Below are positions 1-64,000 of a DNA stretch of 64,000 bases, one piece after another; position 1 is the first letter of the stretch, and each line of letters opens with the position of its first letter. The stretch lies in assembly GCA_030823955.1 (NCBI GenBank), contig JAVBYO010000006.1, forward strand, positions 6,951 to 70,950. Reading direction: 5' to 3'. The notes below the pieces were generated by a model. The model was not told the origin of the DNA and searched no databases. It worked only from the letters and a program-made list of their open reading frames with translations. Made by a program: the position numbers and the translations under genes. The stretch is from Gallionellaceae bacterium. Its GTDB lineage: Bacteria > Pseudomonadota > Gammaproteobacteria > Burkholderiales > Gallionellaceae.

Positions 1-1988
1 ATTCAGACGGCATTTATCTGGACATCAATCCCCAAGAATTGGCATGGTTGGGATATACACGGGAAGATGTGATTGGAAAGATGCGCTTCAGCGCATTCCT
101 GACGCCCGACAGCCAAGCTCGCTTCCACCGATTTTTTCCCGATAGTCTCAAGGGGAGATATGTCGTGGATCTGGAAGTTGATCTGATCGGCAGGGATGGC
201 TCACTCCGACAAGTCACACTCTATTCAAACATTGTTCTGGATAAGAAAGGCAGCTTTTTAAAGTACCGTTCTGTTCTGTATGACCATACGGAGTCCAAGC
301 AGACCGAAGCAAAGCTACGTATTGCGGCAACGGTATTCGAAGCGCAAGAAGGCATGCTGGTAGCGAATACAGAAGGCCTTATCATCAGCGCCAACCATTC
401 TTTCACAACCATCACCGGATATTCCCCCGAAGAAGTCATCGGCAAGAATCCGCGTTTCCTCAGCTCGGGAAGACATAACAGGGATTTCTATGCAGCGATG
501 TGGGAGCAGATATTACATGTTGGTTTTTGGGAGGGGGAGATTTGGAACAAACGCAAGAACGGCGAAATCTACCCGGAGCATCTTTGTATTACTGCCGTCA
601 AAGACCCGGGAGGTGTCGTTCAAAATTATGTCGGCACTTTGACGGATATCACCTTATCCAGAGAGGCTGCGGATGAAATCCAGAATCTGGCCTTTTATGA
701 TTCGCTCACCCGGCTTCCCAATCGGCGACTACTCATGGATCGTCTGAATATCGCTCTGGCCTCCAGTTCGCGCACCGGCAAACAAGGAGCATTACTATTT
801 CTTGACCTTGATAACTTCAAAACACTTAACGACACACTGGGACATGACAAGGGAGATATTCTCTTACAGCAAACTGCCAGACGAATCGAAACCTGTTTAA
901 GAGCGGGCGATACCGTATCGCGTTTGGGCGGCGATGAATTCGTGGTGATGCTGGAGAATCTGAGTGAGCAGCCGCTCATAGCAGCATCCGAGACGAAAGT
1001 GGTCGGCTCTAAAATCCTTGCCGCACTTGATCAGAATTTCCAGCTTGACACCTACAGCTATCACATCACTTGCAGCATTGGAGCCACTTTATTCAACAAT
1101 CAAAAAACCGGGATAGATGAGTTGTTTAAGCAGGCCGATATCGCAATGTATCAAGCCAAGAAGTCGGGACGAAACACCTTGTGCTTCTTCGATCCGCAGA
1201 TGCAGGCAAGTATCGTTGCCCGTGCAACGCTTGAGCATGAATTGCAACAAGCTGTAGCAACTGAACAATTCAGATTATTTTACCAAGTTCAAGTCGATGC
1301 TGCCGGCAGGTCCATCGGGGCTGAGGCGCTAGTCCGATGGTTGCACCCCGCACGAGGATTGATCCTTCCCACTCAATTCATTCCATTGGCGGAAGAAACG
1401 GGACTGATATTACCCATTGGAAGCTGGGTATTGGATGCGGCTTGCGCACAACTTGAGACATGGGCACAAAATGAAACGACCAGAGGACTCACGTTATCGG
1501 TAAATGTAAGTGCCAAACAGTTTCACCAGATCGACTTTGTCGCCCAGGTGCAGACCGCCATCGACCATCATGGCGTGAATCCGAGTCTACTCAAACTCGA
1601 GCCTACAGAAAGTGTCTTGCTGGAAAACCTAGAAGATACTATTTCCACAATGAAGGCACTGAAAACGATAGGCATTCACTTTGCACTGGATGATTTCGGC
1701 ACAGGATTCTCTTCGCTGCAATATCTCAAGAAACTGCCTTTGAACCAGCTAAAGATCGACCAGTCATTCGTAAGAGACCTTTTGTTTGACGGCAGCGACC
1801 AAGTGATCGTTCGCACTATCATTGCGATGGCGCATAGCCTGAACCTGAAGGTCATTGCCGAGGGCGTGGAGACGGAAGCGCAAAAGCAATTGCTTCAGGA
1901 AAATGGCTGCAATCATTTCCAGGGCTATCTGTTCGGGAAACCTCTCCCGATTGAACAATTTGAAGCATCACTCAGTGGCAATAGCTAA
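1..1988 (+). CDS. PAS-PAS-GGDEF-EAL c-di-GMP turnover protein, 5' end outside the window
   Basis: The frame is open from base 3 upstream of the listed TTG at 39 (..DGIYLDINPQELAWLGYTREDVIGK reads as a PAS core). Motifs read directly: RLGGDEFVV (GGDEF); GAEALVRW, DDFGTGFSSL and EGVETEAQ (EAL). Confidence 0.9.
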   Translation, partial: SDGIYLDINPQELAWLGYTREDVIGKMRFSAFLTPDSQARFHRFFPDSLKGRYVVDLEVDLIGRDGSLRQVTLYSNIVLDKKGSFLKYRSVLYDHTESKQTEAKLRIAATVFEAQEGMLVANTEGLIISANHSFTTITGYSPEEVIGKNPRFLSSGRHNRDFYAAMWEQILHVGFWEGEIWNKRKNGEIYPEHLCITAVKDPGGVVQNYVGTLTDITLSREAADEIQNLAFYDSLTRLPNRRLLMDRLNIALASSSRTGKQGALLFLDLDNFKTLNDTLGHDKGDILLQQTARRIETCLRAGDTVSRLGGDEFVVMLENLSEQPLIAASETKVVGSKILAALDQNFQLDTYSYHITCSIGATLFNNQKTGIDELFKQADIAMYQAKKSGRNTLCFFDPQMQASIVARATLEHELQQAVATEQFRLFYQVQVDAAGRSIGAEALVRWLHPARGLILPTQFIPLAEETGLILPIGSWVLDAACAQLETWAQNETTRGLTLSVNVSAKQFHQIDFVAQVQTAIDHHGVNPSLLKLEPTESVLLENLEDTISTMKALKTIGIHFALDDFGTGFSSLQYLKKLPLNQLKIDQSFVRDLLFDGSDQVIVRTIIAMAHSLNLKVIAEGVETEAQKQLLQENGCNHFQGYLFGKPLPIEQFEASLSGNS

Positions 1989-2169
1989 GCAAGTGCTTGC
2001 CGCAGACAACACTCCCGTCCCACAGACCGCCCGATAATCATTCCAAGACCCATCCGTTCTGAACTGGCGACTTAATCCCCGCATGCACGCCAGGGTTGTT
2101 ATTAACACACCAGCCCAATATCATTCCCAATTGCAGAATGTATATCCCCCAACCAACGGAGCCTGGCAA

Positions 2170-2703
2170 ATGAACGACACAACAAAGAACTGGGAAGCAA
2201 GCAGCATGACCGAACTCATCGGCCATCTGTTGCAGCACCACCATTCCTATACCAGAACGGCGCTGGACGAGCTTGCGCCGCTGATGAAAAAGGTGTTGAG
2301 CGTACACGGTGCGGAACATCCCGAACTGGTCGAGCTGGCCGCGCTGTTGCGCCAGTTGCATGAGGACATGGACCAGCATCTGCCGAAAGAAGAGATGATC
2401 CTGTTCCCCTATATGCTCAGACTCGAAGTCGATGCACCGCTCAGCCCACCACCTTTCGGCACGGTAGAGAATCCGATCCGGATGATGGCGCATGAACATC
2501 ATGCCGACGGCATGATTCTGCACAAGATGCAGGGGGTGACGGATAACTTCACTTTGCCGGAGGATGCGTGTGCCAGTTTCACCGCGCTTTATAGCGGCCT
2601 CGATGCGCTGGTAAAAGATCTGCGCATGCACATCTATCTGGAGAACAATATTCTCTTCGCCAAGGCCATCGAACAAGAGCGGAGCCGTCTGGGTTCGGCC
2701 TGA
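2170..2703 (+). CDS. Hemerythrin-like di-iron protein, RIC/YtfE C-terminal domain type (DnrN-like), lacking the ScdA_N domain
   Basis: ATG at 2170 is preceded by GGAG at 2158-2161. HHHSY, HEDMDQHLPKEEMILFP, MAHEHH and YLENNILF match the YtfE C-terminal half as I recall it. I prefer this shorter start over the ORF-track start at 2083. Confidence 0.75.
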   Translation: MNDTTKNWEASSMTELIGHLLQHHHSYTRTALDELAPLMKKVLSVHGAEHPELVELAALLRQLHEDMDQHLPKEEMILFPYMLRLEVDAPLSPPPFGTVENPIRMMAHEHHADGMILHKMQGVTDNFTLPEDACASFTALYSGLDALVKDLRMHIYLENNILFAKAIEQERSRLGSA

Positions 2704-2733
2704 ATCGACCACTTCAAAAAAGGACAGACTCTG

Positions 2734-3450
2734 ATGGACATGCCGCTGTTGCGCTCGTTTATGCCGCACCCTTCCCCGGTCGGGTTGGCCGAGAAATTCC
2801 GCAGCGGTATCGCCGGTGGCGGCGCCATCCTGCTGCTCGCGCTGGCGCTCCACCATCTGCCGTTGGGCGACTATCCGCTGGTCATGCTCGGCTCGATGGC
2901 GGCCTCCGCCGTGCTGCTGTTCGCAGTACCACACAGTCCGCTGGCCCAACCGTGGAATCTGGTCGGCGGCCATCTGATCTCCGCCCTCGCGGGCTGGGTC
3001 TGCATCCTGTTCATCCACGACCCGTTCATCGCCGCCGGTGTCGCGGTGGGGGCCGCGATCTTCCTGATGCATTATTTCAATTGCCTGCACCCGCCCGGCG
3101 CGGCAACTGCGCTGACGCTGGTGTTGAGCAGCGCACAGTTCCAGCATTCGGGCTGGCACTGGACATTGCTCGTGGTGACGATCAACACGATCATCTCGCT
3201 CCTGCTGGCCCTGCTCATCAACAACATGCTGCCGGGACGACGCTATCCCTTGCAACAGGTCGTGCAGACACCGCCCAGACCCGGCCCATTCATCACACTG
3301 GAACAACGCGATCTGGAATCGGCACTGGCGCAGATGAAAGATGTGATCGACGTGAGCGAGGAAGACCTGGCCAAGATATACGGGCTGGCCCTGCGTCACG
3401 CGCAGGAGCGTATCGAAGCCGAAAACACGGCATCAGGAAGCGTGCGTTGA
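2734..3450 (+). CDS. HPP family membrane protein
   Basis: Signature NCLHPPGAATAL within several hydrophobic helices. ATG at 2734 follows aaaggacag. Confidence 0.8.
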   Translation: MDMPLLRSFMPHPSPVGLAEKFRSGIAGGGAILLLALALHHLPLGDYPLVMLGSMAASAVLLFAVPHSPLAQPWNLVGGHLISALAGWVCILFIHDPFIAAGVAVGAAIFLMHYFNCLHPPGAATALTLVLSSAQFQHSGWHWTLLVVTINTIISLLLALLINNMLPGRRYPLQQVVQTPPRPGPFITLEQRDLESALAQMKDVIDVSEEDLAKIYGLALRHAQERIEAENTASGSVR

Positions 3451-3836
3451 GTTACCTCGCCATCAAGCTGCTGCATGTAAGTTGTGTATTGCTCAGTTAC
3501 AGCCTGTTCCTGCTGCGCGGGATATGGGTGTTGCGCGCTTCGCCTGTCATGCAGCAGCGCTGGGTAAAGATCGTGCCACATCTCATCGATAGTGTATTGC
3601 TCGGCAGCGCGATCACTCTGGCGCTTATGCTCGAACTCTCTCCTTTTGCCGCCCCTTGGCTGGCGGCCAAGATCCTCGCCCTGCTGCTGTATATCGTGCT
3701 GGGTTCTCTCGCGCTCAAACGCGCCAGGACACAACGGGGGAAACTGGTCGCATGGTTGGCCGCACAGGCCGTGTTCTGTTACATCGTGTTGACCGCGCTG
3801 ACACACGATGCCCTGCCTTGGCGGACACTCGGATGA
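3447..3836 (+). CDS. SirB2/YchQ-like small membrane protein
   Basis: In-frame TTG at 3447 overlaps the HPP stop codon (3448-3450). The 129-aa product shows the pattern IKLLH..LF.LRG.W....WVKIVPHLIDS.LL.S...L...WLAAKI.ALLLYIVLG typical of SirB2. The upstream part of the 2952 ORF is an overlap-frame artefact. Confidence 0.6.
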   Translation: MSYLAIKLLHVSCVLLSYSLFLLRGIWVLRASPVMQQRWVKIVPHLIDSVLLGSAITLALMLELSPFAAPWLAAKILALLLYIVLGSLALKRARTQRGKLVAWLAAQAVFCYIVLTALTHDALPWRTLG

Positions 3837-4363
3837 GTACCCTGATCGGCGCCACCCCCGCCCCCGGCTTCGACGATCCGCTGGAGATGCTGCTGGCCTG
3901 CCATGACCGCATCCGGGCGCAATGCGCGACGCTGGATAAACTCGTGGCGCATCTGCCCGTTCACGGCTGCGACCTACAGGCCAGACAGGCGGCACAAGCC
4001 ATCCTGCGTTATTTCGACAGCGCCGGACGGCACCACCATGACGACGAGGAACAAGACCTGTTCCCGCGTCTGCGCGCATCGAACGATACGGCGGCACAGG
4101 CACTGGTGACCCTTCTGCTGGACGAACATCAGGTGATGGATGCCGCATGGCAACAACTGCGCCCGTATCTGGCCGCGTTGTGTGAAGCTAGTGCCGCCAC
4201 GCTCGATGCAGCCACTGCGCAACATTTCATCGACGTGTATGATCGGCACATCACGCTGGAAAATGCGCAGTTGATCCCGCTGGCCCAACGTCTGTTGTCG
4301 GCGGAACAACTGGAGACTCTGGGCAACAACATGGCGGCGCGGCGTATACATCGGGAGAAGTGA
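3833..4363 (+). CDS. Hemerythrin domain-containing protein
   Basis: ATG at 3833 overlaps the previous stop codon (ATGA). His/Asp/Glu motifs: ACHDRIRAQ, GRHHHDDEEQDLFP, LLDEHQVM. Confidence 0.7.
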   Translation: MSTLIGATPAPGFDDPLEMLLACHDRIRAQCATLDKLVAHLPVHGCDLQARQAAQAILRYFDSAGRHHHDDEEQDLFPRLRASNDTAAQALVTLLLDEHQVMDAAWQQLRPYLAALCEASAATLDAATAQHFIDVYDRHITLENAQLIPLAQRLLSAEQLETLGNNMAARRIHREK

Positions 4364-5941
4364 ATGACTCAGGCCGGTTTATCGGAGCAGCAGCGACTCA
4401 TCGTAGCGCTACGCGACCCGGCTGTTTATCCCCATGCGACCAAGAGCGTGCGCATCATCGAGACCCATATCTCATGGATAGTGCTGGCCGGACGGTATGC
4501 CTACAAGATCAAGAAAGCGCTCGATCTGGGCTTTCTCGATACCCGCACGCTGGCCTCCCGTCATCACGATTGCAACGAAGAACTGCGTCTCAATCGCCGC
4601 TTGGCCCCAAAACTCTACCTTGATGTCGTATCTGTCGGCGGCAGTGCCACTCACCCCCGACTCGGCATGGAACCGGCTATCGAATATGCAGTGCGGATGC
4701 GCCGCTTCGCTTCCGGCAAGACGCTGGATCGACTTGTCTCGCGCGGCAAGATAAATGCCGAGCATATGGATGCCCTCGCTAACACACTCGCGCGTTTCCA
4801 CAGCGAACTGGCTCCGCTGAACAGCGCTCACAACAACGACTATGCGGCCAACGTGCAACAGGCATTGGCACAGAACTATGCCCAGTTGAGCGGACTGTTG
4901 CATGATACAAATTCCGTCATCAGCCTGAACGGCTTGCAACAAACCAGCGCACAGCTATTGCGCGCTCTGTATCCGCGCATCACCCTGCGCCAGCAGCAGG
5001 GCCGCGTGCGCGAGTGCCACGGTGACCTGCATCTCGGCAACATCGCACTCATCGGCACGACCCCCATCCCTTTCGACGCGATCGACTTCAACCCCGCGCT
5101 GCGCCGGATCGACGTGATGGATGAAGTGGCGTTCCTGTTCATGGATCTGCTGCACCACGACCGGGCGCAGCTGGCCTATCGTTTCCTCAATGCCTATCTG
5201 GAGATCAGCGGTGATTATGCCGGGGTGGAGGTGTTGCGTTTTTATACGGCCTACCGCGCCACGGTGCGCGCCAAGGTCAATGCCATCCGGGCGCAGCAGG
5301 CGACCCTCACACCAGCACAACAACGGCGCGCCATGACGGCTTGCCACGCCTATCTGGCGACGGCGCGTACCAGTCTCGCTGCACAGTCTCCCGCCCTGCT
5401 CATCACCCACGGCCTGCCCGGCTCCGGCAAGAGCAGCTTCGCACAACTTGTCGTGCAACGTATCGGCGCAATCCGCCTGCGTTCGGATGTAGAGCGCAAG
5501 CGCCTGTTCGGTTTGACTGCGTTGGCCGATAGCCGCACGGGCAAACATGACCTCTACAGCGCCGCTGCCACTCACGCCACCTACACCCGCCTGCTGGACG
5601 ATGCACGTAGCGTGTTGTCCGCCGGTTTTACAGTGATCGTGGATGCGGCTTTTCTCAGACACGACGAGCGCGTGAATTTCCAGCGCTTGGCACAGGAGAT
5701 GCACATCCCGTTCATCATCGTTTCGCTGTGCGCCGATGATTCGACCTTGCGCGACCGTATCATGCAGCGCCAGAAACAGGGCAACGATGCCTCGGAAGCC
5801 GACCTCGCTGTGCTGGAGAAATTACGCGGCGTGCAGGAAGAATTGTCGGCTCAGGAGCAGAGCTACGCGCTCACATTGAACGGGGCTCAAGACGAAACGG
5901 TATGGCACGCGCTACAGGCGCGCTTATCACGCCACCCCTAG
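4364..5941 (+). CDS. Bifunctional aminoglycoside-phosphotransferase-like / P-loop kinase (AAA_33-like) protein
   Basis: The N-terminal half has the APH-type catalytic loop CHGDLHLGNI and FDAIDF. The C-terminal half has the Walker A motif GLPGSGKSS. The ATG directly abuts the upstream stop codon (TGAATG). Confidence 0.75.
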   Translation: MTQAGLSEQQRLIVALRDPAVYPHATKSVRIIETHISWIVLAGRYAYKIKKALDLGFLDTRTLASRHHDCNEELRLNRRLAPKLYLDVVSVGGSATHPRLGMEPAIEYAVRMRRFASGKTLDRLVSRGKINAEHMDALANTLARFHSELAPLNSAHNNDYAANVQQALAQNYAQLSGLLHDTNSVISLNGLQQTSAQLLRALYPRITLRQQQGRVRECHGDLHLGNIALIGTTPIPFDAIDFNPALRRIDVMDEVAFLFMDLLHHDRAQLAYRFLNAYLEISGDYAGVEVLRFYTAYRATVRAKVNAIRAQQATLTPAQQRRAMTACHAYLATARTSLAAQSPALLITHGLPGSGKSSFAQLVVQRIGAIRLRSDVERKRLFGLTALADSRTGKHDLYSAAATHATYTRLLDDARSVLSAGFTVIVDAAFLRHDERVNFQRLAQEMHIPFIIVSLCADDSTLRDRIMQRQKQGNDASEADLAVLEKLRGVQEELSAQEQSYALTLNGAQDETVWHALQARLSRHP

Positions 5942-6012
5942 GCTTGCACCATTCGACCGACGCTGGCGATTCAACGATAATACGCGGCGTCGCAGACCAT
6001 TCCCCCACGCCG

Positions 6013-7260
6013 ATGTCCGCAGAGCGCACTACCCGAAAACAAATCGCCATCATCGGTGCAGGCCCTGCCGGGCTGATGGCCGCTGAAGTGTTGGCACAGA
6101 CCGGTGCACAGATCGCGGTATACGACGCGATGCCGAGTGTGGGGCGCAAGTTCCTGATGGCGGGCAAAGGCGGCATGAACATCACCCATGCCGAACCATT
6201 CGCCGATTTCGTGACACGTTATGGCACCCAAGCAGAACAGATCGAGCCGCTGCTGCGCGCCTTTCCCCCCGAGGCGTTGCGCGCATGGATGCACGACCTC
6301 GGCATCACCAGCTTCGTCGGCAGTTCGGGACGGGTGTTTCCCGCCGATATGAAAGCGGCCCCGCTGCTGCGCGCCTGGCTGCATCGTTTGCGGGAGCGGG
6401 GTGTGTTTTTCCATGTGCGCCATCGCTGGCAGGGATGGGATGAACAAGGGGCGTTACGTTTCTCCAGCGCGGCAGGTGAACACCATGTCCGCGCCGATGC
6501 CGTGGTGCTGGCACTGGGCGGCGGCAGTTGGCCGCAGCTTGGTTCGGATGCGGCCTGGGTGCCGTTGCTGGCACAACGCGGCATCACCATCGCCCCGCTG
6601 CGCGCAAGCAACTGCGGCTTCGACGTTGCCTGGAGCACACACTTGCGCGAGCGTTTTGCCGGACAAGCACTCAAATCGGTGGCCGCGACGTTCGGTGCGA
6701 TTCAGCGGCGCGGGGAATGCATGGTCTCGACTCACGGCATCGAAGGTGGCCTGATCTATGCCTACTCCGCCGCGCTGCGCGACGAAATCGAACACAGCGG
6801 CAGTGCGACCCTATATCTCGATCTGCTGCCGGATGTTTCGCCGCAGCGCGTACAAAGCGAGGTCTCACACCCGCGCGGCTCGCGCTCACTCGGCAGCCAT
6901 CTGCACAGCAGACTGGGTTTGACTGGCGTGAAAGCCGGTCTGGTGCGCGAGGTGTTAAGCGCGCAACAGATGCAGGATGCGGCACTACTCGCACACACCA
7001 TCAAGGCGCTGCCGCTCAAACTGCTCGCCCCGCGCCCATTGAGCGAGGCCATCAGCAGTGCGGGCGGGGTGAGCTTCGCGGAACTGGATGCGCAGCTCAT
7101 GCTGAACAAACTGCCCGGCGTGTTCTGCGCGGGTGAGATGCTGGACTGGGAAGCCCCCACCGGCGGTTATCTGCTCAGTGCCTGTTTCGCCAGCGGCCAT
7201 GCCGCCGGGGCCGGGGTGGCGACATGGTTGCAACAACCCCGTCAGCAACAGGGTTTGTAA
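6013..7260 (+). CDS. HI0933/BaiN-like (TIGR03862-type) FAD flavoprotein
   Basis: Dinucleotide-binding motif IAIIGAGPAGLMAAE immediately follows the ATG at 6013. The C-terminal GGYLL..CFASG is typical of the family. The listed start at 5902 overlaps the previous gene. Confidence 0.8.
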   Translation: MSAERTTRKQIAIIGAGPAGLMAAEVLAQTGAQIAVYDAMPSVGRKFLMAGKGGMNITHAEPFADFVTRYGTQAEQIEPLLRAFPPEALRAWMHDLGITSFVGSSGRVFPADMKAAPLLRAWLHRLRERGVFFHVRHRWQGWDEQGALRFSSAAGEHHVRADAVVLALGGGSWPQLGSDAAWVPLLAQRGITIAPLRASNCGFDVAWSTHLRERFAGQALKSVAATFGAIQRRGECMVSTHGIEGGLIYAYSAALRDEIEHSGSATLYLDLLPDVSPQRVQSEVSHPRGSRSLGSHLHSRLGLTGVKAGLVREVLSAQQMQDAALLAHTIKALPLKLLAPRPLSEAISSAGGVSFAELDAQLMLNKLPGVFCAGEMLDWEAPTGGYLLSACFASGHAAGAGVATWLQQPRQQQGL

Positions 7261-7336
7261 CATTACGGTGACCTGCAAACAGGTGCGCTTGCGCTACAAT
7301 GCGCGCCGTCTTTACCCACTTGAAAAGGATGGAACC

Positions 7337-7858
7337 ATGAAGCAATACAGCAAACGCACCGCCGTCACCCACTGGCTGATCTTCCTCTTGTTCATCGCCG
7401 CATTCTTTCTCGGCCACGAATTGGACGAAAGCAAAGACGCCGCCCAGAAACTGTCGATGTACCCCATCCATTTCCTGATCGGTGATGCCGTACTGCTGCT
7501 GACACTGCTGCGTATCTACTTCAGAAAGAAAGACGGTGAACCGGCTGCCGCGAACGCCAATCCGCTGCTCAACAAACTTGCAGCCGCGACCCATATGCTG
7601 ATGAACATCGCGGTCATCGCCGTGGTGATCTCCGGTGTCGCCACCGTGGCCACCTCGGGCGTGATCGAAGCACTGAAGCTGGCCGACCCGGCACTGATCC
7701 CGGATTTCCACAAGGTCGAAGCCAAAGAGTTCCATGAACTGTTCATCGGTGTGACGCTGCTGCTGGTGATGTTCCATGTGGCCGCCGCGCTGTACCACCA
7801 GTTCATCGTGAAGGACAACCTGCTGCGCCGTATCATGATCAAACGCTTCGAAGACTGA
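7337..7858 (+). CDS. Cytochrome b561 (CybB) family protein
   Basis: THWLIFLLFIAAF, four helices, and C-terminal HVAAALYHQFIVKDNLLRRI resemble E. coli CybB as recalled. ATG at 7337. Confidence 0.8.
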   Translation: MKQYSKRTAVTHWLIFLLFIAAFFLGHELDESKDAAQKLSMYPIHFLIGDAVLLLTLLRIYFRKKDGEPAAANANPLLNKLAAATHMLMNIAVIAVVISGVATVATSGVIEALKLADPALIPDFHKVEAKEFHELFIGVTLLLVMFHVAAALYHQFIVKDNLLRRIMIKRFED

Positions 7859-7874
7859 ACGTCTCGACATCGAT

Positions 7875-7908
7875 AAAAAAGAGGGCTTCGTATCGAAGCC
7901 CTCTTTTC
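7875..7908. terminator. Bidirectional rho-independent terminator between cytochrome b561 and dsbB
   Basis: gagggcttc (7881-7889) pairs with gaagccctc (7895-7903). An A-run precedes the stem and a T-run follows it. Confidence 0.75.
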
Positions 7909-7965
7909 ATTTGGGGAACCGCGCTACCGTAAGCGTCAGGTTTTACCAGCAGGTCGCAACAGATT

Positions 7966-8487
7966 TCAGGATAGACGCTCTTTGCGCAGCGCGATCCCCA
8001 GCGCGGCCACCCCGAGCAACACATACCAGAGCAACGACCACTGCGGGATACCCAGGGTGAGGAAGGTCCAGCCCTTGGCGGCACATTCGCCGGAGCCGTG
8101 CATCAATTCCTGCCAGACTTCGGCCATGGGGAAATTCTCCAGCATGTAATCCAGGCCGGGGCCGCAGGCGGGAACCTGGTCTTTGGGCAGATTCTGTATC
8201 CAGATATGGCGGCTCGCCACCGCCACCCCGCCCAGTGCGGCAAGTGCGATCAGGGACGAATAGATCCAGCGCCCAACACGTCCGGCATGATGTACTGCCG
8301 CGAGCAGAAACAACAGGCCGATACCGATGAAGATGAAACGCTGCACCATACACAGCGGGCAAGGCTCTTCGTGCAGGATATATTGCAGAGCCAGCGCCGC
8401 GCAGAACAATCCGGCGACAACTCCCGCCCCAGCCAGGTACAGCCAGCGCGCCGAGGTGTCTTGCCACAATCGCAGTATCTTGTTCAT
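7966..8487 (-). CDS. dsbB: Disulfide bond formation protein B
   Basis: EEPCPLCMVQR (CxxC in the first periplasmic loop) and four TM helices. ATG at 8487 is preceded by GGAGGAG. Confidence 0.85.
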   Translation of the reverse strand: MNKILRLWQDTSARWLYLAGAGVVAGLFCAALALQYILHEEPCPLCMVQRFIFIGIGLLFLLAAVHHAGRVGRWIYSSLIALAALGGVAVASRHIWIQNLPKDQVPACGPGLDYMLENFPMAEVWQELMHGSGECAAKGWTFLTLGIPQWSLLWYVLLGVAALGIALRKERLS

Positions 8488-8504
8488 CTCACTCCTCCAC
8501 CCGA

Positions 8505-8699
8505 TCAATCCGCTTCATCTATCCATGCGGACTGGATCGCTTCCAGTACCTTTTCGCCACCACGGTGATGATCGTCATCGAAACCGTCCAGATCAACCAC
8601 CAAGTTGTGCAGGTCGACAAAACGAATGGTCTTGGGGTCGATGTCGGTATGTTTCTCCGACAGCAGGATCGCGATCTCGCGCACATCGGTCCATTTCAT
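8505..8699 (-). CDS. iscX: Fe-S assembly protein IscX
   Basis: 64-aa acidic protein (MKWTDVREIAILL...DLHNLVV.LDGFDDD) in the last position of the isc operon. Confidence 0.85.
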   Translation of the reverse strand: MKWTDVREIAILLSEKHTDIDPKTIRFVDLHNLVVDLDGFDDDHHRGGEKVLEAIQSAWIDEAD

Positions 8700-8892
8700 A
8701 TGAGTGCTCCAGAAAATTGTTGCGAGCGATCCGAGAGCAAGGCGTACGGAACGCAGGAACCGGAATGTACAGTTAGTACATGAGGATTCCGAGTACCGCG
8801 CAACGCGGCTATCGGTTCGCGCAGTAAATTTAATGGGACACTCATTTTGAATGTCCTTCCAAAGTCATAATCCGCGTAGCGACCAACTGTAC

Positions 8893-8929
8893 CCCTCGCC
8901 CTAAGGGAGAGGGGGAACGGGGGTGAGGG
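8893..8929. repeat. Single arm of the GC-rich REP-like repeat family that also occurs inside mutS
   Basis: ccctcgccctaagggagaggg ggaacgggggtgaggg versus the mutS copy ccctcgccctctgggagaggg attgagggtgaggg. Confidence 0.7.
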
Positions 8930-8933
8930 AATA

Positions 8934-8981
8934 GAACATGGCGCAGACAATTCATTTTTTGTGTTGGCCTGCGCCATGTTC
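8934..8981. repeat. Perfect 13-bp inverted repeat enclosing the fdx stop codon
   Basis: gaacatggcgcag (8934-8946) and ctgcgccatgttc (8969-8981) flank a 22-nt loop that contains the fdx TGA (8952-8954). Confidence 0.8.
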
Positions 8982-9308
8982 TTTAGCCATATTGATGGTG
9001 TACTTGGGGATCTCGATGACAAGATCGGTATCACCCACCACGGCCTGACAGCTCAGGCGCGAGTTGCCTTCCAAGCCCCATGCTTTGTCCAGCATATCCT
9101 CTTCCAGTTCCGTCGCTTCTGCCAAGCTGCCGAATCCCTCGCGCACGATGACATGACAGGTGGTACAGGCACAGGATTTCTCGCAGGCATGCTCGATCTC
9201 GATCTCGTGCGCCAGCAGGGCATCGCAGATGGAGGTGCCGGGAGTCGCCTCGAACAGCGCCCCTCTGGGGCAAAGTTCCTCGTGCGGCAAAACGATGATC
9301 TGTGCCAT
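8952..9308 (-). CDS. fdx: ISC-type [2Fe-2S] ferredoxin
   Basis: MAQIIVLPHEELCP..., Cys ligands CEKSCACTTCH and SCQ. ATG at 9308 lies one base after the hscA stop codon. Confidence 0.9.
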   Translation of the reverse strand: MAQIIVLPHEELCPRGALFEATPGTSICDALLAHEIEIEHACEKSCACTTCHVIVREGFGSLAEATELEEDMLDKAWGLEGNSRLSCQAVVGDTDLVIEIPKYTINMAKEHGAGQHKK

Positions 9309-9309
9309 A

Positions 9310-11178
9310 TCAGTTGTCCAGTTCCGAGATCTTGTGTCCGGTGAGCGCATGGGACACGCTCTTGTCCATACGCCGCTGGGCGAAACCCACCGTCGCATCG
9401 TTCAACTGCCCGACGGCGCGCTTGATGACGAGATGATCGCCGTCCTGTAAGCGCGCGCGCAGTTCATCCATCGCGGCAGCGATGCCAGCGCGTTCGTCCG
9501 CACTGAGCAGACTCTGCCCGTCCTGCTCCAGCGCATTCACCACCGCCTCGAGCAACTGGCTGGCTTCGACCTGCTGCTCGCGCAACGCGCGGGCCTGCAT
9601 ATCGTCGCGGGCATGGCCGTGTGATTCCTGCAGCATGCGTGTGATCTCGGCGTCACTCAAGCCGTACGAAGGTTTGACCACGATGTGCGCTTCCACCCCG
9701 CAGCTCTGTTCGCGCGCGCTGACACTCAGCAGACCGTCGGCATCGATCTGGTAGGTGACACGGATACGTGCCGAGCCCGCCACCATGGGAGGGATACCGC
9801 GCAAGTCAAAACGTGCCAGCGAGCGGCAGTCACTCACCAGTTCGCGCTCGCCCTGCACCACATGCACACTCATCGCGGTCTGCCCGTCTTTGAAGGTGGT
9901 GAATTCCTGTGCGCGTGCGGTGGGGATGGTGCTGTTGCGCGGAATGATCTTTTCGGTGAGACCGCCCATGGTCTCGATACCCAGCGACAGGGGACACACG
10001 TCCAGCAGCAGCCAGTCGTCTTCACTGCGATTGCCCGCCAGCACGTTGGCCTGTATCGCAGCGCCCAGCGCCACGACTTTGTCCGGATCGAGATTGGTGA
10101 GCGGAACCTGTTTGAAGAAATCGGCCACGGCACGCTGCACCTGCGGCATACGCGTTGAACCGCCGACCATCACCACCCCTTTGATCTCGTCCACGCTCAG
10201 CCCGGCGTCGCGCAAAGCGCGGCGCATCGGCTGCAGGGTGCGCGCCACTAGGTTCTGCGTCATGGCGTGAAAGTCTTCCTGCGTGACAGCGGTGTCTATC
10301 ATCTCGCCGCTGCCCAGCACGGCGGTGATGCGGGTCTCCACGCGGTCGGTGAGCTCTTCTTTGGCCGCGCGCGCGCGCGTCAGCAATGCGCGCGTATCAT
10401 GTGCGCCGAGCGCCGAGAGGCGGTTCTTTTCCAGCAGCCAGCAATAGAGGCGATGGTCGAAATCGTCCCCGCCCAGTGCCGAATCGCCGTTGGTGGCGAG
10501 CACTTCGAACACGCCTTTGGCAAGTTTCAGGATGGAGATGTCGAAAGTGCCGCCGCCCAGATCGTAGACCGCGTAGATGCCTTCGGAAGCGTTGTCCAGA
10601 CCGTAGGCGATGGCCGCCGCAGTCGGCTCATTGAGCAGCCGCAGGACATTGAGCCCGGCCAGACGTGCCGCATCCTTGGTGGCCTGGCGTTGTGCATCGT
10701 CGAAATAGGCCGGCACCGTGATGACCGCACCGACCAGTTCACCACCCAAGCTCTGCTCGGCGCGGTCACGCAGCACCTTCAATATCTCGGCGGATACTTC
10801 CACCGGACTCTTCACGCCGGCGATCGTGCGCAGTTGCAACATGCCGGGCGAGTCGACGAAACGGTAAGGCAGATTGGCAACATCGCCCACATCATTCAGA
10901 CCGCGCCCCATGAATCGTTTCACGGAGACGATGGTGTTGACCGGGTCTTCGCTCTGCACCGCCTGCGCGGCATCACCCACTTGCACGGCACCATCGGCCA
11001 GATAACGGACCACGGAAGGCAGCAACGCGCGTCCGTGTTCGTCGTTCAACACCAGACTGATGCCGTTGCGCACCGTGGCGACGAGAGAGTTGGTCGTCCC
11101 CAGGTCGATACCTATCGCCAGCCTGTGCTGGTGCGGAGCGGCGCTGAGGCCGGGTTCGGAGATCTGTAGCAATGCCAT
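9310..11178 (-). CDS. hscA: Fe-S cluster assembly chaperone HscA (Hsp70 family)
   Basis: [18 protein letters not shown] and VGGSTRMP Hsp70 motifs, with isc operon context. Confidence 0.95.
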
Positions 11179-11720
11179 CAGTGATCCAGCTCGTCGAAGG
11201 CGGAAGCGATCTCTTCCGCCAGTTTTTCAAAGAATTTCAATTTTCGCACAATCCCCGCCGCCGCAAGATAGTCTTGCTCGTCATCGAGCAAATGTCCGAG
11301 CTGCTGCTCCAGGCTGCGGGTCTGCTGACGCAGTTTGTCCGCCAATCCGTCCAGTGCCGCATCGTCTTTTGCCTGCCGCGCTGCCGCGATGTCTTCGCGC
11401 CATTCCATCTGCGCCATCAGAAAGTCCAGCGGCATGGCGGTATTGGTCTCTTCCTGCGTATCCACTCCGCGCAGTGCGAGCAGATATCGCGCGCGGTTCA
11501 GCGGTTTGCGCAGGGTCTGGTAGCCCTCGTTGATGCGCGTGGACCACTGCATGGATAGGCGCTGCTCCGCTTCAGGCAGATGGGAGAATTTATCGGGATG
11601 GAATTGAACTTGCAGCGCGCGGTAATGCTGCTCCAACAGAGCGGTATCAAGCTGGAAACACAAGGGGAGATCGAAGAGACGGAAGAAGTCCTGCTGGAAG
11701 TCGCTACCGATGGAAGACAT
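11178..11720 (-). CDS. hscB: Co-chaperone HscB (J-domain)
   Basis: J-domain with HPDKF. The stop codon overlaps the hscA start by 1 nt. Confidence 0.9.
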
Positions 11721-11828
11721 CTATGCGTTCTCGTCAAAAACCAAAACAGATTCAGCCTCGGATGGGCGCGAATACCCACTGATAAAACATCCTTGAGAAT
11801 CCGTGTTCATCCGTGGCTAATGAATTTT

Positions 11829-12152
11829 TCAAACCTTAAAACTCTCGCCGCAGCCGCACTGATCCTTCACGTTCGGATTGTTGAACTTGAACCCTTCGTT
11901 CAGTCCTTCGCGCGTGTAGTCCAATTCCATGCCCGCGATATAAGGCAGGCTCTGCTGATCGACCAGGATGGTGACGCCGTTGCTGACGAATTTCAGATCG
12001 GCCTCGTCCGGCTCATCGACGAACTCCAGCTTGTACGCCATACCGGAACAACCGCTGGTACGGACGCCCACGCGCAGGCCGATGCCTTTGCCGCGTTTGC
12101 TCAGGAAATTCTGCACATGTTTGGCTGCATCTTCAGTTAGCGTGACTGACAT
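11829..12152 (-). CDS. iscA: Iron-sulfur cluster carrier IscA
   Basis: GCSG...C-terminal CGCGESF motif, 107 aa. Confidence 0.9.
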
Positions 12153-12164
12153 TTCATTCTCCGA

Positions 12165-12581
12165 TCATTTGTTTCCGTTACACGCGGCGGTCTCGACCAT
12201 CGCGCCATTCTTCGCCTTGTAATCCGCTACCGCCGCCTTGATGGCATCTTCCGCCAGAATGGAGCAGTGTATCTTCACCGGCGGCAAGGCCAGCTCTTCG
12301 GCGATCTGCGTATTCTTGATCGCCAGCGCCTGATCGACAGTCTTGCCTTTCACCCATTCAGTGACCAGCGAACTGGAAGCGATCGCCGAGCCGCAGCCGT
12401 AGGTCTTGAATTTGGCATCCTCGATGATGCCGTCCTTGCCGACCTTGATCTGCAACTTCATCACGTCGCCGCAGGCGGGCGCTCCGACCATGCCGGTGCC
12501 GACCAGTGCATCGTCTTTGTCCAAGGAACCGACGTTGCGCGGATTCTCGTAGTGATCTAAAACTTTTTCGCTGTATGCCAT
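12165..12581 (-). CDS. iscU: Fe-S cluster scaffold IscU
   Basis: MAYSEKVLDHYENPRNVG, GAPACGDVM, LPPVKIHCS. ATG at 12581 is preceded by aaaggagc. The longer ORF start at 12650 runs into the intergenic repeat. Confidence 0.95.
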   Translation of the reverse strand: MAYSEKVLDHYENPRNVGSLDKDDALVGTGMVGAPACGDVMKLQIKVGKDGIIEDAKFKTYGCGSAIASSSLVTEWVKGKTVDQALAIKNTQIAEELALPPVKIHCSILAEDAIKAAVADYKAKNGAMVETAACNGNK

Positions 12582-12600
12582 TTTTTGCTCCTTTGTCGCA

Positions 12601-12689
12601 GAGAAGGGAGAAGAGGGAAGGGAGAAGGGTAAAACCACAGCGAGCCTCACCCGCCTTTACCCTTCCCCCTTCTCCCTTAACCCTTCCCC
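12601..12689. repeat. Homopurine/homopyrimidine inverted repeat in the iscS-iscU spacer
   Basis: Left arm gagaagggagaagagggaagggagaagggtaaa (12601-12633). Right arm tttacccttcccccttctcccttaacccttcccc (12656-12689). Imperfect complement, 22-nt loop. Confidence 0.8.
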
Positions 12690-12693
12690 GCTT

Positions 12694-13908
12694 TCAGTGT
12701 GCCGCCCACTGCACAGTATTCATGTCGATACCATCCTTGTACATATCCCATAAGGGGGATAGCTCGCGCAGCTTTCCTATCTTGTCGTGCAACAGTTTGA
12801 TGGTGTAGTCCACTTCTTCCAGCGTGGTGAAACGCCCGATAGTGAACCGGATGGAGCTGTGCGCCAGTTCGTCGTTGCGCCCCAAAGCGCGCAACACATA
12901 CGATGGCTCGAGGCTGGCCGAGGTACACGCCGAGCCGCTGGACACCGCGATGTCTTTCACCGCCATGATGAGCGATTCGCCCTCGACGAAGTTGAAACTC
13001 ACGTTCAGGTTGTGCGGCACGCGCTGCTCCATGTCGCCGTTCAGATAGACCTCTTCCATATCCGACAGTCCCGCCCACAGGCGGTCGCGCAACATGCCGA
13101 TGCGCTCGTTCTCGCTCGTCATCTCTTCTTTCGCAAGGCGGAACGCCTCGCCCATACCGACGATCTGGTGTGTCGCCAGCGTGCCGGAACGGAAGCCGCG
13201 TTCGTGGCCACCGCCGTGCATCTGCGCTTCCAGGCGCACACGCGGCTTACGCCGCACATATAACGCGCCGATACCCTTGGGGCCGTAGGTCTTGTGCGCC
13301 GAGAACGACATCAGGTCGACCTTGAGTTTTTGCAGGTCGATGGCCACTTTGCCGGTGGCTTGTGCCGCGTCGACATGGAACAGGATGCCTTTTTCGCGGC
13401 AGATCTCGCCGATGGCGGCGATGTCCTGAATGACACCGATCTCGTTGTTCACCAGCATCACCGAAACGATGGTGGTGTCGGGGCGCAACGCGGCTTTGAG
13501 CTTGTCCAGATCGAGCAGGCCGTTCGCTTCGGGATCAAGATAGGTGGCCGTGAACCCCTGCCGCTCCAGTTCGCGCACCGTGTCGAGAATAGCTTTGTGT
13601 TCGGTCTGCACGGTGACGAGATGTTTGCCTTTGTCGGCATAGAAATGCGCCGCGCCTTTCAGCGCGAGATTGTTCGACTCGGTCGCACCGGAGGTCCATA
13701 CGATCTCTTTCGGATCGGCATTCACCAGCGCAGCGACCTGTTCGCGCGCACGCTCCACCGCCTCGTCCGCCGTCCAGCCGAACGGATGCGAACGCGAAGC
13801 CGGATTACCGAACTGCTCGGTGAGATAAGGGATCATCACCTCGGCCACACGCGGATCGACCGGTGTGGTCGCCGAATAGTCCAGATAGATGGGTAAGCGC
13901 AAGGTCAT
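12694..13908 (-). CDS. iscS: Cysteine desulfurase IscS
   Basis: [28 protein letters not shown] (PLP lysine), SSGSACTS (active-site Cys). 404 aa from the ATG at 13908. The upstream extension of the ORF is not coding-like. Confidence 0.95.
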
Positions 13909-13931
13909 GTGAACCTCTTGTCGGTTAAGCG

Positions 13932-14405
13932 TCAGGCGGACGCGTGTGCGGCCTTGGCAGTTTCTTTTGGCAAGGCGACCTTGGAACTCTCGGCACCGCT
14001 CTTGTTCTGTCCGTCCACCAGTTGCTGCAGGTTCACGCCGGAAAGGTATTCGTGGATCTTCTGGTTCAGGCCGAACCACAGGTCGTGTGTCAAACAGGGC
14101 TTGCCGTCGTTGCAATTGCCTTTTGCGTTGCAATTGGTGGCATCCAAAGGCTCGTCCACCGCAAGGATGATATCCACCATTGATATCTTGTTGGCCGGAC
14201 GCGCCAGACAATAACCGCCACCGGGGCCGCGCACACTGGCCACCACATTGTTCTTGCGCAGCTTGCCGAACAGTTGCTCCAGATAAGACAACGAAATCTT
14301 CTGCCGTTCGCTGATACCCGCCAGCGTGACCGGACCGCGCCCGCCCCGTGTCGCCAAATCAACCATTGCCGTTACCGCGAATCGTCCTTTAGTGGTCAAA
14401 CGCAT
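13932..14405 (-). CDS. iscR: Fe-S cluster assembly transcriptional regulator IscR (Rrf2 family)
   Basis: [28 protein letters not shown] and a Cys cluster [13 protein letters not shown]. Confidence 0.9.
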
Positions 14406-14472
14406 CGTCTCTCTCCGGTGGATATTTATTGTCTGACGCTCACGCGCCCCTCTTGTGAGGGAGAATCATAGA

Positions 14473-14497
14473 ATACCCGATTCTTTTAATCAACAAT
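14473..14497. promoter_or_regulatory. Candidate type-1 IscR box upstream of iscR
   Basis: ATACCCGATTCTTTTAATCAACAAT matches about 20 of 25 positions of the recalled consensus ATASYYGACTRWWWYAGTCRRSTAT. It lies 68-92 nt upstream of the iscR ATG and overlaps the cysE stop codon. Confidence 0.3.
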
Positions 14498-15223
14498 CTT
14501 ATTCAAATAATTGGGATCGAACTTATCCGCCGTGGCGCGCTCCTCGTCCACTCCCACACCCATCTTCTCCAGATGTTGCAGGATAAGCTCGATGCGCTGA
14601 TCGACCGTGACACTATGCCCGATCAGGCCGTGCAAGGCTTTCGAGACCGGATCGTTCTGGTCGCCGCTCAGCCCGTAGGCATTGAAACCACCGGATTTCT
14701 TCACTTCGTCCAGGATACGTGCCGGAATACCCGCTGCCGTGGCCCCCGCCGGTACCGCTTTCACCACCACCGCATTCGAGCCTATCTTGGCCCCGGCTCC
14801 GATGACGATAGGGCCCAGTATCTTGGCGCCCGCGCCGACCACCACCCCGTCACCCAGTGTGGGATGGCGTTTGCCTTCTTTCCAGGACGTGCCGCCCAGC
14901 GTCACCCCGTGGTACAGCGTCACATCGTCACCAATTTCCGCCGTCTCGCCGATGACCACACCCATGCCGTGGTCAATAAAGAAACGTCGGCCTATGGTCG
15001 CCCCCGGATGGATCTCGATACCGGTCAGGAAGCGGGCGATATGTGATAACAAGCGCGCCAGCCAAAACAGTTTCCACTGCCACAAGCCGTGCGACATGCG
15101 ATGCAGGATGCGCGCATGTACACCGGGGTAGCAGGTCAGTACCTCCAGTGTGCTGCGTGCAGCCGGGTCGCGCTCGAATACGCTCTTGATGTCTTCCTTA
15201 ATCGCTTTGAACATTGCTTGCAT
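14486..15223 (-). CDS. cysE: Serine O-acetyltransferase
   Basis: Hexapeptide repeats ([39 protein letters not shown]) and N-terminal ERDPAARS. The start may instead be the internal ATG at 15214. Confidence 0.9.
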
Positions 15224-15968
15224 CTCGCTTCAATTTACCGTGGTACTGCGTCGTCAGCGTGAGGATACCACGCAGGATATTGATCTCTTCCGCCTCCAGC
15301 CGCGCCCGCGCGTACAGCCGCCGCAGTTTGTGCATCAGCTTGGTGGGATGTTTGCCGTTGAGAAACTCGATCTCAACCAGTGTTTCTTCCAACTGACGGA
15401 AGAAGCCCTCTACATGTTCCGCCGGAGCGGGAGTCACTTCCGGCGCACCACAATCCCCCTGTCCCGCAGCCAGATGCAACTCGTAACTCAGCAACTGCAC
15501 CGCCGCCGCCAGATTGAGCGAAGAAAAATCGGGATTCACCGGGATACGCACCATCAACTGGCAACGCGCCAGTTCATCATTGGTCAGCCCGGACATCTCG
15601 GTGCCGAACAACAGGGCCACCGGCTGCACAGCCTGCTGCACCAGCAAAGGCATCGCCGCACGCGGCGCCAGCACCTCCTGCGAGATGTCGCGCACCCGCG
15701 CCGACATACCCGCCACGAACACCACACCCGACAAGGCTTCATCCAGCGTTGTGCACACCACCGCATTCGCCAGCACATCGTCGGCTCCCGCCGCCATAGC
15801 CGTGGCCTGCGCATCGGGGAAGAAACGCGGATTGACCAGATACAGCCGGGTCAGCCCCATGGTCTTCATGGCCCGCGCAGCCGCACCGATATTGCCCGGA
15901 TGGGTGGTGTGGCTAAGGATGACCCTGACGTTGTCCAAAACTGCCGCTGAATGTTCTTGTTTATTCAA
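15198..15968 (-). CDS. trmJ: SpoU/TrmH-family tRNA (cytidine/uridine-2'-O)-methyltransferase TrmJ
   Basis: [39 protein letters not shown] motifs. Its 3' end overlaps the cysE start. Confidence 0.8.
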
Positions 15969-16027
15969 AACCCAATACCCATTAAAATAGCGACTGTTAC
16001 TTCGTTCATTAAAAAGGTCCTGCTCTC

Positions 16028-16825
16028 ATGCATCCCATGCTCAACATCGCGGTGAAGGCCGCGCGTCGCGCCGGAAATCTCATCCATCGTGCCGCCGATA
16101 ACGTCGACCACCTGACGATCACCAAAAAATCCAACGCCGATTATGTCAGCGAAGTGGATCGCGCCGCCGAGAATGCCATCATCCAGACCATTCTGGATGT
16201 CTATCCCAATCACGCGATTTTAGCAGAAGAGAGCGGCGCCCAAGGCGAGTCGGAATACCTCTGGATCATCGACCCGCTGGACGGCACCACCAACTTCCTG
16301 CACGGCGTACCGCAGTATTCCGTCTCCATCGCCCTGCAACACAACGGTGTGCTCACCCAGGCCGTTATCTACGACCCGACCAAGAACGACCTGTTCACCG
16401 CCACACGCGGACGCGGCGCGTTCCTCAACGACAAACGCATCCGCGTGAGCAAACGCGACCAGCTCGCCGACAGCCTGATCGGTACCGGCTTCCCCTATTC
16501 CAAGATGGAACACCTCGACGCTTATATGAACATCCTGCGCGATGTCATCCAGAAGACCGCCGGTCTGCGCCGCCCCGGCTCCGCCGCATTGGATCTGGCA
16601 TGGACCGCCGCGGGCCGTTACGACGCGTTCTTCGAGACCGGCCTCAAGCCTTGGGATATCGCCGCCGGATGCCTGCTCATCACCGAAGCGGGCGGCATGG
16701 TCAGCGATTTGCAGGGCAACGACAGCTACATCAAGAGCGGCCACCTCTGCGCGGGCAATCCCAAGATCTTCGCGCAACTGCTGCAAGTGATGGCACCGCA
16801 TCTCACCCCGGCACTCAAGGGCTGA
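16028..16825 (+). CDS. suhB: Inositol monophosphatase family protein SuhB
   Basis: [19 protein letters not shown] and ILAEESG motifs. Confidence 0.85.
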
Positions 16826-16864
16826 TCCACCGGCAACCCCACCTACAGCAAGCGAAACAAGATC

Positions 16865-17896
16865 ATGGACACCCTGCTCGTCCTCGCCATCGCGACCATC
16901 GTCATCGTGCTTATCTTCGAGTACACCAACGGTTTCCATGATGCGGCCAACATCATCGCCACCGTCATCGCCTCGCGCGCCATGACGCCGGTGCAGGCGG
17001 TCATGCTGGTGGCTTTCTTCGAATTCCTCGGCCCGCTGCTGGGCGGCACGGCGGTCGCCAACACCATAGGAAAGTTCATCACGCTGGACGACATCGACCG
17101 CGTGCTCGCCCTGAGCATCGTGTTGTGCGGCGTGCTCGGTGCCATCGCCTGGAATCTGTTGACCTGGTGGTACGGCATCCCGTCATCCTCGTCGCATGCG
17201 CTGGTCGGCGGCCTCGCCGGGGTGGTGATGGTCGCGGCCGGCTCCAGCCATGTGGTGTGGGGCTTTGGCGACCTCATGCACGGGCATCTGAACGGCGTCG
17301 CCAAGGTGCTCGTCGCACTCATCCTGTCCCCGCTCATCGGCTTCTGGGTCGGCTACGCGCTGCACCGCACCATGCTGCGCCTGCTGCGCGGCTCGCATCC
17401 CTCGATCAACCGCGACCTGCGCCACCTGCAGTTCGTCACTTCCGCCGGACTGGCGTTCTCGCACGGCGCCAACGACGCGCAAAAGAGCATGGGCATGTTG
17501 ACACTGGTGCTGGTGCTGGGCGGCTTCATCCCCACTTTCGAAGTACCGTTCTGGGTAATGCTGGCCTGTTCTCTGACCATCACTTTGGGCATCCTCTCCG
17601 GCGGCTGGCAGATCGTGCGCACCCTGGGGTTCTCCATCTACAAGATCCGCCCGCTGCACGCACTGGATTCGCAGATGACCGCCGCCGCCGTGATCTTCAG
17701 CTCGTCGATGTTCGGTGCGCCCGTCTCCACCACCCACGTGGTCGCCTCCTCCATCATGGGCATCGGTGCCTCGGAGCGGCCCAAGGCGGTGCGCTGGGGC
17801 AAGGCGCGCGAGATCGTCACCACCTGGGTCATCACCATCCCCGGCGCGGCGCTGATGTCGATATGCTGTTACCTTGCCGTCCGCCCGTTCATCTGA
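16865..17896 (+). CDS. PiT family inorganic phosphate transporter
   Basis: GFHDAANIIAT and HGANDAQKSMG signature pair, polytopic membrane protein. Confidence 0.85.
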   Translation: MDTLLVLAIATIVIVLIFEYTNGFHDAANIIATVIASRAMTPVQAVMLVAFFEFLGPLLGGTAVANTIGKFITLDDIDRVLALSIVLCGVLGAIAWNLLTWWYGIPSSSSHALVGGLAGVVMVAAGSSHVVWGFGDLMHGHLNGVAKVLVALILSPLIGFWVGYALHRTMLRLLRGSHPSINRDLRHLQFVTSAGLAFSHGANDAQKSMGMLTLVLVLGGFIPTFEVPFWVMLACSLTITLGILSGGWQIVRTLGFSIYKIRPLHALDSQMTAAAVIFSSSMFGAPVSTTHVVASSIMGIGASERPKAVRWGKAREIVTTWVITIPGAALMSICCYLAVRPFI

Positions 17897-17905
17897 GGAG
17901 CTCAC

Positions 17906-18541
17906 ATGACCACGAAAAACATCCTTACCATCATCCTAGACCGCGTCTTTCCCAAAGTGCCGGACTTCTTCCAGATGCTCACCGAGCAGAACCAGAAGGT
18001 CGCGCACACCGTCAACCTGCTGGTCGAATATATGGAGCATGACGGCCCCGAGGTCGCCGACGCACTGAAGGAGGACATCCACGAGGCCGACCTGATCAAG
18101 GTGCGCAACCTGCACGAACTCAACGACGCCTTCTCCACCCCGATCGACCGCGAGGACATCTACCGCGCCATCATGGCGCTGGACGACATCGTGGTGTACT
18201 GCAAGACAACGGTACACGAGATGGAGGTGCTCGGTGTCGAGCCGGATGAATTCATGCGCAACATCTCGCACTATCTGCAGGAGGGGGTCGATGCGCTGCA
18301 CAGCGGTTTTGCCAAACTGGCCACCCGCCCGGCCGAGGCCGCGCATGATGCGGATGCGGCCCGCAAAGCGGAGCGCCGCGCGGAGAAACAGTATCGCGTG
18401 GCCTTATCCACGCTGTTCGAAGGCAGCGATTACGTCAACATGTTCAAGCGCCGCGAGATCTACCGCCACCTGACCAACGCTGCCCAGCACATGGCGCAAT
18501 GTGCCAACACGCTGCACGACATCGTGGTCAAAATCAGCTGA
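17906..18541 (+). CDS. DUF47 (PhoU-like, TIGR00153) protein partnered with the PiT transporter
   Basis: Helical 211-aa protein (FFQMLTEQ...EADLIK...PIDREDIY) located 9 nt after the PiT stop codon, preceded by GAGGAG. Confidence 0.75.
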   Translation: MTTKNILTIILDRVFPKVPDFFQMLTEQNQKVAHTVNLLVEYMEHDGPEVADALKEDIHEADLIKVRNLHELNDAFSTPIDREDIYRAIMALDDIVVYCKTTVHEMEVLGVEPDEFMRNISHYLQEGVDALHSGFAKLATRPAEAAHDADAARKAERRAEKQYRVALSTLFEGSDYVNMFKRREIYRHLTNAAQHMAQCANTLHDIVVKIS

Positions 18542-18565
18542 TACAAAAAGACGGGAACGCGAGCG

Positions 18566-21500
18566 TCAGCTTTTCTCCGCCCGCTTCAACAACTCATAAC
18601 GCACGAACGCCTCGCGGATCAGCGCGATGAGCACCTCGTTCTCCCAAGGCTTGGTGATGAATTGGTATATCTCGCCCTTGTTGATGGCGTCGGTCAGCGT
18701 GCCGACCTCGGTATAACCGCTCAGGATCATACGCACCGCATCGGGATACATGATCTTCACCCGGCGCAGGAACTCCACCCCGCTCATACCCGGCATACGC
18801 TGATCGGAGAGCACCACATTGACGCGGTTCTGCGCCATCACCTCCAGGCCCTCCTCGGCGCTGGAAGCGGTGAGGATGGTATAACCTTCGCGCCGCAGGA
18901 TACGTTTGAGCGACATCTGCACGTTCTCCTCGTCATCCACCAGCAGCAGCACCTGCTCCGACACACTCTCCGTCGCCATCTTGCCGCGCGCCAACAATGC
19001 GGCGAACTCCTCCGCAGGCAGTGGACGGCTGAACAGATACCCCTGCATCTCCTTGCAGTGCACCGAGCGCAGATAACCCAATTGCGCCTCGGTCTCCACC
19101 CCTTCGGCGATGGTCGTCATTCCCAGCGTTCTGGCCAGCGCGATGATGGCCTGCACGATGGCGGCATCGTTTGGATCGCGCGCGATATTGCTGACGAAAG
19201 ACTGGTCGATCTTGAGTTTGTCCACGGGGAACTGCTTGAGATAGGACAGGCTCGAATAACCGGTGCCGAAATCGTCGATGGAAAGATGCAATCCCATCGT
19301 TTTGAACTGCAGCATGATGGCGATGGTCTCCTTCACGTTCTGCATGATCGCGCTTTCGGTGAATTCCAGCTCCAGATACTGCGGTGCCAACCCGGACTGT
19401 TCCAGCACCTCCCTGACGGTCTCGGTCAGGTTCGATTCATGCAACTGCAACGTGGACAGATTCACCGCGATGATCAGTTCGCTCCCTGTCTCCTCATGCC
19501 ATTGCCGCATCTGGCGGCAGGCTTCACGCAACGCCCAGGCACCCATCGGTACGATCAGTCCAGTCTCTTCGGCCACCGGGATGAACTCGCCCGGCATGAT
19601 CACCCCGCGCTCCGGATGATTGATACGGATAAGCGCCTCCGCCCCGATGATCTCCCCAGTGACAATATCCACCTGCGGCTGGTAATGCAGCAGGAGCCGC
19701 CCCTGTTCCATCGCACTGCGCAACTCGGCCCCCATGGTCAACAATTGGCGCGCATGTTCGTTCATGCTGGCCGAATAGAACCTGAAACTGTTCTTGGCAC
19801 CGGACTTCTTGGCATCCGCCAGCGCGGCATCGGCATGCTGCATCAGGCTGGCTGTGTCTTCCCCGTCCAGCGGATAGACCGCGATCCCCAAACATGCCGA
19901 CAGCTGCACCTGCTGGACCGACAAAGTGAACGGCTGATACAGCTTCTGCGTGATGCGCTCGGCGAAACGTCCGATCTCCTCGGTGGTGTTGATGTCCGGC
20001 AGCACGACCACGAAGGTGTCGGCAGACAACCGGGTGACCGTGGCCTGTGATGGCACGGAATCGACCAGGCGCAGCGCGGTAATGGTCAGGATATCGTCCC
20101 CGCCGCCGTGTCCGAACATGTCATTCACGGTATGGAAATGATCGAGATTGAGGAACATCACCCCGATAAAACGCTCGTATTGCCGCGCATGGGTGATCGC
20201 ACTCTCCAGGCGGTCCTCCAGCAAAGCGCGGTTGGGCAGATCGGTCAGCGGGTCGTAGTGCTTGAGATGTTCGAGTTCCTCCACCGCTTTCTTTTGCAGC
20301 AGATCACTGAAGATAGCGAAGTAATTGATGGTATTCCCATCACTATCCTTGACCAGATTGATTCTGGACCATTCCGGAAAAATCTCGCCGTTCTTGCGGC
20401 GGTTCCACATCTCCCCCTGCCAACTGCCCTGCAACAGCAGGGTATGCCACAGCGTACGATAGAATTCCGGGGGATGTTTGTCGGATTTCAGGATGCGCGG
20501 GTTCTTGCCGATGACTTCTTCCGGCGCATAACCGGTGATGTCTGAAAATGCCTGATTGATGCGAATGATGTTGTTGTCGGCATCACAGATCAACATGGCG
20601 TCGGCACTGCTGGAAAACACCCGGTCAGCCAGCTTGATCTGGTTTTCCTGCTGCTTTTTGACGGCATTGTCATGGATTCTGCTCAGCGCAAAAGCGATAT
20701 TGTCGCTCAGTTTGGCCAGCAGATCGGTCACCTCGGCATCGAAAAAATTCACCGTATCCGTGTATACCATGAGTGCGCCGCGAAAATCCGGCGTGATGAT
20801 CGGAAGAGAAATGCCGCCGCGCAATTTGTATTGTTCCGCACGTGCGCGCCAGAATTCGGTCATCGGATGCGTGGCGTAATCATTGACGACCACCGGACGT
20901 CCTTCGCGGATAGCCGTTCCGGTGGGGCCCTGTCCGGCAGGCAGGTCGGAGCGTGTGGAAAGCGCCAGATCGGCCACATAGTCCCGCGCCGCGCCGGCGA
21001 TAGAGAGGGGAATGACCTGGTGCGCGCTGTCCTCCTGCCCGAACCACACCAGACTGAAACCGCCAAAATCCAATATCACCTGGGATATCCGCTCCAGCAA
21101 TTGCTGCGCGTCGTCCGAATGGATGATGGCCGCATTACTCTGGCTCAAGGTGGCGTACAAGCGCGTCTTGCGCTCTTCTGCGGCGGTTCTGCGTGCGACC
21201 TCCTGTTCAAAATAGTGCTGCAAGCGGCTCAGTTCAAGATGCACACGTATTCTGGAGCGCACCTCATCGATATCGAACGGCTTAGTGATGAAGTCCGCCG
21301 CGCCGATGGAAAAGCCGCGCACCTTGTCCACCGTGGAATCGATCACACTGAGGAAGATGACCGGAATGCGATTGCCCGCCTCGGTCGTCTTGATATGCCG
21401 ACACACTTCATAACCATCCATCTCGGGCATCATGATGTCGAGCAGGATCAGATCCGGCGGCGTCGCACTTTGCACCATCTCTATGGCTTTTCTTCCGCTG

Positions 21501-22045
21501 TTCGAGACCAGTATGCGATACTCGTCGGACAATGCGCTCACCAGTTCGTGGACGTTCTCCGGCACATCGTCCACCACCAGGATACTGAGATACTGCAAGG
21601 GTGCGCCATCGTTGCCAGAGGGTGCGGAGAGCGGTTTCTTGCGATAGCGCCGTAATTCAAGCTGTGTCAGCACGCGCAAATTGAGCAGGTCGGGATTGAC
21701 CGGCTTGGTGATGTAATCGGCCGCCCCCATCTTCAATCCTTTGGCTTCGTCTGCCGATTCCGACAACGCAGTGACGAAAATGACGGGGATGTCTGCGGTG
21801 GCCGGATCTGCCTTGAGCCTGTGCAACACTTCATAACCATTCATGCCCGGCATCTTGATATCGAGCAGGATCAGATCCGGCTGGGGCTGGTGTGCGGCCA
21901 ATGCCAGCGCCTTCTCACCGCCGGTAGCCGCGACGACCGCGTAGCGGTCACGCAGAATATTCATCATCACGTGCAAGTTCTCACTCACATCATCGACGAT
22001 GAGTATCTTGGCTTTGCTGTTGGCTTTGCTGTTGGTTTTGCTCAT
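18566..22045 (-). CDS. REC-REC-GAF-PAS-GGDEF(degenerate)-EAL-REC signalling protein, probable c-di-GMP phosphodiesterase
   Basis: Two N-terminal receivers (ILIVDDVSEN..LLDIKMPGMNG; ILVVDDVPEN..LLDIMMPEMDG), then GAF and PAS domains. The GGDEF site reads RLSADTFVV. The EAL domain is intact (GAEALIR, DDFGTGYSSL, EGVETEAQ). A third receiver (LLLVDDEEN..LSDQRMPGMSG) sits at the C-terminus. ATGA overlap with the upstream gene. Confidence 0.9.
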   Translation of the reverse strand: MSKTNSKANSKAKILIVDDVSENLHVMMNILRDRYAVVAATGGEKALALAAHQPQPDLILLDIKMPGMNGYEVLHRLKADPATADIPVIFVTALSESADEAKGLKMGAADYITKPVNPDLLNLRVLTQLELRRYRKKPLSAPSGNDGAPLQYLSILVVDDVPENVHELVSALSDEYRILVSNSGRKAIEMVQSATPPDLILLDIMMPEMDGYEVCRHIKTTEAGNRIPVIFLSVIDSTVDKVRGFSIGAADFITKPFDIDEVRSRIRVHLELSRLQHYFEQEVARRTAAEERKTRLYATLSQSNAAIIHSDDAQQLLERISQVILDFGGFSLVWFGQEDSAHQVIPLSIAGAARDYVADLALSTRSDLPAGQGPTGTAIREGRPVVVNDYATHPMTEFWRARAEQYKLRGGISLPIITPDFRGALMVYTDTVNFFDAEVTDLLAKLSDNIAFALSRIHDNAVKKQQENQIKLADRVFSSSADAMLICDADNNIIRINQAFSDITGYAPEEVIGKNPRILKSDKHPPEFYRTLWHTLLLQGSWQGEMWNRRKNGEIFPEWSRINLVKDSDGNTINYFAIFSDLLQKKAVEELEHLKHYDPLTDLPNRALLEDRLESAITHARQYERFIGVMFLNLDHFHTVNDMFGHGGGDDILTITALRLVDSVPSQATVTRLSADTFVVVLPDINTTEEIGRFAERITQKLYQPFTLSVQQVQLSACLGIAVYPLDGEDTASLMQHADAALADAKKSGAKNSFRFYSASMNEHARQLLTMGAELRSAMEQGRLLLHYQPQVDIVTGEIIGAEALIRINHPERGVIMPGEFIPVAEETGLIVPMGAWALREACRQMRQWHEETGSELIIAVNLSTLQLHESNLTETVREVLEQSGLAPQYLELEFTESAIMQNVKETIAIMLQFKTMGLHLSIDDFGTGYSSLSYLKQFPVDKLKIDQSFVSNIARDPNDAAIVQAIIALARTLGMTTIAEGVETEAQLGYLRSVHCKEMQGYLFSRPLPAEEFAALLARGKMATESVSEQVLLLVDDEENVQMSLKRILRREGYTILTASSAEEGLEVMAQNRVNVVLSDQRMPGMSGVEFLRRVKIMYPDAVRMILSGYTEVGTLTDAINKGEIYQFITKPWENEVLIALIREAFVRYELLKRAEKS

Positions 22046-25000
22046 GTCATTCCCCTGAATTTCACATCCGCCGGATTGTTAGATCTGATCCTGTTCATAC
22101 GCTCAAGCAGCGCCCTGATAAGCAGCAGCGCTTCGTCGATAGCGAACATATCCATCTTGGCGGCGATTTCGGCGATGTCCGGTTCCACTTCGCTTCCTGC
22201 CGCCCCGCTGCGCAATTCCGCCAGAGGTTGCTGCGCCGCCCCCAGGTCGGTCTCCAGCAGCGCGGCCAACGCCGCCAGTTTGGCCAACAATTCATCGTAT
22301 GTCAGTGCAACAACAGTGTCCGGTAGCGGGCTCTTGGACAAAACCAATTCGTCTATCGCCGTCATCACCTGTTGCACCTGTTCGCGCAACTGTTCGAATT
22401 GGGCCGCGTCCGGTCGTTTGCCCTGCTTTAACAAGTTATCCAGTTCGCCTGCACAGGCGAATAACGCGTTGGCACCGAGGTTCCCGCTCACGCCTTTCAA
22501 TGTATGACAGTAAGCTTCGCCGGCAACCAGCCCCTGCGCCTCAATCTGCCGCTGCAACTCACCCGCTGCCGCTGCGTAGTGTTCACGAAAGCGGCGCAAC
22601 TGGCTGCGATAAGCCTCTGTCTTGCCGCCGATGCGACGGATACCCTCCGCCGCATCAATGCCGCGCAAAGACAGTAAATCGGCAGGTAGCGCAGATGCGG
22701 TACGCTGACTTTCGTCCGCAGCACGAGCCGTCAACCGGTCTGTCGGCAACCATTTGGCCAATGTCGCCACCAGCCGCCGCGGATCGACCGGCTTGGTGAT
22801 GTGATCGTTCATGCCGGCCTGGCGGCTCTTTTCTTCATCCTGCGCCATCGCCAACGCGGTCATGGCGATGATGGGCAATTCAGCATAGCGCTCATTTCCA
22901 GTTTGCTGCGCCAATGCGCGAATGTGCCGGGCCGCATCCAAACCGTCCATCACCGGCATCTGGATATCCATCAACACCGCATCGTAGCCCCGCTGCTGCA
23001 CCTGCTCCACGGCATCCGCACCATTCACAGCAGTGTCCACCTCGATGTTCATGCTGCGCAGCAGTTCCGTGGCAAATTCGCGGTTTATCTCGTTGTCTTC
23101 TACCAGCAACAAACGGGTTCCGGCGAAATCATGGCCATCGCCGGCATCGTCCGTTTCCCGTTCAGACTGGCCTATTTCCATGATACGCCCGCGCCCCAGC
23201 GTGGTGAGTACCGTATCGAGCAGCGTGGAAGGGGAAACCGGCTTGACCAGAAAGCTGTTTATTCCGGCCCGGTCGGCCATCTTGACCACCTCCTCACGCC
23301 CGTAGGCGGTGACCATCACTATTTTGGGTTGCCGCAGGGCCGGGTCGGCGTGGATGAGACGGGCCACCTCGTCGCCGTTCATGCCGGGCATGCGCCAGTC
23401 CATCAGTACCAGATCGAATGGCCGCGCGGCCTCCTTCAGCACCTTAAGCGCACTCGAACCACTGGCTGCGACGCTGACTTCAAGGCGCAGGAAACGCAAC
23501 ATCTCGGCGAGTATCTCGCGCGATGCTTCGTTGTCATCCACCACCAGTACGCGGATGCCTTGCAGCAGCGGGCCGGCTTGTTCCAGCAAGGCACGATGGC
23601 GAGCCTGGGCCTGCTCGGCGATCTGAAGCTGCAGCGTGCAGCAGAAAGTGCTGCCTTTGCCCGGCTGCGAATCCTCGATCCAGATGCGTCCACCCATCAA
23701 CTCCACCAGCAACTTGCTGATCGCCAGCCCCAAACCGGTACCGCCGAACTTGCGTGTGGTGGATTGATCGGCCTGGGTGAATTTCTGAAACAGCTTCTCC
23801 TGCACTTCCGGCGCCATGCCGATACCGGTATCGCGCACCGAAACCTGCAAGGTCAACGAGGTTTCGCCAGCCGCCAGGCCGCGGAAGGACAACTCCACTT
23901 CGCCGGCCTCGGTGAATTTGATTGCGTTGCTGCACAGATTGAGCAGCACCTGTCCCAGGCGCAGCGGATCGCCGATCAGCGCGGGCGGAATGCTCGCATC
24001 GTAGCGGATCAAAAACTCGATGCCTTTCTGTTCGGCTTGCATGCCGACCGAATCGGCCAGTTGCTCCAGCACGCCGTCCAGCCCGAACTCGATATTCTCG
24101 ATATGCAGCTTGCCGGCCTCGATCTTGGAGAAATCCAGGATGTCGTTGATGATGCCGAGCAGCGACTGCGCCGCACTCTGGGCCTTTCGCAGGTAGTTGT
24201 GCAGCGTCGGCGACAGCTCCTGCTTCATTGCCAGATACAACATGCCGAGAATGGCGTTCATCGGCGTGCGTATCTCGTGGCTCATATTGGCGAGGAACTG
24301 GGCTTTGGCCTGCGTCGCCGCCTCCGCAACAGCCCGTGCCTGCTGCGCCTCACGCTCGGCGCTCTTGAGCGGCGTGATATCCACGATCAGTCCGACCAAG
24401 CCGCCCGGCGTGCCGTCGGCATTGACGAAGCCGGTCACCGAGTAGAGCGTGTCGTGTGTCTTGCCGTCGGCGAAGACCATGGGTAATTCGCGCGACCGGC
24501 TTCCGGCATGGGCGATCACCGCTTCGTCTTCCGCCTGATAAGCCAGCCTTTCCTGTTCCGGCAGATATTCGAGGTCGAGCACGCGTTTGCCGATGAACTG
24601 TTCGCGCCGGGTGTCGAATATCTGTTCGTAGGCTTTGTTGCAGCCGAGGAAGCGGGTGTCGGCACCTTTGTAGAAGATGGCATTAGGGATGCTGTCGATC
24701 AGTGCCTGCATCAGCGTGAGTTGCTGCGCTATCCTGTTCTGCATGATGCGGTTTTCGGTGATGTCTTCCATCACGCTGACCGCCCCCTTGCTCAAATCGG
24801 AAGGGTCGATGGCGCGCACCGCCATGCGCAGCCAGAAGCGGCTGCCGTCCTTGCGTACCGCTTGGTATTCGCGGGTGTAGGTTTCGCCACGTGCAATCTG
24901 TTCAGCTATCGCCTGTACGGTAACCAGGAAGTCATCCTCGTCGGTGTGCCAGATGCACGCCGATTGGCCGAGCAACTCATTCTCGGTATAACCGAACAAT

Positions 25001-26079
25001 TGTTTCATGCGCCGGTTGCAGCTGCCGATGATGCGGTTCTTGGTCAGTACGATGCCGACGCTGGCCGAATCGAATAGCGCCTGCATTTCCGCGGTACGCT
25101 CCGCGACCAGATGTTCCAGATTGGCGCGTTCCAACTCCAGTTCTCGTGTGCGTTGCGCCACTTGCCAGCGCAGCAGCAAACTGATGCCGAGCAACAGCAG
25201 CACAACTGCCGTTCCCCCGCTCAACGACCACAGCGCCCAGTTCGGCAGCAGGACTTCCTGCGGCGCGGCCATCGCGCGGTGCAAAGCGGTGAAATAGACG
25301 GAATCCGGATCGCGCCGCCAGCGGGTCAGGTGCAAGTCAATCTGCGCCAGCAGTTCGACATTGCGCCCTTTGCCGCTGGCGAAATACAGATTGCTCGGCA
25401 AAAAGACGATGGGCGTTTCCTGTAGCTTGTATTTGTCGCCGTTGCGTGCCGCAAAGAAACTGTTGGTCACTACCGCATCGGCTTCGCCTGCCACCACGGC
25501 GGCATAACCCTGGTCGAGCGATTCCACCGGCACCGGTACATAGCGGTAATTCCCGCTGGCCATGAGTTGCGCGAAGAAGGATTGCTGGATGCCACCTTGC
25601 AGCATGGCGACACGCTTGCCGGACAAGTCGGCGATGGAATGGACTTTGAAGTGCGGCGGGGTATATATCTGCGACCAACTGCTGGCGACCGAGACATTGT
25701 GAAAGTCGAAGCGCAGTGCGCGCTCGGTGGAGAATGCCACATCCGGCATCAGATCCAACTCGCCCCGTTCCAGGCGGTTGAGGCAGTCCGCCCACTGGCA
25801 GGGCACATAATGCAGCGTCCAGCCTTGCGCACGCGCCATCGCGTCGAGCAGTTCGACGAACAATCCGGCGGGACGTCCATGCTCACCGGTATAGATTTTC
25901 GGCGCGTTCTCGTAAAGCCCCACATTGAAGGCGCGCCGTTCAGCACTTCCGCCGCTATGGCTGTTCCATTGCCATGCGGCAAGGGAAAGTCCGAGCAGAA
26001 GCAGGACGGACAGCACAAACTTTACGGTTTGCTTGCTTTTCATGAGCGCCATTCTCTGCAATGAAATTTCGGGCGACAT
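22042..26079 (-). CDS. Hybrid sensor histidine kinase: periplasmic solute-binding (SBP_bac_3-like) domain-TM-PAS-PAS-HisKA-HATPase-REC-REC-Hpt
   Basis: FNVGLYENAPKIY...DLMPDVAFS (PBP type 2), H-box FLANMSHEIRTPMNAILG, G-boxes DTGIGM and GGTGLGL, receivers LMDWRMPGMNG and LMDIQMPVMDG, Hpt CHTLKGVSGNLGA. An alternative ATG lies at 26043. Confidence 0.9.
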   Translation of the reverse strand: MSPEISLQRMALMKSKQTVKFVLSVLLLLGLSLAAWQWNSHSGGSAERRAFNVGLYENAPKIYTGEHGRPAGLFVELLDAMARAQGWTLHYVPCQWADCLNRLERGELDLMPDVAFSTERALRFDFHNVSVASSWSQIYTPPHFKVHSIADLSGKRVAMLQGGIQQSFFAQLMASGNYRYVPVPVESLDQGYAAVVAGEADAVVTNSFFAARNGDKYKLQETPIVFLPSNLYFASGKGRNVELLAQIDLHLTRWRRDPDSVYFTALHRAMAAPQEVLLPNWALWSLSGGTAVVLLLLGISLLLRWQVAQRTRELELERANLEHLVAERTAEMQALFDSASVGIVLTKNRIIGSCNRRMKQLFGYTENELLGQSACIWHTDEDDFLVTVQAIAEQIARGETYTREYQAVRKDGSRFWLRMAVRAIDPSDLSKGAVSVMEDITENRIMQNRIAQQLTLMQALIDSIPNAIFYKGADTRFLGCNKAYEQIFDTRREQFIGKRVLDLEYLPEQERLAYQAEDEAVIAHAGSRSRELPMVFADGKTHDTLYSVTGFVNADGTPGGLVGLIVDITPLKSAEREAQQARAVAEAATQAKAQFLANMSHEIRTPMNAILGMLYLAMKQELSPTLHNYLRKAQSAAQSLLGIINDILDFSKIEAGKLHIENIEFGLDGVLEQLADSVGMQAEQKGIEFLIRYDASIPPALIGDPLRLGQVLLNLCSNAIKFTEAGEVELSFRGLAAGETSLTLQVSVRDTGIGMAPEVQEKLFQKFTQADQSTTRKFGGTGLGLAISKLLVELMGGRIWIEDSQPGKGSTFCCTLQLQIAEQAQARHRALLEQAGPLLQGIRVLVVDDNEASREILAEMLRFLRLEVSVAASGSSALKVLKEAARPFDLVLMDWRMPGMNGDEVARLIHADPALRQPKIVMVTAYGREEVVKMADRAGINSFLVKPVSPSTLLDTVLTTLGRGRIMEIGQSERETDDAGDGHDFAGTRLLLVEDNEINREFATELLRSMNIEVDTAVNGADAVEQVQQRGYDAVLMDIQMPVMDGLDAARHIRALAQQTGNERYAELPIIAMTALAMAQDEEKSRQAGMNDHITKPVDPRRLVATLAKWLPTDRLTARAADESQRTASALPADLLSLRGIDAAEGIRRIGGKTEAYRSQLRRFREHYAAAAGELQRQIEAQGLVAGEAYCHTLKGVSGNLGANALFACAGELDNLLKQGKRPDAAQFEQLREQVQQVMTAIDELVLSKSPLPDTVVALTYDELLAKLAALAALLETDLGAAQQPLAELRSGAAGSEVEPDIAEIAAKMDMFAIDEALLLIRALLERMNRIRSNNPADVKFRGMT

Positions 26080-26083
26080 ATTC

Positions 26084-27337
26084 TCACTTTAAGGCCGCCG
26101 TGTAATTAACAATAAGATGGTGTTCGGTGATGGTGCCGAGGACTCCACCGAGCCGCTGTTCCAGACGTGCCGTGCGGGCCCGCAGCCACAAAGATCTCGC
26201 CCACTCCGGCCATGTTGTGCCGGTCAGCCGGTAATCCACCGTGAAATCGTATTCGGTGTTGTCTGACAGAGCGGCTCCCGTCGCCGGGTTGATAGCACCG
26301 CTTCCAAAGCTGGCCGAACCGTTGAGGGCGAGTCCCGCCATCCCCATGCGCCCGAGATCCAGCGCGGCATCGACGGCGCGCACCTGTTCCCCGGCGCGAT
26401 TGAAGCTGGTGATGATGCGGCAGACATAACCCTGCCACGAGCCGAACGGTGTGCGATAAGCGGCGGATGAACCGGTCTGCATCAAGCTGCCGGAAAGCAT
26501 GAGAGGCCCGCGCAACCAGTCGAGTTTGATGCCCGTCGAGCTGGTGGAAAATGCCGAGCCGGTGAGCCGATTGGCACCCGTGCTGCTCTGCCGCATATAT
26601 TGTCCGCCAAGGCGCAGCGTATCGTCGTGGCCGAGCGGCAAGATGTTGCTCAGATCGACATAAGTCGATGTGAGCACATCCTTGATAAGGTAGCCGGAAA
26701 ATCCAAGGCTCAGGTTCTCATGCGGCACGAAATTCCCGCTCAGCAACAGCATCTGCTCGTTGACGGCGTCCGGCGCCCCGGCCACCGTGGCGACATCGAT
26801 GAATTCGGCTGAATTGCGCGTCTTCATCTTGCCGATGAGGCCTCCGAAATAATCAATCGCACCGCTCTTGCCGCTCAGCGCGATGCCCTGAAATGTACGT
26901 GGCGACATGCGCGTGTCCTGCGGATTGACTTCGTGCTGGTTGACCAGAAAACGTCCCGCCGTCAGCATCTGCGCACCGTGCCTCACGGCGGCAAATGCTT
27001 CGCCGAACACACTGTAGGGCTGTTGTCCGCTCGCCAGCACCGAGGCGCCATCTTTGTCCACCGGGGCATACAGCTTTTGCGAGGTATACCCGGTCACCCC
27101 CAGCTGCACAGTATCGAAAGCCCAGCCGGAGCGATATTCCAACCAGCCCCCGCCCGCCCAGCCGAGAGCATCGGTGGCGGACGATTGTTCGCGTTCGAGA
27201 AAGTGCGAGCGCAATTGCAGCGTCAGCCTGCTGTCGCGCACAAAAGACGACGGCTCGTGTTTGACAATTTCGGCGTCACACAGCGGGGATGCGCAGATCA
27301 AAAAAAAGATCAGTGGCAGAAATGCCGTGTTGCCCAT
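26084..27337 (-). CDS. OprD-family outer-membrane porin
   Basis: Signal peptide MGNTAFLPLIFFLICASPLCDA, then FVRDSRLTLQLRSHFLERE and alternating beta-strand patterns typical of OprD. The ATG at 27337 leaves a 46-nt gap to the upstream kinase. Confidence 0.75.
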   Translation of the reverse strand: MGNTAFLPLIFFLICASPLCDAEIVKHEPSSFVRDSRLTLQLRSHFLEREQSSATDALGWAGGGWLEYRSGWAFDTVQLGVTGYTSQKLYAPVDKDGASVLASGQQPYSVFGEAFAAVRHGAQMLTAGRFLVNQHEVNPQDTRMSPRTFQGIALSGKSGAIDYFGGLIGKMKTRNSAEFIDVATVAGAPDAVNEQMLLLSGNFVPHENLSLGFSGYLIKDVLTSTYVDLSNILPLGHDDTLRLGGQYMRQSSTGANRLTGSAFSTSSTGIKLDWLRGPLMLSGSLMQTGSSAAYRTPFGSWQGYVCRIITSFNRAGEQVRAVDAALDLGRMGMAGLALNGSASFGSGAINPATGAALSDNTEYDFTVDYRLTGTTWPEWARSLWLRARTARLEQRLGGVLGTITEHHLIVNYTAALK

Positions 27338-27383
27338 TGCCGCCACATGCTCTGGCCCATGCGGCGAGTGAACCGATGATGAG

Positions 27384-30300
27384 CTATTCGGATGCACCAT
27401 TTTCCACCGCGTCCGCCAGTTGAGCGCGCAAAGCTCTGGTCTGATCGAGTGCAGCATCGATGTCGAACACATCCACGCTGGCTGCGATCCCGTTCACGGC
27501 AGATTCCGCTTTACTCCCGGCAACACCGTTGCGCAAAGTGTCAAGCAGCTGTTCCGCCGCCCCCAGATCGCTCTCCAGCAACACGATTAACTCATCCAGC
27601 TGTTTCAGCAAATCCTGCGGAACTGGCTTGTCGGCCGCAACCGGGCGGGCGGGTGCGGAAATGGCGAGGGCATCGATCTCGGCCATGACCCGATCGAGCA
27701 GGATGCGCAGCTGTTCAAACTGTTGCTGCACAGGCGTTTGATTCTGCTTCAGCGAGCTATCCAGAACAGCAAGAGCGGCAAACAACTCATCCGCGCCCAG
27801 ATTGCCGCAAACGCCCTTGAGACTGTGGCAATATTCCTCGCACTCGCGCACGCCGCTTTCTTTGAGCAAGCGCTGCAACTCGTCGATCGCCTGCGGATAA
27901 TGCTCGCGGAAACGCCTCAATTGCCGGAGATAGGCATCGACGTTGCCGCCGATACGATGGATGCCCTGTGCGGCATCGATGCTGTGTAAAGCCGCCAGAG
28001 CGGCGGACAGGTTCATCACACCGGGCTTCTCCGCAGTATTCGCGGATCGGGTGCCGACCGGCAGCCATTTTGCCAGGGTCTTCATCAAGTGTTCGGGATC
28101 GATGGGCTTGGTAATGTGGTCGTTCATACCCGCATCCCGGCTGTTTTTTGCGTCCTGCGCCATCGCCAGCGCGGTCATGGCGATGATGGGCAATGCGACA
28201 AAACGCTCTCCATCCGCTTGTTGTGCCAGTGCGCGAATGTTTCGTGCAGCTGTCAGTCCGTCCATCACCGGCATTTGGATATCCATCAACACGCCGTCGT
28301 AATCATTCTTCTGCACCATGGCTACCGCTTCTGCGCCGTTTGCAACCTCATCGACTTCGATGTGCATGCTGTGCAGCAGCTCAACCGCGAACTCGCGGTT
28401 GATCGGGTTATCCTCCACCAGTAACAGGCGCAGGCCGGAAAAGTCATAACAGGCCAACTCGTGGGATTCAGCATGGGCCCTTCTTTTCATCTCCACGAGA
28501 TGGCTGTATCCCAGAACCGAGAGGAGGGTGTCGAGCAGAGTGGACGGCGACATCGGCTTGACCAGCAAGCCGTTCACCCCCGCCTGCTCCGCCTGTTTGA
28601 GCGCATCTTCATGCCCGTATGTGGTCACCATCACCAGCTTGGGCTGGGGCCGGATGGTGCTGTCGGTACGGATATGCCGGGTGATCTCTTCGCCGCCCAT
28701 GTCGGGCATACTCCAATCTATCAGCACCAGATCGAAGGGGTGACTGCCGGATGCCTTCAGCAGGTTGATCGCCTCGGCTCCACCAGTGGCGGCGGCGATA
28801 TCAAGATTGAAGAAATGCAGCATCTCGGTGAGTATCTCGCGCGAGACGGCATTGTCATCGATGACCAGCACTCGGGTGTTCTTGAGCAGCGGACCGGCCT
28901 GTTTCACCAGTTCGAGCCGCTGTGCTTGTTCCTGTTGCGCGATATCAAGCTGCATCGTGCAGCACATAGTGGTGCCCTTTCCCGGCTGCGAATTTTCTAT
29001 CCAGATACGGCCGCCCATCATCTCGGTCAGATATTTGCTGATGGACAGCCCCAACCCGGTACCGCCGAAGCGGCGGGTGGTGGACTGGTCTGCCTGGGTG
29101 AATTTCTGGAACAGCAGGTTTTGCGTCTCCGGCGACATACCGATACCGGTGTCGCGCACGCAGACTCTCAGGGTGAGCCCCGAATCGGTGATCTCTACAG
29201 CACGGATGTCCAACTCCACCTCGCCACGCTCGGTGAATTTGATCGCGTTGCTGCACAGATTCAACAACACCTGCCCCAGGCGCAGCGGGTCACCGATCAG
29301 GGTGTAAGGGATGTTGGGATCGTAGCGAACGAGAAGCTCGATGTCTTTTTGCGCCGCCTGAAAACTGATCGTGTCGGACAATTGCTCCAACACGGTATCG
29401 AGACTGAATGCGATGTGTTCAATTTCGACTTTCCCGGCCTCGATTTTCGAAAGATCCAGAATGTCGTTGATGATGGACAGCAGTGAATGTGCCGCTCCTT
29501 GGGCCTTGCTCAGGTAATTGCGCTGAGCCGGTGTCAGTTCGGTCTTGAGCGCGAGGTATTGCATGCCGATGATGGCATTCATCGGGGTGCGTATCTCGTG
29601 GCTCATGTTGGCCAGGAACTCGGACTTCGTGCGCGTGAGCTCTTCCGCCAGCGTCTTCGCTTTCAGCATCTCCGCAGCGGCCACATGTTCGGCATTGATG
29701 TCTTCGATCAACCCCAGCAAGGCTTGCCGTGCCTGATCCGACTTGGCGAGTAATGCGCGGATCTCGCTCTCCGACTCGCGCCGCTGGGTGATGTCGCGCG
29801 CGATGCCCAATACCCCGATGAGGATGCCGTTGTTATCACGCACCGGCATCTTGATGGTCTCGGCCAAGACGCGTTGGCCGGTCTCCGCAATGGTCAGCCA
29901 TTCCTCGTTAGTACGCGCCACACCGGCTGCACTGGCAGCCAGGTCATTGGCACGAAAGAAATCCGCCAGTTCGCGCGGGACAAAGTCGTAATCGGTCTTG
30001 CCGACGATATCGGCTTCTTTTGCGCCGAAGAGCCGTTCGAAAGCATGGTTGCAGGCAAGATAGACACCCTCGTTGTCTTTCATCCAGACGAGATCAGGGA
30101 TGGTACGCACCAGTGTGCTTAACAACGCTTCATTGGTCACGATGGCCGCACTCATATGCTCCCGTTCCGCTTCGACTTGCGCCAGATATCTGGCGACCCA
30201 TAGCACCAGTGAACTGAGGATGACAACATAGGCAAGCGCGACGAGCGCAACGCCAAAATCCGGCTGGTATAGATGGAAGTCTTCTCCTGTCAGCTTGAGC

Positions 30301-31070
30301 CAGCCGATCAGAGGCGGAAGGAACAGGGTTGCCGGTAATAGCCTGCGAGTTATAGCGCCACTGCTGTCACGCCGCCTGAACAGCGCGACCACGCCATGTT
30401 CGGGTTGTGCGCAGAGCAGGCCCGTGCCCAGCAACATGAGCGCCAACACCGTGTTCGCCGCCAGCTGTACGGCATATTCCAGCCCATAGGAGCTGTCGGT
30501 ATCGTAGAGATAGATCAGCCCCGATGCGAGAGCAATAAATGTGACCACCACAGCGAGTGCCGCAATGAGCCAACGCTGACGGGGTGACTTGCCATCCAGA
30601 AACAATGCCGAGCCCAGCAACATGAAACACAGCGCACTCGCCGGAGCCATACGCCCCGGAGGCAGGGAGCCAACTGCTCCAGCGGCTTCCTGAAACAGCC
30701 ATTGGTCGATACCGAAGTCGCTCGCAGTCAGATATTCCAGTGCGGAGAGTAATCCTATCAGGATGACAAGGCCGGACAAGATGCGCCGGACAAACTGTCC
30801 GCGTGAGGAAGGAAGCGTGACTTCGCGTGCCTTCAGCCACAGCGCCACCCCGCTCAGGAGGAAACAAATCGCCGTATTGGCTTTCATCGCCACCCAGTCT
30901 GGGTGGATACTCTTCAACGTCGCGCTGTCCACCAGCCAGCCGAGCAGTACGATGGCACCAATCGAGGCTGCGGCCATTCCCGCCGATTTGGCGAGCAACA
31001 ACCAGAAGTGGGCATTCTCCCAGCGCCGGGGAGTGATGACTTCGGCTGCGGTAGCAAAACCGCTATGCAT
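27384..31070 (-). CDS. Hybrid sensor histidine kinase: polytopic N-terminal membrane domain-PAS-HisKA-HATPase-REC-REC-Hpt
   Basis: About 8 hydrophobic helices, then PAS, then FLANMSHEIRTPMNAIIG, DTGIGM, GGTGLGL, LIDWSMPDMGG, LMDIQMPVMDG and Hpt CHSLKGVCGNLGA. I prefer the ATG at 31070 (GGGAGGAAG 5 nt upstream) over the GTG at 31091. It overlaps the upstream stop codon by 8 nt. Confidence 0.9.
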   Translation of the reverse strand: MHSGFATAAEVITPRRWENAHFWLLLAKSAGMAAASIGAIVLLGWLVDSATLKSIHPDWVAMKANTAICFLLSGVALWLKAREVTLPSSRGQFVRRILSGLVILIGLLSALEYLTASDFGIDQWLFQEAAGAVGSLPPGRMAPASALCFMLLGSALFLDGKSPRQRWLIAALAVVVTFIALASGLIYLYDTDSSYGLEYAVQLAANTVLALMLLGTGLLCAQPEHGVVALFRRRDSSGAITRRLLPATLFLPPLIGWLKLTGEDFHLYQPDFGVALVALAYVVILSSLVLWVARYLAQVEAEREHMSAAIVTNEALLSTLVRTIPDLVWMKDNEGVYLACNHAFERLFGAKEADIVGKTDYDFVPRELADFFRANDLAASAAGVARTNEEWLTIAETGQRVLAETIKMPVRDNNGILIGVLGIARDITQRRESESEIRALLAKSDQARQALLGLIEDINAEHVAAAEMLKAKTLAEELTRTKSEFLANMSHEIRTPMNAIIGMQYLALKTELTPAQRNYLSKAQGAAHSLLSIINDILDLSKIEAGKVEIEHIAFSLDTVLEQLSDTISFQAAQKDIELLVRYDPNIPYTLIGDPLRLGQVLLNLCSNAIKFTERGEVELDIRAVEITDSGLTLRVCVRDTGIGMSPETQNLLFQKFTQADQSTTRRFGGTGLGLSISKYLTEMMGGRIWIENSQPGKGTTMCCTMQLDIAQQEQAQRLELVKQAGPLLKNTRVLVIDDNAVSREILTEMLHFFNLDIAAATGGAEAINLLKASGSHPFDLVLIDWSMPDMGGEEITRHIRTDSTIRPQPKLVMVTTYGHEDALKQAEQAGVNGLLVKPMSPSTLLDTLLSVLGYSHLVEMKRRAHAESHELACYDFSGLRLLLVEDNPINREFAVELLHSMHIEVDEVANGAEAVAMVQKNDYDGVLMDIQMPVMDGLTAARNIRALAQQADGERFVALPIIAMTALAMAQDAKNSRDAGMNDHITKPIDPEHLMKTLAKWLPVGTRSANTAEKPGVMNLSAALAALHSIDAAQGIHRIGGNVDAYLRQLRRFREHYPQAIDELQRLLKESGVRECEEYCHSLKGVCGNLGADELFAALAVLDSSLKQNQTPVQQQFEQLRILLDRVMAEIDALAISAPARPVAADKPVPQDLLKQLDELIVLLESDLGAAEQLLDTLRNGVAGSKAESAVNGIAASVDVFDIDAALDQTRALRAQLADAVENGASE

Positions 31071-32070
31071 CACTGCTTCCTCCCGCGACACTGGCGTAGC
31101 GCGGCAGCTCGCCGCCGCGAATCAATATCTCATTCACTTCACGCTTCAACTCCTGAATGCGGGTCTCGCGGTTCAGAGTGACTTCATGCCAGCGCTGTAA
31201 TTCGTCGAGTTTTGTCTGCAAGGTCTCATCTGCCAGTTTGCGTGCGGTGATGTCCTGCGCGATGGCGATGTATGTACCGGGGATGTCGCCGGATTTCCAG
31301 GTGGGCGAAACTGTTATGTGCAGCCAGCGCGTCGAGCCATCCTTGTGAAGGCAGCGCTCCTCCATGGAGAACTCGGTGATATGGCCGTCATTCAAGTCCG
31401 ATATATTCCCCAGTACGACGGGAAGATCGTCGATCTGGATGAGTGAATCTGAACTCATGCGCAATAGCTCATCACGCTCATATCCCAGAATGTCGCACAG
31501 CTTTTGATTGACGTGCAGGAACGCGCCCGAAAAGGTATCCACTTCGGCCACACCTATCGCCGCCTGTTCGAACAGGATACGGTAGCGCTCATCGCTGCTG
31601 TGCTTGAGGAGCGACAACTCCGCCTCAATCGCATTGCGCCGCGCGATCTCGGTTTGCAACTGCGCATTGCGCTCTTCCAATAGATGTGTGCTTGGAATCT
31701 TTAATGCCTGTGGCATCAGTCGCCATAGCAGCAACGCTGCGATCAGCGATACGATGGCGGTGAAGGTTTTTATCAGCGCATCCAGCCAGTAGTCCGGATA
31801 CCAGATAGTCCAGATACCGACCAGGTGTGTGGCACCGCAGGCGAAGATGAACAGCGAGAACATCTGGAATATCCAGTTGAACTGAAGATCGCGGCGTTTG
31901 CTCACGAAATACAGGAGACCGAACGGAATGGAGAAATAGGCCAGCACGATGACAGCTTCCGAGATCACGAAAGTCCACAGCAATTCCGGCGTCCAAAGAT
32001 AACAGTGCCCGTGCGGCATGAATCCGTCGGTACTGAGCCATTCCAATGCGTATTGCGGTGAGTCTTCCAT
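31063..32070 (-). CDS. Stand-alone sensor: ethylene-binding-domain-like 3-TM module + coiled coil + PAS, with no transmitter domain
   Basis: GHCYLW...ISEAVIVLAYFSIPFGLLYFVSKRRDLQFNWIFQMFSLFIFACGATHLVGIWT aligns by eye with the Arabidopsis ETR1 N-terminus, including the CGATH copper-ligand motif. A PAS domain follows. ATG at 32070 has AAGGAG 6 nt upstream; the ORF-track start at 32088 is a TTG. Confidence 0.75.
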   Translation of the reverse strand: MEDSPQYALEWLSTDGFMPHGHCYLWTPELLWTFVISEAVIVLAYFSIPFGLLYFVSKRRDLQFNWIFQMFSLFIFACGATHLVGIWTIWYPDYWLDALIKTFTAIVSLIAALLLWRLMPQALKIPSTHLLEERNAQLQTEIARRNAIEAELSLLKHSSDERYRILFEQAAIGVAEVDTFSGAFLHVNQKLCDILGYERDELLRMSSDSLIQIDDLPVVLGNISDLNDGHITEFSMEERCLHKDGSTRWLHITVSPTWKSGDIPGTYIAIAQDITARKLADETLQTKLDELQRWHEVTLNRETRIQELKREVNEILIRGGELPRYASVAGGSSDA

Positions 32071-32182
32071 CTGGAGCTCCTTGGGCAAACATCAATGCGG
32101 CGACATGAACGGCAGGCGCCATATTAGCGCAATAAGTTCCTGTTGATTAGGTTTGGGTTCAGTCGCAGAATAGCCCCATCTC

Positions 32183-33637
32183 ATGCGTTGCATTCCGTCT
32201 TCGATGAACTCCTCCCCCGCCAGCGTCGCAGAACCGGTCGTCATCCTGTGTGTGGATGACGAGCCGAACATCCTGAGTTCCCTGCAAAGATTATTGCATC
32301 GCCAGGGCTACCAGATAGTGACTGCACCCAGCGGGGCGGAAGGCTTGCAGGTGCTGGAGCGGCAGCCCATCGATCTGGTGATCTCGGACATGCGCATGCC
32401 GCAGATGGACGGTGCGCAGTTCCTGGAACAGGTGCGCCAGCGCTGGCCGGATACGGTACGGGTGCTGCTCACCGGTTATGCCGATGTCGAATCCACCATG
32501 GCGGCGATCAACAAGGGCGAGATCTACCGCTATATCGCCAAGCCGTGGGACGACAACGATGTGATCCTGTTGGTGCAACTCGCGATGGAGCGCAAGCTGT
32601 TGCAGCAGGAAAAGAAACGCCTCGAAGCTCTGACCCAGCAACAGAATGAAGAGTTGAAGACACTCAACGCAAGCCTGGAAATAAAGGTGCAGGAACGCAC
32701 CCAGGCACTGAAGCTGGCGCTGCATGAGGTTGAGATATCCAATGAACACTTGCGCAAGAACTTCCACACCTCGGTCTCCATCTTCACCAATCTGATGGAG
32801 TTGCGTGCCGGCGGTGTCGGCGGCCATTCCCGGCGTGTCGCGGAATTGGCACGCAATCTGGCTTTGCAGATCGGCATGACCCGTGACGAAGTACAGAACG
32901 TGGTATTGGCCAGCCTGCTGCACGACATCGGCAAGATCGGCCTGTCCGACATCATATTGAACAAACCGGAGCCATTGCTGACGGATATCGAGCTGGCCCA
33001 GCTGATGCGGCATCCGGTGATCGCGGAGGCGGCGCTGATACCGCTGGATCAACTCAAGGCGGCGGCAGTGCTGATCCGCTCTCATCACGAGCGCTTTGAC
33101 GGCAAGGGTTATCCCGAAAAACTATCCGGGTCTTCTATCCCGTTGGGCGCGCGCATCCTGCTGCTGGCGAATGATTTTGACGCTTTGCAACACGGCCACA
33201 TGCTGGGCACCCCGCTATCACCGGCGAAGGCATATGAATTCGTCATCGACTCAAGCGGCAAGCGTTACGACCCGGCGGTCGTGAACGCGTTCAAAGAATT
33301 GTTCGGCGGCAAGCAGTTGCGTGACGACGTCGCCCCCCACGCCCATACCGAAGAGTTGAAATCTCGCCCGGCGATGCCCAGAAGTGTTGTCGCACACAAG
33401 ATCGCAACCCAAAGCGAGGTGCCGCCAAACGAGGTGGCGGTGGAGATGAATTCCGCTGACCTCAGGCCCGGCATGGTGCTGGCAAAGGGCGTCGTCAGCC
33501 GCGAGGGCTTATTGCTCATGTTTCGCGATGACGAATTGGACTCCACCCTGATCGCGCAGATGATCAAATTCGAACACCAGGAAAAATATCCCCTGGTGTT
33601 CTGGGTCAAACAGCGCGGAAATTGGTTACGCACATGA
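32183..33637 (+). CDS. Response regulator with HD-GYP c-di-GMP phosphodiesterase domain (RpfG-like)
   Basis: Receiver [26 protein letters not shown]; HD-GYP motifs LLHDIGK and [11 protein letters not shown]. Confidence 0.9.
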
Positions 33638-35151
33638 ACACCCCGCTTAAAGTTAACGCTTTTGTCTGGAGCGACAAGCTGGCCACCGGCATCGACGAGG
33701 TGGATGATCAACATCAACGTCTGGTACAGCTCCTCAACGAGGTTGGCAGCATGTGTGCCGAGGGGGCGGACAGCAGCCGCATCAAACCCGTACTTGATGA
33801 ATTGGTGCGCTACGCGGTGTATCACTTCGATACCGAAGAACAGATGATGCGACAGTATGCGGTGAGTGAGGCACATCAAAGCAGCCACCTAAAAGCGCAC
33901 GACGATTTCCGCAAGCAGGTGTCGCTGGCGGTCGGCATCATCCAGACCGCACCGCAAAATTCGATGAATCTGCTGGGTCAATTGCTGGAGTATCTCTCGC
34001 GCTGGCTGCTGCAACACATCATGGTGGTGGATAAACGCATGGCCAAGGAAGTGCAGGCATTAAAAGCCGGTGCCAGCCCTGATGAGGCAACTGCGCAAGC
34101 TGTGGCGACGGTCTCCCGCACTGGTGACGTCATGCTGGAAGCCTTGAATTCGCTGTACAGCAAGATCGGCGAACAGACAGTGGAGGTGTTGCAGACCAAT
34201 CAGGCGCTGGAGATGGAGCGCGCCGCATTGCACAAACTGAACGAGGAACTGGAGCAGCGCGTCAGCCAGCGCACCGCCTCACTGGAGAGCGCCAACCAGC
34301 AACTGCTCCAGAACAATCTCGAACTCAAGCAACTGAACCTAAAACTCTCCACGACACAAAACCAGTTGCTGCAATCGGAAAAGATGGCATCCATCGGGCA
34401 ACTGGCAGCGGGCGTGGCGCACGAGATCAACAATCCCATCGGCTTCGTGAATTCTAATCTGGGCACGCTGGAAAAATACATCTCCGATCTGAGCCGGGTG
34501 CTGGCGAGCTACGAACGTGCCGAAGCGACCACCGGCACACAGCTTGCCGAGATCGAAGTGATCAAACGCGAGGTCGATCTGCCTTACCTGTTGAACGATA
34601 TCCCGAACCTGCTCAAGGAATCGCAGGACGGACTGGCCAGGGTCAAACGCATCATTCAGGATCTGCGCGATTTCTCCCATGTGGACGAAGCCAACTGGCA
34701 ACGCGCGAATCTTGAGCATTGCCTGGATAGCACTCTGAATGTGGCCTGGAACGAGATCAAATACAAGGCCGAGGTCAAAAAAGAATATGCCGGGCTGCCG
34801 GATATCGAGTGTATGCCCTCGCAGCTCAACCAGGTGTTCCTCAACCTGCTGGTCAACGCTGCCCAAGCCATCGAAGGCAAAGGTGTCATCACCCTGCGCA
34901 CCGGCGTAAAGGCGGGGGAGGTATGGGTGGAGGTCGCCGACACCGGCAAAGGCATCCCCGCCCAACATCTGGATCAGATATTCGATCCTTTTTTCACCAC
35001 CAAACCGGTCGGACAGGGAACGGGCTTGGGCTTGTCGGTCTCCTACGGCATCGTGCAAAAACACGGCGGCCATATCGAGGTGCGCAGCGAGCCTGGCAAA
35101 GGCACTTCCATGCGTGTGTATCTACCCATCGAACGTACGGCGGAGCAATGA
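33634..35151 (+). CDS. Bacteriohemerythrin-fused sensor histidine kinase
   Basis: N-terminal [22 protein letters not shown]...YHFDTEE...HDDF...[12 protein letters not shown] (hemerythrin His/Glu/Asp ligand pattern), a coiled coil, H-box [13 protein letters not shown], and HATPase motifs [26 protein letters not shown] overlap with the upstream gene. Confidence 0.85.
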
Positions 35152-35152
35152 C

Positions 35153-36919
35153 ATGAACGAACCGACCAACGATCTGTTGCGGCTGGAGAACCAGTTCAAC
35201 TTTCTGCTGCGCTTCGCCAACGACATCATCCTGTTGATGGATGCCGACGGCAATATCCTGGAAGCCAATGATGTGGCGGTAAACACCTACGGCTGGCCGC
35301 TGGAACAACTGCTCACCCTCAATATCCGTGAACTGCGCGATCCAGCCACTCTGGACGAGATGCAAAAACAACTCAAGCTGACCGCCGAGACCGGTGCCCT
35401 GTTCGAGACCCGGCACAAACGCCGCGACGGCACGATCTTTCCGGTCGAAGTGAGCAGCCGCCTGTTCGAGCACGAAGGCAACACCTACCGGCAAAGCATC
35501 GTGCGCGACATCACCGAACGCCACAAGATGCAGAGCAAACTGGCGCGCGATGCCATTCGTTTCGAGGGCTTGCTGAAGCTCAACGAAGTCGCCACGCAAC
35601 TGCCCGAGAAAGAGTTCATGCAGTTTGGTTTGGAGTGGGTCGAACGCCTTACCGGCAGCAAAATCGCCTTCATCCATTTCGTCAATGACGATCAGGAGAG
35701 CATCGAGCTGGTAGCCTGGTCGGCCGCGACCCGGGAAAAATATTGCACCGCCGCTTACGACGACCACTACCCCGTCTCCCAGGCAGGCATCTGGGCGGAC
35801 TGTCTGCGCCAGCGCCGGCCGGTCACCTTTAACGACTATGCCAACTATCCGGACAAACACGGCCTGCCGGAAGGCCACTCCGAACTCAAACGCCTGATCA
35901 GTGTGCCTGTTATCGAGGGGGAGAAAGTGCGAGTGATCTTGGGCGTGGGCAACAAAGACAGTGATTACGACGACGAGGATATCGAGATTGCCCGCCTGTT
36001 CGGCAACGACATGTGGCGCATCATCCATCGCCTGCGCCTGGAAAGCGAGCTGAAGCTCAACCTCGAACAGCAGCGCGCACTGAACAAACAACTGGAAGAA
36101 GCGCAGAGCCACTTGCTGCAATCGGAAAAGATGGCCTCGCTCGGCCAACTGGCGGCCGGTGTCGCCCACGAGTTGAACAACCCCATCGGCTTCGTGTATT
36201 CCAACATGGGCACACTGGAGAGTTACCTGAACGACATCTTCGCCATCAATGCAGCCTATGAGGAAGCCGAACTCACCGTCGGCGACAGCTGCCCCGCGCT
36301 GGATCATGTGGTGAAACTGAAACACGAGAAAGACTACGACTACATCAAACAGGACATCTTCCAACTGATGGCGCAGTCCAAAGACGGCCTGTCACGGATG
36401 CGCAAGATCGTGCAAGACCTCAAGGACTTCTCCCATGTGGGCAACGAAGGCTGGAAGTGGGCCGACCTGCACAAGGGACTCGATTCCACACTGAACATCG
36501 TGTGGAACGAGCTGAAATACAAATGCCAAGTGAACAAAGAATACGGCACCTTGCCGGAGATCTACTGCATCGCCTCGCAGATCAACCAGGTGTTCCTCAA
36601 CCTGCTGGTCAACGCTGCCCAGGCCATCGAGACCAAGGGCATTATCACCCTGCGTACCGGGATAAAAAACGAGGAAGTGTGGGTGGAGATTACCGATACC
36701 GGCAAGGGCATCCCGCCGGAACAGATCAACCGCATCTTCGATCCGTTCTTCACCACCAAACCGGTCGGGGTGGGAACCGGCCTCGGCCTGTCACTTTCCT
36801 ACGGCATCATGCAGAAGCATCAGGGGCGTATCGAAGTGACCAGCGAGGTCGGCAAAGGTACGACTATGCGACTGCATCTCCCCGTCAAGCCGAAGAGCAC
36901 TCCCTCCGGCAACAACTAG
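35153..36919 (+). CDS. PAS-GAF sensor histidine kinase, paralog of the hemerythrin kinase core
   Basis: PAS (ILLMDADGNILEAN..), GAF (IAFIHFVNDDQES..SVPVIEGEKV), H-box AAGVAHELNNPIG, and [25 protein letters not shown] lies 1 nt after the previous stop codon. Confidence 0.9.
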   Translation: MNEPTNDLLRLENQFNFLLRFANDIILLMDADGNILEANDVAVNTYGWPLEQLLTLNIRELRDPATLDEMQKQLKLTAETGALFETRHKRRDGTIFPVEVSSRLFEHEGNTYRQSIVRDITERHKMQSKLARDAIRFEGLLKLNEVATQLPEKEFMQFGLEWVERLTGSKIAFIHFVNDDQESIELVAWSAATREKYCTAAYDDHYPVSQAGIWADCLRQRRPVTFNDYANYPDKHGLPEGHSELKRLISVPVIEGEKVRVILGVGNKDSDYDDEDIEIARLFGNDMWRIIHRLRLESELKLNLEQQRALNKQLEEAQSHLLQSEKMASLGQLAAGVAHELNNPIGFVYSNMGTLESYLNDIFAINAAYEEAELTVGDSCPALDHVVKLKHEKDYDYIKQDIFQLMAQSKDGLSRMRKIVQDLKDFSHVGNEGWKWADLHKGLDSTLNIVWNELKYKCQVNKEYGTLPEIYCIASQINQVFLNLLVNAAQAIETKGIITLRTGIKNEEVWVEITDTGKGIPPEQINRIFDPFFTTKPVGVGTGLGLSLSYGIMQKHQGRIEVTSEVGKGTTMRLHLPVKPKSTPSGNN

Positions 36920-37869
36920 CCCAGTGCGGCCAGGCGTTTGTTCTCGGTCAACAGGGCGCGCGAGTCCAGTGCCTGAATAGCCGCCATCTTGAGCTGATAG
37001 AGGTTCCAGGCCTGCCGCCGCACATCCGCGCGCAACTCGTAGTTGTTCCAGTGCAGTTGCAACAGGCTCTGCACCTCGGCCTCATTGATAGCCTGCGACA
37101 GGGTTGATTTGCTCGGATCACCGCTGATGAGGATGCGCGCCACATCCGGCTGCGCCTGTTTCATGCGGCTGAGCAACTGGATACCGTCCATATCGGGCAG
37201 CGTCTGTGCCGCGATGATCAGGTCGCAATCGTGCCGCACCGCGTGTGCCAATGCCGCTTCCGCAGTGCGGAAGGTATCCACCGTACAGCAAAATTTCTGC
37301 GGCCCCGCGTTCTTGCTGATCTCGCGCTGCATCGCGCCGTACAGGCTGACACTCTCATCCGCCAGTCCGCGCGCCATCAGTGTGGCCAGATGTTCATCGC
37401 CCTCCACCAGCATGATGCGGTAGGTGATCGCCTCCGTCTCCCCCTGTGCAGCCGCATGATGGCTGCGGTAAACATCCGCCTGACGGCGATTCTCCAGAAT
37501 GACTTCGCGATAGGCCAGCGCCTGCTCGATATTGGACAGCAGATCGGCTTTTTCCCAGGGCTTGGCGACAAAGCGGTAGATATGCGTTTCGTTGATGGTG
37601 CGGATCAATGCGTCGATATCCGCCTCGCCGCTCAGCACCAGACGCGACGCATCGGGCTGCATCTGTCCGAACTGCTTGAGGAACTCCAGTCCGTTCATCT
37701 CCGGCATCTTGTAATCGGAGATCACCAGGTCGAAAGCGTTGTCGCGACAATGCTTCAGTGCCGCCACCGGGCTGTCGAACGTTTCGACTTCGTAGGCATC
37801 TTTCAATTCGCGCCGCAATGCATTCAGCACATTGGATTCATCATCAACCAGCAGTATCTTTTTCATCAT
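36916..37869 (-). CDS. Tandem receiver protein: canonical REC plus pseudo-receiver, no output domain
   Basis: REC1: ILLVDDESN...VISDYKMPEMNG...KPW. In REC2 the acceptor position reads DLIIAAQTLPDMDG (Ala where Asp is expected) and LVEGDEH replaces the acidic pair. ATG-ATG at 37869 follows GGAGAA. Confidence 0.85.
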   Translation of the reverse strand: MMKKILLVDDESNVLNALRRELKDAYEVETFDSPVAALKHCRDNAFDLVISDYKMPEMNGLEFLKQFGQMQPDASRLVLSGEADIDALIRTINETHIYRFVAKPWEKADLLSNIEQALAYREVILENRRQADVYRSHHAAAQGETEAITYRIMLVEGDEHLATLMARGLADESVSLYGAMQREISKNAGPQKFCCTVDTFRTAEAALAHAVRHDCDLIIAAQTLPDMDGIQLLSRMKQAQPDVARILISGDPSKSTLSQAINEAEVQSLLQLHWNNYELRADVRRQAWNLYQLKMAAIQALDSRALLTENKRLAALG

Positions 37870-38097
37870 GTTCTCCAACAAATCGGGCCGCATTACGAGG
37901 ATGATGCGCGATACTTGTTACAAGACCGCGAAATCGTGACTATCCGATTAACATCAGCCCCATCATATCCCCAACGCGGCGAGAAACAAAGAAGCTCTTC
38001 CGCGTTTGGTCAATCATACCGAAGTCGGCTACATTAGCGACTTGGCTCTGAACGGATAGACACGGCAACGGGTACACGCCCAGCCGGATGTGGGCAA

Positions 38098-40770
38098 ATG
38101 ACAAAGACACACAGCAAAACTCTCGCGCATGACGCGACCAGCGAGAAGCAGACCCCAATGATGCAGCAATATCTGCGCATCAAGGCGGAACACAGCGACA
38201 AACTGCTGTTCTATCGCATGGGCGACTTCTATGAACTGTTCATGGACGATGCAGTGCGCGTCGCCAAGCTGCTCGACATCACCCTCACTCAGCGTGGCGC
38301 CTCCAACGGCCAGCCCATCAAGATGGCGGGAGTGCCCTATCACGCGGCGGAACAATACCTCGCACGACTGGTGAAGATGGGTGAATCGGTCGCCATCTGC
38401 GAGCAGATCGGCGACCCCGCCACCAGCAAAGGCCCGGTCGAACGCAAAGTCATGCGCATCGTCACCCCCGGCACCGTCACCGATTCCGCCCTGCTGGAAG
38501 AGAAACACGACAATCTGCTGCTCGCCCTGCACCGGCGCAACAACGAAGTCGGCCTCGCCTGGCTCAACCTCGCCTCCGGCCAGTTCACCCTCGCCGAAGT
38601 CGCTGCCAAACAACTGCCCGCCGAACTGGAACGCTTGCAACCATCCGAGATACTGTTCGCTGAAAGCACGACTGCGCCGCAGTTCAAGAACGCCGCCAAC
38701 AAATCCCTGCCCGACTGGCACTTTGACCGTGACACCGCGCATCGTGCGCTGTGCCAGCAGTTCGGCACGCGCGACCTCGCCGGATTCGGCTGCGACGAGT
38801 TCACTCTCGGCCTCGAAGCTGCCGGGGCTTTGCTCGGCTACGCCAAGCTGACGCAGGGCCAGAGCATCGCCCACATCCGCAGCGCACAGGTGTACCACGC
38901 CGACGAATTCGTACGCATGGATGCCGCCACCCGCCGCAACCTGGAGATCACCCAGACCCTGCGCGGCGAACCCGCGCCGACATTACTCTCGCTACTCGAC
39001 ACCTGCGCCAGCAACATGGGTAGTCGTCTGTTAGCGCATTGGCTGCATCATCCGCTGCGGGATCGCGCTGCATTGGGCGCAAGACTGGAAGCCGTCGAAC
39101 AACTGCTGTCACCTCCCTCGCCCTCTGGGAGAGGGATTGAGGGTGAGGGAACACATGTTGAGGTACGCACAGAGCGTCCCCTCACCCCAGCCCTCTCCCA
39201 GAGGGCGAGGGAGCTTTACCCCCAAGTCCACGACCACCTAAAACCCAGCGTAGACGTGGAACGCATCACCGCCCGCATCGCGCTGCGCAGTGCAAGGCCG
39301 CGCGACCTTTCCGGCCTGCGCGACACACTTAAACAACTGCCCGCATTACATAAGCTGCTGGCCGATGTGAGCGCGCCGCGCATCAGGCGACTCACCGCAC
39401 AACTGCAAGCCGACGCCGCGCTAGTCGAACTGCTGCAAAAGACGCTGAAGGAAGAACCCTCCTCCGTGCTACGCGAAGGCGGCGTCATCGCCGACGGTTT
39501 CGATTTCGAACTGGATGAGTTGCGCGGCATCCAGACCAACTGCGGCGATTTTCTGCTGGAACTGGAGATCCGTGAACGCGCACGCACCGGCATCGACAAA
39601 CTCAAGGTCGAATACAACCGCGTACACGGCTTCTACATCGAGGTGAGTTTTGCCAATGCCGACAAGGTGCCCGCCGACTACCGCCGCCGCCAGACGCTGA
39701 AAAACGTCGAGCGTTACATCACACCGGAACTCAAAGCGTTCGAAGACAAAGCACTCTCCGCCAACGACCGCGCACTGGCGCGTGAGAAGTTGCTTTACGA
39801 CCAGTTACTGGATGCACTCGCACCGTTCATTCCGCAATTGCAAGACATCGCCGCCGCCATCGCCGAACTGGACGTACTTGCCACCTTCGCCGAACGCGCG
39901 ACCACGCTCAACTTCAGCGCGCCGCGTTTCAGCAACGATGCGCAGCTCGTCATCAAGCAAGGCCGTCATCCGGTTGTGCAAGCGCAAGTGGAACAGTTCA
40001 CCCCCAACGACGCCACGCTCAACGACGCGCGCCGCATGTTGCTCATCACCGGCCCCAACATGGGCGGTAAATCGACCTACATGCGCCAGGTTGCCATCAT
40101 CGCGCTGCTCGCGCATGTCGGCTGCTTCGTGCCTGCACAGGAAGCGGTGCTGGGCGAGATCGACCAGATCTTTACCCGCATCGGCGCATCGGATGACTTG
40201 GCCAGCGGACGCTCCACCTTCATGGTCGAGATGACCGAGGCCGCCAACATTCTGCACAACGCCACCGATAAGAGCCTAGTGCTGGTGGACGAGATCGGGC
40301 GCGGCACCAGCACCTTCGACGGGCTCGCCCTCGCCTACGCCATCGCGCGCCACCTGCTGGACATCAACCGCAGCTATACATTATTTGCCACGCACTATTT
40401 CGAACTCACGCGCTTGGCCGAAGAATTCAAACAACTCGCCAACGTCCACCTCGCCGCCGTCGAGCACCAGCACACCATCGTCTTCCTGCACAGCGTCAAC
40501 GAAGGCGCCGCCAGCCAGAGCTACGGCCTGCAAGTCGCCGCCCTCGCGGGTGTGCCGAACAGCGTCATCCGCAACGCGAAAAAACAATTAGTGAAGCTGG
40601 AACAGAACAGCGCCGCGCAAAATCCGCAGGGCGACCTGTTCGCTGCCGTGCCGGAAACGCCGCAGCCGGAAGAACATCCGCTACTGTCGGCGCTACGCGA
40701 TCTGCAGCCGGATGAGATGAGTCCGAAGGAAGCACTGGAGAGGATTTATCAATTAAAGAAGCTGGCGTAG
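38098..40770 (+). CDS. mutS: DNA mismatch repair protein MutS
   Basis: [18 protein letters not shown], Walker [19 protein letters not shown]. 890 aa, including an in-frame repeat-derived insertion. Confidence 0.95.
39115..39211. repeat. 97-bp palindromic REP/MITE-like element inserted in frame within mutS
   Basis: Arms ccctcgccctctgggagagggattgagggtgaggg (39115-39149) and ccctcaccccagccctctcccagagggcgaggg (39179-39211). The first 21 nt are perfectly complementary. It translates as [35 protein letters not shown]. Confidence 0.85.
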
Positions 40771-40785
40771 GAAGGATATCTGGCC

Positions 40786-42087
40786 GTGGAAGAATTTAAA
40801 GCACATGAAGTGAGAAACTGCTTTCTAATTCTCTCAAAAGCCAAAAGCCCTTCTGATTCGGTTCTTGCCTGGACTGTTTTGCAGAAGCAGTATCCACACT
40901 TAAGTGCTATGGTGTCATTAGAAGAATATCCCAAGGAAGCCGTCCCATACTCGATAAAAAAATATACAAAAAAGCCAGATAAATATTTGGTTCCCTATTT
41001 CTCGTCTTCAAATATCTATTTCCTCGGTGACTCATTATTGACCGACATGTTTTCTGTGGATGAAGCGAAGATCAAAGTGGACTACTCTTTAATGTTCGAC
41101 ACGAATCTTGCAAGTTATATAAACAAACTCGCAAGAGGAGAGCCGCTCGGTAATATTCAGAATCAAGTAGTTTCTCTGATTGATAGCATCCTGCAGGACA
41201 ACCTGAATTTCGATCATCTGTTTTACATGGTAGAGAACGCAAAAAATGTTCCCCTCTTAGATTCAAACCACCACTCCAAAATCTCTTTTTGGCGCGCTCT
41301 AAACAAAGACTTTAGGCGAAACATGGTGAGTCTTCAGGTATTCAGTAGCATTGATTGCCAAGAATATAAACGAACGTCATTCCCAAAACCTCAAGCCAAC
41401 TACAAAGAAGCTGCGCGAAGGGCTATCAATTTCTGCTATGACTTCTATGCATCAGAAATCGGGAAGGACCATATTTCCGAATTTTTTCTTCTGCAACGTC
41501 TCTTATTGCTTCAGCTATTAGGTATGTTGAGAATTCAGCTCTCAACAAACAAAAGTGTGAAAAACAAGATGAAAGATTATTTCGCCTTTATCCACGAGGA
41601 GGTTGGCGCCTATTTTGATAGAGAGTCAATGATCGCACATAAATATTTCAGCGACAGAAACGAGATAGAAGTTCTCGAGAAAATTAAAAAGGGAATGTGC
41701 ACAACTCGTTTGCTAAAGAAATTAGACAACATAGCTTGGGACATGGCTGCGCCCCGATTCATGGAAAAGCTAATGAGCACAGGGGGGCAAGGAGATTATT
41801 TCGTGCCATTCTTTCTCACATTTGATAAGGGCCTACGTGATCTACTATCAGCCTATCGTGTAAAAGGTGTGATTATCAACAAAGGCAAGGGGCAACTAAT
41901 TCCAATTCCAGAAGTATCTACCTATGAATATTTTGTAAATCAAGGCTTCAAAGATGAGATCGAATATTTTTTTAGCGACCGCGTAAAAAACGAACGTCTC
42001 ACTCGTCCTAAGCCAAACAGAACTAGCATTCATGAAAAAATCCGTAACGAATATGCCGCGCTAAAGAGGGCATTAACGAACCAATAA
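40786..42087 (+). CDS. Hypothetical 433-aa protein, strongly AT-rich, no family recognised
   Basis: Long uninterrupted ORF in AT-rich DNA, where random stop codons are frequent. GTG start has GGAAGGA 9 nt upstream. One hand-counted line at 40801-40860 has 21/60 G+C, versus 44/60 in mutS line 40501-40560. Confidence 0.6.
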   Translation: MEEFKAHEVRNCFLILSKAKSPSDSVLAWTVLQKQYPHLSAMVSLEEYPKEAVPYSIKKYTKKPDKYLVPYFSSSNIYFLGDSLLTDMFSVDEAKIKVDYSLMFDTNLASYINKLARGEPLGNIQNQVVSLIDSILQDNLNFDHLFYMVENAKNVPLLDSNHHSKISFWRALNKDFRRNMVSLQVFSSIDCQEYKRTSFPKPQANYKEAARRAINFCYDFYASEIGKDHISEFFLLQRLLLLQLLGMLRIQLSTNKSVKNKMKDYFAFIHEEVGAYFDRESMIAHKYFSDRNEIEVLEKIKKGMCTTRLLKKLDNIAWDMAAPRFMEKLMSTGGQGDYFVPFFLTFDKGLRDLLSAYRVKGVIINKGKGQLIPIPEVSTYEYFVNQGFKDEIEYFFSDRVKNERLTRPKPNRTSIHEKIRNEYAALKRALTNQ

Positions 42088-42088
42088 G

Positions 42089-42113
42089 AACTAAAGGAGT
42101 CAGCTTCGCATTT
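42089..42113. repeat. Island boundary repeat copy R1
   Basis: aACTAAAGGAGTCAGCTTCGCATTT begins 2 nt after the stop codon of the 433-aa ORF. Confidence 0.7.
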
Positions 42114-42163
42114 CAGCCCCTGTGACAGGTACAACAATCAGGGCAATAACTAGAACGCCGATT

Positions 42164-42919
42164 TCACGCCACCTTATGAAACTTTAATAAATCACGCATG
42201 AGATATCTAATTTCCAAATTCATTTCTGGAAATATTTTTCCCCACAAAAAACCAATTAACGATTGAGTCAGCATCACGAAACCAAAAAGAAGCGCGACAT
42301 AAAACAATAAAAAAAATGTAAGTAATGGCGTCAAACCTTCGTAGAAGGCAAATACATTAGCAATACCTGCCCCCTCCTTACTCGAAAGCACAATAATCGA
42401 AGAAAACAACATGATTAAAAGCGCATTAATTCTCGGCTTAGAGTCCGGATTGTAAATATACAGATGCAGCTGAGAAAGTGTCCTGCTCAGGGGTGGCCTC
42501 AACATTTCTTGCAGCTCCAGTACCTTATTAATATCTTGAGCAAGCGAGAGATATTCGTTCTCTGCTTTCCCAATATTTACGCGCAAGAATTGTCGTTTAC
42601 ACATGTCAATATCTAAGAATCTATTCTGACAATACATGTTGGAATATTGTCTATTAAATTTCTTCAAAATCGTTTTCCTCCTATCTTCCTTTGCTTTTTC
42701 AAGAGCGAAAAGTCCCACTAGCTCTAACACCATAAGAGGCCAGATTAAATTTCTTTTCGCTTCAATATCATTAAAGGCAAATATCGAAAAAAATGTATAT
42801 AGGCCAACAACAAAGAACGCTAACCAAGCGAGAAGAGACACCCACGTCGGCATATTTCGCCAATCGTTCTTTTCAAATTCAACGTAATAGTCTTTTGCCT
42901 GTCTTGAAATATTTTCCAT
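42164..42919 (-). CDS. Hypothetical 251-aa membrane protein, AT-rich, no family recognised
   Basis: ATG start. Two N-terminal and about three C-terminal hydrophobic helices flank a charged central segment. Long ORF in AT-rich DNA. Confidence 0.6.
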   Translation of the reverse strand: MENISRQAKDYYVEFEKNDWRNMPTWVSLLAWLAFFVVGLYTFFSIFAFNDIEAKRNLIWPLMVLELVGLFALEKAKEDRRKTILKKFNRQYSNMYCQNRFLDIDMCKRQFLRVNIGKAENEYLSLAQDINKVLELQEMLRPPLSRTLSQLHLYIYNPDSKPRINALLIMLFSSIIVLSSKEGAGIANVFAFYEGLTPLLTFFLLFYVALLFGFVMLTQSLIGFLWGKIFPEMNLEIRYLMRDLLKFHKVA

Positions 42920-42961
42920 AGATACACCCTTGCTTGTGCTGCGCCCTTAAGGATACCGTCG

Positions 42962-42985
42962 GCTATAAAGGTTAGCCTCGCGTTT
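42962..42985. repeat. Island boundary repeat copy R2
   Basis: GCTATAAAGGTTAGCCTCGCGTTT, 43 nt upstream of the 251-aa ORF ATG. Confidence 0.65.
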
Positions 42986-43003
42986 CTTCTAGCCACCTCT
43001 CAA

Positions 43004-43027
43004 GCTAAACGGGTCAGCCTCGCAATT
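43004..43027. repeat. Island boundary repeat copy R3
   Basis: GCTAAACGGGTCAGCCTCGCAATT. Confidence 0.7.
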
Positions 43028-43053
43028 ACCCCCAGCATCCAATCACGCACCAC

Positions 43054-43076
43054 GAGTAGCCTCTTGCCGCAAGTCA
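43054..43076. repeat. Degenerate repeat copy R4
   Basis: gagTAGCCTCttgcCGCAAgtc aligns with the GTCAGCCTCGCAATT core with an insertion. Confidence 0.35.
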
Positions 43077-43111
43077 TTGGAATAATCGGGGACAGACTAC
43101 GGTTTCTCGGA

Positions 43112-43135
43112 GCTAAAACGGGAATCCTGAAGATG
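43112..43135. repeat. Degenerate repeat copy R5
   Basis: GCTAAAACGGGAATCCTGAAGATG keeps the GCTAAA-CGGG half only. It overlaps the hairpin aaaacgg/ccgtttt, 33 nt from the kinase-like gene stop codon. Confidence 0.45.
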
Positions 43136-43167
43136 TCCGTTTTGTTTGATGCCGTATAGCGCGCCGC

Positions 43168-43869
43168 TCACTCCTTCTGCAACCTCGCCGCCATATCCGC
43201 TTTGCGCGCGACCATCTTCTCGGCCAGCGCGTGGCTGCCGCCGTGGTCTAGGATGACCTTGCGTATCTGCTCGTCCGGCATCTGCACCACTTTCATGATG
43301 GCCTGATCGATCTCGTCGCGCCGCATGCCGGCGAACAGTCTGGCTGCATGGAAGTTGCCTTCGTCGTTGCGCAACATGTCGAGTTCGTCCACGCGGGTGC
43401 CGAAGGCTTTGCCCTTGGGGTCGCCGTGTGCGCGGTAGGCCAATGCACCGCCCACGTCTAGCGTGAGCACTTGGCCGTTGGCGACACCCTGGTTGTCACC
43501 GTCGAAACCGGCAGCATCCCAGTTCGCAGTCCAGGCATGCACGCCCAGCCATTGTTGTGCCTGTTTGCGTTCGCCTGGGCTGAGGTGCGCGACACGTTTT
43601 TTATCCAGCACCACCCACTCGGTCGCGATCTGGTCTGGCGCTTGTGTGGGCACATAGCTCAGGGTCGGCGCGCCTGCCAGTTGGTAAAGCTTGGCGGCGA
43701 TCATTTCGTTGCGCGCATGGGCGGCGGATTCCAGCGTCTTTACGTAGTAGCGCCGCCCGCTGTCATCTTCAAAGATACCGGCAGGGTTGCTGCCCAGTTG
43801 CCCGCCGACGCGGTGCAGGGTGGTGGTGTCGATAGGTGCGATGTCCATCGTCATGCCCGGCTGATTCAT
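43168..43869 (-). CDS. Putative atypical (PI3/PI4-kinase-like or minimal protein-kinase-like) kinase, 233 aa
   Basis: Ordered kinase-like motifs: Gly-rich GGQLGSNPAG, YYVK, NEMIAAKLY, catalytic-loop-like NWDAAGFDGDNQGV, DFG-like LDVGGAL. ATG at 43869 overlaps the upstream stop codon (ATGA). The longer ORF to 44151 lies in the overlap frame of the phosphatase gene. Confidence 0.5.
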   Translation of the reverse strand: MNQPGMTMDIAPIDTTTLHRVGGQLGSNPAGIFEDDSGRRYYVKTLESAAHARNEMIAAKLYQLAGAPTLSYVPTQAPDQIATEWVVLDKKRVAHLSPGERKQAQQWLGVHAWTANWDAAGFDGDNQGVANGQVLTLDVGGALAYRAHGDPKGKAFGTRVDELDMLRNDEGNFHAARLFAGMRRDEIDQAIMKVVQMPDEQIRKVILDHGGSHALAEKMVARKADMAARLQKE

Positions 43870-44420
43870 GGCAGGGGCACGGTGCGGCGCACCAAGGCGA
43901 GTTGTGCGGGCGTTTCGATTGCGCCCTTGCGCACATGACGTACGGCATGGATCGCCGCTTCCGGCTCCATGCCCAGCTCGACGAGCAGCCGGGCGGCCAT
44001 CATGCCCGCCCGGCCCAGCCCGCCCTTGCAATGCACGAGCACATCTTCGCCGTTGCGCAGCATCTCGCGTATGGCGCGGCCTTGCGTCAGCCATTCTTCT
44101 TCGAATTTTTTGCCCGGCACTGAGAAGTCGGCAATGGGCAGGTGACACCACTTTATGCCGCGCTGGTGTATCTCATGCCCGAGCTGCGGCACTTTCAGGG
44201 CGATGAGTTCGGCAGGTTCCACCAGAGTCAGCACCAGCTTCGCGCCCCATGCGGCGATGGCATCCAGGTCGATGCCGAGGTCGCGCTCCCACGCGCCGGT
44301 GTGCGCGAAATGGTCATGCTTGCCCGGGCAGAAGGTGATGCCGATGCGCCCATGTGCTGGACTCGCACGGACTTCGGCGATCTGGAGCGGGTGAGTGTGG
44401 CTGGTTCGTACGGTTGCCAT
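43866..44420 (-). CDS. Cys-based protein phosphatase (dual-specificity/CDKN3-like fold)
   Basis: P-loop VHCKGGLGRAG (HCx5R) with an upstream general-acid-type LPIADFSVP. ATG at 44420; the ORF-track start at 44426 is a TTG. Confidence 0.8.
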   Translation of the reverse strand: MATVRTSHTHPLQIAEVRASPAHGRIGITFCPGKHDHFAHTGAWERDLGIDLDAIAAWGAKLVLTLVEPAELIALKVPQLGHEIHQRGIKWCHLPIADFSVPGKKFEEEWLTQGRAIREMLRNGEDVLVHCKGGLGRAGMMAARLLVELGMEPEAAIHAVRHVRKGAIETPAQLALVRRTVPLP

Positions 44421-44450
44421 CGTCAATCTCGGTGAATCGGTGAATACGTA

Positions 44451-44474
44451 GCTAACGGGATCAGCTTCGAATTT
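44451..44474. repeat. Island boundary repeat copy R6
   Basis: GCTAACGGGATCAGCTTCGAATTT. A partner segment aagct-cgcgtcagc (44487-44500) can pair with it, giving an attC-like bulged hairpin. Confidence 0.7.
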
Positions 44475-44477
44475 GCT

Positions 44478-44807
44478 TTACGTCCAAGCTCGCGTCAGCA
44501 GTTCATCCATCGCAGCAGTGATTCGGTCGCCCTCTTGTGCAAGCGTGGTGACCTTTTCGCCTAGCTGATCAATGGCGATAGATACCACCTCTAACGGGTG
44601 CAATACCACTTCGACACCCTCGACCACAAATACCGGATTCAGCGCCGCTCCAACCACTGCTGCGGCATTATCAAGGTTGCTACGGCGCACCAAAGGAATC
44701 ACGACTCGGCGGCGGTAACTGTCAAACAGGGAAGATTGAACGATGACAACATAGGGAATTGCTTCCCGCTGTTTTCCGATGTTCCGGTGAACGTCGAACT
44801 GTGCCAT
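44478..44807 (-). CDS. ccdB: Type II toxin CcdB (gyrase poison family)
   Basis: MAQFDVHRN....PYVVIVQSSLFD..RRRVVIPL is the canonical CcdB N-terminus. Confidence 0.85.
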   Translation of the reverse strand: MAQFDVHRNIGKQREAIPYVVIVQSSLFDSYRRRVVIPLVRRSNLDNAAAVVGAALNPVFVVEGVEVVLHPLEVVSIAIDQLGEKVTTLAQEGDRITAAMDELLTRAWT

Positions 44808-45010
44808 TACAGCGTGGAGTGTTGGTCTGCAAATGAGCCGGAGCGCTCGTTAAAGGCGTTCCAAGTTTGAGCTGCAACTTCCGCGCGGGTATGTGTTTTA
44901 TCTGTTGACGTCCGATTACGTGCAGAAAGAAATTCGACGAATTCAAAAACCTCCGCCTGCTTTTCGCGCGGCAACGCATCTAGTTTACTGATTAGTTCGG
45001 CGTAGCCCAT
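44807..45010 (-). CDS. ccdA: CcdA-type antitoxin with a DUF2281-like N-terminus
   Basis: The C-terminus ERSGSFADQHSTL resembles F-plasmid CcdA EMNGSFADENRDW (recalled). The N-terminus LDALPREKQAEVFEFVEFL is DUF2281-like. The stop codon overlaps the ccdB ATG (TAATG). Confidence 0.65.
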   Translation of the reverse strand: MGYAELISKLDALPREKQAEVFEFVEFLSARNRTSTDKTHTRAEVAAQTWNAFNERSGSFADQHSTL

Positions 45011-45137
45011 TACACACCCCGCTTGAGTTGAACGACGGGGGAAGTATAACCTGCGGAGGTAAGGCTTGCTATTGCCTTGCCCTCCGTCCCGCCCCTGTGT
45101 AAATTGCCGTATCTCCATCGATCACGGATTCGTAAAA

Positions 45138-45347
45138 ATGACTGCCGCTACCGTTTCCAGCAAATTCCAAATCTCCATTCCCAAAGAGGTGCGCGAGGCC
45201 ATGCACATCGAGCCGGGACAACAATATGAGTTCATTCCGATGGGGTCTATTATTCAACTCACGCCCAAGACTTCTATCAAGGAATTGCGCGGCATTGCGC
45301 TTGGGGCGAGTCCTGAAAAATATCGCGACCGCAAGGATCGCGCCTGA
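45138..45347 (+). CDS. AbrB/MazE/SpoVT-family antitoxin (VapB-like), orphan
   Basis: SSKFQISIPKEVREAMHIEPGQQYEF is the looped-hinge-helix signature. 69 aa. Confidence 0.75.
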   Translation: MTAATVSSKFQISIPKEVREAMHIEPGQQYEFIPMGSIIQLTPKTSIKELRGIALGASPEKYRDRKDRA

Positions 45348-45370
45348 TGTTTCTGGAGAGCAATAGGTGA
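45347..45370 (+). pseudogene. 7-codon remnant of the cognate PIN/VapC-type toxin
   Basis: The ATG overlaps the antitoxin TGA (TGATG), the usual vapBC junction. It reads MFLESNR-stop, compared with the common VapC start M-h-L-L-D-T-N. Confidence 0.3.
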
Positions 45371-45417
45371 CGTACCACGGCTTCCAATCAACCCGTTATC
45401 GCCATTCATCCGAGCAA

Positions 45418-45440
45418 CTAATAGGGGCACCTTCGCACTT
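45418..45440. repeat. Island boundary repeat copy R7
   Basis: CTAATAGGGGCACCTTCGCACTT, 13 nt from the DUF3301 stop codon. Confidence 0.55.
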
Positions 45441-45452
45441 CCTTACGCGCCC

Positions 45453-45770
45453 TCACTCCAATATCTGATACGGCTCCAGCGTGACCGATTCGACACGCTC
45501 ACCGAGCATGATGATCCCCCCTTCTCTTCGGCTATTGCCCGTTTCGGTGAATTCAAAGCGATAGGTGCGGCGCAGTACGCGGCGGCCGGATGAATCACGA
45601 TCAAGTGCGAGGCTGGTACTAGCGACGGTGTCATCGAGAAATTGCAGCTCTGCTCTGCGGCAGGTTTGTCTGCCCGCATCGCGTGCGATCTCCAGGATGC
45701 GGATGCTGTGCAGCCAGAACCATCCCAAGGCGATGATGGCTAGCAGTGCGAGTAAGCTCAAGATGTCCAT
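45453..45770 (-). CDS. DUF3301 family protein
   Basis: N-terminal TM helix, then W.W...R..E.A......C....LQFLDDTV......L.R...G...L.R.Y.FEF, as I recall for DUF3301. Confidence 0.7.
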   Translation of the reverse strand: MDILSLLALLAIIALGWFWLHSIRILEIARDAGRQTCRRAELQFLDDTVASTSLALDRDSSGRRVLRRTYRFEFTETGNSRREGGIIMLGERVESVTLEPYQILE

Positions 45771-45778
45771 TTTGGTTT

Positions 45779-45810
45779 GCTATCTAACGGGGACTGGATT
45801 CTAACTTGCC
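45779..45810. repeat. Degenerate repeat copy R8
   Basis: GCTATCTAACGGGGACTGGATTCTAAC. On the minus strand it contains GTTAGAT and GTTAGAA core-like motifs. Confidence 0.35.
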
Positions 45811-45940
45811 GTTGAACTACAAGCTTGTTTCGCAAGCTATTGGGATCGGATCCACAATTAGTTTCACCTCCCGCTTAATACCTCTACTGCCAGTACCCAT
45901 TTTTATTGCCCAACCATAAGCGTAGGATATTCAGCACGGT

Positions 45941-45960
45941 GGGCGGCACATCTGCCGCCC
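45941..45960 (+). terminator. Terminator-like hairpin inside the leader of the 76-aa ORF
   Basis: gggcggca-catc-tgccgccc (8-bp GC stem) followed by gttctgttcttt. Confidence 0.3.
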
Positions 45961-45993
45961 GTTCTGTTCTTTAATCATTTTAAGGAGGCGATC

Positions 45994-46224
45994 ATGAAAA
46001 CAGCCGATATGATGATTTATGTGCATCCCGATCTGGATGCGACAAAGAGGATGGATATGGAAAGAAGTCTGGCCGGGCGCATCGGTGTGGATTGTGCGGA
46101 GTTTGAACATCGTCCGCATCCGCATGCGCTGATGGTGAAATACGATCCGGACTCGATCAAGGGTATGGATATCCTGCAGATGGTACGCAAGCTCGATCCT
46201 GCCGCTTCGATGGTGGGCATGTGA
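45994..46224 (+). CDS. Hypothetical 76-aa protein
   Basis: Strong AAGGAGG 6 nt upstream of the ATG. No family recognised. Confidence 0.6.
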   Translation: MKTADMMIYVHPDLDATKRMDMERSLAGRIGVDCAEFEHRPHPHALMVKYDPDSIKGMDILQMVRKLDPAASMVGM

Positions 46225-46226
46225 CA

Positions 46227-46250
46227 GCTAAAGGAGCCAGCTTCGCATCG
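46227..46250. repeat. Island boundary repeat copy R9
   Basis: GCTAAAGGAGCCAGCTTCGCATCG begins 3 nt after the 76-aa ORF stop codon. It pairs with gcgatgtaagttgacc (46265-46280). Confidence 0.7.
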
Positions 46251-46309
46251 CCCTCACTCCCCCAGCGATGTAAGTTGACCGTCCAACCATTTCATTTCAA
46301 TTGAACACC

Positions 46310-47797
46310 ATGCCCACCCAAGACCCCAGCACCGGCCTGCGTCTAGATAACCAGTTCGCCCGCGAGGTGCAAGGCATGTATGTGCGCTGGCAACCCGAGC
46401 CAGCACCTGCACCGCGCTGGCTGCAATTCAACGATGCACTGGCTCAGGAACTGGGGCTGGAGGCACAGGCATTGCGTGGTGATGCGGGGCTGGCGGTGTT
46501 TTCCGGTCAGCGCGTACCCGATGGCGCAGAGCCAGTGGCGCAGGCTTATGCCGGTCACCAATTCGGGTATTTCTCGCCGCGTCTGGGGGATGGCCGCGCC
46601 TTGTTGCTGGGCGAGATCGTCGATCCCTCTGGGCAGCGTTTCGATCTTGCGCTGAAGGGTTCCGGCCCCACGCCTTTTGCGCGTAACGGTGACGGCAAAG
46701 CGGCGGTCGGGCCGGTGCTGCGTGAGTTCATTGTCGCCGAAGCGATGCATGCGCTGGGTGTGCCGACGACGCGGGTGCTGGCGGCAGTGGCTACCGGCGA
46801 GTCGGTGCGACGTGAAAGAGCCTTGCCCGGCGCGGTGCTCGCGCGCGTAGCTGCCAGCCATCTGCGCGTGGGCAGTTTCGAATATGCGGCACGTACCAAA
46901 GATGCCGCGTTGCTGGGCCGCCTTGCCGAGCATGCCATCGCGCGCCACGCGCCGCATTTGCAAGGCCAGCGGCAGCGCCATCTGGGTTTGCTGGAGCAGG
47001 TGGTGGAGCGTCAGGCAAGTTTGATCGCGCAGTGGATGGGGCTGGGTTTCATCCACGGTGTGATGAACACCGACAATATGACCATCTCCGGCCAGACCAT
47101 AGACTACGGGCCGTGCGCGTTCATGGAGCATTTCGATCCCGAGGAGGTGTTCAGTTCGATCGACCACGATGGGCGCTATGCTTGGGCCAACCAGTCTGCC
47201 ATCGCACACTGGAACCTTTCCCGTCTGGCCGAGACGCTGTTGCCGCTGCTCGACGATGATGCGGAGCGCGCGGGCGCACTGGCGATGGCAACCATCGGGA
47301 AATTCGATACGCATCTGTCGGAACACTGGTCTGCGTTGCTGCGCAGCAAGGTCGGGCTGCCGGACGGTGCGGATGCGGCAGATCGCCTCGCCACCGAATT
47401 TCTACATCTAATGCAACGCCACGAAGTGGACTACACGCTGGGCTGGCGTCGGCTGGGCGATGCAGCCGCCGGAGACGAAGCGCCGCTGCGCGCAGTGTTC
47501 GGCGCGCATGCTGCCGCGCTGGATGATTGGCTTGCACGCTGGCGCGCGCTGTTCGGCACCGTGCCGGGCGTCGAGCGCGCACGTGCGATGGCCGAGGTGA
47601 ACCCTATGGTCATTCCGCGCAACCATCTAGTCGAGCTGGCGCTGGAGGCAGCCACCGACTACGACGACCTTGGCCCGTTCGAGCGGCTACTGGCCGAAGT
47701 GCGCCGACCGTTCGAGTCGCGCGATGACGCTAACCCTTACATCCAGCCCGCGACGCGCGAAGAGACTGCCAACTACCATACTTTCTGCGGAACCTGA
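46310..47797 (+). CDS. selO: Protein adenylyltransferase SelO (YdiU/UPF0061)
   Basis: [35 protein letters not shown] motifs. I prefer the ATG at 46310 to the TTG at 46301. Confidence 0.9.
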
Positions 47798-47881
47798 TGG
47801 CGGCGAGCAAGCAAAGGGGGCAAACCCGCCCGATCCGCATTATCATTACCATCCGCTTCGCCCATCCCAACGGAGGTTCAC

Positions 47882-48667
47882 ATGAAAAGATTGCTGCTCT
47901 CCCTCGCCCTGCTCCTAGTTTCCGCTACTTCCCTCGCCGCAGTGGAAGGTGAAGAGGTGAGTTATTCCGCGAACGGCACTACGCTGAAAGGCTGGCTCGC
48001 TTACGACGGTCTGGCGATGGGCAAGCGCCCTGCCGTGCTGGTGGTGCATGAATGGTGGGGGCACAACGCTTATGCGCGCAAACGCGCCAACATGCTGGCC
48101 AAGCTAGGATATGTGGCGTTGGCGGTGGATATGTACGGTGACGGAAAACAGGCGAACCATCCGGGGGATGCGGGCAAGTTCGCCGCTGAAGTCTCCAAGA
48201 ACAAACCGCTGACGAAGGTGCGTTTCGAGGCGGCGATGAAGTTGCTGCGCGACGATGCGCGCGTGGATGGCACGAAGCTGGCGGCCATCGGTTATTGTTT
48301 CGGCGGCGGTGTGGTGCTGAACATGGCACGCGAGGGAGAGGACTTACGTGGTGTAGCGAGTTTCCACGGCGGTCTGACGACCGATATGCCCGCACAGAAG
48401 GGCCAGGTGAAAGCACAGGTGCGTGTGTTCACCGGCGCGGATGACAAGATGATCCCCGCCGCGCAGGTGAGTGCGTTCAAGCAGGAGATGGAAAAAGCCG
48501 GTGTGAATTACCAGGTAGTGGTCTATCCCGGCGCGATGCATGCTTTCACTAACCCGGATGCGGATGAGTTAGGCAAGAAGTTCAATATGCCCGTCGCCTA
48601 CAATGCGGCGGCAGACAAGGATTCGTGGGCGCAATTACAGGTCTTTCTGGCTGATGTGTTGAAATGA
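47882..48667 (+). CDS. Secreted dienelactone hydrolase family protein
   Basis: Signal peptide, VVHEWWG, and nucleophile elbow GYCFGG. Confidence 0.85.
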   Translation: MKRLLLSLALLLVSATSLAAVEGEEVSYSANGTTLKGWLAYDGLAMGKRPAVLVVHEWWGHNAYARKRANMLAKLGYVALAVDMYGDGKQANHPGDAGKFAAEVSKNKPLTKVRFEAAMKLLRDDARVDGTKLAAIGYCFGGGVVLNMAREGEDLRGVASFHGGLTTDMPAQKGQVKAQVRVFTGADDKMIPAAQVSAFKQEMEKAGVNYQVVVYPGAMHAFTNPDADELGKKFNMPVAYNAAADKDSWAQLQVFLADVLK

Positions 48668-48680
48668 CCGCGAGGAAAAC

Positions 48681-49544
48681 ATGAGCAATACCGACTGGAT
48701 CGACCGCAACGAATATCCGTTCGCGTCGCATTTTTTTGAGACACCTGCGGGCAAGTTGCATTATCTGGACGAAGGCAGCGGCGAGATCATCGTGATGCTG
48801 CACGGTAACCCGGCATGGTCGTTCCTGTATCGCAAGCTCATCAAACGACTCAGCCCCCACTACCGCTGCATCGCGCCGGATCATATCGGCTTCGGTCTTT
48901 CCGACAAGCCTACGGACTGGAGTTATCTGCCGGAAGAGCATGCGAAGAATTTTGCTGCGCTGGTCGAACATTTGGGCCTGAAGAACATCACGCTGGTGAT
49001 GGGCGATTGGGGTGGGCCGATCGGCATGCACTATGCTGTAAATCATCCGCAGAACGTGAAACGACTGGTGGTGACGAACACTTGGGCTTGGCCGGTGGAT
49101 AAGGACTTCCACTATGTGTCGTTCAGCGCATTCATGGGCGGCCCGATAGGGCGCTTCCTGATCCGCCGTTTCAACTTCTTCGTGAGTTCGTTCATGCGCG
49201 TGGCATTCGGCGACAAACGCAAGTTAAGCAGCCATGCGCACCAGCACTACAAGGATGCGCTACCCACGGCAGCAGCGCGCAAGGGCTGTTATGTGTTCCC
49301 CAAACAGATCATCGCTTCGACACCCTGGCTGGAGAATATCTGGAGCAAGGTGGAAGTACTGAAGGATAAGCCGACACTGTTCGTGTGGGGCATGAAGGAT
49401 GTGGCGTTCAGGGAAAAAGAGTTGCGGCGCTGGCAGCAGGCACTGCCGAACTCATCTGCCTTGCGGCTGGACAGCGTGGGACATTTTGTGCCGGAAGAGG
49501 CACCGGAGGAACTGGGGAAAGCAATCGCTGGATTCCTGAACTGA
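48681..49544 (+). CDS. Alpha/beta hydrolase (haloalkane-dehalogenase-like fold)
   Basis: HGNPAWSFLYR and MGDWGGPIG (nucleophile Asp type), with C-terminal GHF. Confidence 0.8.
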   Translation: MSNTDWIDRNEYPFASHFFETPAGKLHYLDEGSGEIIVMLHGNPAWSFLYRKLIKRLSPHYRCIAPDHIGFGLSDKPTDWSYLPEEHAKNFAALVEHLGLKNITLVMGDWGGPIGMHYAVNHPQNVKRLVVTNTWAWPVDKDFHYVSFSAFMGGPIGRFLIRRFNFFVSSFMRVAFGDKRKLSSHAHQHYKDALPTAAARKGCYVFPKQIIASTPWLENIWSKVEVLKDKPTLFVWGMKDVAFREKELRRWQQALPNSSALRLDSVGHFVPEEAPEELGKAIAGFLN

Positions 49545-49552
49545 CGCGCAGA

Positions 49553-50314
49553 TCAGGCTTCCTGGTAGATGACGACGCGGTCTTTTCCGCTATGTTTGGC
49601 TTCGTATTGCGCCTTGTCGGCCTGCGCAATGAGTTGATCCACACCCTTGCTGTCCTTTAAGTCCAGATAGGCGATACCGACACTTACGGTGAAGTGGATC
49701 TCGCGGGCATATTCGCCGGAAGTCGTCACCGATGCATTGCGTATCTCCACCAGCATTTTCTCGATGAGTTGCCGCACGCTCTCTTTGCCGGCGCCGTAGA
49801 TAATCATGGCGAATTCCTCGCCGCCCAAACGTCCGACCACGTCACTCTTACGCACCACGCTGCGGACAACCGAGGCAAAACATTTCAGCACTTCGTCGCC
49901 CACTGCATGACCATAGACATCATTGATGGTTTTAAAGTTATCCAGATCGATATATACCAGCGCCAACTCGATCTGGCTGCGTCGTGCCAGACTGATCGAG
50001 CGTTCCGCATGGTCGAGAAAGGCGCGGCGACTCATCACGCCAGTGAGTGCGTCGATCATGGCAAGTTTGCGCATCTCCATCTCGAGATGATGGATCTTGA
50101 CCAGTGCACTAAACAGCGGCCAGAACAGGAAAGGAGCAATGGTCAGCGGCGCCAAGATAGAGAGGGTCAAAGCGATCTCGCTGACCTCGATACCCTTGAA
50201 CATCATGACCGCGTAGGTGAACAGAACCGATGATACGGTTGCCAGTGTGGTGGCGATGAACACGCTGGGCGCGCGACCGATTCGAATGATGGATTTCCTG
50301 AACATAGTGGTCAT
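49553..50314 (-). CDS. Membrane-anchored diguanylate cyclase (GGDEF)
   Basis: Hydrophobic N-terminus, then DALTGV.SRRAF, DLDNFKTINDVYGH and RLGGEEFAMI. A start at 50314 or 50305 avoids overlap with the divergent gene. Confidence 0.85.
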   Translation of the reverse strand: MTTMFRKSIIRIGRAPSVFIATTLATVSSVLFTYAVMMFKGIEVSEIALTLSILAPLTIAPFLFWPLFSALVKIHHLEMEMRKLAMIDALTGVMSRRAFLDHAERSISLARRSQIELALVYIDLDNFKTINDVYGHAVGDEVLKCFASVVRSVVRKSDVVGRLGGEEFAMIIYGAGKESVRQLIEKMLVEIRNASVTTSGEYAREIHFTVSVGIAYLDLKDSKGVDQLIAQADKAQYEAKHSGKDRVVIYQEA

Positions 50315-50434
50315 TGTAACGCGATTCGGCCAGATGGCGGCACCCGCAAGACACCGCTTGTGTTGATTGGCGGCGGCCTTGCCCGGCGTCCGCCCCCAGT
50401 GTAGATTGCCACCTCTCTCCTCCGAGATAACGAT

Positions 50435-51121
50435 ATGAGCGGTCGCTACTTCAGCAAGCAGACTTTCACCTTTCTTGCCGCGCTGGCGCAGAACAACGAA
50501 CGCGCATGGTTCGAGCCGCACCGGCAGGAATACGAAGACTTGGTACGTTCACCCGCGCTGGATTTCATCAGCGATATGTCGGACGAGATGCCCGCCATCT
50601 CGCGCCACTTTCTGGCGCAGCCGAGCAAGGTGGGCGGTTCGCTGATGCGTATCCAGCGCGATACGCGCTTCAGCAAGGACAAGACGCCGTACAAGACCAA
50701 CATCGGCATCCAGTTCCGCCACGAAGTGGGCAAGGATGTACATGCGCCGGGTTATTACCTGCACATCGCACCGGGGGAATGTTTCGTGGGTATCGGGCTG
50801 TGGCACCCGGAAGCGGATGCGCTGTTCAAGATACGCGAGGCTATCGCGCAGAAAGGTGATGAATGGCTGGTTGCGCGCGACGCTCCGGCTTTTCGCAAAC
50901 ACTACTCGCTGGAGGGCGATACCCTCGCCAACGCACCGCGCGGCTTCGCCAAGGATCACCCGCTGGTGGCGGATCTGAAACGCAAAGATTTCATCGGCAT
51001 GGCTAAACTGAGCGAGGCAGAGGTGACTTCGGGCACTCTGCGCGCGCAGGTGGTGATACGTTTCCGCGATGCTGCACCTTATATGCGTTTCCTGTGCAAG
51101 GCGCTGGAATTACGCTTCTAG
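50435..51121 (+). CDS. DUF2461 (TIGR02453) family protein
   Basis: FLAALAQNNERAWFEPHRQEY...RIQRDTRFSKDKTPYKT is the family signature. Confidence 0.8.
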   Translation: MSGRYFSKQTFTFLAALAQNNERAWFEPHRQEYEDLVRSPALDFISDMSDEMPAISRHFLAQPSKVGGSLMRIQRDTRFSKDKTPYKTNIGIQFRHEVGKDVHAPGYYLHIAPGECFVGIGLWHPEADALFKIREAIAQKGDEWLVARDAPAFRKHYSLEGDTLANAPRGFAKDHPLVADLKRKDFIGMAKLSEAEVTSGTLRAQVVIRFRDAAPYMRFLCKALELRF

Positions 51122-51259
51122 CGCGGAGGCAAGGCGCATAGTTGAATGATCTAGTCTGGCATACCCGCGCGCGAGATTTTTTTCGCCATTGAATTGTGCT
51201 AAATTTTCATCGGGCTGAATTTTCACCCGTCAATCAACCAAATCTGGAGGGGACCTAAG

Positions 51260-51337
51260 ATGACTTTCTTACTCATTGTCGTAGTGTGCGCTGTAGTTAT
51301 TGGCGGCGGTTTGGCGATCATCATGAGCGGTAAATAA
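51260..51337 (+). CDS. Candidate 25-aa hydrophobic micropeptide, below the ORF-track cutoff
   Basis: ATG is preceded by GGAGGGG 7 nt upstream. It encodes MTFLLIVVVCAVVIGGGLAIIMSGK, a single TM helix, with a strong terminator about 100 nt downstream. Confidence 0.35.
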   Translation: MTFLLIVVVCAVVIGGGLAIIMSGK

Positions 51338-51434
51338 GCCCATACACCGGCTTAGCTCACACAGAACCCGCCCCCCGCTCACACCCGCTCTGCATTCATT
51401 GTGATTTGGCGGCAATGTATGTCTGAGTGATTCG

Positions 51435-51490
51435 CTTCAGCAAAGAAAAAGCCCGCTTGTTTCGGCAAGCGGGCTTTTTCTTTGCTGAAG
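51435..51490. terminator. Bidirectional terminator, perfect 25-bp-stem palindrome
   Basis: cttcagcaaagaaaaagcccgcttg (51435-51459) is the exact reverse complement of 51466-51490. The loop is tttcgg, and A/T runs flank the GC core on both strands. Confidence 0.75.
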
Positions 51491-51499
51491 CGACAACGA

Positions 51500-51988
51500 T
51501 CAGTGGTGATGGCCACCTTCGCCGTGCACGTGGCCGTGATCCAGCTCTTCCTGGGTCGCGGCACGCACGGCGGTGATGATGCCGTCGAACTTGATGGTCT
51601 TGCCGGCGAGCGGATGGTTGCCATCGACGGTGACTTCCTTGTCGTTGATTTCGACCACGGTGTAAAGCAGGAAATCCTCGTCATCGTCGCCTTCCGCGCC
51701 GCCTTCGAACTGCATGCCGACTTCGACTTCCTTGGGGAACATGTCGCGCGGTTCGACACGCACCAGTTCGTGCTCGTATTCGCCAAACGCGTCATCCGCT
51801 TCCATGGTGACGGAGAACTTGTCGCCCACGTTTTTCCCGTGGATGGCTTCTTCCACTGCGGGGAAGATACCGTCGTAGCCGCCGTGGACGTAGCTGATGG
51901 GATCGTCCGCCTTTTCGAGTATGCTGCCTTCGCTCACATCAGTCAGTTCGTAACGCACTGAGACGACGGTGTCTTTAGCGACTTTCAT
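51500..51988 (-). CDS. slyD: FKBP-type peptidyl-prolyl isomerase SlyD with a His-rich tail
   Basis: MKVAKDTVVSVRYEL, DGNHPLAGK, and C-terminal HGHVHGEGGHHH. Confidence 0.85.
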   Translation of the reverse strand: MKVAKDTVVSVRYELTDVSEGSILEKADDPISYVHGGYDGIFPAVEEAIHGKNVGDKFSVTMEADDAFGEYEHELVRVEPRDMFPKEVEVGMQFEGGAEGDDDEDFLLYTVVEINDKEVTVDGNHPLAGKTIKFDGIITAVRAATQEELDHGHVHGEGGHHH

Positions 51989-52455
51989 TTCATTTCCTTT
52001 ATCAAATTGAGTACTTCATCCGGGTGTTTATGCGCGTGCACGCCGTACATCACGTGGCGCAACTTGCCTAGTTTGTCGATCACGAAGGTAGAACGCTGGA
52101 TGGCGACCGTCTTGTGACCGTCTGCTTCTTTTTCGTACAACACGCCGTATTTTTTGCAGATGCGCGATTCGGTATCCGACAGCAGCAACACGGACAAGCC
52201 GTATTTATCGCGAAAGGCGGCGTGGCTGATGCAATCGTCGCGGCTGACACCCACCACGACGGTGTCGTATTCGGCGAAGTCTTCCTCATGGTCGCTGAAC
52301 TCTGTGGCTTCCATGGTGCAACCGGGGGTATCGTCCTTGGGGTAGAAATACAGCACGATATTTTTCTTACCCAACAGGGAGGTGAGTCTGAACATCTCCA
52401 TGTCGGCATCAGCCAACTCGAAATGCGGTGCATCCATTCCAACCTGTAAATGCAT
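51985..52455 (-). CDS. bcp: Thioredoxin-dependent peroxiredoxin Bcp
   Basis: FYPKDDTPGCT active-site motif. ATGA overlap with slyD. Confidence 0.85.
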   Translation of the reverse strand: MHLQVGMDAPHFELADADMEMFRLTSLLGKKNIVLYFYPKDDTPGCTMEATEFSDHEEDFAEYDTVVVGVSRDDCISHAAFRDKYGLSVLLLSDTESRICKKYGVLYEKEADGHKTVAIQRSTFVIDKLGKLRHVMYGVHAHKHPDEVLNLIKEMK

Positions 52456-52511
52456 GGTGTGATCCCCCTGTGCGGCATTCTAACTGAGATTTATTTCACG
52501 CCAAATTTATT

Positions 52512-52538
52512 TTGCAGCGTTTTCCACACGGCTATAAT
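52512..52538 (+). promoter_or_regulatory. Sigma70-like promoter placed for a leaderless transcript of the JmjC gene
   Basis: TTGCAG (52512-52517), a 15-nt spacer, and a perfect TATAAT (52533-52538). The ATG at 52545 lies 6 nt after the -10 element with no Shine-Dalgarno sequence. Confidence 0.3.
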
Positions 52539-52544
52539 CGCGCC

Positions 52545-53678
52545 ATGAAAACAAAACTCACCCTGTTGGGCGGCCTCTCCACCGAGGAGTTCCTGCGCGA
52601 TTATTGGCAGAAGAAACCTCTACTCATCCGCCAGGCCGTCCCCGGCTTCAAAGGCCTGTTGAACCCGCAACAACTTGTCGAACTCTCCTGTCTGGAAGAC
52701 GCACAGGCTCGCCTGGTGAAACAGACGCGCGGCAACTGGCAATTGGCGCACGGCCCGTTCGATCCCGACGAGATGGCGAAGCTGCGCGGCAAATGGACGG
52801 TGCTGGTGCAGGGAGTGAACCATGTGCTGCCGCAAGCGACCGAGCTGCTCAAGCGCTTCAACTTCATCCCGCATGCCCGGCTGGACGATCTGATGGTGAG
52901 TTACGCACCCAAGGGCGGCGGCGTGGGGCCGCATTTCGATGCCTATGACGTGTTCCTATTGCAGGGCTGCGGGCATCGCCGCTGGCAGATCTCGACTCAG
53001 CAAGATCGCAGCCTGATTCCCGGTGCGCCGCTGCGCATCTTGCAGCGTTTTGAGGTTGAACAGGAATGGGTGCTGGAAGCGGGCGACATGCTTTATCTGC
53101 CGCCGCACTGCGGACACAACGGTATCGCCGAAGACGATTGTATGACCTATTCCATCGGCTTCCGCACTCCGGCCTATCAGGAGCTGGCAGAGCAGTTCCT
53201 GGTATATCTGCAAGACCGCATCTGTGTGGACGGCATGTATGCCGATCCGGATCTCAAGACCCAGATACACCCTTCCGAGATCGGCACACCGATGCTGCAA
53301 CAGGTGGCTCAGGCGATACGCAAAGTGCAGTGGGACGACGAGGATGTCGCCAACTTCCTGGGCTGCTATCTGAGCGAGCCGAAGCCGCACATCTTTTTTG
53401 ATACCCCCGCCAAACCGCTCTCCGCCACGCGTTTCGCACAGGCCTTGCAAACGCGCGGCATCACGCTCGATCTCAAGACGCAGATGTTGTGCCACGGCAG
53501 CACAGTGTTTATCAACGGCGATTCTCATCCGGTCGGCAAAGGCGGTTATCGTGCGTTGCGTGAACTGGCCGATACCCGTGAGTTACCCGCGGGGAAAAAG
53601 TTGACACAAGAGACGCTCGAACTGCTGTATGAATTCTATCTGGATGGTTATCTCGACCTGACCGCCAAACGGAGGTGA
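52545..53678 (+). CDS. Cupin-4/JmjC ribosomal oxygenase (RoxA/YcfD-like)
   Basis: FLRDYWQKKPLLIRQAVPGF and the HFDAYDVFLLQ...H pattern (2-His-1-carboxylate). Confidence 0.8.
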   Translation: MKTKLTLLGGLSTEEFLRDYWQKKPLLIRQAVPGFKGLLNPQQLVELSCLEDAQARLVKQTRGNWQLAHGPFDPDEMAKLRGKWTVLVQGVNHVLPQATELLKRFNFIPHARLDDLMVSYAPKGGGVGPHFDAYDVFLLQGCGHRRWQISTQQDRSLIPGAPLRILQRFEVEQEWVLEAGDMLYLPPHCGHNGIAEDDCMTYSIGFRTPAYQELAEQFLVYLQDRICVDGMYADPDLKTQIHPSEIGTPMLQQVAQAIRKVQWDDEDVANFLGCYLSEPKPHIFFDTPAKPLSATRFAQALQTRGITLDLKTQMLCHGSTVFINGDSHPVGKGGYRALRELADTRELPAGKKLTQETLELLYEFYLDGYLDLTAKRR

Positions 53679-53681
53679 GTA

Positions 53682-54173
53682 ATGAGTAACGGCGAACTGC
53701 GACACACGGCCTTGAACGGCACGGGCGAATACGTGGCCGCGCTGGATACCTTGTGTGCCTCGGCTAGGCATACGCTGTTGCTGTTCGAGAAAGACTTCGA
53801 CAATCTCGGTTTCAATTCCGTTGCCCGCTATGATGTTTTGCGCCACTTCCTGCTGGACTCGCCCAATGCGCGCCTGCATCTGCTGGCACACGATGTAAGA
53901 CCGCTGGTGAGTTTCTGTCCGCGCATGATGATGCTGTTGCGCCAGTTCGGCCACGCCATGCATATCCACCAGACACCGCTCAATCTGCGCCATGTGTCAG
54001 CACCGTTTGCCGTGGCGGATGAACAACATTCCGTGCGCCGCTATCACTTCGACGATGTTAGGGGAATTTGGGCGCAGAACGACCCGGAAAGCGCACTTTT
54101 ATTGAAGTCCCGCTTCGAAGAAATGTGGGAAAACTCGCGCCCAGGAGCGTCGCCTGACGCTCTGGGTCTGTGA
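53682..54173 (+). CDS. Hypothetical protein, 163 aa
   Basis: ATG lies 3 nt after the previous stop codon with coding-like composition. No family recognised. Confidence 0.55.
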   Translation: MSNGELRHTALNGTGEYVAALDTLCASARHTLLLFEKDFDNLGFNSVARYDVLRHFLLDSPNARLHLLAHDVRPLVSFCPRMMMLLRQFGHAMHIHQTPLNLRHVSAPFAVADEQHSVRRYHFDDVRGIWAQNDPESALLLKSRFEEMWENSRPGASPDALGL

Positions 54174-54331
54174 ATCAGCCCCAAAAAACACTGCTAACCC
54201 CCTAATAACCCAGCATATACCTCTAGCTTTTTCAAAAAAAGCAGGTAGAATGCCGCGTCCTTGCAACGGCAGCCATGTCGCGGCACGGCCTCCATAGACT
54301 TTTATCAACTGACTTTAACTAAGGAAATACA

Positions 54332-54526
54332 ATGAAACTCTCTGCTCTCGTTGCTGCGTTGTTGGCTCTGTCTCTGTCTGCTTGCGGTGAAAAAGCTGCT
54401 GAAGCTCCTGCTGCTGCTCCTGCTGCTATGGAAGCTCCTGCTGCTGTATCCGCTCCAGCCGCTGCTGACGCTGCTCCGGCTCCAGCTGCTGCTCCAGCTC
54501 CAGCTGCTGAACCAGCAAAGCACTAA
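54332..54526 (+). CDS. Small Ala/Pro-rich lipoprotein
   Basis: Signal peptide with lipobox LSLSAC, followed by an (A/P)-rich low-complexity tail. AAGGAAA upstream and a terminator downstream. Confidence 0.6.
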   Translation: MKLSALVAALLALSLSACGEKAAEAPAAAPAAMEAPAAVSAPAAADAAPAPAAAPAPAAEPAKH

Positions 54527-54544
54527 GAGTTGCTCGCAACTCAA

Positions 54545-54574
54545 TAAAAAAGCCGACGCAAGTCGGCTTTTTTA
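54545..54574. terminator. Bidirectional rho-independent terminator
   Basis: aaaaaagccgac-gcaa-gtcggctttttt. Confidence 0.75.
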
Positions 54575-54596
54575 TTTCCCGTAAATCCCGCCTCGT

Positions 54597-55364
54597 TCAG
54601 GCGATCTCGCACCAGGGCAAGCCCGCTTCCTGGGTCGCCACACAGATTCGATCTTCCGCATCCGCCAACACCTCGTGCAACGCGCCGACGGCCAGTGCAG
54701 CGGTATTGTTCTTGTGGCTGAGATGCGCCGCCACCAAACGCTGCAATCTGCTGTTATCCAGTCGCGCCAGCAACGCTGCCGCATCTCGGTTGTTCAAATG
54801 GCCGAAACGGCCACCAACCCGCTGCTTCAGACTGTAGGGATACTCCCCGTTCCGCAACAGGTCTGCATCATGGTTACATTCCAGCACCAGCGCGTCACAT
54901 CCGCTCAGCATCGCTTCGATATGCGGGGTGGCGCAACCCGTATCGGTCAATACGCCCAGACGTCTGCTGCCGTCACTGAACACGTACTGCACCGGCTCGC
55001 TGGCATCGTGCGGTACGGGATAGGGTTGTATCAACACGGCGCCGACTGAAAATGGCAGATGTGGATTGATCTCGCTGACAGCGCCGATATCCGCGAATGC
55101 TCCTTGCTGGCTGCGCAGCGTACCGTGGGTAAGAAATACGGGGAGAGAGAACTTGCGCGCCAGACGGGCCACACCGCCGATATGGTCGCCGTGTTCATGG
55201 GTGACAACGATGGCGTCCAACGCTTCCGGCACCAAGTCGAGACGAGCCAGACGGGTGACCGTCTCGCTGAGCGAGAAACCACAATCCATCAACACCCTTG
55301 TAGCACCGACCTCGACAACGAGAGCGTTGCCCTCGCTGCCACTACCCAGCAGCGCGAAGCGCAT
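54597..55364 (-). CDS. MBL-fold metallo-hydrolase
   Basis: VTHEHGDH metal-binding motif, 255 aa. Confidence 0.8.
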   Translation of the reverse strand: MRFALLGSGSEGNALVVEVGATRVLMDCGFSLSETVTRLARLDLVPEALDAIVVTHEHGDHIGGVARLARKFSLPVFLTHGTLRSQQGAFADIGAVSEINPHLPFSVGAVLIQPYPVPHDASEPVQYVFSDGSRRLGVLTDTGCATPHIEAMLSGCDALVLECNHDADLLRNGEYPYSLKQRVGGRFGHLNNRDAAALLARLDNSRLQRLVAAHLSHKNNTAALAVGALHEVLADAEDRICVATQEAGLPWCEIA

Positions 55365-55366
55365 TG

Positions 55367-56071
55367 TTACGGCGCGGGAGGGGGATTGCCGTCACCGGGA
55401 AGCGGTGTGTTTTCGCCGGAGGGCTTCTCTGAATTGAGTCCCTGATAGATGGAGTCGATGACACGCGCACTGACCATGCCGCTTTTGCCGTTGGGATCGG
55501 TGACCGTGACTTCGCAGTTACCCTGAGTCTCGCGCACCGTCACCAGATGGCTATACGATCTGACTTTATCTTTGTCGGCTTTTTTCAAGGCAGCGACGTA
55601 ATAGATACCCAAACTTCTGTCCTTATCGATGACGCTGACGCGGGACTGATCCAGCGCCAGACCGACCCTGCGCCAACTGCGGTCGAACGGTTCGCCCAGC
55701 AGGATACGCTTCACCCCGTTATTGTCTTGCAGCTTGGGAGCCGGTACGACGGGTGCTGGTGCAACTGCCAGCAGGGGAGCCGCAGCCGCTACAGGAGCGG
55801 GTAAAGGCACTGGAGCGATACACGGCTGTTCCGGCTTCTGCTTGCTGTATTCCGAATAACTGGCCACCCCACCGGCCTCGCCTTCGGGAATCACATAGCG
55901 CTGCTCTATCTCCGGCACGCTCAGCTTGGGCGGAACTTCGAGCGGCGGCAACTGCACCGCCTTGGTCTTGTATTCGAGTTTGGCTTTGTCGGAGACGCTG
56001 CTGCAGCCCGCCAACAACAGAAGGGCTATCACGCCCAATACAATGTTCGTTCGTTTCATTCGTTTTCCCAT
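55367..56071 (-). CDS. bamC: Outer-membrane assembly lipoprotein BamC (NlpB)-like
   Basis: Lipobox LLLAGCSS. FDRSWRRVGLALDQSRVSVIDKDRSLGIYYV resembles the BamC helix-grip repeat. Sits in the classic position downstream of dapA. The start is 56071 or 56059. Confidence 0.65.
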   Translation of the reverse strand: MGKRMKRTNIVLGVIALLLLAGCSSVSDKAKLEYKTKAVQLPPLEVPPKLSVPEIEQRYVIPEGEAGGVASYSEYSKQKPEQPCIAPVPLPAPVAAAAPLLAVAPAPVVPAPKLQDNNGVKRILLGEPFDRSWRRVGLALDQSRVSVIDKDRSLGIYYVAALKKADKDKVRSYSHLVTVRETQGNCEVTVTDPNGKSGMVSARVIDSIYQGLNSEKPSGENTPLPGDGNPPPAP

Positions 56072-56964
56072 CAGATGACTCCTGCCTGACGCATCGCGGC
56101 TTCCACCACAGGCTGTGCGCCGGTGGAAAGCGGGGTGAGCGGCAGGCGCAGATTGTTTTTCATTTTGCCCAGTCGTGCCACCGCCCATTTAACCGGGATC
56201 GGGTTGGCTTCGACGAACAGCTGGCGGTGTAATCCCAGCAGGCGGAAATTGATTTCGCGCGCTTTGGCGACTTCGCCGTTCAATGCGGCGACACACATCT
56301 CATGCATCAGCTTCGGTGCCACGTTGGCCGTGACCGAGATCGTTCCGTGCGCCCCCAGCAACATCAGCGCCAGCGTGCTGGCATCATCGCCGCTATAGAC
56401 GGCAAAATCTCCGATGGAGTCCTTCAAAGCAGCGGCGCGCTGCAACAGGTCGCTGCCGCGCTCGATGCCGCCGGTAGCGTCTTTGATACCGACGATATTG
56501 GGAATCTGCGCCAGACGCAGCACGGTGTCGTTGCTCATGTCCGCCCCGGTCCGTCCCGGTACGTTGTACAGGATATGGGGCATGTCCACCGCTTCGGCGA
56601 TCGCCTTGAAGTGCAGGTACAGCCCCTCCTGCGTCGGCTTGTTGTAATACGGCACCACGGTAAGCGAAGCGGCAGCTCCGGCTTTCTTGGAAAAGGCGGC
56701 CAGCTCGATCGCCTCTTTGGTCGAGTTCGCACCGGTTCCGGCGATGATGGGAATGCGTTTGGCCGCATGCTCCACTGCCACCTGGATCAACTGTTCATGC
56801 TCTTCCACATCTACGGTCGGGGATTCACCCGTCGTCCCCACCACCACGATGGCATCGGTGCCTTCGGTGATATGGAAGTCGATCAACGAGCGAAAGGCAT
56901 CCAAGTCCAGACTGCCGTCTGTATGCATGGGAGTGACTATCGCAACGATGCTGCCTGTAATCAT
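56071..56964 (-). CDS. dapA: 4-hydroxy-tetrahydrodipicolinate synthase
   Basis: [19 protein letters not shown], and YNVPGRTG with the catalytic-Lys region. Confidence 0.95.
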
Positions 56965-57076
56965 GGTCTTCGCCGTTCTAACCAAAGCGCGCATTTTAAC
57001 TGAAACGAGGGGACGGATGTTTCATAAAATACGCCGCCCCATCCCGAGCCCGCTTGCGTAACATGGCAGGAATCCG

Positions 57077-58456
57077 ATGACACGGGAACACCTTCTCCCG
57101 TATCATCACGGCATTCAGTGCGCCGCGCCTCCCGCCATGCAAAACGATCCGATCTCCGAGACCTCCAGCAGCCGCGAAACCATCCTCAATCTGTTGCGCA
57201 AACACCAGCTGGTGGAAGGCATGGTGCGCAAGCAGGATATGCCGCACCATGATCTGGTCGAGACACTGGTACGCAAACAGAATCTGGCCAAACTGAAGCA
57301 GGTGCTGAATGAAACCACCCCGGCGGAAGTCGCCCGCATCCTCGAGGAACTCTCCCCCGAAGACCAGATGTTCATGTGGGACCAGCTCGATGAAGGCCGC
57401 AAGGAGCTGGTGCTGCGCGATGTGCCGATCTCGGTGTTGAACGCCCTGGGAAAACGCGAGTTCAAGAACGAAAGATCCAGTATCAAAGCGTTCGGCCTGC
57501 ATGAAGGTCGTCTGCGCGAGATCACCATCAACACCAGCGAAGAACTGCTCGGCACAAAACCGGTGTGGATAGACCTGGTCGGTCCCAGTTTCGAGGAACG
57601 CACCTGGGTCGGCGGTATCTTCGGGATCGAGCTACCCGATCCGGCCAAGCTGAGCGACCTTGAATCCAGCGCCCGTTTCTATGTCGAAGAGAACGGCGAG
57701 ATCCATCTGCATTCCGACTTCCTGCTCGACCTCGAAGACGAGTCGCGCAACGTCGCGGTGGCCTTCATCCTGTATCAGGACATCCTGTTCTCGGTGCGCT
57801 CGGAAGAGTTGCCGGTGTTCCGTTTGCAGCGCCTGCGCGCTTTCTCGCAACCGAACTACGTTTCCGATTCGCGCGACGTGTTGCTCGATTTGTACGCTGC
57901 CGATGCGGAATATTCGGCGGATGCGCTGGAGAACATCTATCGCGGCCTGGAAGCGGTCGGCAAACAGGTGCTCAGCAAACAGATGACCGATGAGGAGGCC
58001 GCCAAGATACTGGTCGCCATCGCCCACGAGGAAGATCTGAACGGGCGCATCCGCCGCAATGTGCTGGATACGCGCCGTGCGGTCTCGTTCCTGATGCGCA
58101 GCAAGTTCCTCGAACGGCAACAATTGGAAGATGCCCAGCAGATCCTGCGCGACATCGAGTCACTCGACGGACACACCACCTTCCTGTTCGGCAAGATCAA
58201 CTTCCTGATGGATGCCACCGTCGGCTTCATCAACATCAACCAGAACAAGGTGATCAAACGCCTGACGGTGTTGAGTGTGGTGTTCATGCCGCTCAATGTG
58301 CTGGCCGGCATCGGCGGCATGTCGGAATTTTCGATGATGACCCAAGGCATCCCCTGGCCGCTCGCTTACACCCTGTTCACCGCCGGCCTGTTCCTCGTGG
58401 GCTGGCTCACCTACGTGTTCCTGAAGTTCATCGAGCAGCGCGAAAAATCGAAGTGA
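57077..58456 (+). CDS. CorA-family divalent cation channel with a variant pore-loop motif
   Basis: Two C-terminal TM helices. FMPLNVLAGIGGMSEF sits where canonical CorA has YGMNF. Long N-terminal cytoplasmic domain. Alternative ATG at 57137. Confidence 0.8.
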   Translation: MTREHLLPYHHGIQCAAPPAMQNDPISETSSSRETILNLLRKHQLVEGMVRKQDMPHHDLVETLVRKQNLAKLKQVLNETTPAEVARILEELSPEDQMFMWDQLDEGRKELVLRDVPISVLNALGKREFKNERSSIKAFGLHEGRLREITINTSEELLGTKPVWIDLVGPSFEERTWVGGIFGIELPDPAKLSDLESSARFYVEENGEIHLHSDFLLDLEDESRNVAVAFILYQDILFSVRSEELPVFRLQRLRAFSQPNYVSDSRDVLLDLYAADAEYSADALENIYRGLEAVGKQVLSKQMTDEEAAKILVAIAHEEDLNGRIRRNVLDTRRAVSFLMRSKFLERQQLEDAQQILRDIESLDGHTTFLFGKINFLMDATVGFININQNKVIKRLTVLSVVFMPLNVLAGIGGMSEFSMMTQGIPWPLAYTLFTAGLFLVGWLTYVFLKFIEQREKSK

Positions 58457-58465
58457 GCCTGCGGC

Positions 58466-59164
58466 TCAGGGGATCTCGACATCATCCATGCGCGACAGGA
58501 TGATGTCGGTCTTGCGCATCAGTCCCCTGGCTTCGCGGTGTTTGTCGTAATAACGCGGATTGGGCACCATCGCGGCGAGTTTCGCCGCCTGAAAAGAATT
58601 CAGTTGCGCCGCCGTGGTGCGGTAGTAATAACGCGCGGCAGCTTCCGCGCCGAACACGCCGTTCCCCCATTCGATCACGTTCAGATAGATCTCGAAGATA
58701 CGTTCCTTGTCCATCATGCTCTCCAGCATCAGAGTGATGATGACTTCTTCGCCCTTGCGCCACGGTGTGCGTTTGGTGGAAAGGAAAAGATTCTTGGCCA
58801 GTTGCTGACTGATGGTGGAGCCGCCCGCCACGATCTTGCCCTTCTTCAGGTTCTTCTCGTACGCCTTCTGGATACCTTCCCAGTCGAAACCCTCGTGATC
58901 GACGAACTTGGCATCTTCCGAAGCAATGAGCGCGCGCTTGAGATTGCCGGATATCTTTTTATAAGGCACCCACTGATGCTTCAATACCGCGTCCGGATTC
59001 TTGTCCTGCATCACCTCCAGGCGGTCATCCATGAACGAACTGGACGCCGGATTGTGGTCTATCCACCACCACACGTGCACCGCGATCCATGCCTGATACA
59101 GCAGCATAAAAACGAACAGCCCCAAGAAGATGCGCCACGACCAGCGCCATATTTTTTTTATCAT
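58466..59164 (-). CDS. mtgA: Monofunctional peptidoglycan glycosyltransferase
   Basis: ASEDAKF, GGSTISQQLAKN, RKGEE. ATGA overlap with aroE. Confidence 0.9.
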   Translation of the reverse strand: MIKKIWRWSWRIFLGLFVFMLLYQAWIAVHVWWWIDHNPASSSFMDDRLEVMQDKNPDAVLKHQWVPYKKISGNLKRALIASEDAKFVDHEGFDWEGIQKAYEKNLKKGKIVAGGSTISQQLAKNLFLSTKRTPWRKGEEVIITLMLESMMDKERIFEIYLNVIEWGNGVFGAEAAARYYYRTTAAQLNSFQAAKLAAMVPNPRYYDKHREARGLMRKTDIILSRMDDVEIP

Positions 59165-59967
59165 GGCCGCAGACTCGCGATCACGGGTGCCGTGTCCGGG
59201 CGCACTTCGCGCCATTTGCAAAATGCCTCCGCCGCCTGCTCCACCAGCATACCCAGACCGTCGGCCAACCGTGCCGCGCCCTGCGCGGCGGCGAACTTCA
59301 GGAACGGCGTCTGCTTGCCATACATCATGTCGTAAGCCAGCGCGTTCGGCGCAAACAGGCCGTCAGGCAGCGGCGGCAACTCATCCGTCAGGCTGCTCGA
59401 TGTCGCATTCACCACCACATCGAATTTTTTGCCGGCGAGTGCCGCATAACTGCTGGCACAGACCGTGCCGTAAGGCGCGAACTCACTCACCATCTGTTGC
59501 GCCTTTTCCAGCGTGCGATTGGCGACGGTGATGGTCGCACCGGCATTGAACAATTGCCAGATCACCCCGTGCGCCGCGCCGCCCGCCCCCATCAGCAGCA
59601 CTTTTTTGAACAGCAGCTTGCATTGCAGATTCTGCTCAATATCGGTGAGTAATCCCGCGCCGTCGGTATTGTCACCCAGCACCTGCCCGTCCCTGAAAAA
59701 CAGCGTGTTCACTGCCTGTGCCGCCTGCGCACGTCCGGTGAGCTGCTTGCAAAGCTGGAACGCTTCGAACTTGAACGGCACCGTGACGTTGCAGCCTTTA
59801 TAACCTTCCTGCACCAAACGCTCGATGGTGGCTTTGAAACCGTCCAGTGGCGCTTCGATGGCCTGATAAGAGATATCTTGCTGCGTCTGGGCGGCAAAAG
59901 CCTGGTGGATCAGCGGCGACTTGCTGTGTGATATGGGGTGGCCGATGACGGCATATTTGTCGGTCAT
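59161..59967 (-). CDS. aroE: Shikimate dehydrogenase
   Basis: IGHPISHSKSP, NVTVPFK, GAGGAA. Confidence 0.9.
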   Translation of the reverse strand: MTDKYAVIGHPISHSKSPLIHQAFAAQTQQDISYQAIEAPLDGFKATIERLVQEGYKGCNVTVPFKFEAFQLCKQLTGRAQAAQAVNTLFFRDGQVLGDNTDGAGLLTDIEQNLQCKLLFKKVLLMGAGGAAHGVIWQLFNAGATITVANRTLEKAQQMVSEFAPYGTVCASSYAALAGKKFDVVVNATSSSLTDELPPLPDGLFAPNALAYDMMYGKQTPFLKFAAAQGAARLADGLGMLVEQAAEAFCKWREVRPDTAPVIASLRP

Positions 59968-60156
59968 GCTGGTTCAAAGAAGATGAGATGGCGCGGATTA
60001 TAGCCGCTTGCCCCCGCGCGAGCGGATGTACCGAGTGTCGCCACAATGGCAGCACCACTTCCCTTTGATGGCAGACTCAGCACTCCTGTGCAACGCAGCC
60101 AGGCCAATCTTATTATCCCGCTGTTTTATTTGAATGATTTATTTTAGCGCCAACCC

Positions 60157-60183
60157 TAAAGGTCGTCAGGAATATGCCGATAG
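60157..60183 (+). promoter_or_regulatory. Sigma28 (FliA)-type promoter
   Basis: TAAA (60157-60160), exactly 15 nt, then GCCGATAG (60176-60183), versus the consensus TAAA-N15-GCCGATAA. Confidence 0.55.
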
Positions 60184-60221
60184 CTACATCACTAACCGTA
60201 CTTTCAACGAAAGGCCGCATC

Positions 60222-60416
60222 ATGGAAATCAACTCAGGTCATTCAAACGTGCAGATTGCCATCGCCGTTCAGCCACAGAACAAGCCCGCGCAAAGACAGA
60301 CTGCGGAATACGGCAATGATGACAACGCCGTCACCTCGGTCATACGCACAGTCCCCGCCCCCTCCATCAATACCCGTGGCGAGGAAGTCGGCAACCTCAT
60401 CAATACGTGGGCCTGA
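60222..60416 (+). CDS. Hypothetical 64-aa protein co-transcribed with flaG
   Basis: First ATG downstream of the sigma28-type promoter, with a weak Shine-Dalgarno sequence (gaaagg). No family recognised. Confidence 0.4.
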   Translation: MEINSGHSNVQIAIAVQPQNKPAQRQTAEYGNDDNAVTSVIRTVPAPSINTRGEEVGNLINTWA

Positions 60417-60444
60417 CCCCGGATAGCGGCAGGAAAGGTTGATC

Positions 60445-60822
60445 ATGACCATTTCTTCCATCACCACAAGATCGGTGACCGTCAGCACCAGCGAGAGCAC
60501 ACGTGTCTATGCGCCGACGCGTGCGATGCTGACCGAACAACCCGCCAAGACGGCGGATGCACGTTCGTTCGTGCGCGAAGCCGCGCCGGAGCTTGTCGCA
60601 AAAGCCGTGGAACAAGTGAATGAAGCTTTTGCGGAAAAAGGCAAGAATCTGCACGCGCTGATCGAAAGGGACGAAGCCACGGGAATCAGTGTGGTCAAGG
60701 TGCTGGATAAGTCCACCGAAGAAGTGATCAGCCAGTTTCCTTCCAAAGAGGTGCTGGCCATCGCCGAAGCGATCCGGCAATATCAGGAAGAGAAAGGGCA
60801 ACTGCTCGACGTCAGCGCCTGA
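60445..60822 (+). CDS. flaG: FlaG family flagellar protein
   Basis: ERDEATGISVVKVLDKSTEEVISQFPSKEVLAIAE is the FlaG core. ATG at 60445 follows AGGAAAGG. Confidence 0.75.
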   Translation: MTISSITTRSVTVSTSESTRVYAPTRAMLTEQPAKTADARSFVREAAPELVAKAVEQVNEAFAEKGKNLHALIERDEATGISVVKVLDKSTEEVISQFPSKEVLAIAEAIRQYQEEKGQLLDVSA

Positions 60823-60926
60823 CCTCCCCGTTTCACGTTCACCTGCCTCCCCAAAAAACACCCTCAAGAAACGCCCTGTATGGCCGATAACTATCCTGTA
60901 GTTCGGATATTTCGGAGAGCCCACAC

Positions 60927-61193
60927 ATGAAAATCGTTACCTGCCTGTTTGTCGCTTTACTCGCTACGTCTCTGTCAGGCTGTGCTATCCCGACACGGGA
61001 GAGTGTGATGGATTCATGGATGGGGCATCACGAATCGGAACTGGTCTCGAATTTCGGGGAGCCCTCCATGGCCATGCGCAACCGCGAAGGAATGGTCATC
61101 CTGACCTGGGACGAACTCGACTGCGTCAAATCTTTCACCGTGGATGCTTCTGGTGAGGTGGTGAACTGGGACCATCTGTGCGCGTCGTCCTGA
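60927..61193 (+). CDS. Small lipoprotein
   Basis: Lipobox LSGC after a hydrophobic signal peptide. Confidence 0.55.
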   Translation: MKIVTCLFVALLATSLSGCAIPTRESVMDSWMGHHESELVSNFGEPSMAMRNREGMVILTWDELDCVKSFTVDASGEVVNWDHLCASS

Positions 61194-61199
61194 ACCCGC

Positions 61200-62057
61200 C
61201 TACTCGCTTTGTAACTGGTCGTTGCTGGTGAACGACCAAGTGCGGGTGATACTGAGCACGTCGGTCTCTTTGCGGATGTCGGGCGGAAACACCGCATAGG
61301 GTGCGGCAAGTTTGACGATGCGCATGGCGGCGGCATCTAGGATACGCTGCCCGGAGGAGCGGTTGATCTCCACACTTTCCAAACTGCCGTCGGCACGGAT
61401 AGAGACCGTGAGCGTCAGCTTGCCGTAGATCTTCTGGTCCCGCGCCTGCTGCGGATAGTTCATGTTGCCGATACGCTCCACCTTGCCACGCCAATCCTCG
61501 ACATATTGGGCATAACGGTATTCCTGAGTGCGCGCGCCGATGAATTTGCGTTTGGGCAGCTTCTCGTAAGACTCCAGACTCTTGCTGATCTGTGCTTCCA
61601 GCCGGGCGATCTCCAGCGCGCGCTGCACTAGCTCCTCGCCACTCACATCGTTGGCGACCGGCTTCTTCTCGGTCTTTTCCTGCGCCACGCTGTAATTGCT
61701 TTTCAGTTGCGTAAGTAAACGCTTCGTCTCCTGCTCCAATTGCTGCACGCGCCGCGCCGACTGTTCCAGCGAGAACGTCTCACCGTCGCCCAACACCGGC
61801 AACGGTGTCTTGGCAGAACGGTCCTCGGAAGTATTACCGCCCCCGTCCAGATTATGCTGCGCCATCTTGGTCGCATTACTGGGCCTGCTGTGCGACTTGC
61901 TGTTGACCAGCACCACTTCCAGCGGTTGCAGCGGTGTGCTGAGAGTCTTGCCCAAATCCGGGAACGCGATGCCGACACCGAACAGTACAAAAGCGTGCAT
62001 GCCGAGCGAAAAAGCTGCGGCCAACACGATGCGCTGTTTGAGCATCTGCCACATCAT
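61200..62057 (-). CDS. tonB: TonB-family energy transducer
   Basis: N-terminal TM anchor. The C-terminal TonB_C pattern is YPQQARDQKIYGKLTLTVSIRADGSLESVEINRSSGQRILDAAA. Confidence 0.75.
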   Translation of the reverse strand: MMWQMLKQRIVLAAAFSLGMHAFVLFGVGIAFPDLGKTLSTPLQPLEVVLVNSKSHSRPSNATKMAQHNLDGGGNTSEDRSAKTPLPVLGDGETFSLEQSARRVQQLEQETKRLLTQLKSNYSVAQEKTEKKPVANDVSGEELVQRALEIARLEAQISKSLESYEKLPKRKFIGARTQEYRYAQYVEDWRGKVERIGNMNYPQQARDQKIYGKLTLTVSIRADGSLESVEINRSSGQRILDAAAMRIVKLAAPYAVFPPDIRKETDVLSITRTWSFTSNDQLQSE

Positions 62058-63907
62058 GCAGGCGTCGCCTCCACTGCCGCGACAAAACGCGCATCGAAAT
62101 TCAGATCGAGCAGATCGATCTCGCCGATCTCCAAGGTGGCACGGGTATTGGGCGGCAATTCGGGCAACGAGGGAATACGGCTCACCAGCGGGATGTCCAC
62201 CAGTTTGACCAGATTCTCACGCAACACCCATACCTCGGTCTGCCGCACCTGCTCCTGCAACAACCAGCGCAAACACCAGTAGCGTTCCATCTGGCGCTGG
62301 AAATCGTTGTAGAGCGTGTAGGCCGCATCGAAATCGCGCAGGATGGTGAACAGGCCGGTATCGTTTCTGGCGTAGACGGGCGGCTCGTTGCGCAACAGGC
62401 TGATGATCTGGCGCTGGTTGACCAGATCGACATAACGGCGCAACGGCGAACTCGACCACATGTATTGCGCCACGCCCAGCCCCTGGTGCGGTGCCGCGAC
62501 CGTGCTCATCTTCACCTTGCCGTTGTTCTGCGTGCGATATATCCCGGCCACGTCGTGGTCGGCGAGCAGCTTCCCCCACGTACTGTTAACCAGGATCATC
62601 AGCTCCGACACCACCTTGTCGATGGGGGAGCCGCGCAGGCGGTTGCTGATGGTGATGCGGTCATCTTCCACATGGAAGTTGTAATCGATCTGCTGTGTGC
62701 TGTTGTCGGCGGACTTGCCGCGCAGTGCCTCCAGCTTGTTGGCGAACTGCCACAACAGGGCAAGTTCGTTGGCATAAGCGTAATCTCGCTTATCCTCGGC
62801 GATACTGGCCTCGTTGAACAAAGGCTCCAGCGTGTCGTGGCGCAGGTTGGCCGCGATATGCAGACGCTCCAGACTGCTGCTGCTGTTCAACACCTCGAGG
62901 GTCGCCGCGTCCACCTCCAAATACAGCGACAGCGCCGGGCAGACCTTGTCGGCACACAGGGTGAACGCCTGCACCACACTATCCGGCAACATGGTGATCT
63001 TGTCGCCGGGCATATACACAGTGGACAACCGTTGCGCGGCGATGGCATCGAGAGGTGTGCCCGGCAACATCCCCAGCGCCGGTGCGGCGATGTGGATACC
63101 GACGCGCCAATTACCGTTTTCCGCGCGCGCCAGCGAGAAGGCATCGTCGATCTCGGTGGTGCTGGCATCGTCGATACTGAAAGCATTCACCGCCGCCAAA
63201 GGCAATTCGGCATAAGCCTCCACGCCGATCTCGGGGAAGCCTATGCCCCCGGGGAAGTTCTCGAACAGGAAACGATGCAAATGGTAATCGCGCGTGGAAG
63301 GCAACGCGCCGCAACGATGCAGCAGGTGTGCCGCCGAAAGGTGGGTGGCCGCACACGCAGCCTCCAGCGCTTTCACCTCCAGTGTATTGCGATCCGGCTT
63401 GTACAAGATCTGCGGCAAGTGGGCGGCAAATTCGGCGGGCAAAGTGAACGCGGTCAGCTCTTCCACATAACGCGCCTGCAACAACGCTTGCTGGCGCTTC
63501 TTCTCGGCACTTGCCAGCGCCGACTTCAGCGCTTCCGGCGGTGCCGCCTTGTAGTGCCCCTTGCCTTTCTTGTAGAAATGCATGGGCGAGGCGTGTAAGC
63601 GGATCAGCGTCCCGGCGGCTTCGACAGGGGTCGGTGTATGCCCGAAATATTCCTGTGCGAGCATGTCGAAAGCGAACTCCTCGGACGGGCAGGATTCCCA
63701 CAGGAAATCGACATCGATAGCGGCCGAGATGCTCTCCGCCTGGGCCAAAAAATCCCCCAGACCCGGCTGGGCGAAACGCAACATCACATTGGCAGATTTG
63801 ATCTTGCTGCGTTTGCCGTGGGCGTTCTCCACCTGCAGCGAGGTCACGTTGTCCGCAAGGATGCTGCCGACCTTGAAACCGCCGTCTTCTTCGTAAAAAA
63901 TATTCAT
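62054..63907 (-). CDS. RNB-domain 3'-5' exoribonuclease (RNase II family)
   Basis: IDDASTTEIDDAFS and SSPLRRYVDL RNB motifs. Overlaps the tonB start by 4 nt. Confidence 0.85.
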   Translation of the reverse strand: MNIFYEEDGGFKVGSILADNVTSLQVENAHGKRSKIKSANVMLRFAQPGLGDFLAQAESISAAIDVDFLWESCPSEEFAFDMLAQEYFGHTPTPVEAAGTLIRLHASPMHFYKKGKGHYKAAPPEALKSALASAEKKRQQALLQARYVEELTAFTLPAEFAAHLPQILYKPDRNTLEVKALEAACAATHLSAAHLLHRCGALPSTRDYHLHRFLFENFPGGIGFPEIGVEAYAELPLAAVNAFSIDDASTTEIDDAFSLARAENGNWRVGIHIAAPALGMLPGTPLDAIAAQRLSTVYMPGDKITMLPDSVVQAFTLCADKVCPALSLYLEVDAATLEVLNSSSSLERLHIAANLRHDTLEPLFNEASIAEDKRDYAYANELALLWQFANKLEALRGKSADNSTQQIDYNFHVEDDRITISNRLRGSPIDKVVSELMILVNSTWGKLLADHDVAGIYRTQNNGKVKMSTVAAPHQGLGVAQYMWSSSPLRRYVDLVNQRQIISLLRNEPPVYARNDTGLFTILRDFDAAYTLYNDFQRQMERYWCLRWLLQEQVRQTEVWVLRENLVKLVDIPLVSRIPSLPELPPNTRATLEIGEIDLLDLNFDARFVAAVEATPA

Positions 63908-64000
63908 CAGGAATCACGCCAAAATCGAGCTGCGATTATAACCCAGCGCAATCGCCCAGAACTTTGTTCGTGTTAAGCTGTCCGAGTACCCGCCTCCGCA

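Follow-up and report, generated by a model that had tools for sequence, protein, structure and literature searches.

A transmitter-less protein with an ethylene-receptor-type copper-binding domain, encoded in overlap with a hybrid histidine kinase in a Gallionellaceae bacterium

To our knowledge, all ethylene receptors studied so far, whether from plants, Synechocystis or Azospirillum, carry their own transmitter. Domain-architecture surveys of bacterial proteins that carry an ethylene-binding domain (EBD) were reportedly made by Lacey and Binder in 2016, Carlew and colleagues in 2019/2020 and Papon and Binder in 2019. The transmitter-less variant of this known receptor family described here appears to be new, though output-less EBD proteins may already stand in such earlier surveys. 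Bacterial EBDs bind ethylene in both Synechocystis and Azospirillum (PMC6682694, PMC11819568). AzoEtr1 of Azospirillum brasilense, a 525-aa EBD-PAS-HK protein, binds 14C-ethylene and controls biofilm formation; this 2025 report (PMC11819568) outdates the view, taken in the original prediction for our locus, that EBDs outside the cyanobacteria are functionally uncharacterised. The sensor considered here is encoded in a 64,000-nucleotide stretch of Gallionellaceae DNA (the window; all coordinates refer to it and all features lie on its minus strand). Like this sensor, AzoEtr1 is a proteobacterial membrane protein in which an N-terminal three-helix ETR1-type domain is followed by a PAS domain, and it belongs to a two-component pathway that influences biofilm-type behaviour, as we propose for the sensor. 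AzoEtr1 differs in carrying a kinase of its own and the full set of seven ETR1 binding residues, whereas the sensor lacks a kinase, carries a conserved tail, has Glu at the Asp25 site and is accompanied by a separate kinase with its own membrane sensor. Proteins of AzoEtr1-like architecture (EBD-PAS-HWE kinase, about 518 aa) are found among the sensor's matches at 37-40% identity. ETR1 and SynEtr1 have in common with the sensor an EBD with Cys65/His69, Tyr32, Ile35, Pro36, Ile62 and Lys91 (ETR1 numbering), but differ from it in possessing GAF or phytochrome-like domains, a covalent histidine-kinase transmitter and Asp at position 25.

Sensors of gases or small ligands without enzymatic output are known from the nitric-oxide-sensing H-NOX/HnoK and NosP/NahK systems and from a Cache_heme-HAMP receptor whose kinase is a separate protein (PMC12570481; bioRxiv 10.64898/2026.05.25.727664). 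In H-NOX/HnoK and NosP/NahK an output-less sensor gene lies beside that of a (hybrid) histidine kinase, a likeness seen here in an 8-nt gene overlap and a pairing kept in 12 of 12 loci. All three systems control the kinase by contact, often with consequences for c-di-GMP or biofilm formation, and by analogy they provide a possible working model for the sensor. However, H-NOX, NosP (FIST) and Cache are haem-based folds, whereas the sensor has a copper-type three-helix membrane domain without homology to them; its model matches are to ETR1_N and PAS only, with none to a haem-binding H-NOX or NosP (FIST) fold, and hence the relationship is one of analogy and not of membership. Further, H-NOX and NosP sensors are soluble while the window's sensor is integral to the membrane, and the docking element would be the C-terminal tail as opposed to the HAMP domain or H-NOX surface of the known pairs. 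A third comparison is offered by the short LOV proteins (PpSB1/PpSB2-LOV, MrLOVe), which lack an effector and consist of a PAS core plus N-cap and J-alpha helices, and which give the best fold match to the sensor's cytoplasmic half. Both are effector-less PAS proteins with a long C-terminal helix, but the sensor is membrane-anchored via its EBD and its C-terminal helix displays a distinct, highly conserved motif. No flavin-binding Cys motif was noticed on inspection of the sensor PAS sequence.

The sensor gene (31063..32070) runs from an ATG at 32070, with AAGGAG six nt upstream, to a TAG at 31065-31063, and encodes a 335-aa EBD-PAS-tail protein without a transmitter. While the longest ORF call at the locus is a 341-aa, TTG-initiated version (31063..32088), the coordinates originally given, 31063-32070, are those of the ATG-start product; the peptide quoted with them, ISEAVIVLAYFSIPFGLLYFVSKRRDLQFNWIFQMFSLFIFACGATHLVGIWTIW...FTAIVSLIAALLLWRLMP, is found in its translation, and the exact protein sequence is present in public collections. 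The current annotation of such proteins, "PAS domain S-box protein", hides both the EBD and the tail. The EBD, with three TM helices, occupies aa 29-125 (31696..31986), where Pfam ETR1_N (PF25487) matches over profile positions 1-97 of 97 with 130.7 bits, against a cut-off of 27 bits, and E 2.5e-38. This whole-profile match, together with the presence of both the Cys/His pair and the motifs AYFSIP and CGATH, bears out the ETR1-type homology claimed in the original prediction under the very profile-HMM check it had called for, and on sequence grounds the ethylene/copper-binding domain of ETR1 has a genuine homologue in the sensor. A long linker helix leads from TM3 to the PAS N-cap (aa 126-158, 31597..31695; AF2 helix 128-169, pLDDT about 90), and is followed by the PAS domain at aa 159-280 (31231..31596; TIGR00229 E 1.5e-22, with PAS_9, PAS_3 and PAS also matching), the models covering aa about 160-280 in the profile search. 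The conserved C-terminal tail module, aa 281-326 (31093..31230), reads LDELQRWHEVTLNRETRIQELKREVNEILIRGGELPRY; the protein stops 9 residues beyond it, and there is no covalent transmitter.

The AF2 model of the sensor (mean pLDDT 85) has N-terminal helices at 28-58, 65-90 and 94-123, a block mostly of pLDDT 79-92, followed by the long helix at 128-169, the PAS fold at 173-273 and a single C-terminal helix at 275-318. Foldseek matches are to PAS and short-LOV structures only (best E about 2e-8), and PDB sequence and fold searches with the EBD returned no solved EBD structure, matching PAS alone. Since profile searches of the sensor yielded no match to kinase, HisKA, HATPase, GGDEF, EAL, HD or MCP models, the earlier description of one PAS domain and a helical tail, with no output domain, stands. 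The tail is indeed helical in the model, but it is not a generic helix, being instead a widespread conserved module (see below).

Residue correspondences were drawn using as a ruler an AtETR1 sequence, which put D25, Y32, I35, P36, I62, C65, H69 and K91 at exactly their literature positions. ETR1 positions 25/32/35/36/62/65/69/91 thereby correspond to sensor E38, Y45, I48, P49, I75, C78, H82 and K101, giving the signature EYIPICHK. Thus, as regards the loss of other invariant EBD residues, named beforehand as a result that would count against the prediction, six of the seven ETR1 ethylene-binding residues (D25, Y32, I35, P36, I62, C65, H69) are identical and one, D25, is Glu (codon 31957..31959), a natural variant of the D25E type. 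The Cu(I)-ligand pair Cys65/His69, C78/H82 in the helix-2 CGATH motif, is kept in 119/120 homologues. Lys91, the partner of residue 25 in a polar bridge for signal output, is kept in the sensor as K101, and a 2023 ETR1 model places the Asp25/Lys91 pair at the centre of affinity and output. Glu at position 25 is confined to the Gallionellaceae-type clade, where it is the commonest residue, and to a 395-aa EBD-HK group, while 68/84 other loci display DYIPICHK. Within the sensor clade Lys91 varies (N/M/T/R/H in about 16/50 orthologues), as does Pro36 (P to A/S), while the equivalents of Y32, I35, I62, C65 and H69 are invariant; the variation at positions 25 and 91 amounts to a natural experiment on the Asp25/Lys91 pair. 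In ETR1, the D25E mutant keeps saturable ethylene binding, which is weak and much below wild type (PMC10266040), and P36A and D25A abolish binding according to the literature. As ETR1-D25E still binds ethylene weakly, the Asp25 to Glu change is no clean loss of binding; however, on account of this Glu the sensor's affinity for ethylene is probably below that of ETR1, and judging from the substitutions at Asp25, Pro36 and Lys91 part of the clade may lack ethylene binding altogether.

Directly before TM1 lies an N-terminal motif F-M-P-H-G-H-C-Y-L (aa 17-25, 31996..32022), in which M18 P19 H20 G21 are invariant and H22 C23 Y24 L25 nearly so across 50 orthologues; a comparable HxHC[YFW]LW occurs in 108/120 EBD homologues. 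The motif of aa 17-25 is probably periplasmic and is a possible metal-handling or dimerisation site. ETR1 dimerises via the N-terminal Cys4/Cys6, whereas the sensor has a single Cys, which lies in an HGHC motif. No second EBD paralogue that might serve as a hetero-oligomer partner was found within the window.

The above residue pattern bears on an alternative in which architecture and partner are the same but the copper domain of this micro-aerophilic iron oxidiser reports not ethylene but Cu(I) availability, redox or oxygen via Cu(I)/Cu(II), or a different small ligand, for example CO, acetylene or another alkene. The Glu at a position where its introduction makes ETR1 bind ethylene much less well, and the relaxation of Lys91 and Pro36 against a background of five invariant positions, are consistent with such a shift, as are a neighbouring hemerythrin kinase and PAS-GAF kinase, typical O2, iron or redox sensors, and the groundwater Gallionellaceae and Sulfuricella MAGs that supply the nearest relatives. 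Against this, all EBDs tested so far (plant, cyanobacterial and Azospirillum) bind ethylene, the sensor is identical at both copper ligands and at four of the five remaining binding residues, and the D25E mutant retains binding. We know of no EBD for which an alternative ligand has been demonstrated. Moreover, these bacteria inhabit waterlogged soils and sediments, in which ethylene builds up. We therefore consider a non-ethylene ligand unlikely, if still a serious contender; the natural ligand is uncertain, and the Gallionellaceae are not classical plant associates.

The sensor gene is joined to that of a hybrid kinase by a predicted translational-coupling junction (31063..31084). The kinase ATG (ATGCATAG, 31070-31068) overlaps the sensor's end, with its TAG at 31065-31063, by 8 nt, and is preceded eight nt upstream by the Shine-Dalgarno sequence GGGAGGAAG (31084-31076), which falls within the end of the sensor's coding sequence; the kinase as called in the public record is precisely this 1228-aa product, in agreement with the overlap first read from the sequence. 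In orthologous loci the two genes overlap by as much as 8 nt (L002) or stand up to about 23 nt apart, with overlapping candidate starts also present in L001. A 283-nt gap in the L086 gene call probably reflects a mis-called start, as the homologous sequence sets in 14 nt beyond the sensor stop. No terminator was found between sensor and kinase in a scan of 18-33 kb, in which promoter and terminator counts were no higher than in shuffled sequence.

The kinase is not the bare transmitter partner that had been envisaged, for its N-terminal aa 1-310 (30141..31070) form a roughly 8-helix membrane domain of its own, an uncharacterised sensor domain (AF2 pLDDT 83, pTM 0.79) for which Pfam gives no match even with E relaxed to 10 and a PDB fold search none either (best E 0.55). 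The remainder (27384..30140) comprises PAS_4 (aa 323-432), HisKA (482-546, with the H-box SHEIRTP at 490), HATPase (593-708), two REC domains and Hpt (1051-1129), and shows a sub-threshold match to the NahK/ErcS C-terminal model. The same-strand string continues with an OprD-family porin gene (26084..27472; Pfam OprD E 3.3e-28), which is probably not part of its core, as it is missing from the L001 and L005 strings, and with a second hybrid kinase, SBP_bac_3-PAS-PAS-HisKA-HATPase-REC-REC-Hpt (22042..26079), present in L002 and absent in L001 and L005. The last gene, a likely terminal output (18566..22045), encodes a protein in which REC domains precede GAF-PAS-GGDEF-EAL, with three REC matches in Pfam, the third after the EAL domain; it directly follows the kinase in L001 and L005. 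Its GGDEF is degenerate (SADTF) and its EAL domain has EALIR, DDFGTG and EGVE; the product is probably a phosphorylation-controlled c-di-GMP phosphodiesterase. Two further kinases and several REC proteins lie near the string, and the phosphorelay target is guessed from gene order.

These features can be brought together in a model, which we put at about an even chance, in which the sensor is an inner-membrane subunit without enzymatic output, whose Cu(I)/ethylene-type EBD acts via docking of the tail on the adjacent kinase and feeds into c-di-GMP signalling. The EBD would hold Cu(I), most likely via Cys78/His82, and bind ethylene or a similar small unsaturated ligand. The ensuing conformational change would pass through the linker helix and PAS domain to the conserved C-terminal helix, which would provide the output by docking to the product of the gene that directly follows, with regulation presumably running from sensor to partner; the two would be made from the same mRNA by coupled translation. 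The hybrid kinase, having its own membrane sensor and PAS domain, could thereby integrate two inputs. The HisKA-REC-REC-Hpt phosphorelay would most likely end on the REC domains of the GGDEF(degenerate)-EAL enzyme, and the resulting shift in c-di-GMP level would alter sessile or motile behaviour.

Comparative genomics speaks to the pairing. In 12/12 loci whose sensor orthologue bears the tail, the following gene opens with the same membrane domain as the window's kinase (46-71% identity), and the partner PAS is 59-87% identical in the 11 where it was detected. The partner outputs across the 12 loci are a hybrid kinase, a plain kinase or GGDEF-EAL; thus, in one relative the protein downstream of the sensor is a c-di-GMP enzyme with the same membrane domain, and the pairing persists although wider neighbourhoods change. 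Further, natural fusions occur at the syntenic position. L016 carries an EBD-GAF-PAS-GGDEF-EAL-REC protein, whose C-terminal 867 aa are 79% identical to the product of the window gene 18566..22045 and whose flanking genes are 97-99% identical to the window's, and L009 an EBD-PAS-PAS-GGDEF-EAL-REC protein; the C-terminal 702-867 aa of the GGDEF-EAL gene product are in these cases fused directly to the EBD, and the tail is absent from both. Kinases with the same membrane domain and no adjoining EBD gene are found in L083 (56% identity), L081 and L082, and therefore the kinase does not need the sensor. The proposal of a split receptor signalling by protein-protein contact receives strong comparative backing from the membrane domain and PAS partner that recur in all 12 orthologous loci; the contact itself is suggested by gene order, and the proposal is unproven.

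The tail has a distribution of its own. Residues E290, W294, E302, R304, L308, K309, E311, L316 and Y325 are invariant across 50 orthologues, and the motif occurs in 48/50 of them as against 0/70 other EBD proteins. It belongs to a consensus of ~55 aa, ...LDELRRWHxxTLGRExRxxELKxEVNxLLxxxGxPPRY, lying within about 50 aa of the stop, for which an exhaustive profile search recovered 8,425 protein clusters, with the tail C-terminal in 142/143 top matches. No Pfam, NCBIfam or PDB model was found for it, nor any mention of the sequence in the literature, and a search of a word-indexed protein database gave two tiny fragments only. Inputs in the family include EBD, Cache, CHASE, REC, GAF, PocR or MEDS, while an enzymatic or DNA-binding output domain was seen in 0/90 members examined. 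At 66 metagenomic loci, 33 tail genes overlap the following ORF by 4 nt (NTGA) and in a further 23 the next start lies at -40 to +60 nt, so that 56/66 are coupled in all; the downstream proteins are HisKA+HATPase kinases in 34/57. At L014, L089 and L163 the same tail sits on a dCache-PAS protein whose gene immediately precedes that of an EBD-kinase. We tentatively suggest, as somewhat short of an even chance, that the tail is an unannotated general "trans-output" module on thousands of output-less sensors, plugging into the downstream-encoded protein, usually a histidine kinase, and adding an exchangeable input; the sensor would then be the first EBD signalling in trans, with a natural Glu25 variant tuning ligand affinity or changing the ligand.

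In a minority of tail loci the next gene is KaiC-like, HD-GYP or other, and since non-kinase genes thus also follow tail proteins, the tail may be aimed at something other than the kinase core. It could even be that the sensor does not act via the adjacent kinase at all, the genes being merely co-transcribed and the tail binding another target (a receptor, REC, HD-GYP or KaiC-like ATPase) or stabilising a homodimer. The homologous kinases without a sensor and several other signalling proteins within 6 kb would fit this scenario, which we nonetheless regard as improbable: the same membrane-domain and PAS partner is retained in 12/12 orthologous loci despite changing outputs and neighbourhoods, genes of the tail family generally overlap the next one at the start/stop junction, and precisely where an EBD is joined covalently to an output the tail is missing.

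The sensor gene itself appears well maintained. About 50 orthologues of 326-341 aa share a common architecture, and dN/dS against five orthologues is 0.20-0.29 overall (EBD 0.12-0.17, tail 0.18-0.44), by which measure the gene is under purifying selection; ORF and architecture are far beyond chance. Conservation peaks in the EBD (mean column identity 0.83), and the tail is more conserved than the PAS domain. Hence, while fused versions do sit at the same chromosomal position in close relatives, a functionless, decaying fragment of a once-fused EBD-PAS-GGDEF-EAL receptor split by kinase-gene insertion is highly improbable, given also the intact start, Shine-Dalgarno sequence and stop and an L016 EBD just 58% identical, which indicates no recent break-up of an L016-type gene; on dN/dS, constant length and the conserved, clade-specific tail, a pseudogene or split-gene remnant was rejected.

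A transmitter-less, separately partnered EBD would offer a clean system in which to study onward signalling by the three-helix copper domain. The tail, for its part, identifies output-less sensors translationally coupled to kinases as a very large class that lacks annotation; were it to act in docking, a predicted partner and an additional input would be assigned to many "orphan" PAS proteins and to many kinases.

The ORF listing gives the sensor gene as 31063..32088 on the minus strand, with 341 aa from a TTG; an ATG at 32070, with AAGGAG upstream at a 6-nt spacer, yields a protein of 335 aa (31063-32070, minus strand). Pfam ETR1_N (PF25487, "Ethylene receptor 1-like, N-terminal domain") aligns with aa 29-125 over all 97 profile positions (130.7 bits, E 2.5e-38), PAS models cover aa ~160-280, and no Pfam or NCBIfam model points to an output domain in the protein. 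An AlphaFold2 model based on an alignment of 50 orthologues (pLDDT 85) displays three N-terminal helices (28-58, 65-90, 94-123), a long helix (128-169), a PAS fold (173-273) and a long C-terminal helix (275-318). The TAG at 31065-31063 overlaps the ATG (31070-31068) of the hybrid kinase directly downstream (ATGCATAG), with GGGAGGAAG eight nt 5' of that ATG, and the public gene call for the kinase is exactly the 1228-aa product starting there. The original prediction had proposed a reading frame with homology to the ETR1 ethylene-binding domain, a PAS domain, no output domain and an overlap with the kinase gene, and the ORF, Pfam, AlphaFold2 and junction analyses confirm it in every detail. The exact protein is present in public collections without a name, and its orthologues (53-89% identity), from MAGs named Gallionellaceae, Gallionella, Sulfuricella and Sterolibacterium, are annotated solely as "PAS domain S-box protein".

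By profile and topology alike, the sensor belongs to the ETR1_N domain family. Residues were numbered by alignment of the sensor to the AtETR1 N-terminus, a ruler on which the literature residues fall at their literature positions. At ETR1 positions 25/32/35/36/62/65/69/91 the sensor reads E-Y-I-P-I-C-H-K (E38, Y45, I48, P49, I75, C78, H82, K101); thus, the copper ligands, four other binding residues and Lys91 are identical, and Asp25 is replaced by Glu. In a yeast assay, ethylene binding was undetectable in ETR1 D25A, D25N and D25Q and still saturable, albeit substantially reduced, in D25E; Asp25 has been proposed to tune the copper site and to form a bridge to Lys91 for output (PMC10266040). 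The canonical DYIPICHK occurs in 68 of 84 loci with an ethylene-binding domain (EBD), across many phyla, and Glu25 is confined in these loci to two groups, namely a Gallionellaceae-type clade, including its fused members, and a group of 395-aa EBD-kinases. Among the 50 orthologues, position 25 is Glu in ~33, Asp in ~15, and Gln and Gly in one each; the Lys91 position is N, M, T, R or H in ~16 and the Pro36 position Ala or Ser in ~11, while the Y32, I35, I62, C65 and H69 positions are unchanged throughout. The EBD is the best-conserved region of the sensor (mean column identity 0.83; dN/dS 0.12-0.17) and is clearly functional, though it may bind its ligand with an affinity or specificity unlike that of ETR1. 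The same architecture could serve a ligand other than ethylene, an alternative favored by Glu25, the relaxed Lys91 and Pro36 positions and the redox-sensor neighbors. Immediately ahead of TM1 and outside the Pfam domain, the sensor carries a nearly invariant F-M-P-H-G-H-C-Y-L-W motif (31996-32022, minus strand; aa 17-25), with HxHC[YFW]LW in 108 of 120 bacterial EBD homologues. Its His/His/Cys residues are presumably periplasmic and could help acquire copper or link a dimer by a disulfide.

ETR1_N domains abound in bacteria: a pattern scan of species-representative genomes gave at least 600 candidate stretches, and tblastn confirmed 559 of the 600 listed. The usual architectures are EBD-kinase, EBD-kinase-REC, EBD-PAS-HWE-kinase (the AzoEtr1 type) and EBD-...-GGDEF. 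The earlier statement that EBDs outside cyanobacteria are functionally uncharacterised is outdated: in Azospirillum brasilense, AzoEtr1 binds 14C-ethylene and controls both biofilm formation and the colonisation of roots (PMC11819568).

The partner kinase (27384-31070, minus strand) combines, according to Pfam and AlphaFold2, a ~310-aa N-terminal membrane domain (30141-31070, minus strand) with PAS, HisKA, HATPase, REC, REC and Hpt domains. The membrane domain is modelled confidently with about eight helices (pLDDT 83, pTM 0.79), and neither Pfam, with E up to 10, nor a PDB fold search (best E 0.55) gives it a match. Homologues of it are also seen at the N-terminus of short kinases (517-550 aa) in other lineages. 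Pairing was surveyed at 12 loci with tail-bearing orthologues, from eight genomes (L001-L008) and four metagenome contigs (L084-L087). At all 12 the next gene starts with a membrane domain of this type (46-71% identity), and in 11 its first PAS domain is also shared (59-87% identity; no hit in L084). Leaving L003 and L004 aside, the partner is a hybrid kinase in L001, L002 and L005, a plain kinase in L006, L007, L008, L085, L086 and L087, and a 1462-aa PAS-GAF-PAS-GGDEF-EAL-REC protein in the Sterolibacterium contig L084. Given this constant pairing with a varying remainder, the conserved unit is the sensor plus a membrane-domain-PAS partner, whatever the output. Sensor and partner genes overlap by 8 nt in L002, candidate starts overlap the sensor gene in L001 as well, and at the other extreme the two genes are ~23 nt apart. 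The 283-nt gap of the L086 gene call probably reflects a wrongly placed start, as the homology already sets in 14 nt past the sensor stop. The converse does not hold, as membrane-domain kinases occur without an EBD neighbor in L083 (56% identity) and L081/L082 (35-38%).

The last ~55 residues of the sensor (LDELQRWHEVTLNRETRIQELKREVNEILIRGGELPRY) contain a conserved tail (31093-31230, minus strand; aa 281-326) with the motif ...LDELRRWHxxTLGRExRxxELKxEVNxLLxxxGxPPRY, shared with the tail proteins P0145-P0293 and the loci L090-L169. Its conservation is 0.72 as against 0.63 for the PAS domain, with nine invariant positions; 48 of 50 orthologues carry the motif, and all 70 other EBD proteins lack it. 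No entry in Pfam, NCBIfam or the PDB covers the tail, nor was its sequence found quoted in the searchable literature. An exhaustive search with a profile of 30 tails against 1.84 billion representatives of clusters at 50% identity gave 8,425 matches at E <= 1e-3 and 2,846 at E <= 1e-10. Among the best 150 of the 8,425, in proteins 76-1285 aa long, 142 of 143 cases have 15-48 residues between the end of the motif and the C-terminus, and none of the 90 proteins of at least 280 aa has an output domain. The input domains of these 90 are PAS (86), REC (31), GAF (19), PocR (4), CHASE (2), dCache (2), and MEDS, ETR1_N, 5TMR-LYT, CHASE3 and HAMP (one each). This variety indicates that the N-terminal input is exchangeable, the constant being PAS-tail followed by a coupled signalling gene.

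Coupling was assessed in 80 metagenomic loci identified through the profile, 66 of which have enough downstream sequence: in 33 the stop of the tail gene overlaps the start of a substantial ORF by 4 nt (NTGA), in 23 more a start lies within -40 to +60 nt of that stop, and in 10 neither applies. HisKA and HATPase are found in 34 of 57 downstream proteins; the others include KaiC-like ATPases, an HD-GYP protein and proteins truncated by contig ends. The KaiC-like cases hint that the target of the tail may be broader than histidine kinases, and for the sensor, too, the tail might address something other than the adjacent kinase. A KaiC-like double-ATPase is coupled to the tail gene at 4 of the 57 loci, Pfam-confirmed at L105:5187-6899 and assigned by ORF size at L125 and L132. 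The tail also occurs on PAS-only or REC-GAF-PAS proteins upstream of membrane-domain kinases of the window type (L090, L095, L119, L159). A reverse arrangement is seen in Rhodocyclales-type genomes (L014:678-3719, L089:3190-6188, L163:3423-6489), where an output-less dCache-PAS-tail or dCache-HAMP-PAS-tail gene immediately upstream adjoins or overlaps a short EBD-HisKA-HATPase kinase gene (395-446 aa); Glu occupies the Asp25 position both in the L014 EBD-kinase and in the ~395-aa EBD-kinases of the same group.

Downstream of the partner kinase, the minus strand encodes, according to Pfam, an OprD-type porin (26084-27472), a second hybrid kinase with a periplasmic SBP_bac_3 domain (22042-26079) and a REC, GAF-PAS-GGDEF-EAL protein (18566-22045; three REC matches, the third after EAL). 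The last has a degenerate GGDEF site (SADTF) and intact EAL motifs (EALIR, DDFGTG, EGVE), and is likely a phosphorylation-controlled c-di-GMP phosphodiesterase. The porin gene, lying between two hybrid-kinase genes, has a longest ORF that shares 89 nt with the end of the upstream kinase gene, and is missing from the equivalent strings of L001 and L005. In two relatives one long gene replaces the string at the same chromosomal position. That of L016, an uncultured Gallionellaceae genome (L016:6001-9036), encodes an EBD-GAF-PAS-GGDEF-EAL-REC protein of 1011 aa, which over its last 867 aa shares 79% identity with aa 293-1159 of the 18566-22045 product. That of L009, a Sideroxyarcus (L009:6001-8919), encodes an EBD-PAS-PAS-GGDEF-EAL-REC protein of 972 aa, with 64% identity to the window sensor in its first 284 aa and 74% to aa 457-1158 of the same enzyme in its C-terminal part. 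The tail is absent from both fusions. These fusions, together with the GGDEF-EAL gene directly following the kinase in L001 and L005, provide Rosetta-stone evidence that EBD input and the c-di-GMP enzyme are parts of a single pathway, with a phosphorelay as the presumed bridge in the window. The DUF47, PHO4 and g15 proteins flanking the L016 fusion are 97-99% identical to those of the window, and identity falls to 58% in the EBD, which suggests a recombination hot spot for sensor modules.

On the other side lies a dense signalling cluster (32183-37893): divergent genes for a REC-HD-GYP protein (32183-33637), a hemerythrin histidine kinase and a PAS-GAF histidine kinase are followed by a convergent gene for a REC-REC protein (36916-37893). 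The cluster is kept in L002, L009 and L016 and partly in L084/L085. Its first three genes overlap by 16 and 38 nt when reckoned on their longest ORFs. Just after mutS (38098-40770), G+C drops to 0.48-0.50 at 40001-44000, as against ~0.58 elsewhere; a 433-aa ORF there (40786-42087) has no Pfam match, and the segment may have been acquired.

The best-supported reading is that the sensor is a trans-acting sensor subunit. Its Cu(I)-type site, for which we infer metal and ligand binding, would detect ethylene or a related small ligand, and the signal would reach the tail by way of the linker helix and the PAS domain. Through a putative contact, the tail would dock on the co-translated membrane kinase, which would combine this input with that of its own sensor domain, and a phosphorelay, of presumed route and sign of regulation, would control the c-di-GMP phosphodiesterase. 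What the sequences establish is the homology, conservation, coupling, pairing and fusions. That the gene is a decaying fragment is contradicted by selection and conservation. The sensor should not be classed among canonical ethylene receptors, from which it departs in two defining features: it keeps only six of the seven binding residues and has no transmitter attached. It represents a new variant, lacking a transmitter, within a known receptor family. In function it would resemble the stand-alone gas sensors of H-NOX/HnoK and NosP/NahK and the recently described output-less Cache_heme-HAMP receptor acting on a separate kinase, in each case without homology between the sensors, while its cytoplasmic half is structured like the effector-less short LOV proteins. 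The earlier interpretation was partly right: its split receptor is well supported, if unproven, by comparative genomics, through the invariable membrane-domain-PAS partner, the coupling and the fusions. The more general and less expected result is that the tail marks a large unannotated class of output-less sensors translationally coupled to kinases.

Follow-up and report, generated by a model that had tools for sequence, protein, structure and literature searches.

Probable REP-type repeats at the joints of shuffled gene modules beside mutS in a Sideroxydans/Gallionella-like genome

What are the short direct repeats that punctuate the interval between mutS and selO in this Sideroxydans/Gallionella-like genome? 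The preliminary description of the window (the whole stretch of DNA analysed here, 64 kb in length) took them for attC-like sites of an integrase-less cassette array or of the distal end of an integron. We replace this reading with one of a known kind, that of REP and RAYT: REP-type repeats bounding shuffled gene modules beside mutS. Most likely, the window repeats are solo or half copies of a REP/REPIN-type family whose partner is a RAYT-like, IS200-related HUH/Y1 tyrosine transposase of Gallionellaceae, Rhodocyclales and other Betaproteobacteria, with the 5′ edges of the copies acting as rearrangement joints in a hypervariable, toxin-antitoxin-rich island.

The conserved left anchor of this island is mutS (890-aa ORF, 38098–40770, + strand). 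Unit 1, a 433-aa ORF of low G+C (40786–42087, +), matches nothing in Pfam or PADLOC; a 77%-identical homolog lies directly after mutS in another locus (L157), followed by a repeat copy. Unit 2 is a 251-aa ORF, likewise of low G+C (42164–42919, −), with no Pfam match above the curated cut-off (best Cytochrom_C_asm, 22.8 vs 29.9 bits) and none in PADLOC; it has only three relatives among 5.8 billion proteins, one of which adjoins a GmrSD_N gene with no repeat nearby. A relic of ancestral sequence follows (43079–43112, +); in relatives without the repeat, its counterpart borders the stop codon of DUF3301, and its 17-mer GGACAGACTACGGTTTC occurs once in the window and directly beside that stop in L149–L153. 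Unit 3 is a two-gene operon (43168–44426, −) comprising a 233-aa ORF (43168–43869), also called in L136, and a 186-aa dual-specificity phosphatase (43866–44426), which share an ATGA overlap and match Pfam Tc-R-P and PTP-SAK (E 7e-13 and 2.5e-11). Unit 4a encodes a CcdB-family toxin (44478–44807, −; Pfam CcdB E 6e-26) and a 68-aa DUF2281-type antitoxin (44807–45013, −; Pfam DUF2281 E 5e-5), and unit 4b is an orphan MazE/AbrB-like antitoxin gene (45141–45347, +; Pfam MazE_antitoxin E 8e-8) with a counterpart called as a 69-aa gene in L001. The DUF3301 gene (45453–45770, −; Pfam E 4e-32), present in most relatives, forms a semi-conserved backbone, and a 76-aa ORF without a Pfam match (45994–46224, +) is 63–75% identical in L046, L050 and L056. 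As for selO (46311–47797, +; Pfam SelO E 3e-108), it is missing downstream of mutS in close relatives, and in L155 it stands after DLH and precedes a repeat copy; it is itself a movable block, not a fixed right anchor. G+C amounts to 36–41% at 40.8–43.0 kb vs about 60% in the flanks (400-nt windows), and the portrayal of the locus as accessory, compositionally mixed and toxin-antitoxin-bearing is borne out.

A direct-repeat search confirmed the repeat family between mutS and selO, with five copies in register that a mismatch scan compared to the 23-mer family consensus (AACTAAAGGGGTCAGCTTCGCAT). These are R1 (AACTAAAGGAGTCAGCTTCGCAT; 42089–42111, one mismatch, 37.0 bits), between convergent genes; R3 (AGCTAAACGGGTCAGCCTCGCAA; 43003–43025, four mismatches, 30.7 bits); R6 (AGCTAACGGGATCAGCTTCGAAT; 44450–44472, four mismatches, 29.0 bits), which bounds the ccdB block on the left; a copy 14 nt from the DUF3301 stop codon, which likewise bounds the DUF3301 block (AACTAATAGGGGCACCTTCGCAC; 45416–45438, five mismatches, 21.8 bits); and R9 (AGCTAAAGGAGCCAGCTTCGCAT; 46226–46248, three mismatches, 33.5 bits), where the 76-aa ORF and selO meet. 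Since the weight matrix behind these scores was trained solely on copies from other genomes and yet gives the five strong copies 22–37 bits (shuffle maximum 19.5 in 100 shuffles), the window copies are members of the family. A weak copy (GGCTATAAAGGTTAGCCTCGCGT; 42961–42983, 11.2 bits) is borderline relative to shuffles, and two further sites are partial: a 5′ half-copy bounding the unit-3 block on the left (AGCTAAAACGGG; 43111–43122, motif scan) and a degenerate copy, read by eye, that has the 5′ half only (CTAACGGGG...; 45781–45805). Nine copies had been proposed; the repeat is real at the places given, but eight sites can be placed and five are solid, while the distances quoted to stop and start codons are correct within 1–3 nt. 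All copies lie on the + strand and within the island, as do all six occurrences of the 5′-half motif in the window. The mismatch scan found no further strong copy elsewhere in the 64 kb (shuffled windows average 0.15 hits), leaving about 58 kb outside the island free of the repeat, and five of five strong copies fall in an island that holds ~19% of the window's intergenic bases (P about 2e-4). The copies, all co-oriented, lie downstream of mutS, every one of them marking the left (5′) end of a block of genes, and the "cassette-like" layout of the island is genuine.

Where else does this repeat occur? A pattern scan of 185,579 species genomes returned 48 loci, nearly all in Betaproteobacteria, with about ten hits expected by chance (composition arithmetic), and the 23-mer is present in many betaproteobacterial genera. 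Good copies are mostly intergenic (55/73), and the genes around them converge in 29 cases, run in tandem in 17 and diverge in 4; the copies adjoin PurL, MetK, GpsA, porins and GGDEF/EAL proteins, as well as HipA, Mrr and BrnA. Such scatter beside unrelated housekeeping genes in many genera is the pattern that the preliminary description had associated with a generic REP. Inverted doublets account for 17 of the 73 copies, with spacers of about 5–127 nt (commonest 9, 21 and 45). At three loci (L013, L026, L043), inverted copies bracket a 242–243-aa gene whose product matches Pfam Y1_Tnp (E 8e-15) and, as its best NCBIfam model, REP_Tyr_transpos (68.6 bits, under the model cut-off of 80), the IS200 model scoring 20.4 bits; at three others (L018, L027, L012), the Y1 gene also adjoins a copy. 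Inverted copies flank this RAYT-like gene in Rhodocyclales and in Gallionella, where five separately assembled contigs (L130–L134) show the same neighbours, a copy 16 nt ahead of the Y1 ATG and, 28 nt past its stop, a second copy in inverted orientation; in Sideroxyarcus (L135), a copy lies upstream of the Y1 gene. Inverted REPs are known to flank RAYT genes (PMC2817692). Together, the dispersal, the inverted doublets and the inverted flanking of a RAYT-like Y1 gene place the repeat in a REP/REPIN-type family. Against this assignment, the 23-mer has neither the internal palindrome nor the GTAG head of classical REPs, the copies in the window are all singlets that form no hairpin, no RAYT gene lies in the window, the NCBIfam score falls short of its cut-off, and the apparent copy number per genome is low, at most five exact-pattern hits per assembly and none in the ~58 kb of the window outside the island.

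Do the rearrangements of the island respect these repeats? As anticipated for a polymorphic spot beside mutS, the units of the mutS–selO interval are present, absent or re-ordered among relatives: homology with every relative ends at 40764–40774, i.e. the mutS stop codon, and everything downstream varies between close relatives. In 95%-identical relatives, the starts of homology blocks coincide with the 5′ edge of a repeat or miss it by a few bases (43111, 44450, 45416). In L154 (95.8% identical), homology begins exactly at 44450, the first base of R6, where the interior of the 233-aa gene is joined to the R6 edge; a second breakpoint, at 43105, lies beside the half-copy 43111, which is conserved as AGCAAAAACGGG and bounds the L154 homology block on the left. 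Homology with L155 (95.5% identical) begins at 45424, 8 nt inside the 45416 copy, and ends at 46224, 2 nt before R9 (46226), while L046 breaks at 45419; across L155, L046, L050, L149 and L151, homology stops at 46217–46225, just short of R9. Blocks shared with L046 and L149–L153 run 10–24 nt past the degenerate copy 45781. In alignments, the DUF3301-linked copy appears in six contexts with unrelated left flanks (the window, L046 twice, L049, L058 and L007, of which L058 and L007 retain only its 3′ half), and the ccdB-linked copy in three contexts with unrelated DNA to the left; L050 and L048 retain R6 together with ccdB or part of that gene, their left flanks being unrelated. The claim that the repeats mark unit boundaries is upheld by these blocks, which start or end at copies. 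Moreover, the 5′ half of the repeat is duplicated in tandem at eight loci (L016, L021, L023, L025, L037, L043, L049 and L157), and ~20 copies downstream of mutS, from eight lineages, share one orientation relative to mutS.

How might breakpoints come to lie at the edge of a repeat? On single-stranded DNA, TnpAREP cuts on either the 5′ or the 3′ side of a REP, and it is able to link the cut end to a foreign 3′-OH (PMC8266576). We infer that the Y1 enzyme probably spreads the family strand-specifically on single-stranded DNA, which would account for the uniform orientation of the copies, and that DNA probably breaks and rejoins by preference at the 5′ edge of a copy, be it through cleavage by the enzyme followed by strand transfer to another 3′-OH, or through recombination between repeat copies. 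On this view, repeats would be the usual starting points of deletions, insertions and re-orderings in the island. Counting against it, the relation of repeat orientation to local GC skew was not significant (p = 0.13).

Alternatively, the copies may be passive passengers, common REP-type repeats that came by drift to occupy intergenic DNA near gene 3′ ends, where they are tolerated, and that play no role in rearrangement; their position at block edges would follow from blocks being gene-sized and repeats lying a few bases from stop codons. This account is possible, albeit doubtful. The repeat-free relatives L149–L153 show the same kind of module turnover, and to an equal extent, one instance being an inserted toxin-antitoxin module with a duplicated mutS 3′ end at its flanks; repeats are therefore not required for variability. 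Several junctions are devoid of a repeat (none was found at the mutS end, the selO start or the DLH start), which likewise tells against the joint reading, and the family is generally biased to convergent gene ends. However, pairs that are 95–96% identical break at 44450, 45424 and 46224 rather than at other points of the spacer, the DUF3301-linked copy has six different left neighbours, the L154 junction joins a gene interior to a repeat edge, and the 5′ half has repeatedly been duplicated in tandem. We hence favour the repeat edges as rearrangement joints.

It is rather improbable that the Y1 gene and its 23-bp inverted ends form a conventional mobile insertion sequence, with the window copies being solo terminal inverted repeats or MITE remnants left as scars of excision or decay. 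Inverted 23-mers do bracket the Y1 gene in an IS-like manner, doublets with conserved inner sequence resemble MITEs, and the gene is truncated or frameshifted in L027 and L043. Yet its identical neighbours in the five Gallionella contigs point to one fixed locus rather than many insertions, its best model is that of RAYTs and not of IS200, and target-site duplications were not seen at the window copies. Y1 enzymes of the IS200/IS605 kind are not known to act on terminal inverted repeats in the manner of DDE transposases.

The chance that the repeats are degenerate attC sites of an integrase-less cassette array (CALIN), whose units were inserted by an IntI integrase, is very small. In its favour, and as in integron cassettes and CALINs, the units are short, unrelated and heterogeneous in G+C, carry one direct-repeat copy each and include toxin-antitoxin genes; the 44450 copy opens with AGCTAAC, like an R″ box; and the 433-aa family is a bona fide cassette in arrays with canonical attC sites in a Nitrosomonas-like MAG, Vibrio alginolyticus and Hylemonella. 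However, attC sites are imperfect palindromes of 55–140 nt, whereas the repeat measures 23 nt, lacks R″/R′ boxes and shows neither an inverted partner nor an attC fold at any window copy. Bulged hairpins had been proposed for R6 and R9, but single-strand DNA folding of every copy, on both strands, gave nothing better than shuffles (z −1.07 to +1.31), and the reported likeness to GTTRRRY lacks the complementary RYYYAAC partner. Our home-made covariance model, built from 8 real attC sites, scored its training members at 39.8–58.7 bits, an unseen site in the array supplying five of them at 21.7 bits, and shorter sites of a Vibrio cassette array at 12.6–18.4 bits; across the window it matched no repeat copy and stayed at noise level (best 10.4 bits, E 3.2). 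In agreement with the intI-free window described earlier, tblastn with IntI1 (337/337 identical to R100 IntI1) found no homolog there, nor in the 48 repeat-bearing loci of other genomes. Conservation does not extend to the 4 nt outside AAC, and the repeat lies in mixed orientation with respect to adjacent genes, belongs wholly to the block on one side, and flanks RAYT and housekeeping genes. That the window repeats are attC sites, or that integron machinery is involved, is thus largely refuted. A role as sites for a different site-specific recombinase (that of Xer/dif-like modules or of small integrative elements), as protein-binding motifs or as terminators is equally remote: direct repeats do bound modules, and the mutS 3′-end duplication around the toxin-antitoxin module of relatives is of the sort that integrative elements produce, but the 11-6-11 dyad that dif sites have is absent from the 23-mer, no tyrosine recombinase was detected in the window or the loci with IntI1 as query, no hairpin or T-run consistent with a terminator was found, and the window has no GC-skew switch.

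How does the REP-type reading sit with known systems? The mutS–rpoS region of enterobacteria is polymorphic, and REPs reportedly serve as join points of rearrangements and as targets of insertion sequences (Shyamala et al. 1990; Tobes & Pareja 2006). The island resembles both, being a strain-variable, mutS-adjacent interval whose repeats fall where duplications and deletions end, but it involves another repeat family in another host clade, and the hotspot varies also in repeat-free relatives. With the "peel and paste" of IS200/IS605 it shares a related Y1 HUH enzyme, joints at one defined edge of the recognised sequence, and a uniform orientation that strand-specific behaviour would account for; unlike IS200/IS605, the window units carry neither a transposase nor subterminal hairpins, and no conserved tetranucleotide target lies left of the copies. 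One of the closest known systems is that of REP/REPIN sequences and RAYT (TnpAREP) (Nunvar 2010, PMC2817692; Bertels & Rainey 2011, PMC3116915; Corneloup 2021, PMC8266576). Our family departs from it in the missing palindrome and GTAG head, its prevalence of singlets and low apparent copy number, a Y1 protein scoring under the NCBIfam RAYT cut-off, and a near-identical 23-mer common to several orders of Betaproteobacteria and a few Gammaproteobacteria; unlike in BIMEs, where copies alternate, neighbouring copies here are co-oriented. What the two have in common is a short extragenic repeat, found as inverted doublets and singlets with a preference for gene 3′ ends, and a RAYT-like Y1 gene that is flanked by two inverted copies and, in Gallionella, kept at the same locus in five contigs.

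What kind of repeat punctuates the island between mutS and selO? The preliminary description, made from the sequence alone, had counted nine copies of a direct repeat there and taken them for the attC-like boundaries of a gene-cassette array. The repeat itself is present as described: a repeat search of the window aligned five copies in register, and mismatch scans place these strong copies at 42089, 43003, 44450, 45416 and 46226, all on the plus strand, with none outside the island in the 64 kb (shuffles give 0.15 hits). Scored with a weight matrix trained solely on copies from other genomes, the five reach 21.8–37.0 bits, the highest score in 100 shuffles being 19.5; a sixth at 42961 is borderline (11.2 bits), and the 5′ half alone is found at 43111 and 45781. 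Eight of the nine sites can be placed and five of them are solid, and the reported spacings between copies and neighbouring start or stop codons are accurate. The island makes up ~19% of the intergenic bases of the window yet holds 5/5 strong copies (P ~2e-4), and all 6 occurrences of the 5′-half motif in the window likewise lie in the island on the plus strand. Between the last copy and selO (59 nt, 46249–46307), the repeat core has a weak and degenerate match in inverted orientation, GCGATGTAAGTTGACC, whose fold is not significant (z = -1.07). Rfam at gathering thresholds found nothing in the window.

Nine small genes lie between the mutS stop codon (40770) and the selO ATG (46311). A 433-aa ORF (40786–42087) and a 251-aa ORF (42164–42919) fall in a block of 36–41% G+C and have no Pfam family above the curated cut-off; a 233-aa ORF (43168–43869), without detectable family, overlaps by ATGA with the gene for a dual-specificity phosphatase of the 'polymorphic toxin / Swiss-army-knife' DSP-PTPase type (43866–44426). 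The CcdB-family toxin of the next module (44478–45013) is partnered not with CcdA but with a 68-aa DUF2281-type antitoxin, which the gene caller used for locus L001 missed; the TAATG stop/start overlap is readable in the sequence. An orphan MazE/AbrB-like gene, a DUF3301 gene and a 76-aa ORF, the last gene before selO, complete the island, and PADLOC returned no match on its ORFs. For the 251-aa ORF, 5.8 billion proteins yield only three relatives; the 75%-identical one (locus L156) is separated by two genes' distance from a GmrSD_N gene (type IV restriction), a neighbourhood hinting at a defence context.

How stable is this arrangement? Relatives were fetched through the mutS C-terminus, the repeat scan and 90%-identity clusters of DUF3301 and CcdB, the nearest named ones being Sideroxydans and Gallionellaceae MAGs. 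In every one of them homology with the window ends at the mutS stop codon and the content that follows differs. The accessory island, its boundary repeats and the mutS-adjacent hotspot of the preliminary description are all real. Backbone genes that occupy 47.9–54 kb of the window (DLH, DUF2461, AhpC, JmjC) are separated from mutS by only one to three other genes in four loci (L048, L051, L053, L054), the close relatives obtained via mutS lack selO downstream of it, and relatives carry other toxin–antitoxin modules between mutS and DUF3301 (DUF4258/MqsA, ParE/MazE, PemK). A 77%-identical homolog of the 433-aa ORF (L157) directly follows mutS, and the repeat copy that comes after it has its 5′ half duplicated. 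In L155, a relative with 95% identity (reverse complement 7559–9957, compared with window 46225–48667), selO and the DLH hydrolase gene are swapped: the order there is 76-aa ORF, DLH, selO, repeat, with the copy directly after the selO stop, and in the window 76-aa ORF, repeat, selO, DLH.

Where present, the repeat sits at the left edge of a homology block. The locus L154 is 95.8% identical to the window over 44450–45051, and its homology starts at the first base of copy 44450, which there directly abuts a point inside the 233-aa gene (43395); 43396–44449 are missing, and only the last third of that gene is kept. The half-copy 43111 is conserved in the same locus, there too at a left block edge. 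L155 is 95.5% identical over 45424–46224, a block that starts 8 nt inside copy 45416 and ends 2 nt before copy 46226. Unrelated DNA lies to the left of the DUF3301-adjacent copy in six contexts (the window, L046 twice, L049, L058 and L007, the copy being reduced to its 3′ half in the last two), and to the left of the ccdB-adjacent copy in three. In repeat-free relatives, a 17-mer found at 43090–43106 of the window abuts the DUF3301 stop directly, and 43111–45452 can therefore be read as inserted DNA, with a half-copy at its start and a full copy at its end. The ~20 copies downstream of mutS, from eight lineages, all have the same orientation relative to mutS.

A Sideroxydans MAG (L046) has two 'repeat + DUF3301' blocks (1485–1883 and 4525–4887) bracketing a 2.1-kb insert and the 76-aa ORF. 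In repeat-free loci (L149–L153), the DUF4258/MqsA module lies between the mutS end and a 41-nt, 90%-identical duplicate of the mutS 3′ end (window 40724–40764; for example, L149 reverse complement 7231–7870), and a 68-nt mutS fragment follows a mazE-like gene in L048 (2587–2654). Such duplicates, of which the window island has none, have the look of an insertion into the mutS 3′ end or of a recombination event there.

The repeat is not confined to this neighbourhood. A single pass over 185,579 species genomes with the pattern ARCTAAANGRRNCAGCYTCGCAW yielded 48 loci, where composition arithmetic leads one to expect ~10 by chance, nearly all in Betaproteobacteria (Gallionellaceae, Sideroxydans, Ferrigenium, Nitrotoga, Propionivibrio, Dechloromonas, Sulfuritalea, Thiobacillus, Hydrogenophilales). 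The family consensus is AACTAAAGGGGTCAGCTTCGCAT, and the exact pattern occurs 5 or fewer times per assembly. Across all loci, 55/73 copies are intergenic by crude gene calls, between convergent (29), tandem (17) or divergent (4) gene pairs, and the neighbours are mostly housekeeping genes (PurL, MetK, GpsA, porins, GGDEF/EAL), with a few defence or toxin–antitoxin genes. Inverted doublets, defined by a partner with <=4 mismatches in the 15-nt core, account for 17/73 good copies, with spacers mostly of 9, 21 or 45 nt; the others are singlets. Relative to local GC skew in 8-kb loci, orientation agrees in 28/44 cases, no more than a trend (p = 0.13). In the literature library open to full-text search, the repeat core turned up solely in unrelated primers; on that basis the family, which iron-oxidising Gallionellaceae have in common with Nitrotoga, Rhodocyclales and others, is previously undescribed.

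Individual copies vary in form. The 5′ part (AACTAAAG..., 9–14 nt) is often duplicated in tandem, 2–4 times, ahead of a full copy (L016, L021, L023, L025, L037, L043, L049 6693–6745, L157 1414–1450), a pattern suggestive of slippage, or of recurrent cleavage and rejoining, at this end. Tight clusters of 2–4 direct copies, 28–60 nt apart, occur in L049 (7590–7745) and L005 (7573–7637). In L005, two copies follow a DUF2461 gene, with none at the matching place in the window (~51120); in an empty-site comparison of the two, the flanks prove too diverged to define an inserted unit.

Which enzyme accompanies the repeat? In six loci it lies ~16 nt upstream of an ORF beginning MPRRPRI.LAG.PQH. Inverted copies bracket this 242–243-aa gene in L013, L026 and L043, and in L018, L027 and L012 it lies beside a copy. 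The product matches Pfam Y1_Tnp above cut-off (E 8e-15); among NCBIfam models it scores best with that for REP-associated tyrosine transposases, or RAYTs (REP_Tyr_transpos, 68.6 bits, below the cut-off of 80), as compared with 20.4 bits for the IS200 model, and a PDB sequence search gave no match. Homologs with ~75% identity occur in Gallionella, Sideroxyarcus and other Nitrosomonadales: five Gallionella contigs (L130–L134) share the same neighbours and carry AACTAAAGGGGTCAGCATCACAA upstream of the gene and an inverted copy downstream, and a Sideroxyarcus locus (L135) has the upstream copy only. The window has neither a RAYT nor any other Y1 gene, the association being seen in related genomes.

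This pattern is the signature of a REP/REPIN–RAYT system as defined by Nunvar et al. (PMC2817692), and we are fairly confident that the repeat is of REP type and not an attC site. The comparisons establish the identity of the family, its tie to a RAYT-like gene, its dispersal, the common orientation of the copies and the breakpoints at their 5′ edge; the mechanism is inferred. A Y1/HUH enzyme acting on one strand of single-stranded DNA would spread the family, and breakage and rejoining may tend to occur at the 5′ edge of a copy. TnpAREP is known to cleave beside REPs in vitro; another 3′-OH then resolves the phosphotyrosine link, so that the REP-bearing end left by cleavage acquires new DNA (PMC8266576). 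The L154 junction has this geometry. Against a causal role, the repeat-free loci L149–L153 show the same turnover, including the duplicate-bracketed toxin–antitoxin insertion, several junctions lack a repeat, and the window copies have no hairpin of the kind that a Y1 enzyme presumably requires. We regard it as an evenly balanced matter whether repeat edges are preferred joints.

A more ambitious reading makes the 23-mer the working site of a RAYT-type HUH/Y1 enzyme in a dedicated system of gene capture or shuffling. The enzyme would cut one strand at the 5′ edge of a copy and pass it to a foreign 3′-OH, arbitrary DNA would be joined to the unit 'repeat plus downstream genes', and the outcome would be integron-like arrays of co-oriented, repeat-headed toxin–antitoxin and accessory modules by mutS. 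We consider such a system improbable.

The integron reading does not hold. attC sites are imperfect palindromes of ~55–140 nt (R″–L″...L′–R′) that fold as single-stranded DNA. The hairpins ascribed to the repeats in the preliminary description did not materialise: on both strands around every copy, single-stranded folds are no more stable than those of shuffles (z -1.07 to +1.31), and no window copy has an inverted partner within 150 nt. The supposed likeness to the core site GTTRRRY reduces to a partial, one-sided AGCTAAC at 44450, with no complementary RYYYAAC/GTTRRRY pair and with the bases outside AAC not conserved among 60 copies. Three hand-written structural scans found no attC pair in the island and were of low sensitivity, missing real sites in the cassette-bearing locus L140; we therefore built, and preferred, a covariance model with positive controls (R1), made from 8 genuine attC sites (5 of a Nitrosomonas-like array, 1 of Hylemonella, aadA1 of R100 and 1 of a Pseudomonas class 1 integron). 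It gave 39.8–58.7 bits on its training members, 21.7 on an unseen site from the array that supplied five of them and 12.6–18.4 on five shorter (59–61 nt) sites of a Vibrio cassette array. Over the whole window with filters off, this home-built model, a stand-in for the published IntegronFinder one, peaked at 10.4 bits (E 3.2) with zero hits on repeat copies. An IntI1 query (337/337 identical to the R100 gene) found no homolog by tblastn in the 64-kb window or in the 48 repeat-bearing loci of other genomes, which bears out the reported lack of intI in the window. The scatter next to unrelated genes in many genera is, moreover, the very distribution that the preliminary description had set against its own proposal. 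On these grounds, and on the association with a RAYT-like gene, we reject the integron reading, both for the repeats as attC sites and for the array as a whole.

Even so, the cassette-like layout is real, and the island has a tie to integrons in its genes. Homologs of the 433-aa ORF (45–62% identity) are scattered over Beta- and Gammaproteobacteria; in a Nitrosomonas-like MAG, with sites such as AGCTAAC...GTTAGGT, and in Vibrio alginolyticus (among L137–L145) they stand within textbook cassette arrays with canonical attC sites, and in Hylemonella the gene is a single cassette. The family is thus sporadically distributed and elsewhere a genuine integron cassette; its member in the window is without attC. 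The island therefore shares part of its gene pool with integrons, though not their local architecture.

For annotation, the lesson is that small accessory genes separated by arrays of short direct repeats may be mistaken for integron cassettes; here the gene that accompanies the repeat is RAYT-like and not an IntI gene, which settles the matter. The host role of REP/RAYT systems is still debated. The present locus and its close metagenomic relatives offer natural rearrangement junctions that coincide, exactly or to within a few bases, with one edge of a repeat linked to a RAYT-like gene, and the idea of a recombination joint is therefore directly testable; if true, shuffling by an HUH/Y1 enzyme would assign REP/RAYT systems a definite part in genome plasticity.

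How does the repeat compare with known systems? A Xer/dif (pdif) site, 28 bp long with two 11-bp dyad arms and a 6-bp spacer, was rejected, the consensus having no dyad and the skew no switch placing the terminus here; the same whole-window skew led us to drop the origin/terminus or dif idea suggested by a local cumulative-skew minimum. An IS200/IS605 element encloses its own transposase gene and has a subterminal hairpin at each end, whereas the window has no Y1 gene and the copies no hairpins. The resemblance to REP/REPIN–RAYT systems is closer: inverted copies flank the RAYT-like gene in related genomes, inverted doublets exist (none of them in the window), and copies are dispersed over unrelated intergenic contexts of many genera. 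Classical REPs, however, are small palindromes with a GTAG-type head, whereas the 23-mer is not palindromic, has no GTAG and contains AGCT as its sole self-complementary tetranucleotide. It is also mostly solo and of apparently low copy number, and its direct-copy clusters differ from classical BIMEs, whose orientation alternates. The repeat is a new member of the REP/RAYT world with unusual traits, set in a hypervariable island next to mutS.

Follow-up and report, generated by a model that had tools for sequence, protein, structure and literature searches.

We describe here a compact unit of two overlapping genes on the minus strand of a 64,000-nucleotide stretch of Gallionellaceae DNA, which we refer to as the window. 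The upstream gene (43866..44420) encodes a Cys-dependent phosphatase of the dual-specificity/Tyr type with 184 aa counted from its ATG, and the downstream gene (43168..43869) encodes a kinase-like protein of 233 aa that belongs to an unannotated family. Both open reading frames are present as originally predicted, and so is their junction: the plus strand reads TCAT at 43866..43869, which is ATGA on the coding (minus) strand, and hence the stop codon of the phosphatase gene overlaps the start codon of the kinase gene. Judged from the sequence, this overlap is expected to couple the translation of the two genes. An alternative TTG start of the phosphatase frame is found at 44426. A small bicistron with overlapping genes and the phosphatase in first place corresponds to the layout of type II toxin-antitoxin systems. 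Scanning the repeat-bounded unit for promoters and terminators gave nothing above chance.

The unit is bounded by repeats on the plus strand, as had been proposed: CTAAACGGGTCAGCCTCGCA (43005..43024) lies on the 3' side of the kinase gene and CTAACGGGATCAGCTTCGAA (44452..44471) on the 5' side of the phosphatase gene, so that the pair is enclosed by these two copies. The repeat CTAANNGRNNCAGCYTCGNA occurs at 42091, 43005, 44452, 45418 and 46228, always on the plus strand, with one further site at 11743 that carries 2 mismatches (6 matches versus 0.33 expected; no shuffle reached 6). Flanked by mutS (38098-40770) and selO (46301-47797), both on the plus strand, a mosaic variable island (40771..46300) comprises five repeat-delimited units. 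The phosphatase/kinase pair occupies one of these cassette-like units and adjoins real toxin-antitoxin genes. GC content is 0.39-0.40 at 41-43 kb and rises to 0.62 over the pair. Families recognised in the island and its flank are CcdB, DUF2281, MazE-like, DUF3301 and SelO. The neighbouring ccdAB unit named in the original prediction is thus half correct: CcdB was found (6e-26), but its upstream partner is of the DUF2281 type and not CcdA. The supposed vapB is actually an orphan MazE/AbrB-type antitoxin. In a Gallionellaceae MAG (L005) the pair and a MazE-like unit also lie beside mutS, in a different order. We rejected a reading of the repeats as attC sites of integron cassettes because no hairpin, Rfam match, tRNA/tmRNA fragment or integrase was identified nearby: the repeat flanks fold no better than shuffles (z -0.3 to +1.7) and had no match in an Rfam search, no tRNA or tmRNA fragments were found, and no integrase was among the ORFs identified at 36.5-47.8 kb, where the largest two of the island, with 433 and 251 aa, have no assigned family.

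The upstream product is clearly an HCx5R Cys-phosphatase with an acid-loop Asp, as its motifs had suggested. Its catalytic loop HCKGGLGR (residues 130-137 with C131 and R137; 44010-44033, minus strand) is retained in 69 of 71 loci, the other two having truncated copies. In the acid loop PIADFSVP (residues 95-102; 44115-44138, minus strand) D98 of PIADF aligns with the PIPDF of archaeal-type PTPs. Three Pfam families match above their cut-offs, namely Tc-R-P (49.4 bits versus 27; 7e-13), PTP-SAK (44.3 bits versus 27; 2.5e-11) and CDKN3 (35.3 bits versus 20.7; 1e-8). DSPc stays just under its cut-off (32.4 versus 33.5), and PTP-NADK (‘DSP-PTPase phosphatase fused to NAD+ kinase’) matches at 6e-5, under the family threshold. 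The nearest solved chains are archaeal PTPs (5z59 and 9e9l, about 3e-14), followed by SsoPTP, PRL and KAP. With its HCx5R loop, acid-loop Asp and above-threshold profiles the protein therefore belongs to the Cys-based PTP/DSP enzymes of the rhodanese-phosphatase superfamily. Pfam assigns only phosphatase families to the 184 residues (about 46-180), and no DNA-binding or autoregulatory domain was found in them.

The kinase-like protein had no match in Pfam, NCBIfam, PADLOC or PHROG, and PDB sequences gave nothing significant whether the query was the protein alone or a profile of its family; an N-lobe match to Legionella LepB (4jw1) was seen at E=0.25. An AF2 model built from a diverse alignment (pLDDT 94.1, pTM 0.91), which replaced a run on 24 close homologues with a disordered catalytic loop (pLDDT 71), shows a bilobal protein-kinase-like fold with a helical C-lobe. 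Foldseek returned 318 PDB matches at E≤1e-3 for this model, and all 50 of those listed are kinase-fold proteins (TM 0.33-0.58). CtkA was the best among the matches listed (TM 0.57), which further include RioK1, Bud32, Mps1, APH and HipT, while phage proteins in BFVD match at TM 0.79-0.86. All motifs quoted for the two proteins were found again. In the kinase-like protein these are, on the minus strand, the Gly-rich loop GGQLGSNPAG (residues 22-31; 43777-43806), K44 of YYVK (residues 41-44; K44 at 43738-43740), E55 of NEMIAAKLY (residues 54-62; E55 at 43705-43707), the catalytic loop HAWTANWDAAGFDGDN (43492-43539) with D118, D125 and N126, the last of which ends FDGDN, and D138 of LDVGGAL (residues 137-143; 43441-43461). 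K44, E55, D118, N126 and D138 are invariant in alignments of 22 and of 56 diverse family members, and each motif is preserved in 67-71 of the 71 loci. Their roles as beta3 Lys, alphaC Glu, catalytic Asp, Asn and metal-binding Asp were assigned by order and predicted secondary structure, without superposition. After the DFG-like Asp, R146, G149 and K152 of a conserved basic segment, RAHGDPKGKAFG (43399-43434, minus strand), are invariant in phage and cellular members alike; E162 and R222 are likewise conserved. The catalytic loop itself is atypical, with NWD...DN (HAWTANWD...DN) at a spacing of 8 residues and no HRD. Taken together, the model confidently predicts a compact, catalytically complete protein-kinase-like enzyme, in agreement with the kinase fold originally read from the sequence. 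The assignment as atypical is equally borne out, since the protein is nearer to CtkA, Rio, Bud32, HipT and VPS34 than to any Hanks Pfam model, with no Pkinase or PK_Tyr_Ser-Thr match at E≤1. Membership in the HipA family can be set aside: the window protein has no HipA_C match and its partner is a phosphatase, and among 56 relatives a single one showed a weak HipA_C match (4.6e-5).

In all 70 bacterial loci fetched the phosphatase gene lies directly upstream of the kinase gene, and the same holds for the deepest-branching cellular relative (P0121), so that the pair is strictly co-conserved. Both genes form one fused ORF with both active sites kept in 24 of the 70 loci (about a third), and where the genes are separate, their aligned segments almost always lie within about 50 nt of each other. 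The fused forms carry the NCBI name ‘cyclin-dependent kinase inhibitor 3 family protein’. For classical toxin-antitoxin pairs, such fusion in about one genome out of three is unusual. The cellular copies form a monophyletic clade with kinase+ART and NUDIX+kinase proteins as its nearest relatives, and this clade came up once more when homologues were searched a second time with a diverse profile. The kinase is 60-96% and the phosphatase 68-94% identical across Alpha-, Beta- and Gammaproteobacteria, Desulfobacter and one Bacteroidota MAG, values that broadly track taxonomy. Such high identity in step with taxonomy suits a physiological function under constraint better than a gene in an arms race. 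The pair moves between genomes as a single module. Its GC content follows that of the host (r = 0.90) with a median excess of 4 points; over its flanks the excess reaches up to 14.5 points in low-GC hosts, and as a test for recent transfer this deviation is ambiguous.

In other genomes the immediate surroundings are mixed, with 115 Pfam families for 134 neighbours. Association with mobile or defence islands had been named as a check together with co-occurrence of the two genes; the pair does co-occur throughout, but the 25 commonest neighbour families contain no recognisable defence or mobile-element family. GGDEF proteins account for 8 of the 134 neighbours, probably by chance as the domain is abundant. 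A conserved third gene was not found apart from draG-draT, an adjacency that the original prediction had missed: draG-draT lies tail-to-tail with the phosphatase/kinase gene, 0-60 nt away, in 11 loci of Alphaproteobacteria that represent no fewer than three orders (Rhodobacterales, Hyphomicrobiales and Acetobacterales), and this gene is fused in 11 of 11. In non-alphaproteobacterial loci draT, draG, nifH and PII are absent within 6 kb of the pair, no nifH or PII gene adjoins the pair within 6 kb in any locus, and the 64-kb window holds no draT or draG homologue.

Also overlooked was the kinship of the kinase with phage effector domains, which form a very large family and are linked to NUDIX and ADP-ribosyltransferase (ART) domains. 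The family has 4,169 representatives (50%-identity clusters) at E≤1e-3 and 843 at E≤1e-30, and the best 150 of the 4,169 matches are mostly proteins of 800-7,000 aa. Outside the cellular clade its members are domains of multi-domain phage effector proteins, typically in the order NUDIX, kinase, ART, as in P0179, where all three are found in one protein of 815 aa. These proteins are often fused to or encoded beside head-assembly proteins. A scan of 56 members found ADPrib_exo_Tox in 26, NUDIX in 16, DUF2213 in 10 and Phage_portal_3 in 8. The kinase domain is present in cultured phages, where NUDIX genes lie near the kinase-bearing gene; Pseudomonas phage Jeremy and Dolphis are examples of phages with the domain in a polyvalent protein. 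In a phage-like plasmid it lies inside the head-assembly module. The phosphatase is part of only one of the 150 best family representatives, and that one is a cellular fusion. A tblastn search of 50,697 phage records returned no phosphatase homologue, and the phage forms of the kinase thus appear to be unopposed. The viral contigs of IMG/VR yielded no close relative. For this family of more than 4,000 clusters there is no model in Pfam, NCBIfam, PHROG or PADLOC. Large, unmodelled and located in phage effectors with ART and NUDIX domains, it probably constitutes a major class of unstudied phage-delivered host-modifying enzymes.

Such effectors are phage polyvalent proteins (Iyer et al. 2017, PMC5512222; Iyer et al. 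2022, PMC9503650): at 30-55% identity, relatives of the kinase sit inside phage proteins of 500-7,000 aa beside portal, NUDIX, DUF2213 and ART domains, some of them in head-assembly modules. The kinase described here is a free-standing cellular protein with a phosphatase as its partner. Iyer et al. in 2017 (PMC5512222) noted a kinase clade, mainly from Verrucomicrobia, Chlamydia and Bacteroidetes, that lacks the whole C-terminal subdomain and has a Glu before strand 2, a Gln in the last N-lobe strand and a catalytic His-Asp insert. The H111-x6-D118 spacing of our protein fits this insert, and Q80 is conserved in the pair clade only. The present domain, which keeps a helical C-lobe in the AF2 model, may belong to that clade or to a separate family.

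As kinase and phosphatase are always adjacent or fused in bacterial genomes, they can be expected to work as one unit, and it is likely that they write and erase phosphate on a common substrate. The kinase-like protein would most likely transfer the gamma-phosphate of ATP to a conserved cellular target, and the phosphatase would most likely remove this phosphate and possibly also phosphate on the kinase itself. Since every cellular copy of the kinase has the phosphatase upstream or fused to it, we read the phosphatase as a built-in antidote or eraser of a kinase that would be harmful if left unopposed. Our best explanation, although we hold it with slightly less than even confidence, is that the translationally coupled operon forms an obligate antagonistic pair with poison-antidote logic. 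Similarly, it might be that the writer/eraser unit is no housekeeping switch but a module of the poison-antidote or conflict kind, and this we consider about as tentative, if not a little more so. The logic would be of the DarTG/KKP type, without a labile DNA-binding antitoxin. Our analysis shows the two folds with their catalytic residues, the strict co-inheritance and frequent fusion of the genes, the monophyly of the cellular clade and its relationship to phage proteins, while we infer the shared substrate, the toxicity of the kinase alone, a trigger and any role in defence; a toxin-antitoxin or defence function of the pair is putative. Neither protein matched PADLOC-DB v2 at E≤1, a library of 2023 that predates KKP. 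In distinction to type II systems the unit has no DNA-binding, autoregulatory antitoxin that acts by binding, and in the 24 fused loci both activities reside in one polypeptide.

Could the unit instead be a physiological switch, neither selfish nor defensive, in which a resident enzyme with kinase and phosphatase activity, similar to AceK or HprK/P, is connected with arginine ADP-ribosylation? Its target might then be a conserved host protein or the DraT/DraG-NifH circuit. The frequent fusion of kinase and phosphatase and the very high conservation, which partly follows taxonomy, would suit such a switch, and the short distance of the fused gene to draG-draT in alphaproteobacteria hints at a physiological link. 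We also counted in its favour that Methylomonas, Chromatiaceae, Zoogloea, Methylocapsa, Rhodopila, Rhodovulum, Bradyrhizobium and Desulfobacter are hosts, which by genus name we take to be known diazotrophs or phototrophs. However, the convergent fused gene and draG-draT are not co-transcribed, neighbourhoods are otherwise unconserved, and the circuit genes are missing near the pair outside alphaproteobacteria and, as far as draT and draG are concerned, from the window. Both proteins are moreover bare catalytic domains with no sensor or regulatory module. The fusion of phage relatives to arginine-type ART (26 of 56) and NUDIX (16 of 56) would again point to ADP-ribosylation, but ART is the commonest enzymatic domain in polyvalent proteins generally (PMC9503650), and the ART counts may therefore reflect the base rate alone. 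On balance we regard a regulatory switch as less likely than the poison-antidote reading, yet as a serious rival to it. Less probable still is a nucleotide or sugar-phosphate substrate such as NAD+, ADP-ribose, a related nucleotide or a protein-bound ADP-ribosyl group, by comparison with the fusions of DSP phosphatases to NAD kinases. The sub-threshold PTP-NADK match of the phosphatase, the recurrent NUDIX, kinase and ART architectures with NUDIX genes near the kinase gene in phages, and the published coupling of rhodanese-phosphatase-superfamily phosphatases to ADP-ribosylglycohydrolases in >55% of one host-system class (PMC9503650) are consistent with it, and the invariant R146, G149 and K152 would fit an invariant anionic substrate. 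Yet the phosphatase is nearest to solved protein phosphatases (archaeal PTPs, PRL and KAP), the folds closest to the kinase are mostly protein kinases among the matches listed, and the invariant E162-R222 resembles, as far as the alignment tells, the APE-Glu/Arg pair of protein kinases.

Kinase-fold enzymes with chemistry other than phosphorylation exist, and the downstream protein might be a pseudokinase or an enzyme that performs AMPylation like SelO or glutamylation like SidJ, in which case the phosphatase would not reverse its product. The atypical NWD...DN loop with its 8-residue spacing and missing HRD and the absence of a close solved relative (best PDB match at TM 0.57) leave some room for this. 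Against it, the full canonical set of beta3 Lys, alphaC Glu, catalytic Asp, Asn and metal-binding Asp is invariant, and phosphate chemistry is the simplest explanation for a protein that is always paired with or fused to a phosphatase; we consider this reading highly improbable. Only marginally better, in our estimate, are the prospects of a more specific idea, in which the kinase would add phosphate to the ADP-ribosyl group that an ART attaches, or to the ADP-ribosylated site, and thereby make the modification resistant to DraG-type hydrolases, with the Cys-phosphatase as the eraser that restores reversibility. In phage effectors the Alt/VIP2-like domains fused to the kinase would take the part of this ART, and in diazotrophs DraT. 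This idea would unite the NUDIX-kinase-ART architectures, the draG-draT adjacency, the coupling of phosphatases to ADP-ribosylglycohydrolases and the invariant basic segment, and, if true, it would add a new layer to nitrogenase regulation and to phage-host conflicts over ADP-ribosylation. The cellular two-gene or fused unit offers a small and tractable entry point to the substrate of the kinase family.

Several known systems share single traits with the pair. Archaeal PTPs (TkPTP, SsoPTP), PRL/PTP4A and KAP/CDKN3 have the same HCx5R loop, acid-loop Asp and small DSP-like size, but neither they nor Tc-R-P, PTP-SAK and PTP-NADK proteins have been reported paired with the present kinase-like family. 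The fusion of a DSP phosphatase with a kinase has a precedent in PTP-NADK, whose partner, however, is an NAD kinase with a fold unrelated to our protein. DarT-DarG, the analogy drawn in the original prediction, also consists of an enzymatic toxin that is reversed by an enzymatic antitoxin. There DNA ADP-ribosylation is reversed by a macrodomain, a chemistry unrelated to that proposed here, and there is no homology to the present pair. CtkA of H. pylori, the best structural match to the kinase model, and HipT, also among the structural matches, belong with HipA to the small atypical kinases of bacteria, of which HipA and HipT serve as toxins in toxin-antitoxin systems. The pair differs from HipA, HipT and CtkA in that a HipA_C match and a HipB/HipS partner are absent and the catalytic loop is NWD...DN. 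No Hip family has been reported with a phosphatase partner (PMC8262856).

The closest parallel in logic is KKP, a phosphorylation-based, antiphage toxin-antitoxin system of Pf prophages formed by the kinases PfkA and PfkB and the phosphatase PfpC (PMC11341870). The claim that no such system had been described hence has to be narrowed: kinase/phosphatase defence logic has been published as KKP, while the composition of a Cys-PTP and this kinase family was not found in the libraries and literature that we searched. These contain no description of the pair or of the kinase domain, although an earlier mention among the phosphatase clades of Burroughs and Aravind 2023 (PMC10034599) is possible. In KKP, a toxic kinase is neutralised enzymatically by a co-encoded phosphatase within a compact module, the same logic as proposed here. 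KKP has three parts, with Hanks-type kinases (PF00069) that bear CSD or FHA-type extensions and a PP2C phosphatase (PF13672), and is prophage-borne, whereas the present unit has two parts or is fused and combines an atypical kinase family with a Cys-based HCx5R phosphatase, its function being predicted. As two Pkinase kinases and a PP2C phosphatase are not what we find, the families differ and only the logic is comparable. If the poison-antidote or defence reading of the pair is true, the logic of KKP extends to unrelated protein folds.

Both open reading frames of the predicted pair lie on the minus strand, the phosphatase gene (43866-44420; 184 aa counted from the ATG) upstream of the kinase-like gene (43168-43869; 233 aa). 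The plus-strand bases TCAT at 43866-43869 spell ATGA on the coding strand; the phosphatase stop thus overlaps the start of the kinase-like gene as proposed, and every motif quoted in the original prediction could be assigned residues and coordinates. The upstream product passes the Pfam thresholds for Tc-R-P (7e-13), PTP-SAK (2.5e-11) and CDKN3 (1e-8) and scores slightly under threshold for DSPc. Among solved chains it comes nearest to archaeal-type PTPs (5z59 and 9e9l, ~3e-14), SsoPTP, PRL/PTP4A and KAP, and its PIADF and HCKGGLGR align with the PIPDF acid loop and the P-loop of solved relatives. Judged from its sequence it is a small Cys-dependent enzyme of the Tyr/dual-specificity type that has no additional domain and is unremarkable within the Cys-PTP/DSP superfamily.

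The kinase-like protein matched nothing in Pfam, NCBIfam, PADLOC or PHROGs, lax thresholds included, and sequence search gave no matching solved structure. We found 745 close homologues at E<=1e-3, the best 120 of which share 74-96% identity, measure 209-256 aa and are all labelled hypothetical. A first AF2 model from close homologues only was mediocre (pLDDT 71; VPS34 among its structural matches), while a diverse alignment gave a confident one (pLDDT 94.1, pTM 0.91). Foldseek found 318 PDB matches at E<=1e-3, and the 50 listed all have a kinase fold; CtkA is on top among those listed (TM 0.57), followed by RioK1/RioK2, Bud32, Mps1, aminoglycoside and macrolide phosphotransferases and HipT. 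Tested for membership, the protein falls outside both the Hanks kinases and the HipA family and has no curated family; since no solved structure is close, we regard it as a distinct family inside the kinase-like superfamily. In diverse members K44, E55, N116-W117-D118, G121, N126 and D138 are invariant, as are G140-G141, R146, G149, K152, E162 and R222. By order and predicted secondary structure K44 would be the beta3 Lys, E55 the alphaC Glu, D118 and N126 the catalytic Asp and Asn and D138 the metal-binding Asp, with R146, G149 and K152 as a conserved basic post-DFG segment and E162 and R222 as an APE-Glu/Arg-like pair. Because the invariant residues match kinase catalytic roles, the landmarks originally named were essentially right; the modelled protein is predicted to be an active enzyme.

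When 1.84 billion representatives were searched exhaustively with a profile, 4,169 emerged as members of the kinase-like family at E<=1e-3 (843 at E<=1e-30), and in most of the best 150 of the 4,169 the ~220-aa kinase-like region is an internal domain of a protein of 800-7,000 aa. Pfam scans of 56 members sized 300-1,250 aa showed ADPrib_exo_Tox, an ADP-ribosyltransferase (ART) domain, in 26, NUDIX in 16, DUF2213 in 10 and Phage_portal_3 in 8. These domains recur in the order portal, NUDIX, kinase-like, then DUF2213 or ART, and one protein of 815 aa (P0179) unites NUDIX, kinase and ART. Cultured phages carrying the domain (29-36% identity) include Morganella phage Mecenats66, Pseudomonas phages Jeremy, Dolphis and Touem01, Aeromonas phage ST4, Yersinia phage fHe-Yen8-01 and several Gordonia phages; BFVD models of such phage proteins match at TM 0.79-0.86. 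On a Pseudomonas juntendi phage-like plasmid, a 1,466-aa carrier protein is encoded between portal/minor-head and protease/capsid genes. This head-gene placement is the signature of 'polyvalent' proteins, which have been proposed to be carried inside the virion and injected along with the DNA, in work that also mentions a truncated kinase clade (Iyer et al.; PMC5512222, PMC9503650). Some giant proteins bear several tandem kinase-like domains (five in P0123, 3,416 aa; two in P0256, 7,004 aa). Two genes downstream of the large kinase-like-domain protein, Jeremy and Mecenats66 have a gene for a 'nucleotide phosphatase' or NUDIX hydrolase (L003 7224-8072; L073 8220-8963), which parallels the NUDIX-kinase fusions.

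In a neighbour-joining tree the cellular kinase-like proteins form one clade, whose nearest outgroups are kinase+ART and NUDIX+kinase proteins. P0121 (58% identity) branches deepest within the clade, and there too the phosphatase gene comes first and overlaps the kinase gene by 8 nt. The kinase-like protein derives from the phage effector domain family. A survey of co-occurrence, proposed together with the original prediction, covered 67 loci from a scan of one genome per species plus two contigs and one plasmid; in all 70 bacterial loci, two of them being one and the same Rhodoferax contig, the phosphatase gene lies immediately upstream of the kinase gene, and the gap between the aligned segments is mostly <=50 nt. 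Identity to the window proteins is 68-94% for the phosphatase and 60-83% for the kinase. At 24 loci, one of them on the complete Rhodobacter sp. CZR27 replicon, a single ORF holds both active-site motifs; NCBI names such records 'cyclin-dependent kinase inhibitor 3 family protein'. The catalytic motifs of both enzymes are kept in 67-71 of 71 loci, the exceptions being truncated or disrupted copies. Only 1 of the best 150 representatives has the phosphatase, and it is a cellular fusion; tblastn against 50,697 phage records found no phosphatase homologues, and no close relatives of the pair were found in IMG/VR. The Cys-phosphatase and the atypical kinase, both catalytically complete and the latter predicted to be active, are inherited as one unit and often fused. 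There are also decayed copies, with the phosphatase truncated in L009 (3260-3517) and the kinase cut or frameshifted in L070 and L071 (6001-6400), so the module can be lost piecemeal.

Immediate neighbours elsewhere are heterogeneous (134 neighbours, 115 Pfam families), and the 25 commonest neighbour families listed include no recognisable defence or mobile-element family. Only draG-draT recurs as a neighbour: in 11 alphaproteobacterial loci (L004, L040, L052, L061, L062, L065-L068, L070 and L071; ~6650-8600 in each) from at least three orders, Rhodobacterales, Hyphomicrobiales and Acetobacterales, it lies tail-to-tail with the fused gene at a distance of 0-60 nt. DraG-draT controls nitrogenase through ADP-ribosylation, and many hosts of the pair are, going by genus names, presumably diazotrophs or phototrophs. 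No draT/draG homologues were found within the 64-kb window and no nifH or PII genes within 6 kb of the pair at other loci. Pair GC follows host GC (r = 0.90) at +4 points at the median and up to +14.5 in low-GC gammaproteobacteria, a pattern compatible with horizontal spread, not conclusive.

In the window, mutS and selO enclose a mosaic island of 5.5 kb whose GC ranges from 0.39 to 0.62. Besides the phosphatase-kinase pair, this island encodes DUF2281 together with CcdB, a MazE-like orphan antitoxin, a DUF3301 protein and two products that belong to no known family. Of the predicted ccdAB neighbour the CcdB toxin is present (44478-45022, minus strand; Pfam 6e-26), but its upstream partner is a DUF2281-type protein and not CcdA, an unusual antitoxin pairing for CcdB. 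The supposed vapB is indeed an antitoxin gene, but an orphan of the MazE/AbrB type (45138-45347, plus strand) with no toxin adjoining. This gene also stands next to mutS in a Gallionellaceae MAG (L005; 91% aa identity, mutS 80-88% nucleotide identity), where the pair and the MazE-like unit adjoin mutS in a different order, which marks the site as a variable hotspot and makes a related betaproteobacterium the probable source of the window. Two ORFs of GC ~0.40, of 433 aa (40786-42087, plus strand) and 251 aa (42164-42919, minus strand), each form an island unit, have no significant Pfam family and look like recent acquisitions; the 251-aa product has the appearance of a membrane protein. SelO (46301-47797, plus strand; Pfam 3e-108), a kinase-fold protein adenylyltransferase, directly borders the island and is probably a core gene whose nearness to the kinase-like gene is coincidental.

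Every unit is delimited by a 20-nt direct repeat, CTAANNGRNNCAGCYTCGNA, with five island copies in one orientation (42091-42110, 43005-43024, 44452-44471, 45418-45437 and 46228-46247); one further site elsewhere, with 2 mismatches, brings the total to 6, where chance would give 0.33. The pair is enclosed, as predicted, by the repeats at 43005 and 44452. The best copies read A[AG]CTAAAGGAG[TC]CAGCTTCGCAT, and four of the five (not 46228) lie immediately 3' of a minus-strand gene or operon. The repeats are neither hairpins nor attC sites and have no Rfam match; five unrelated metagenome contigs (L076-L080) each contain a single copy of the exact 21-mer, within or close to intergenic DNA. Elsewhere, 34357-34950 and 36104-36706 share two direct repeats (123 nt, 81% identity; 300 nt, 72%) ~1.75 kb apart, and the second copy of both falls inside the ORF of a 601-aa sensor histidine kinase (35114-36919), an arrangement suggestive of paralogous sensor genes in tandem.

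The finding itself is solid, and the biological role is inferential. The simplest inference is that the kinase would write and the phosphatase erase on a common phospho-substrate, and we consider such a shared substrate quite probable. Whether this serves poison-antidote logic, as originally proposed, is a tentative matter, though it is the reading we favour: the effector domains of phages are unopposed, whereas each cellular copy has its phosphatase; both proteins are bare catalytic domains without a sensor; the neutraliser is encoded first, with translational coupling; and the module is patchy, with variable neighbourhoods and here among toxin-antitoxin genes. Points against it are that fusions are frequent, that conservation is very high, that PADLOC has no match, that the neighbourhoods are ordinary and that the fused gene is linked to draTG, all of which would rather suit a resident regulatory switch, possibly tied to arginine ADP-ribosylation, a rival that we hold to be less likely. 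A related version, in which an NAD- or ADP-ribose-derived group would take the place of a protein side chain as substrate, seems more doubtful still. We found no description of the pair or the kinase-like domain in the papers and profile libraries consulted. The finding is larger than the original prediction realised because it points to an extensive, uncharted family of effector kinases in phages.

For the favoured poison-antidote reading, known systems offer parallels. In KKP, where a phosphatase antitoxin restrains kinase toxins, the toxins can protect against phage, the trigger being a phage protein that inhibits the phosphatase (PMC11341870). The pair would have its logic in common with KKP and with DarTG, but the components differ from both. 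In classical type II toxin-antitoxin systems the antitoxin is DNA-binding and acts by binding, a definition that the pair does not fit.
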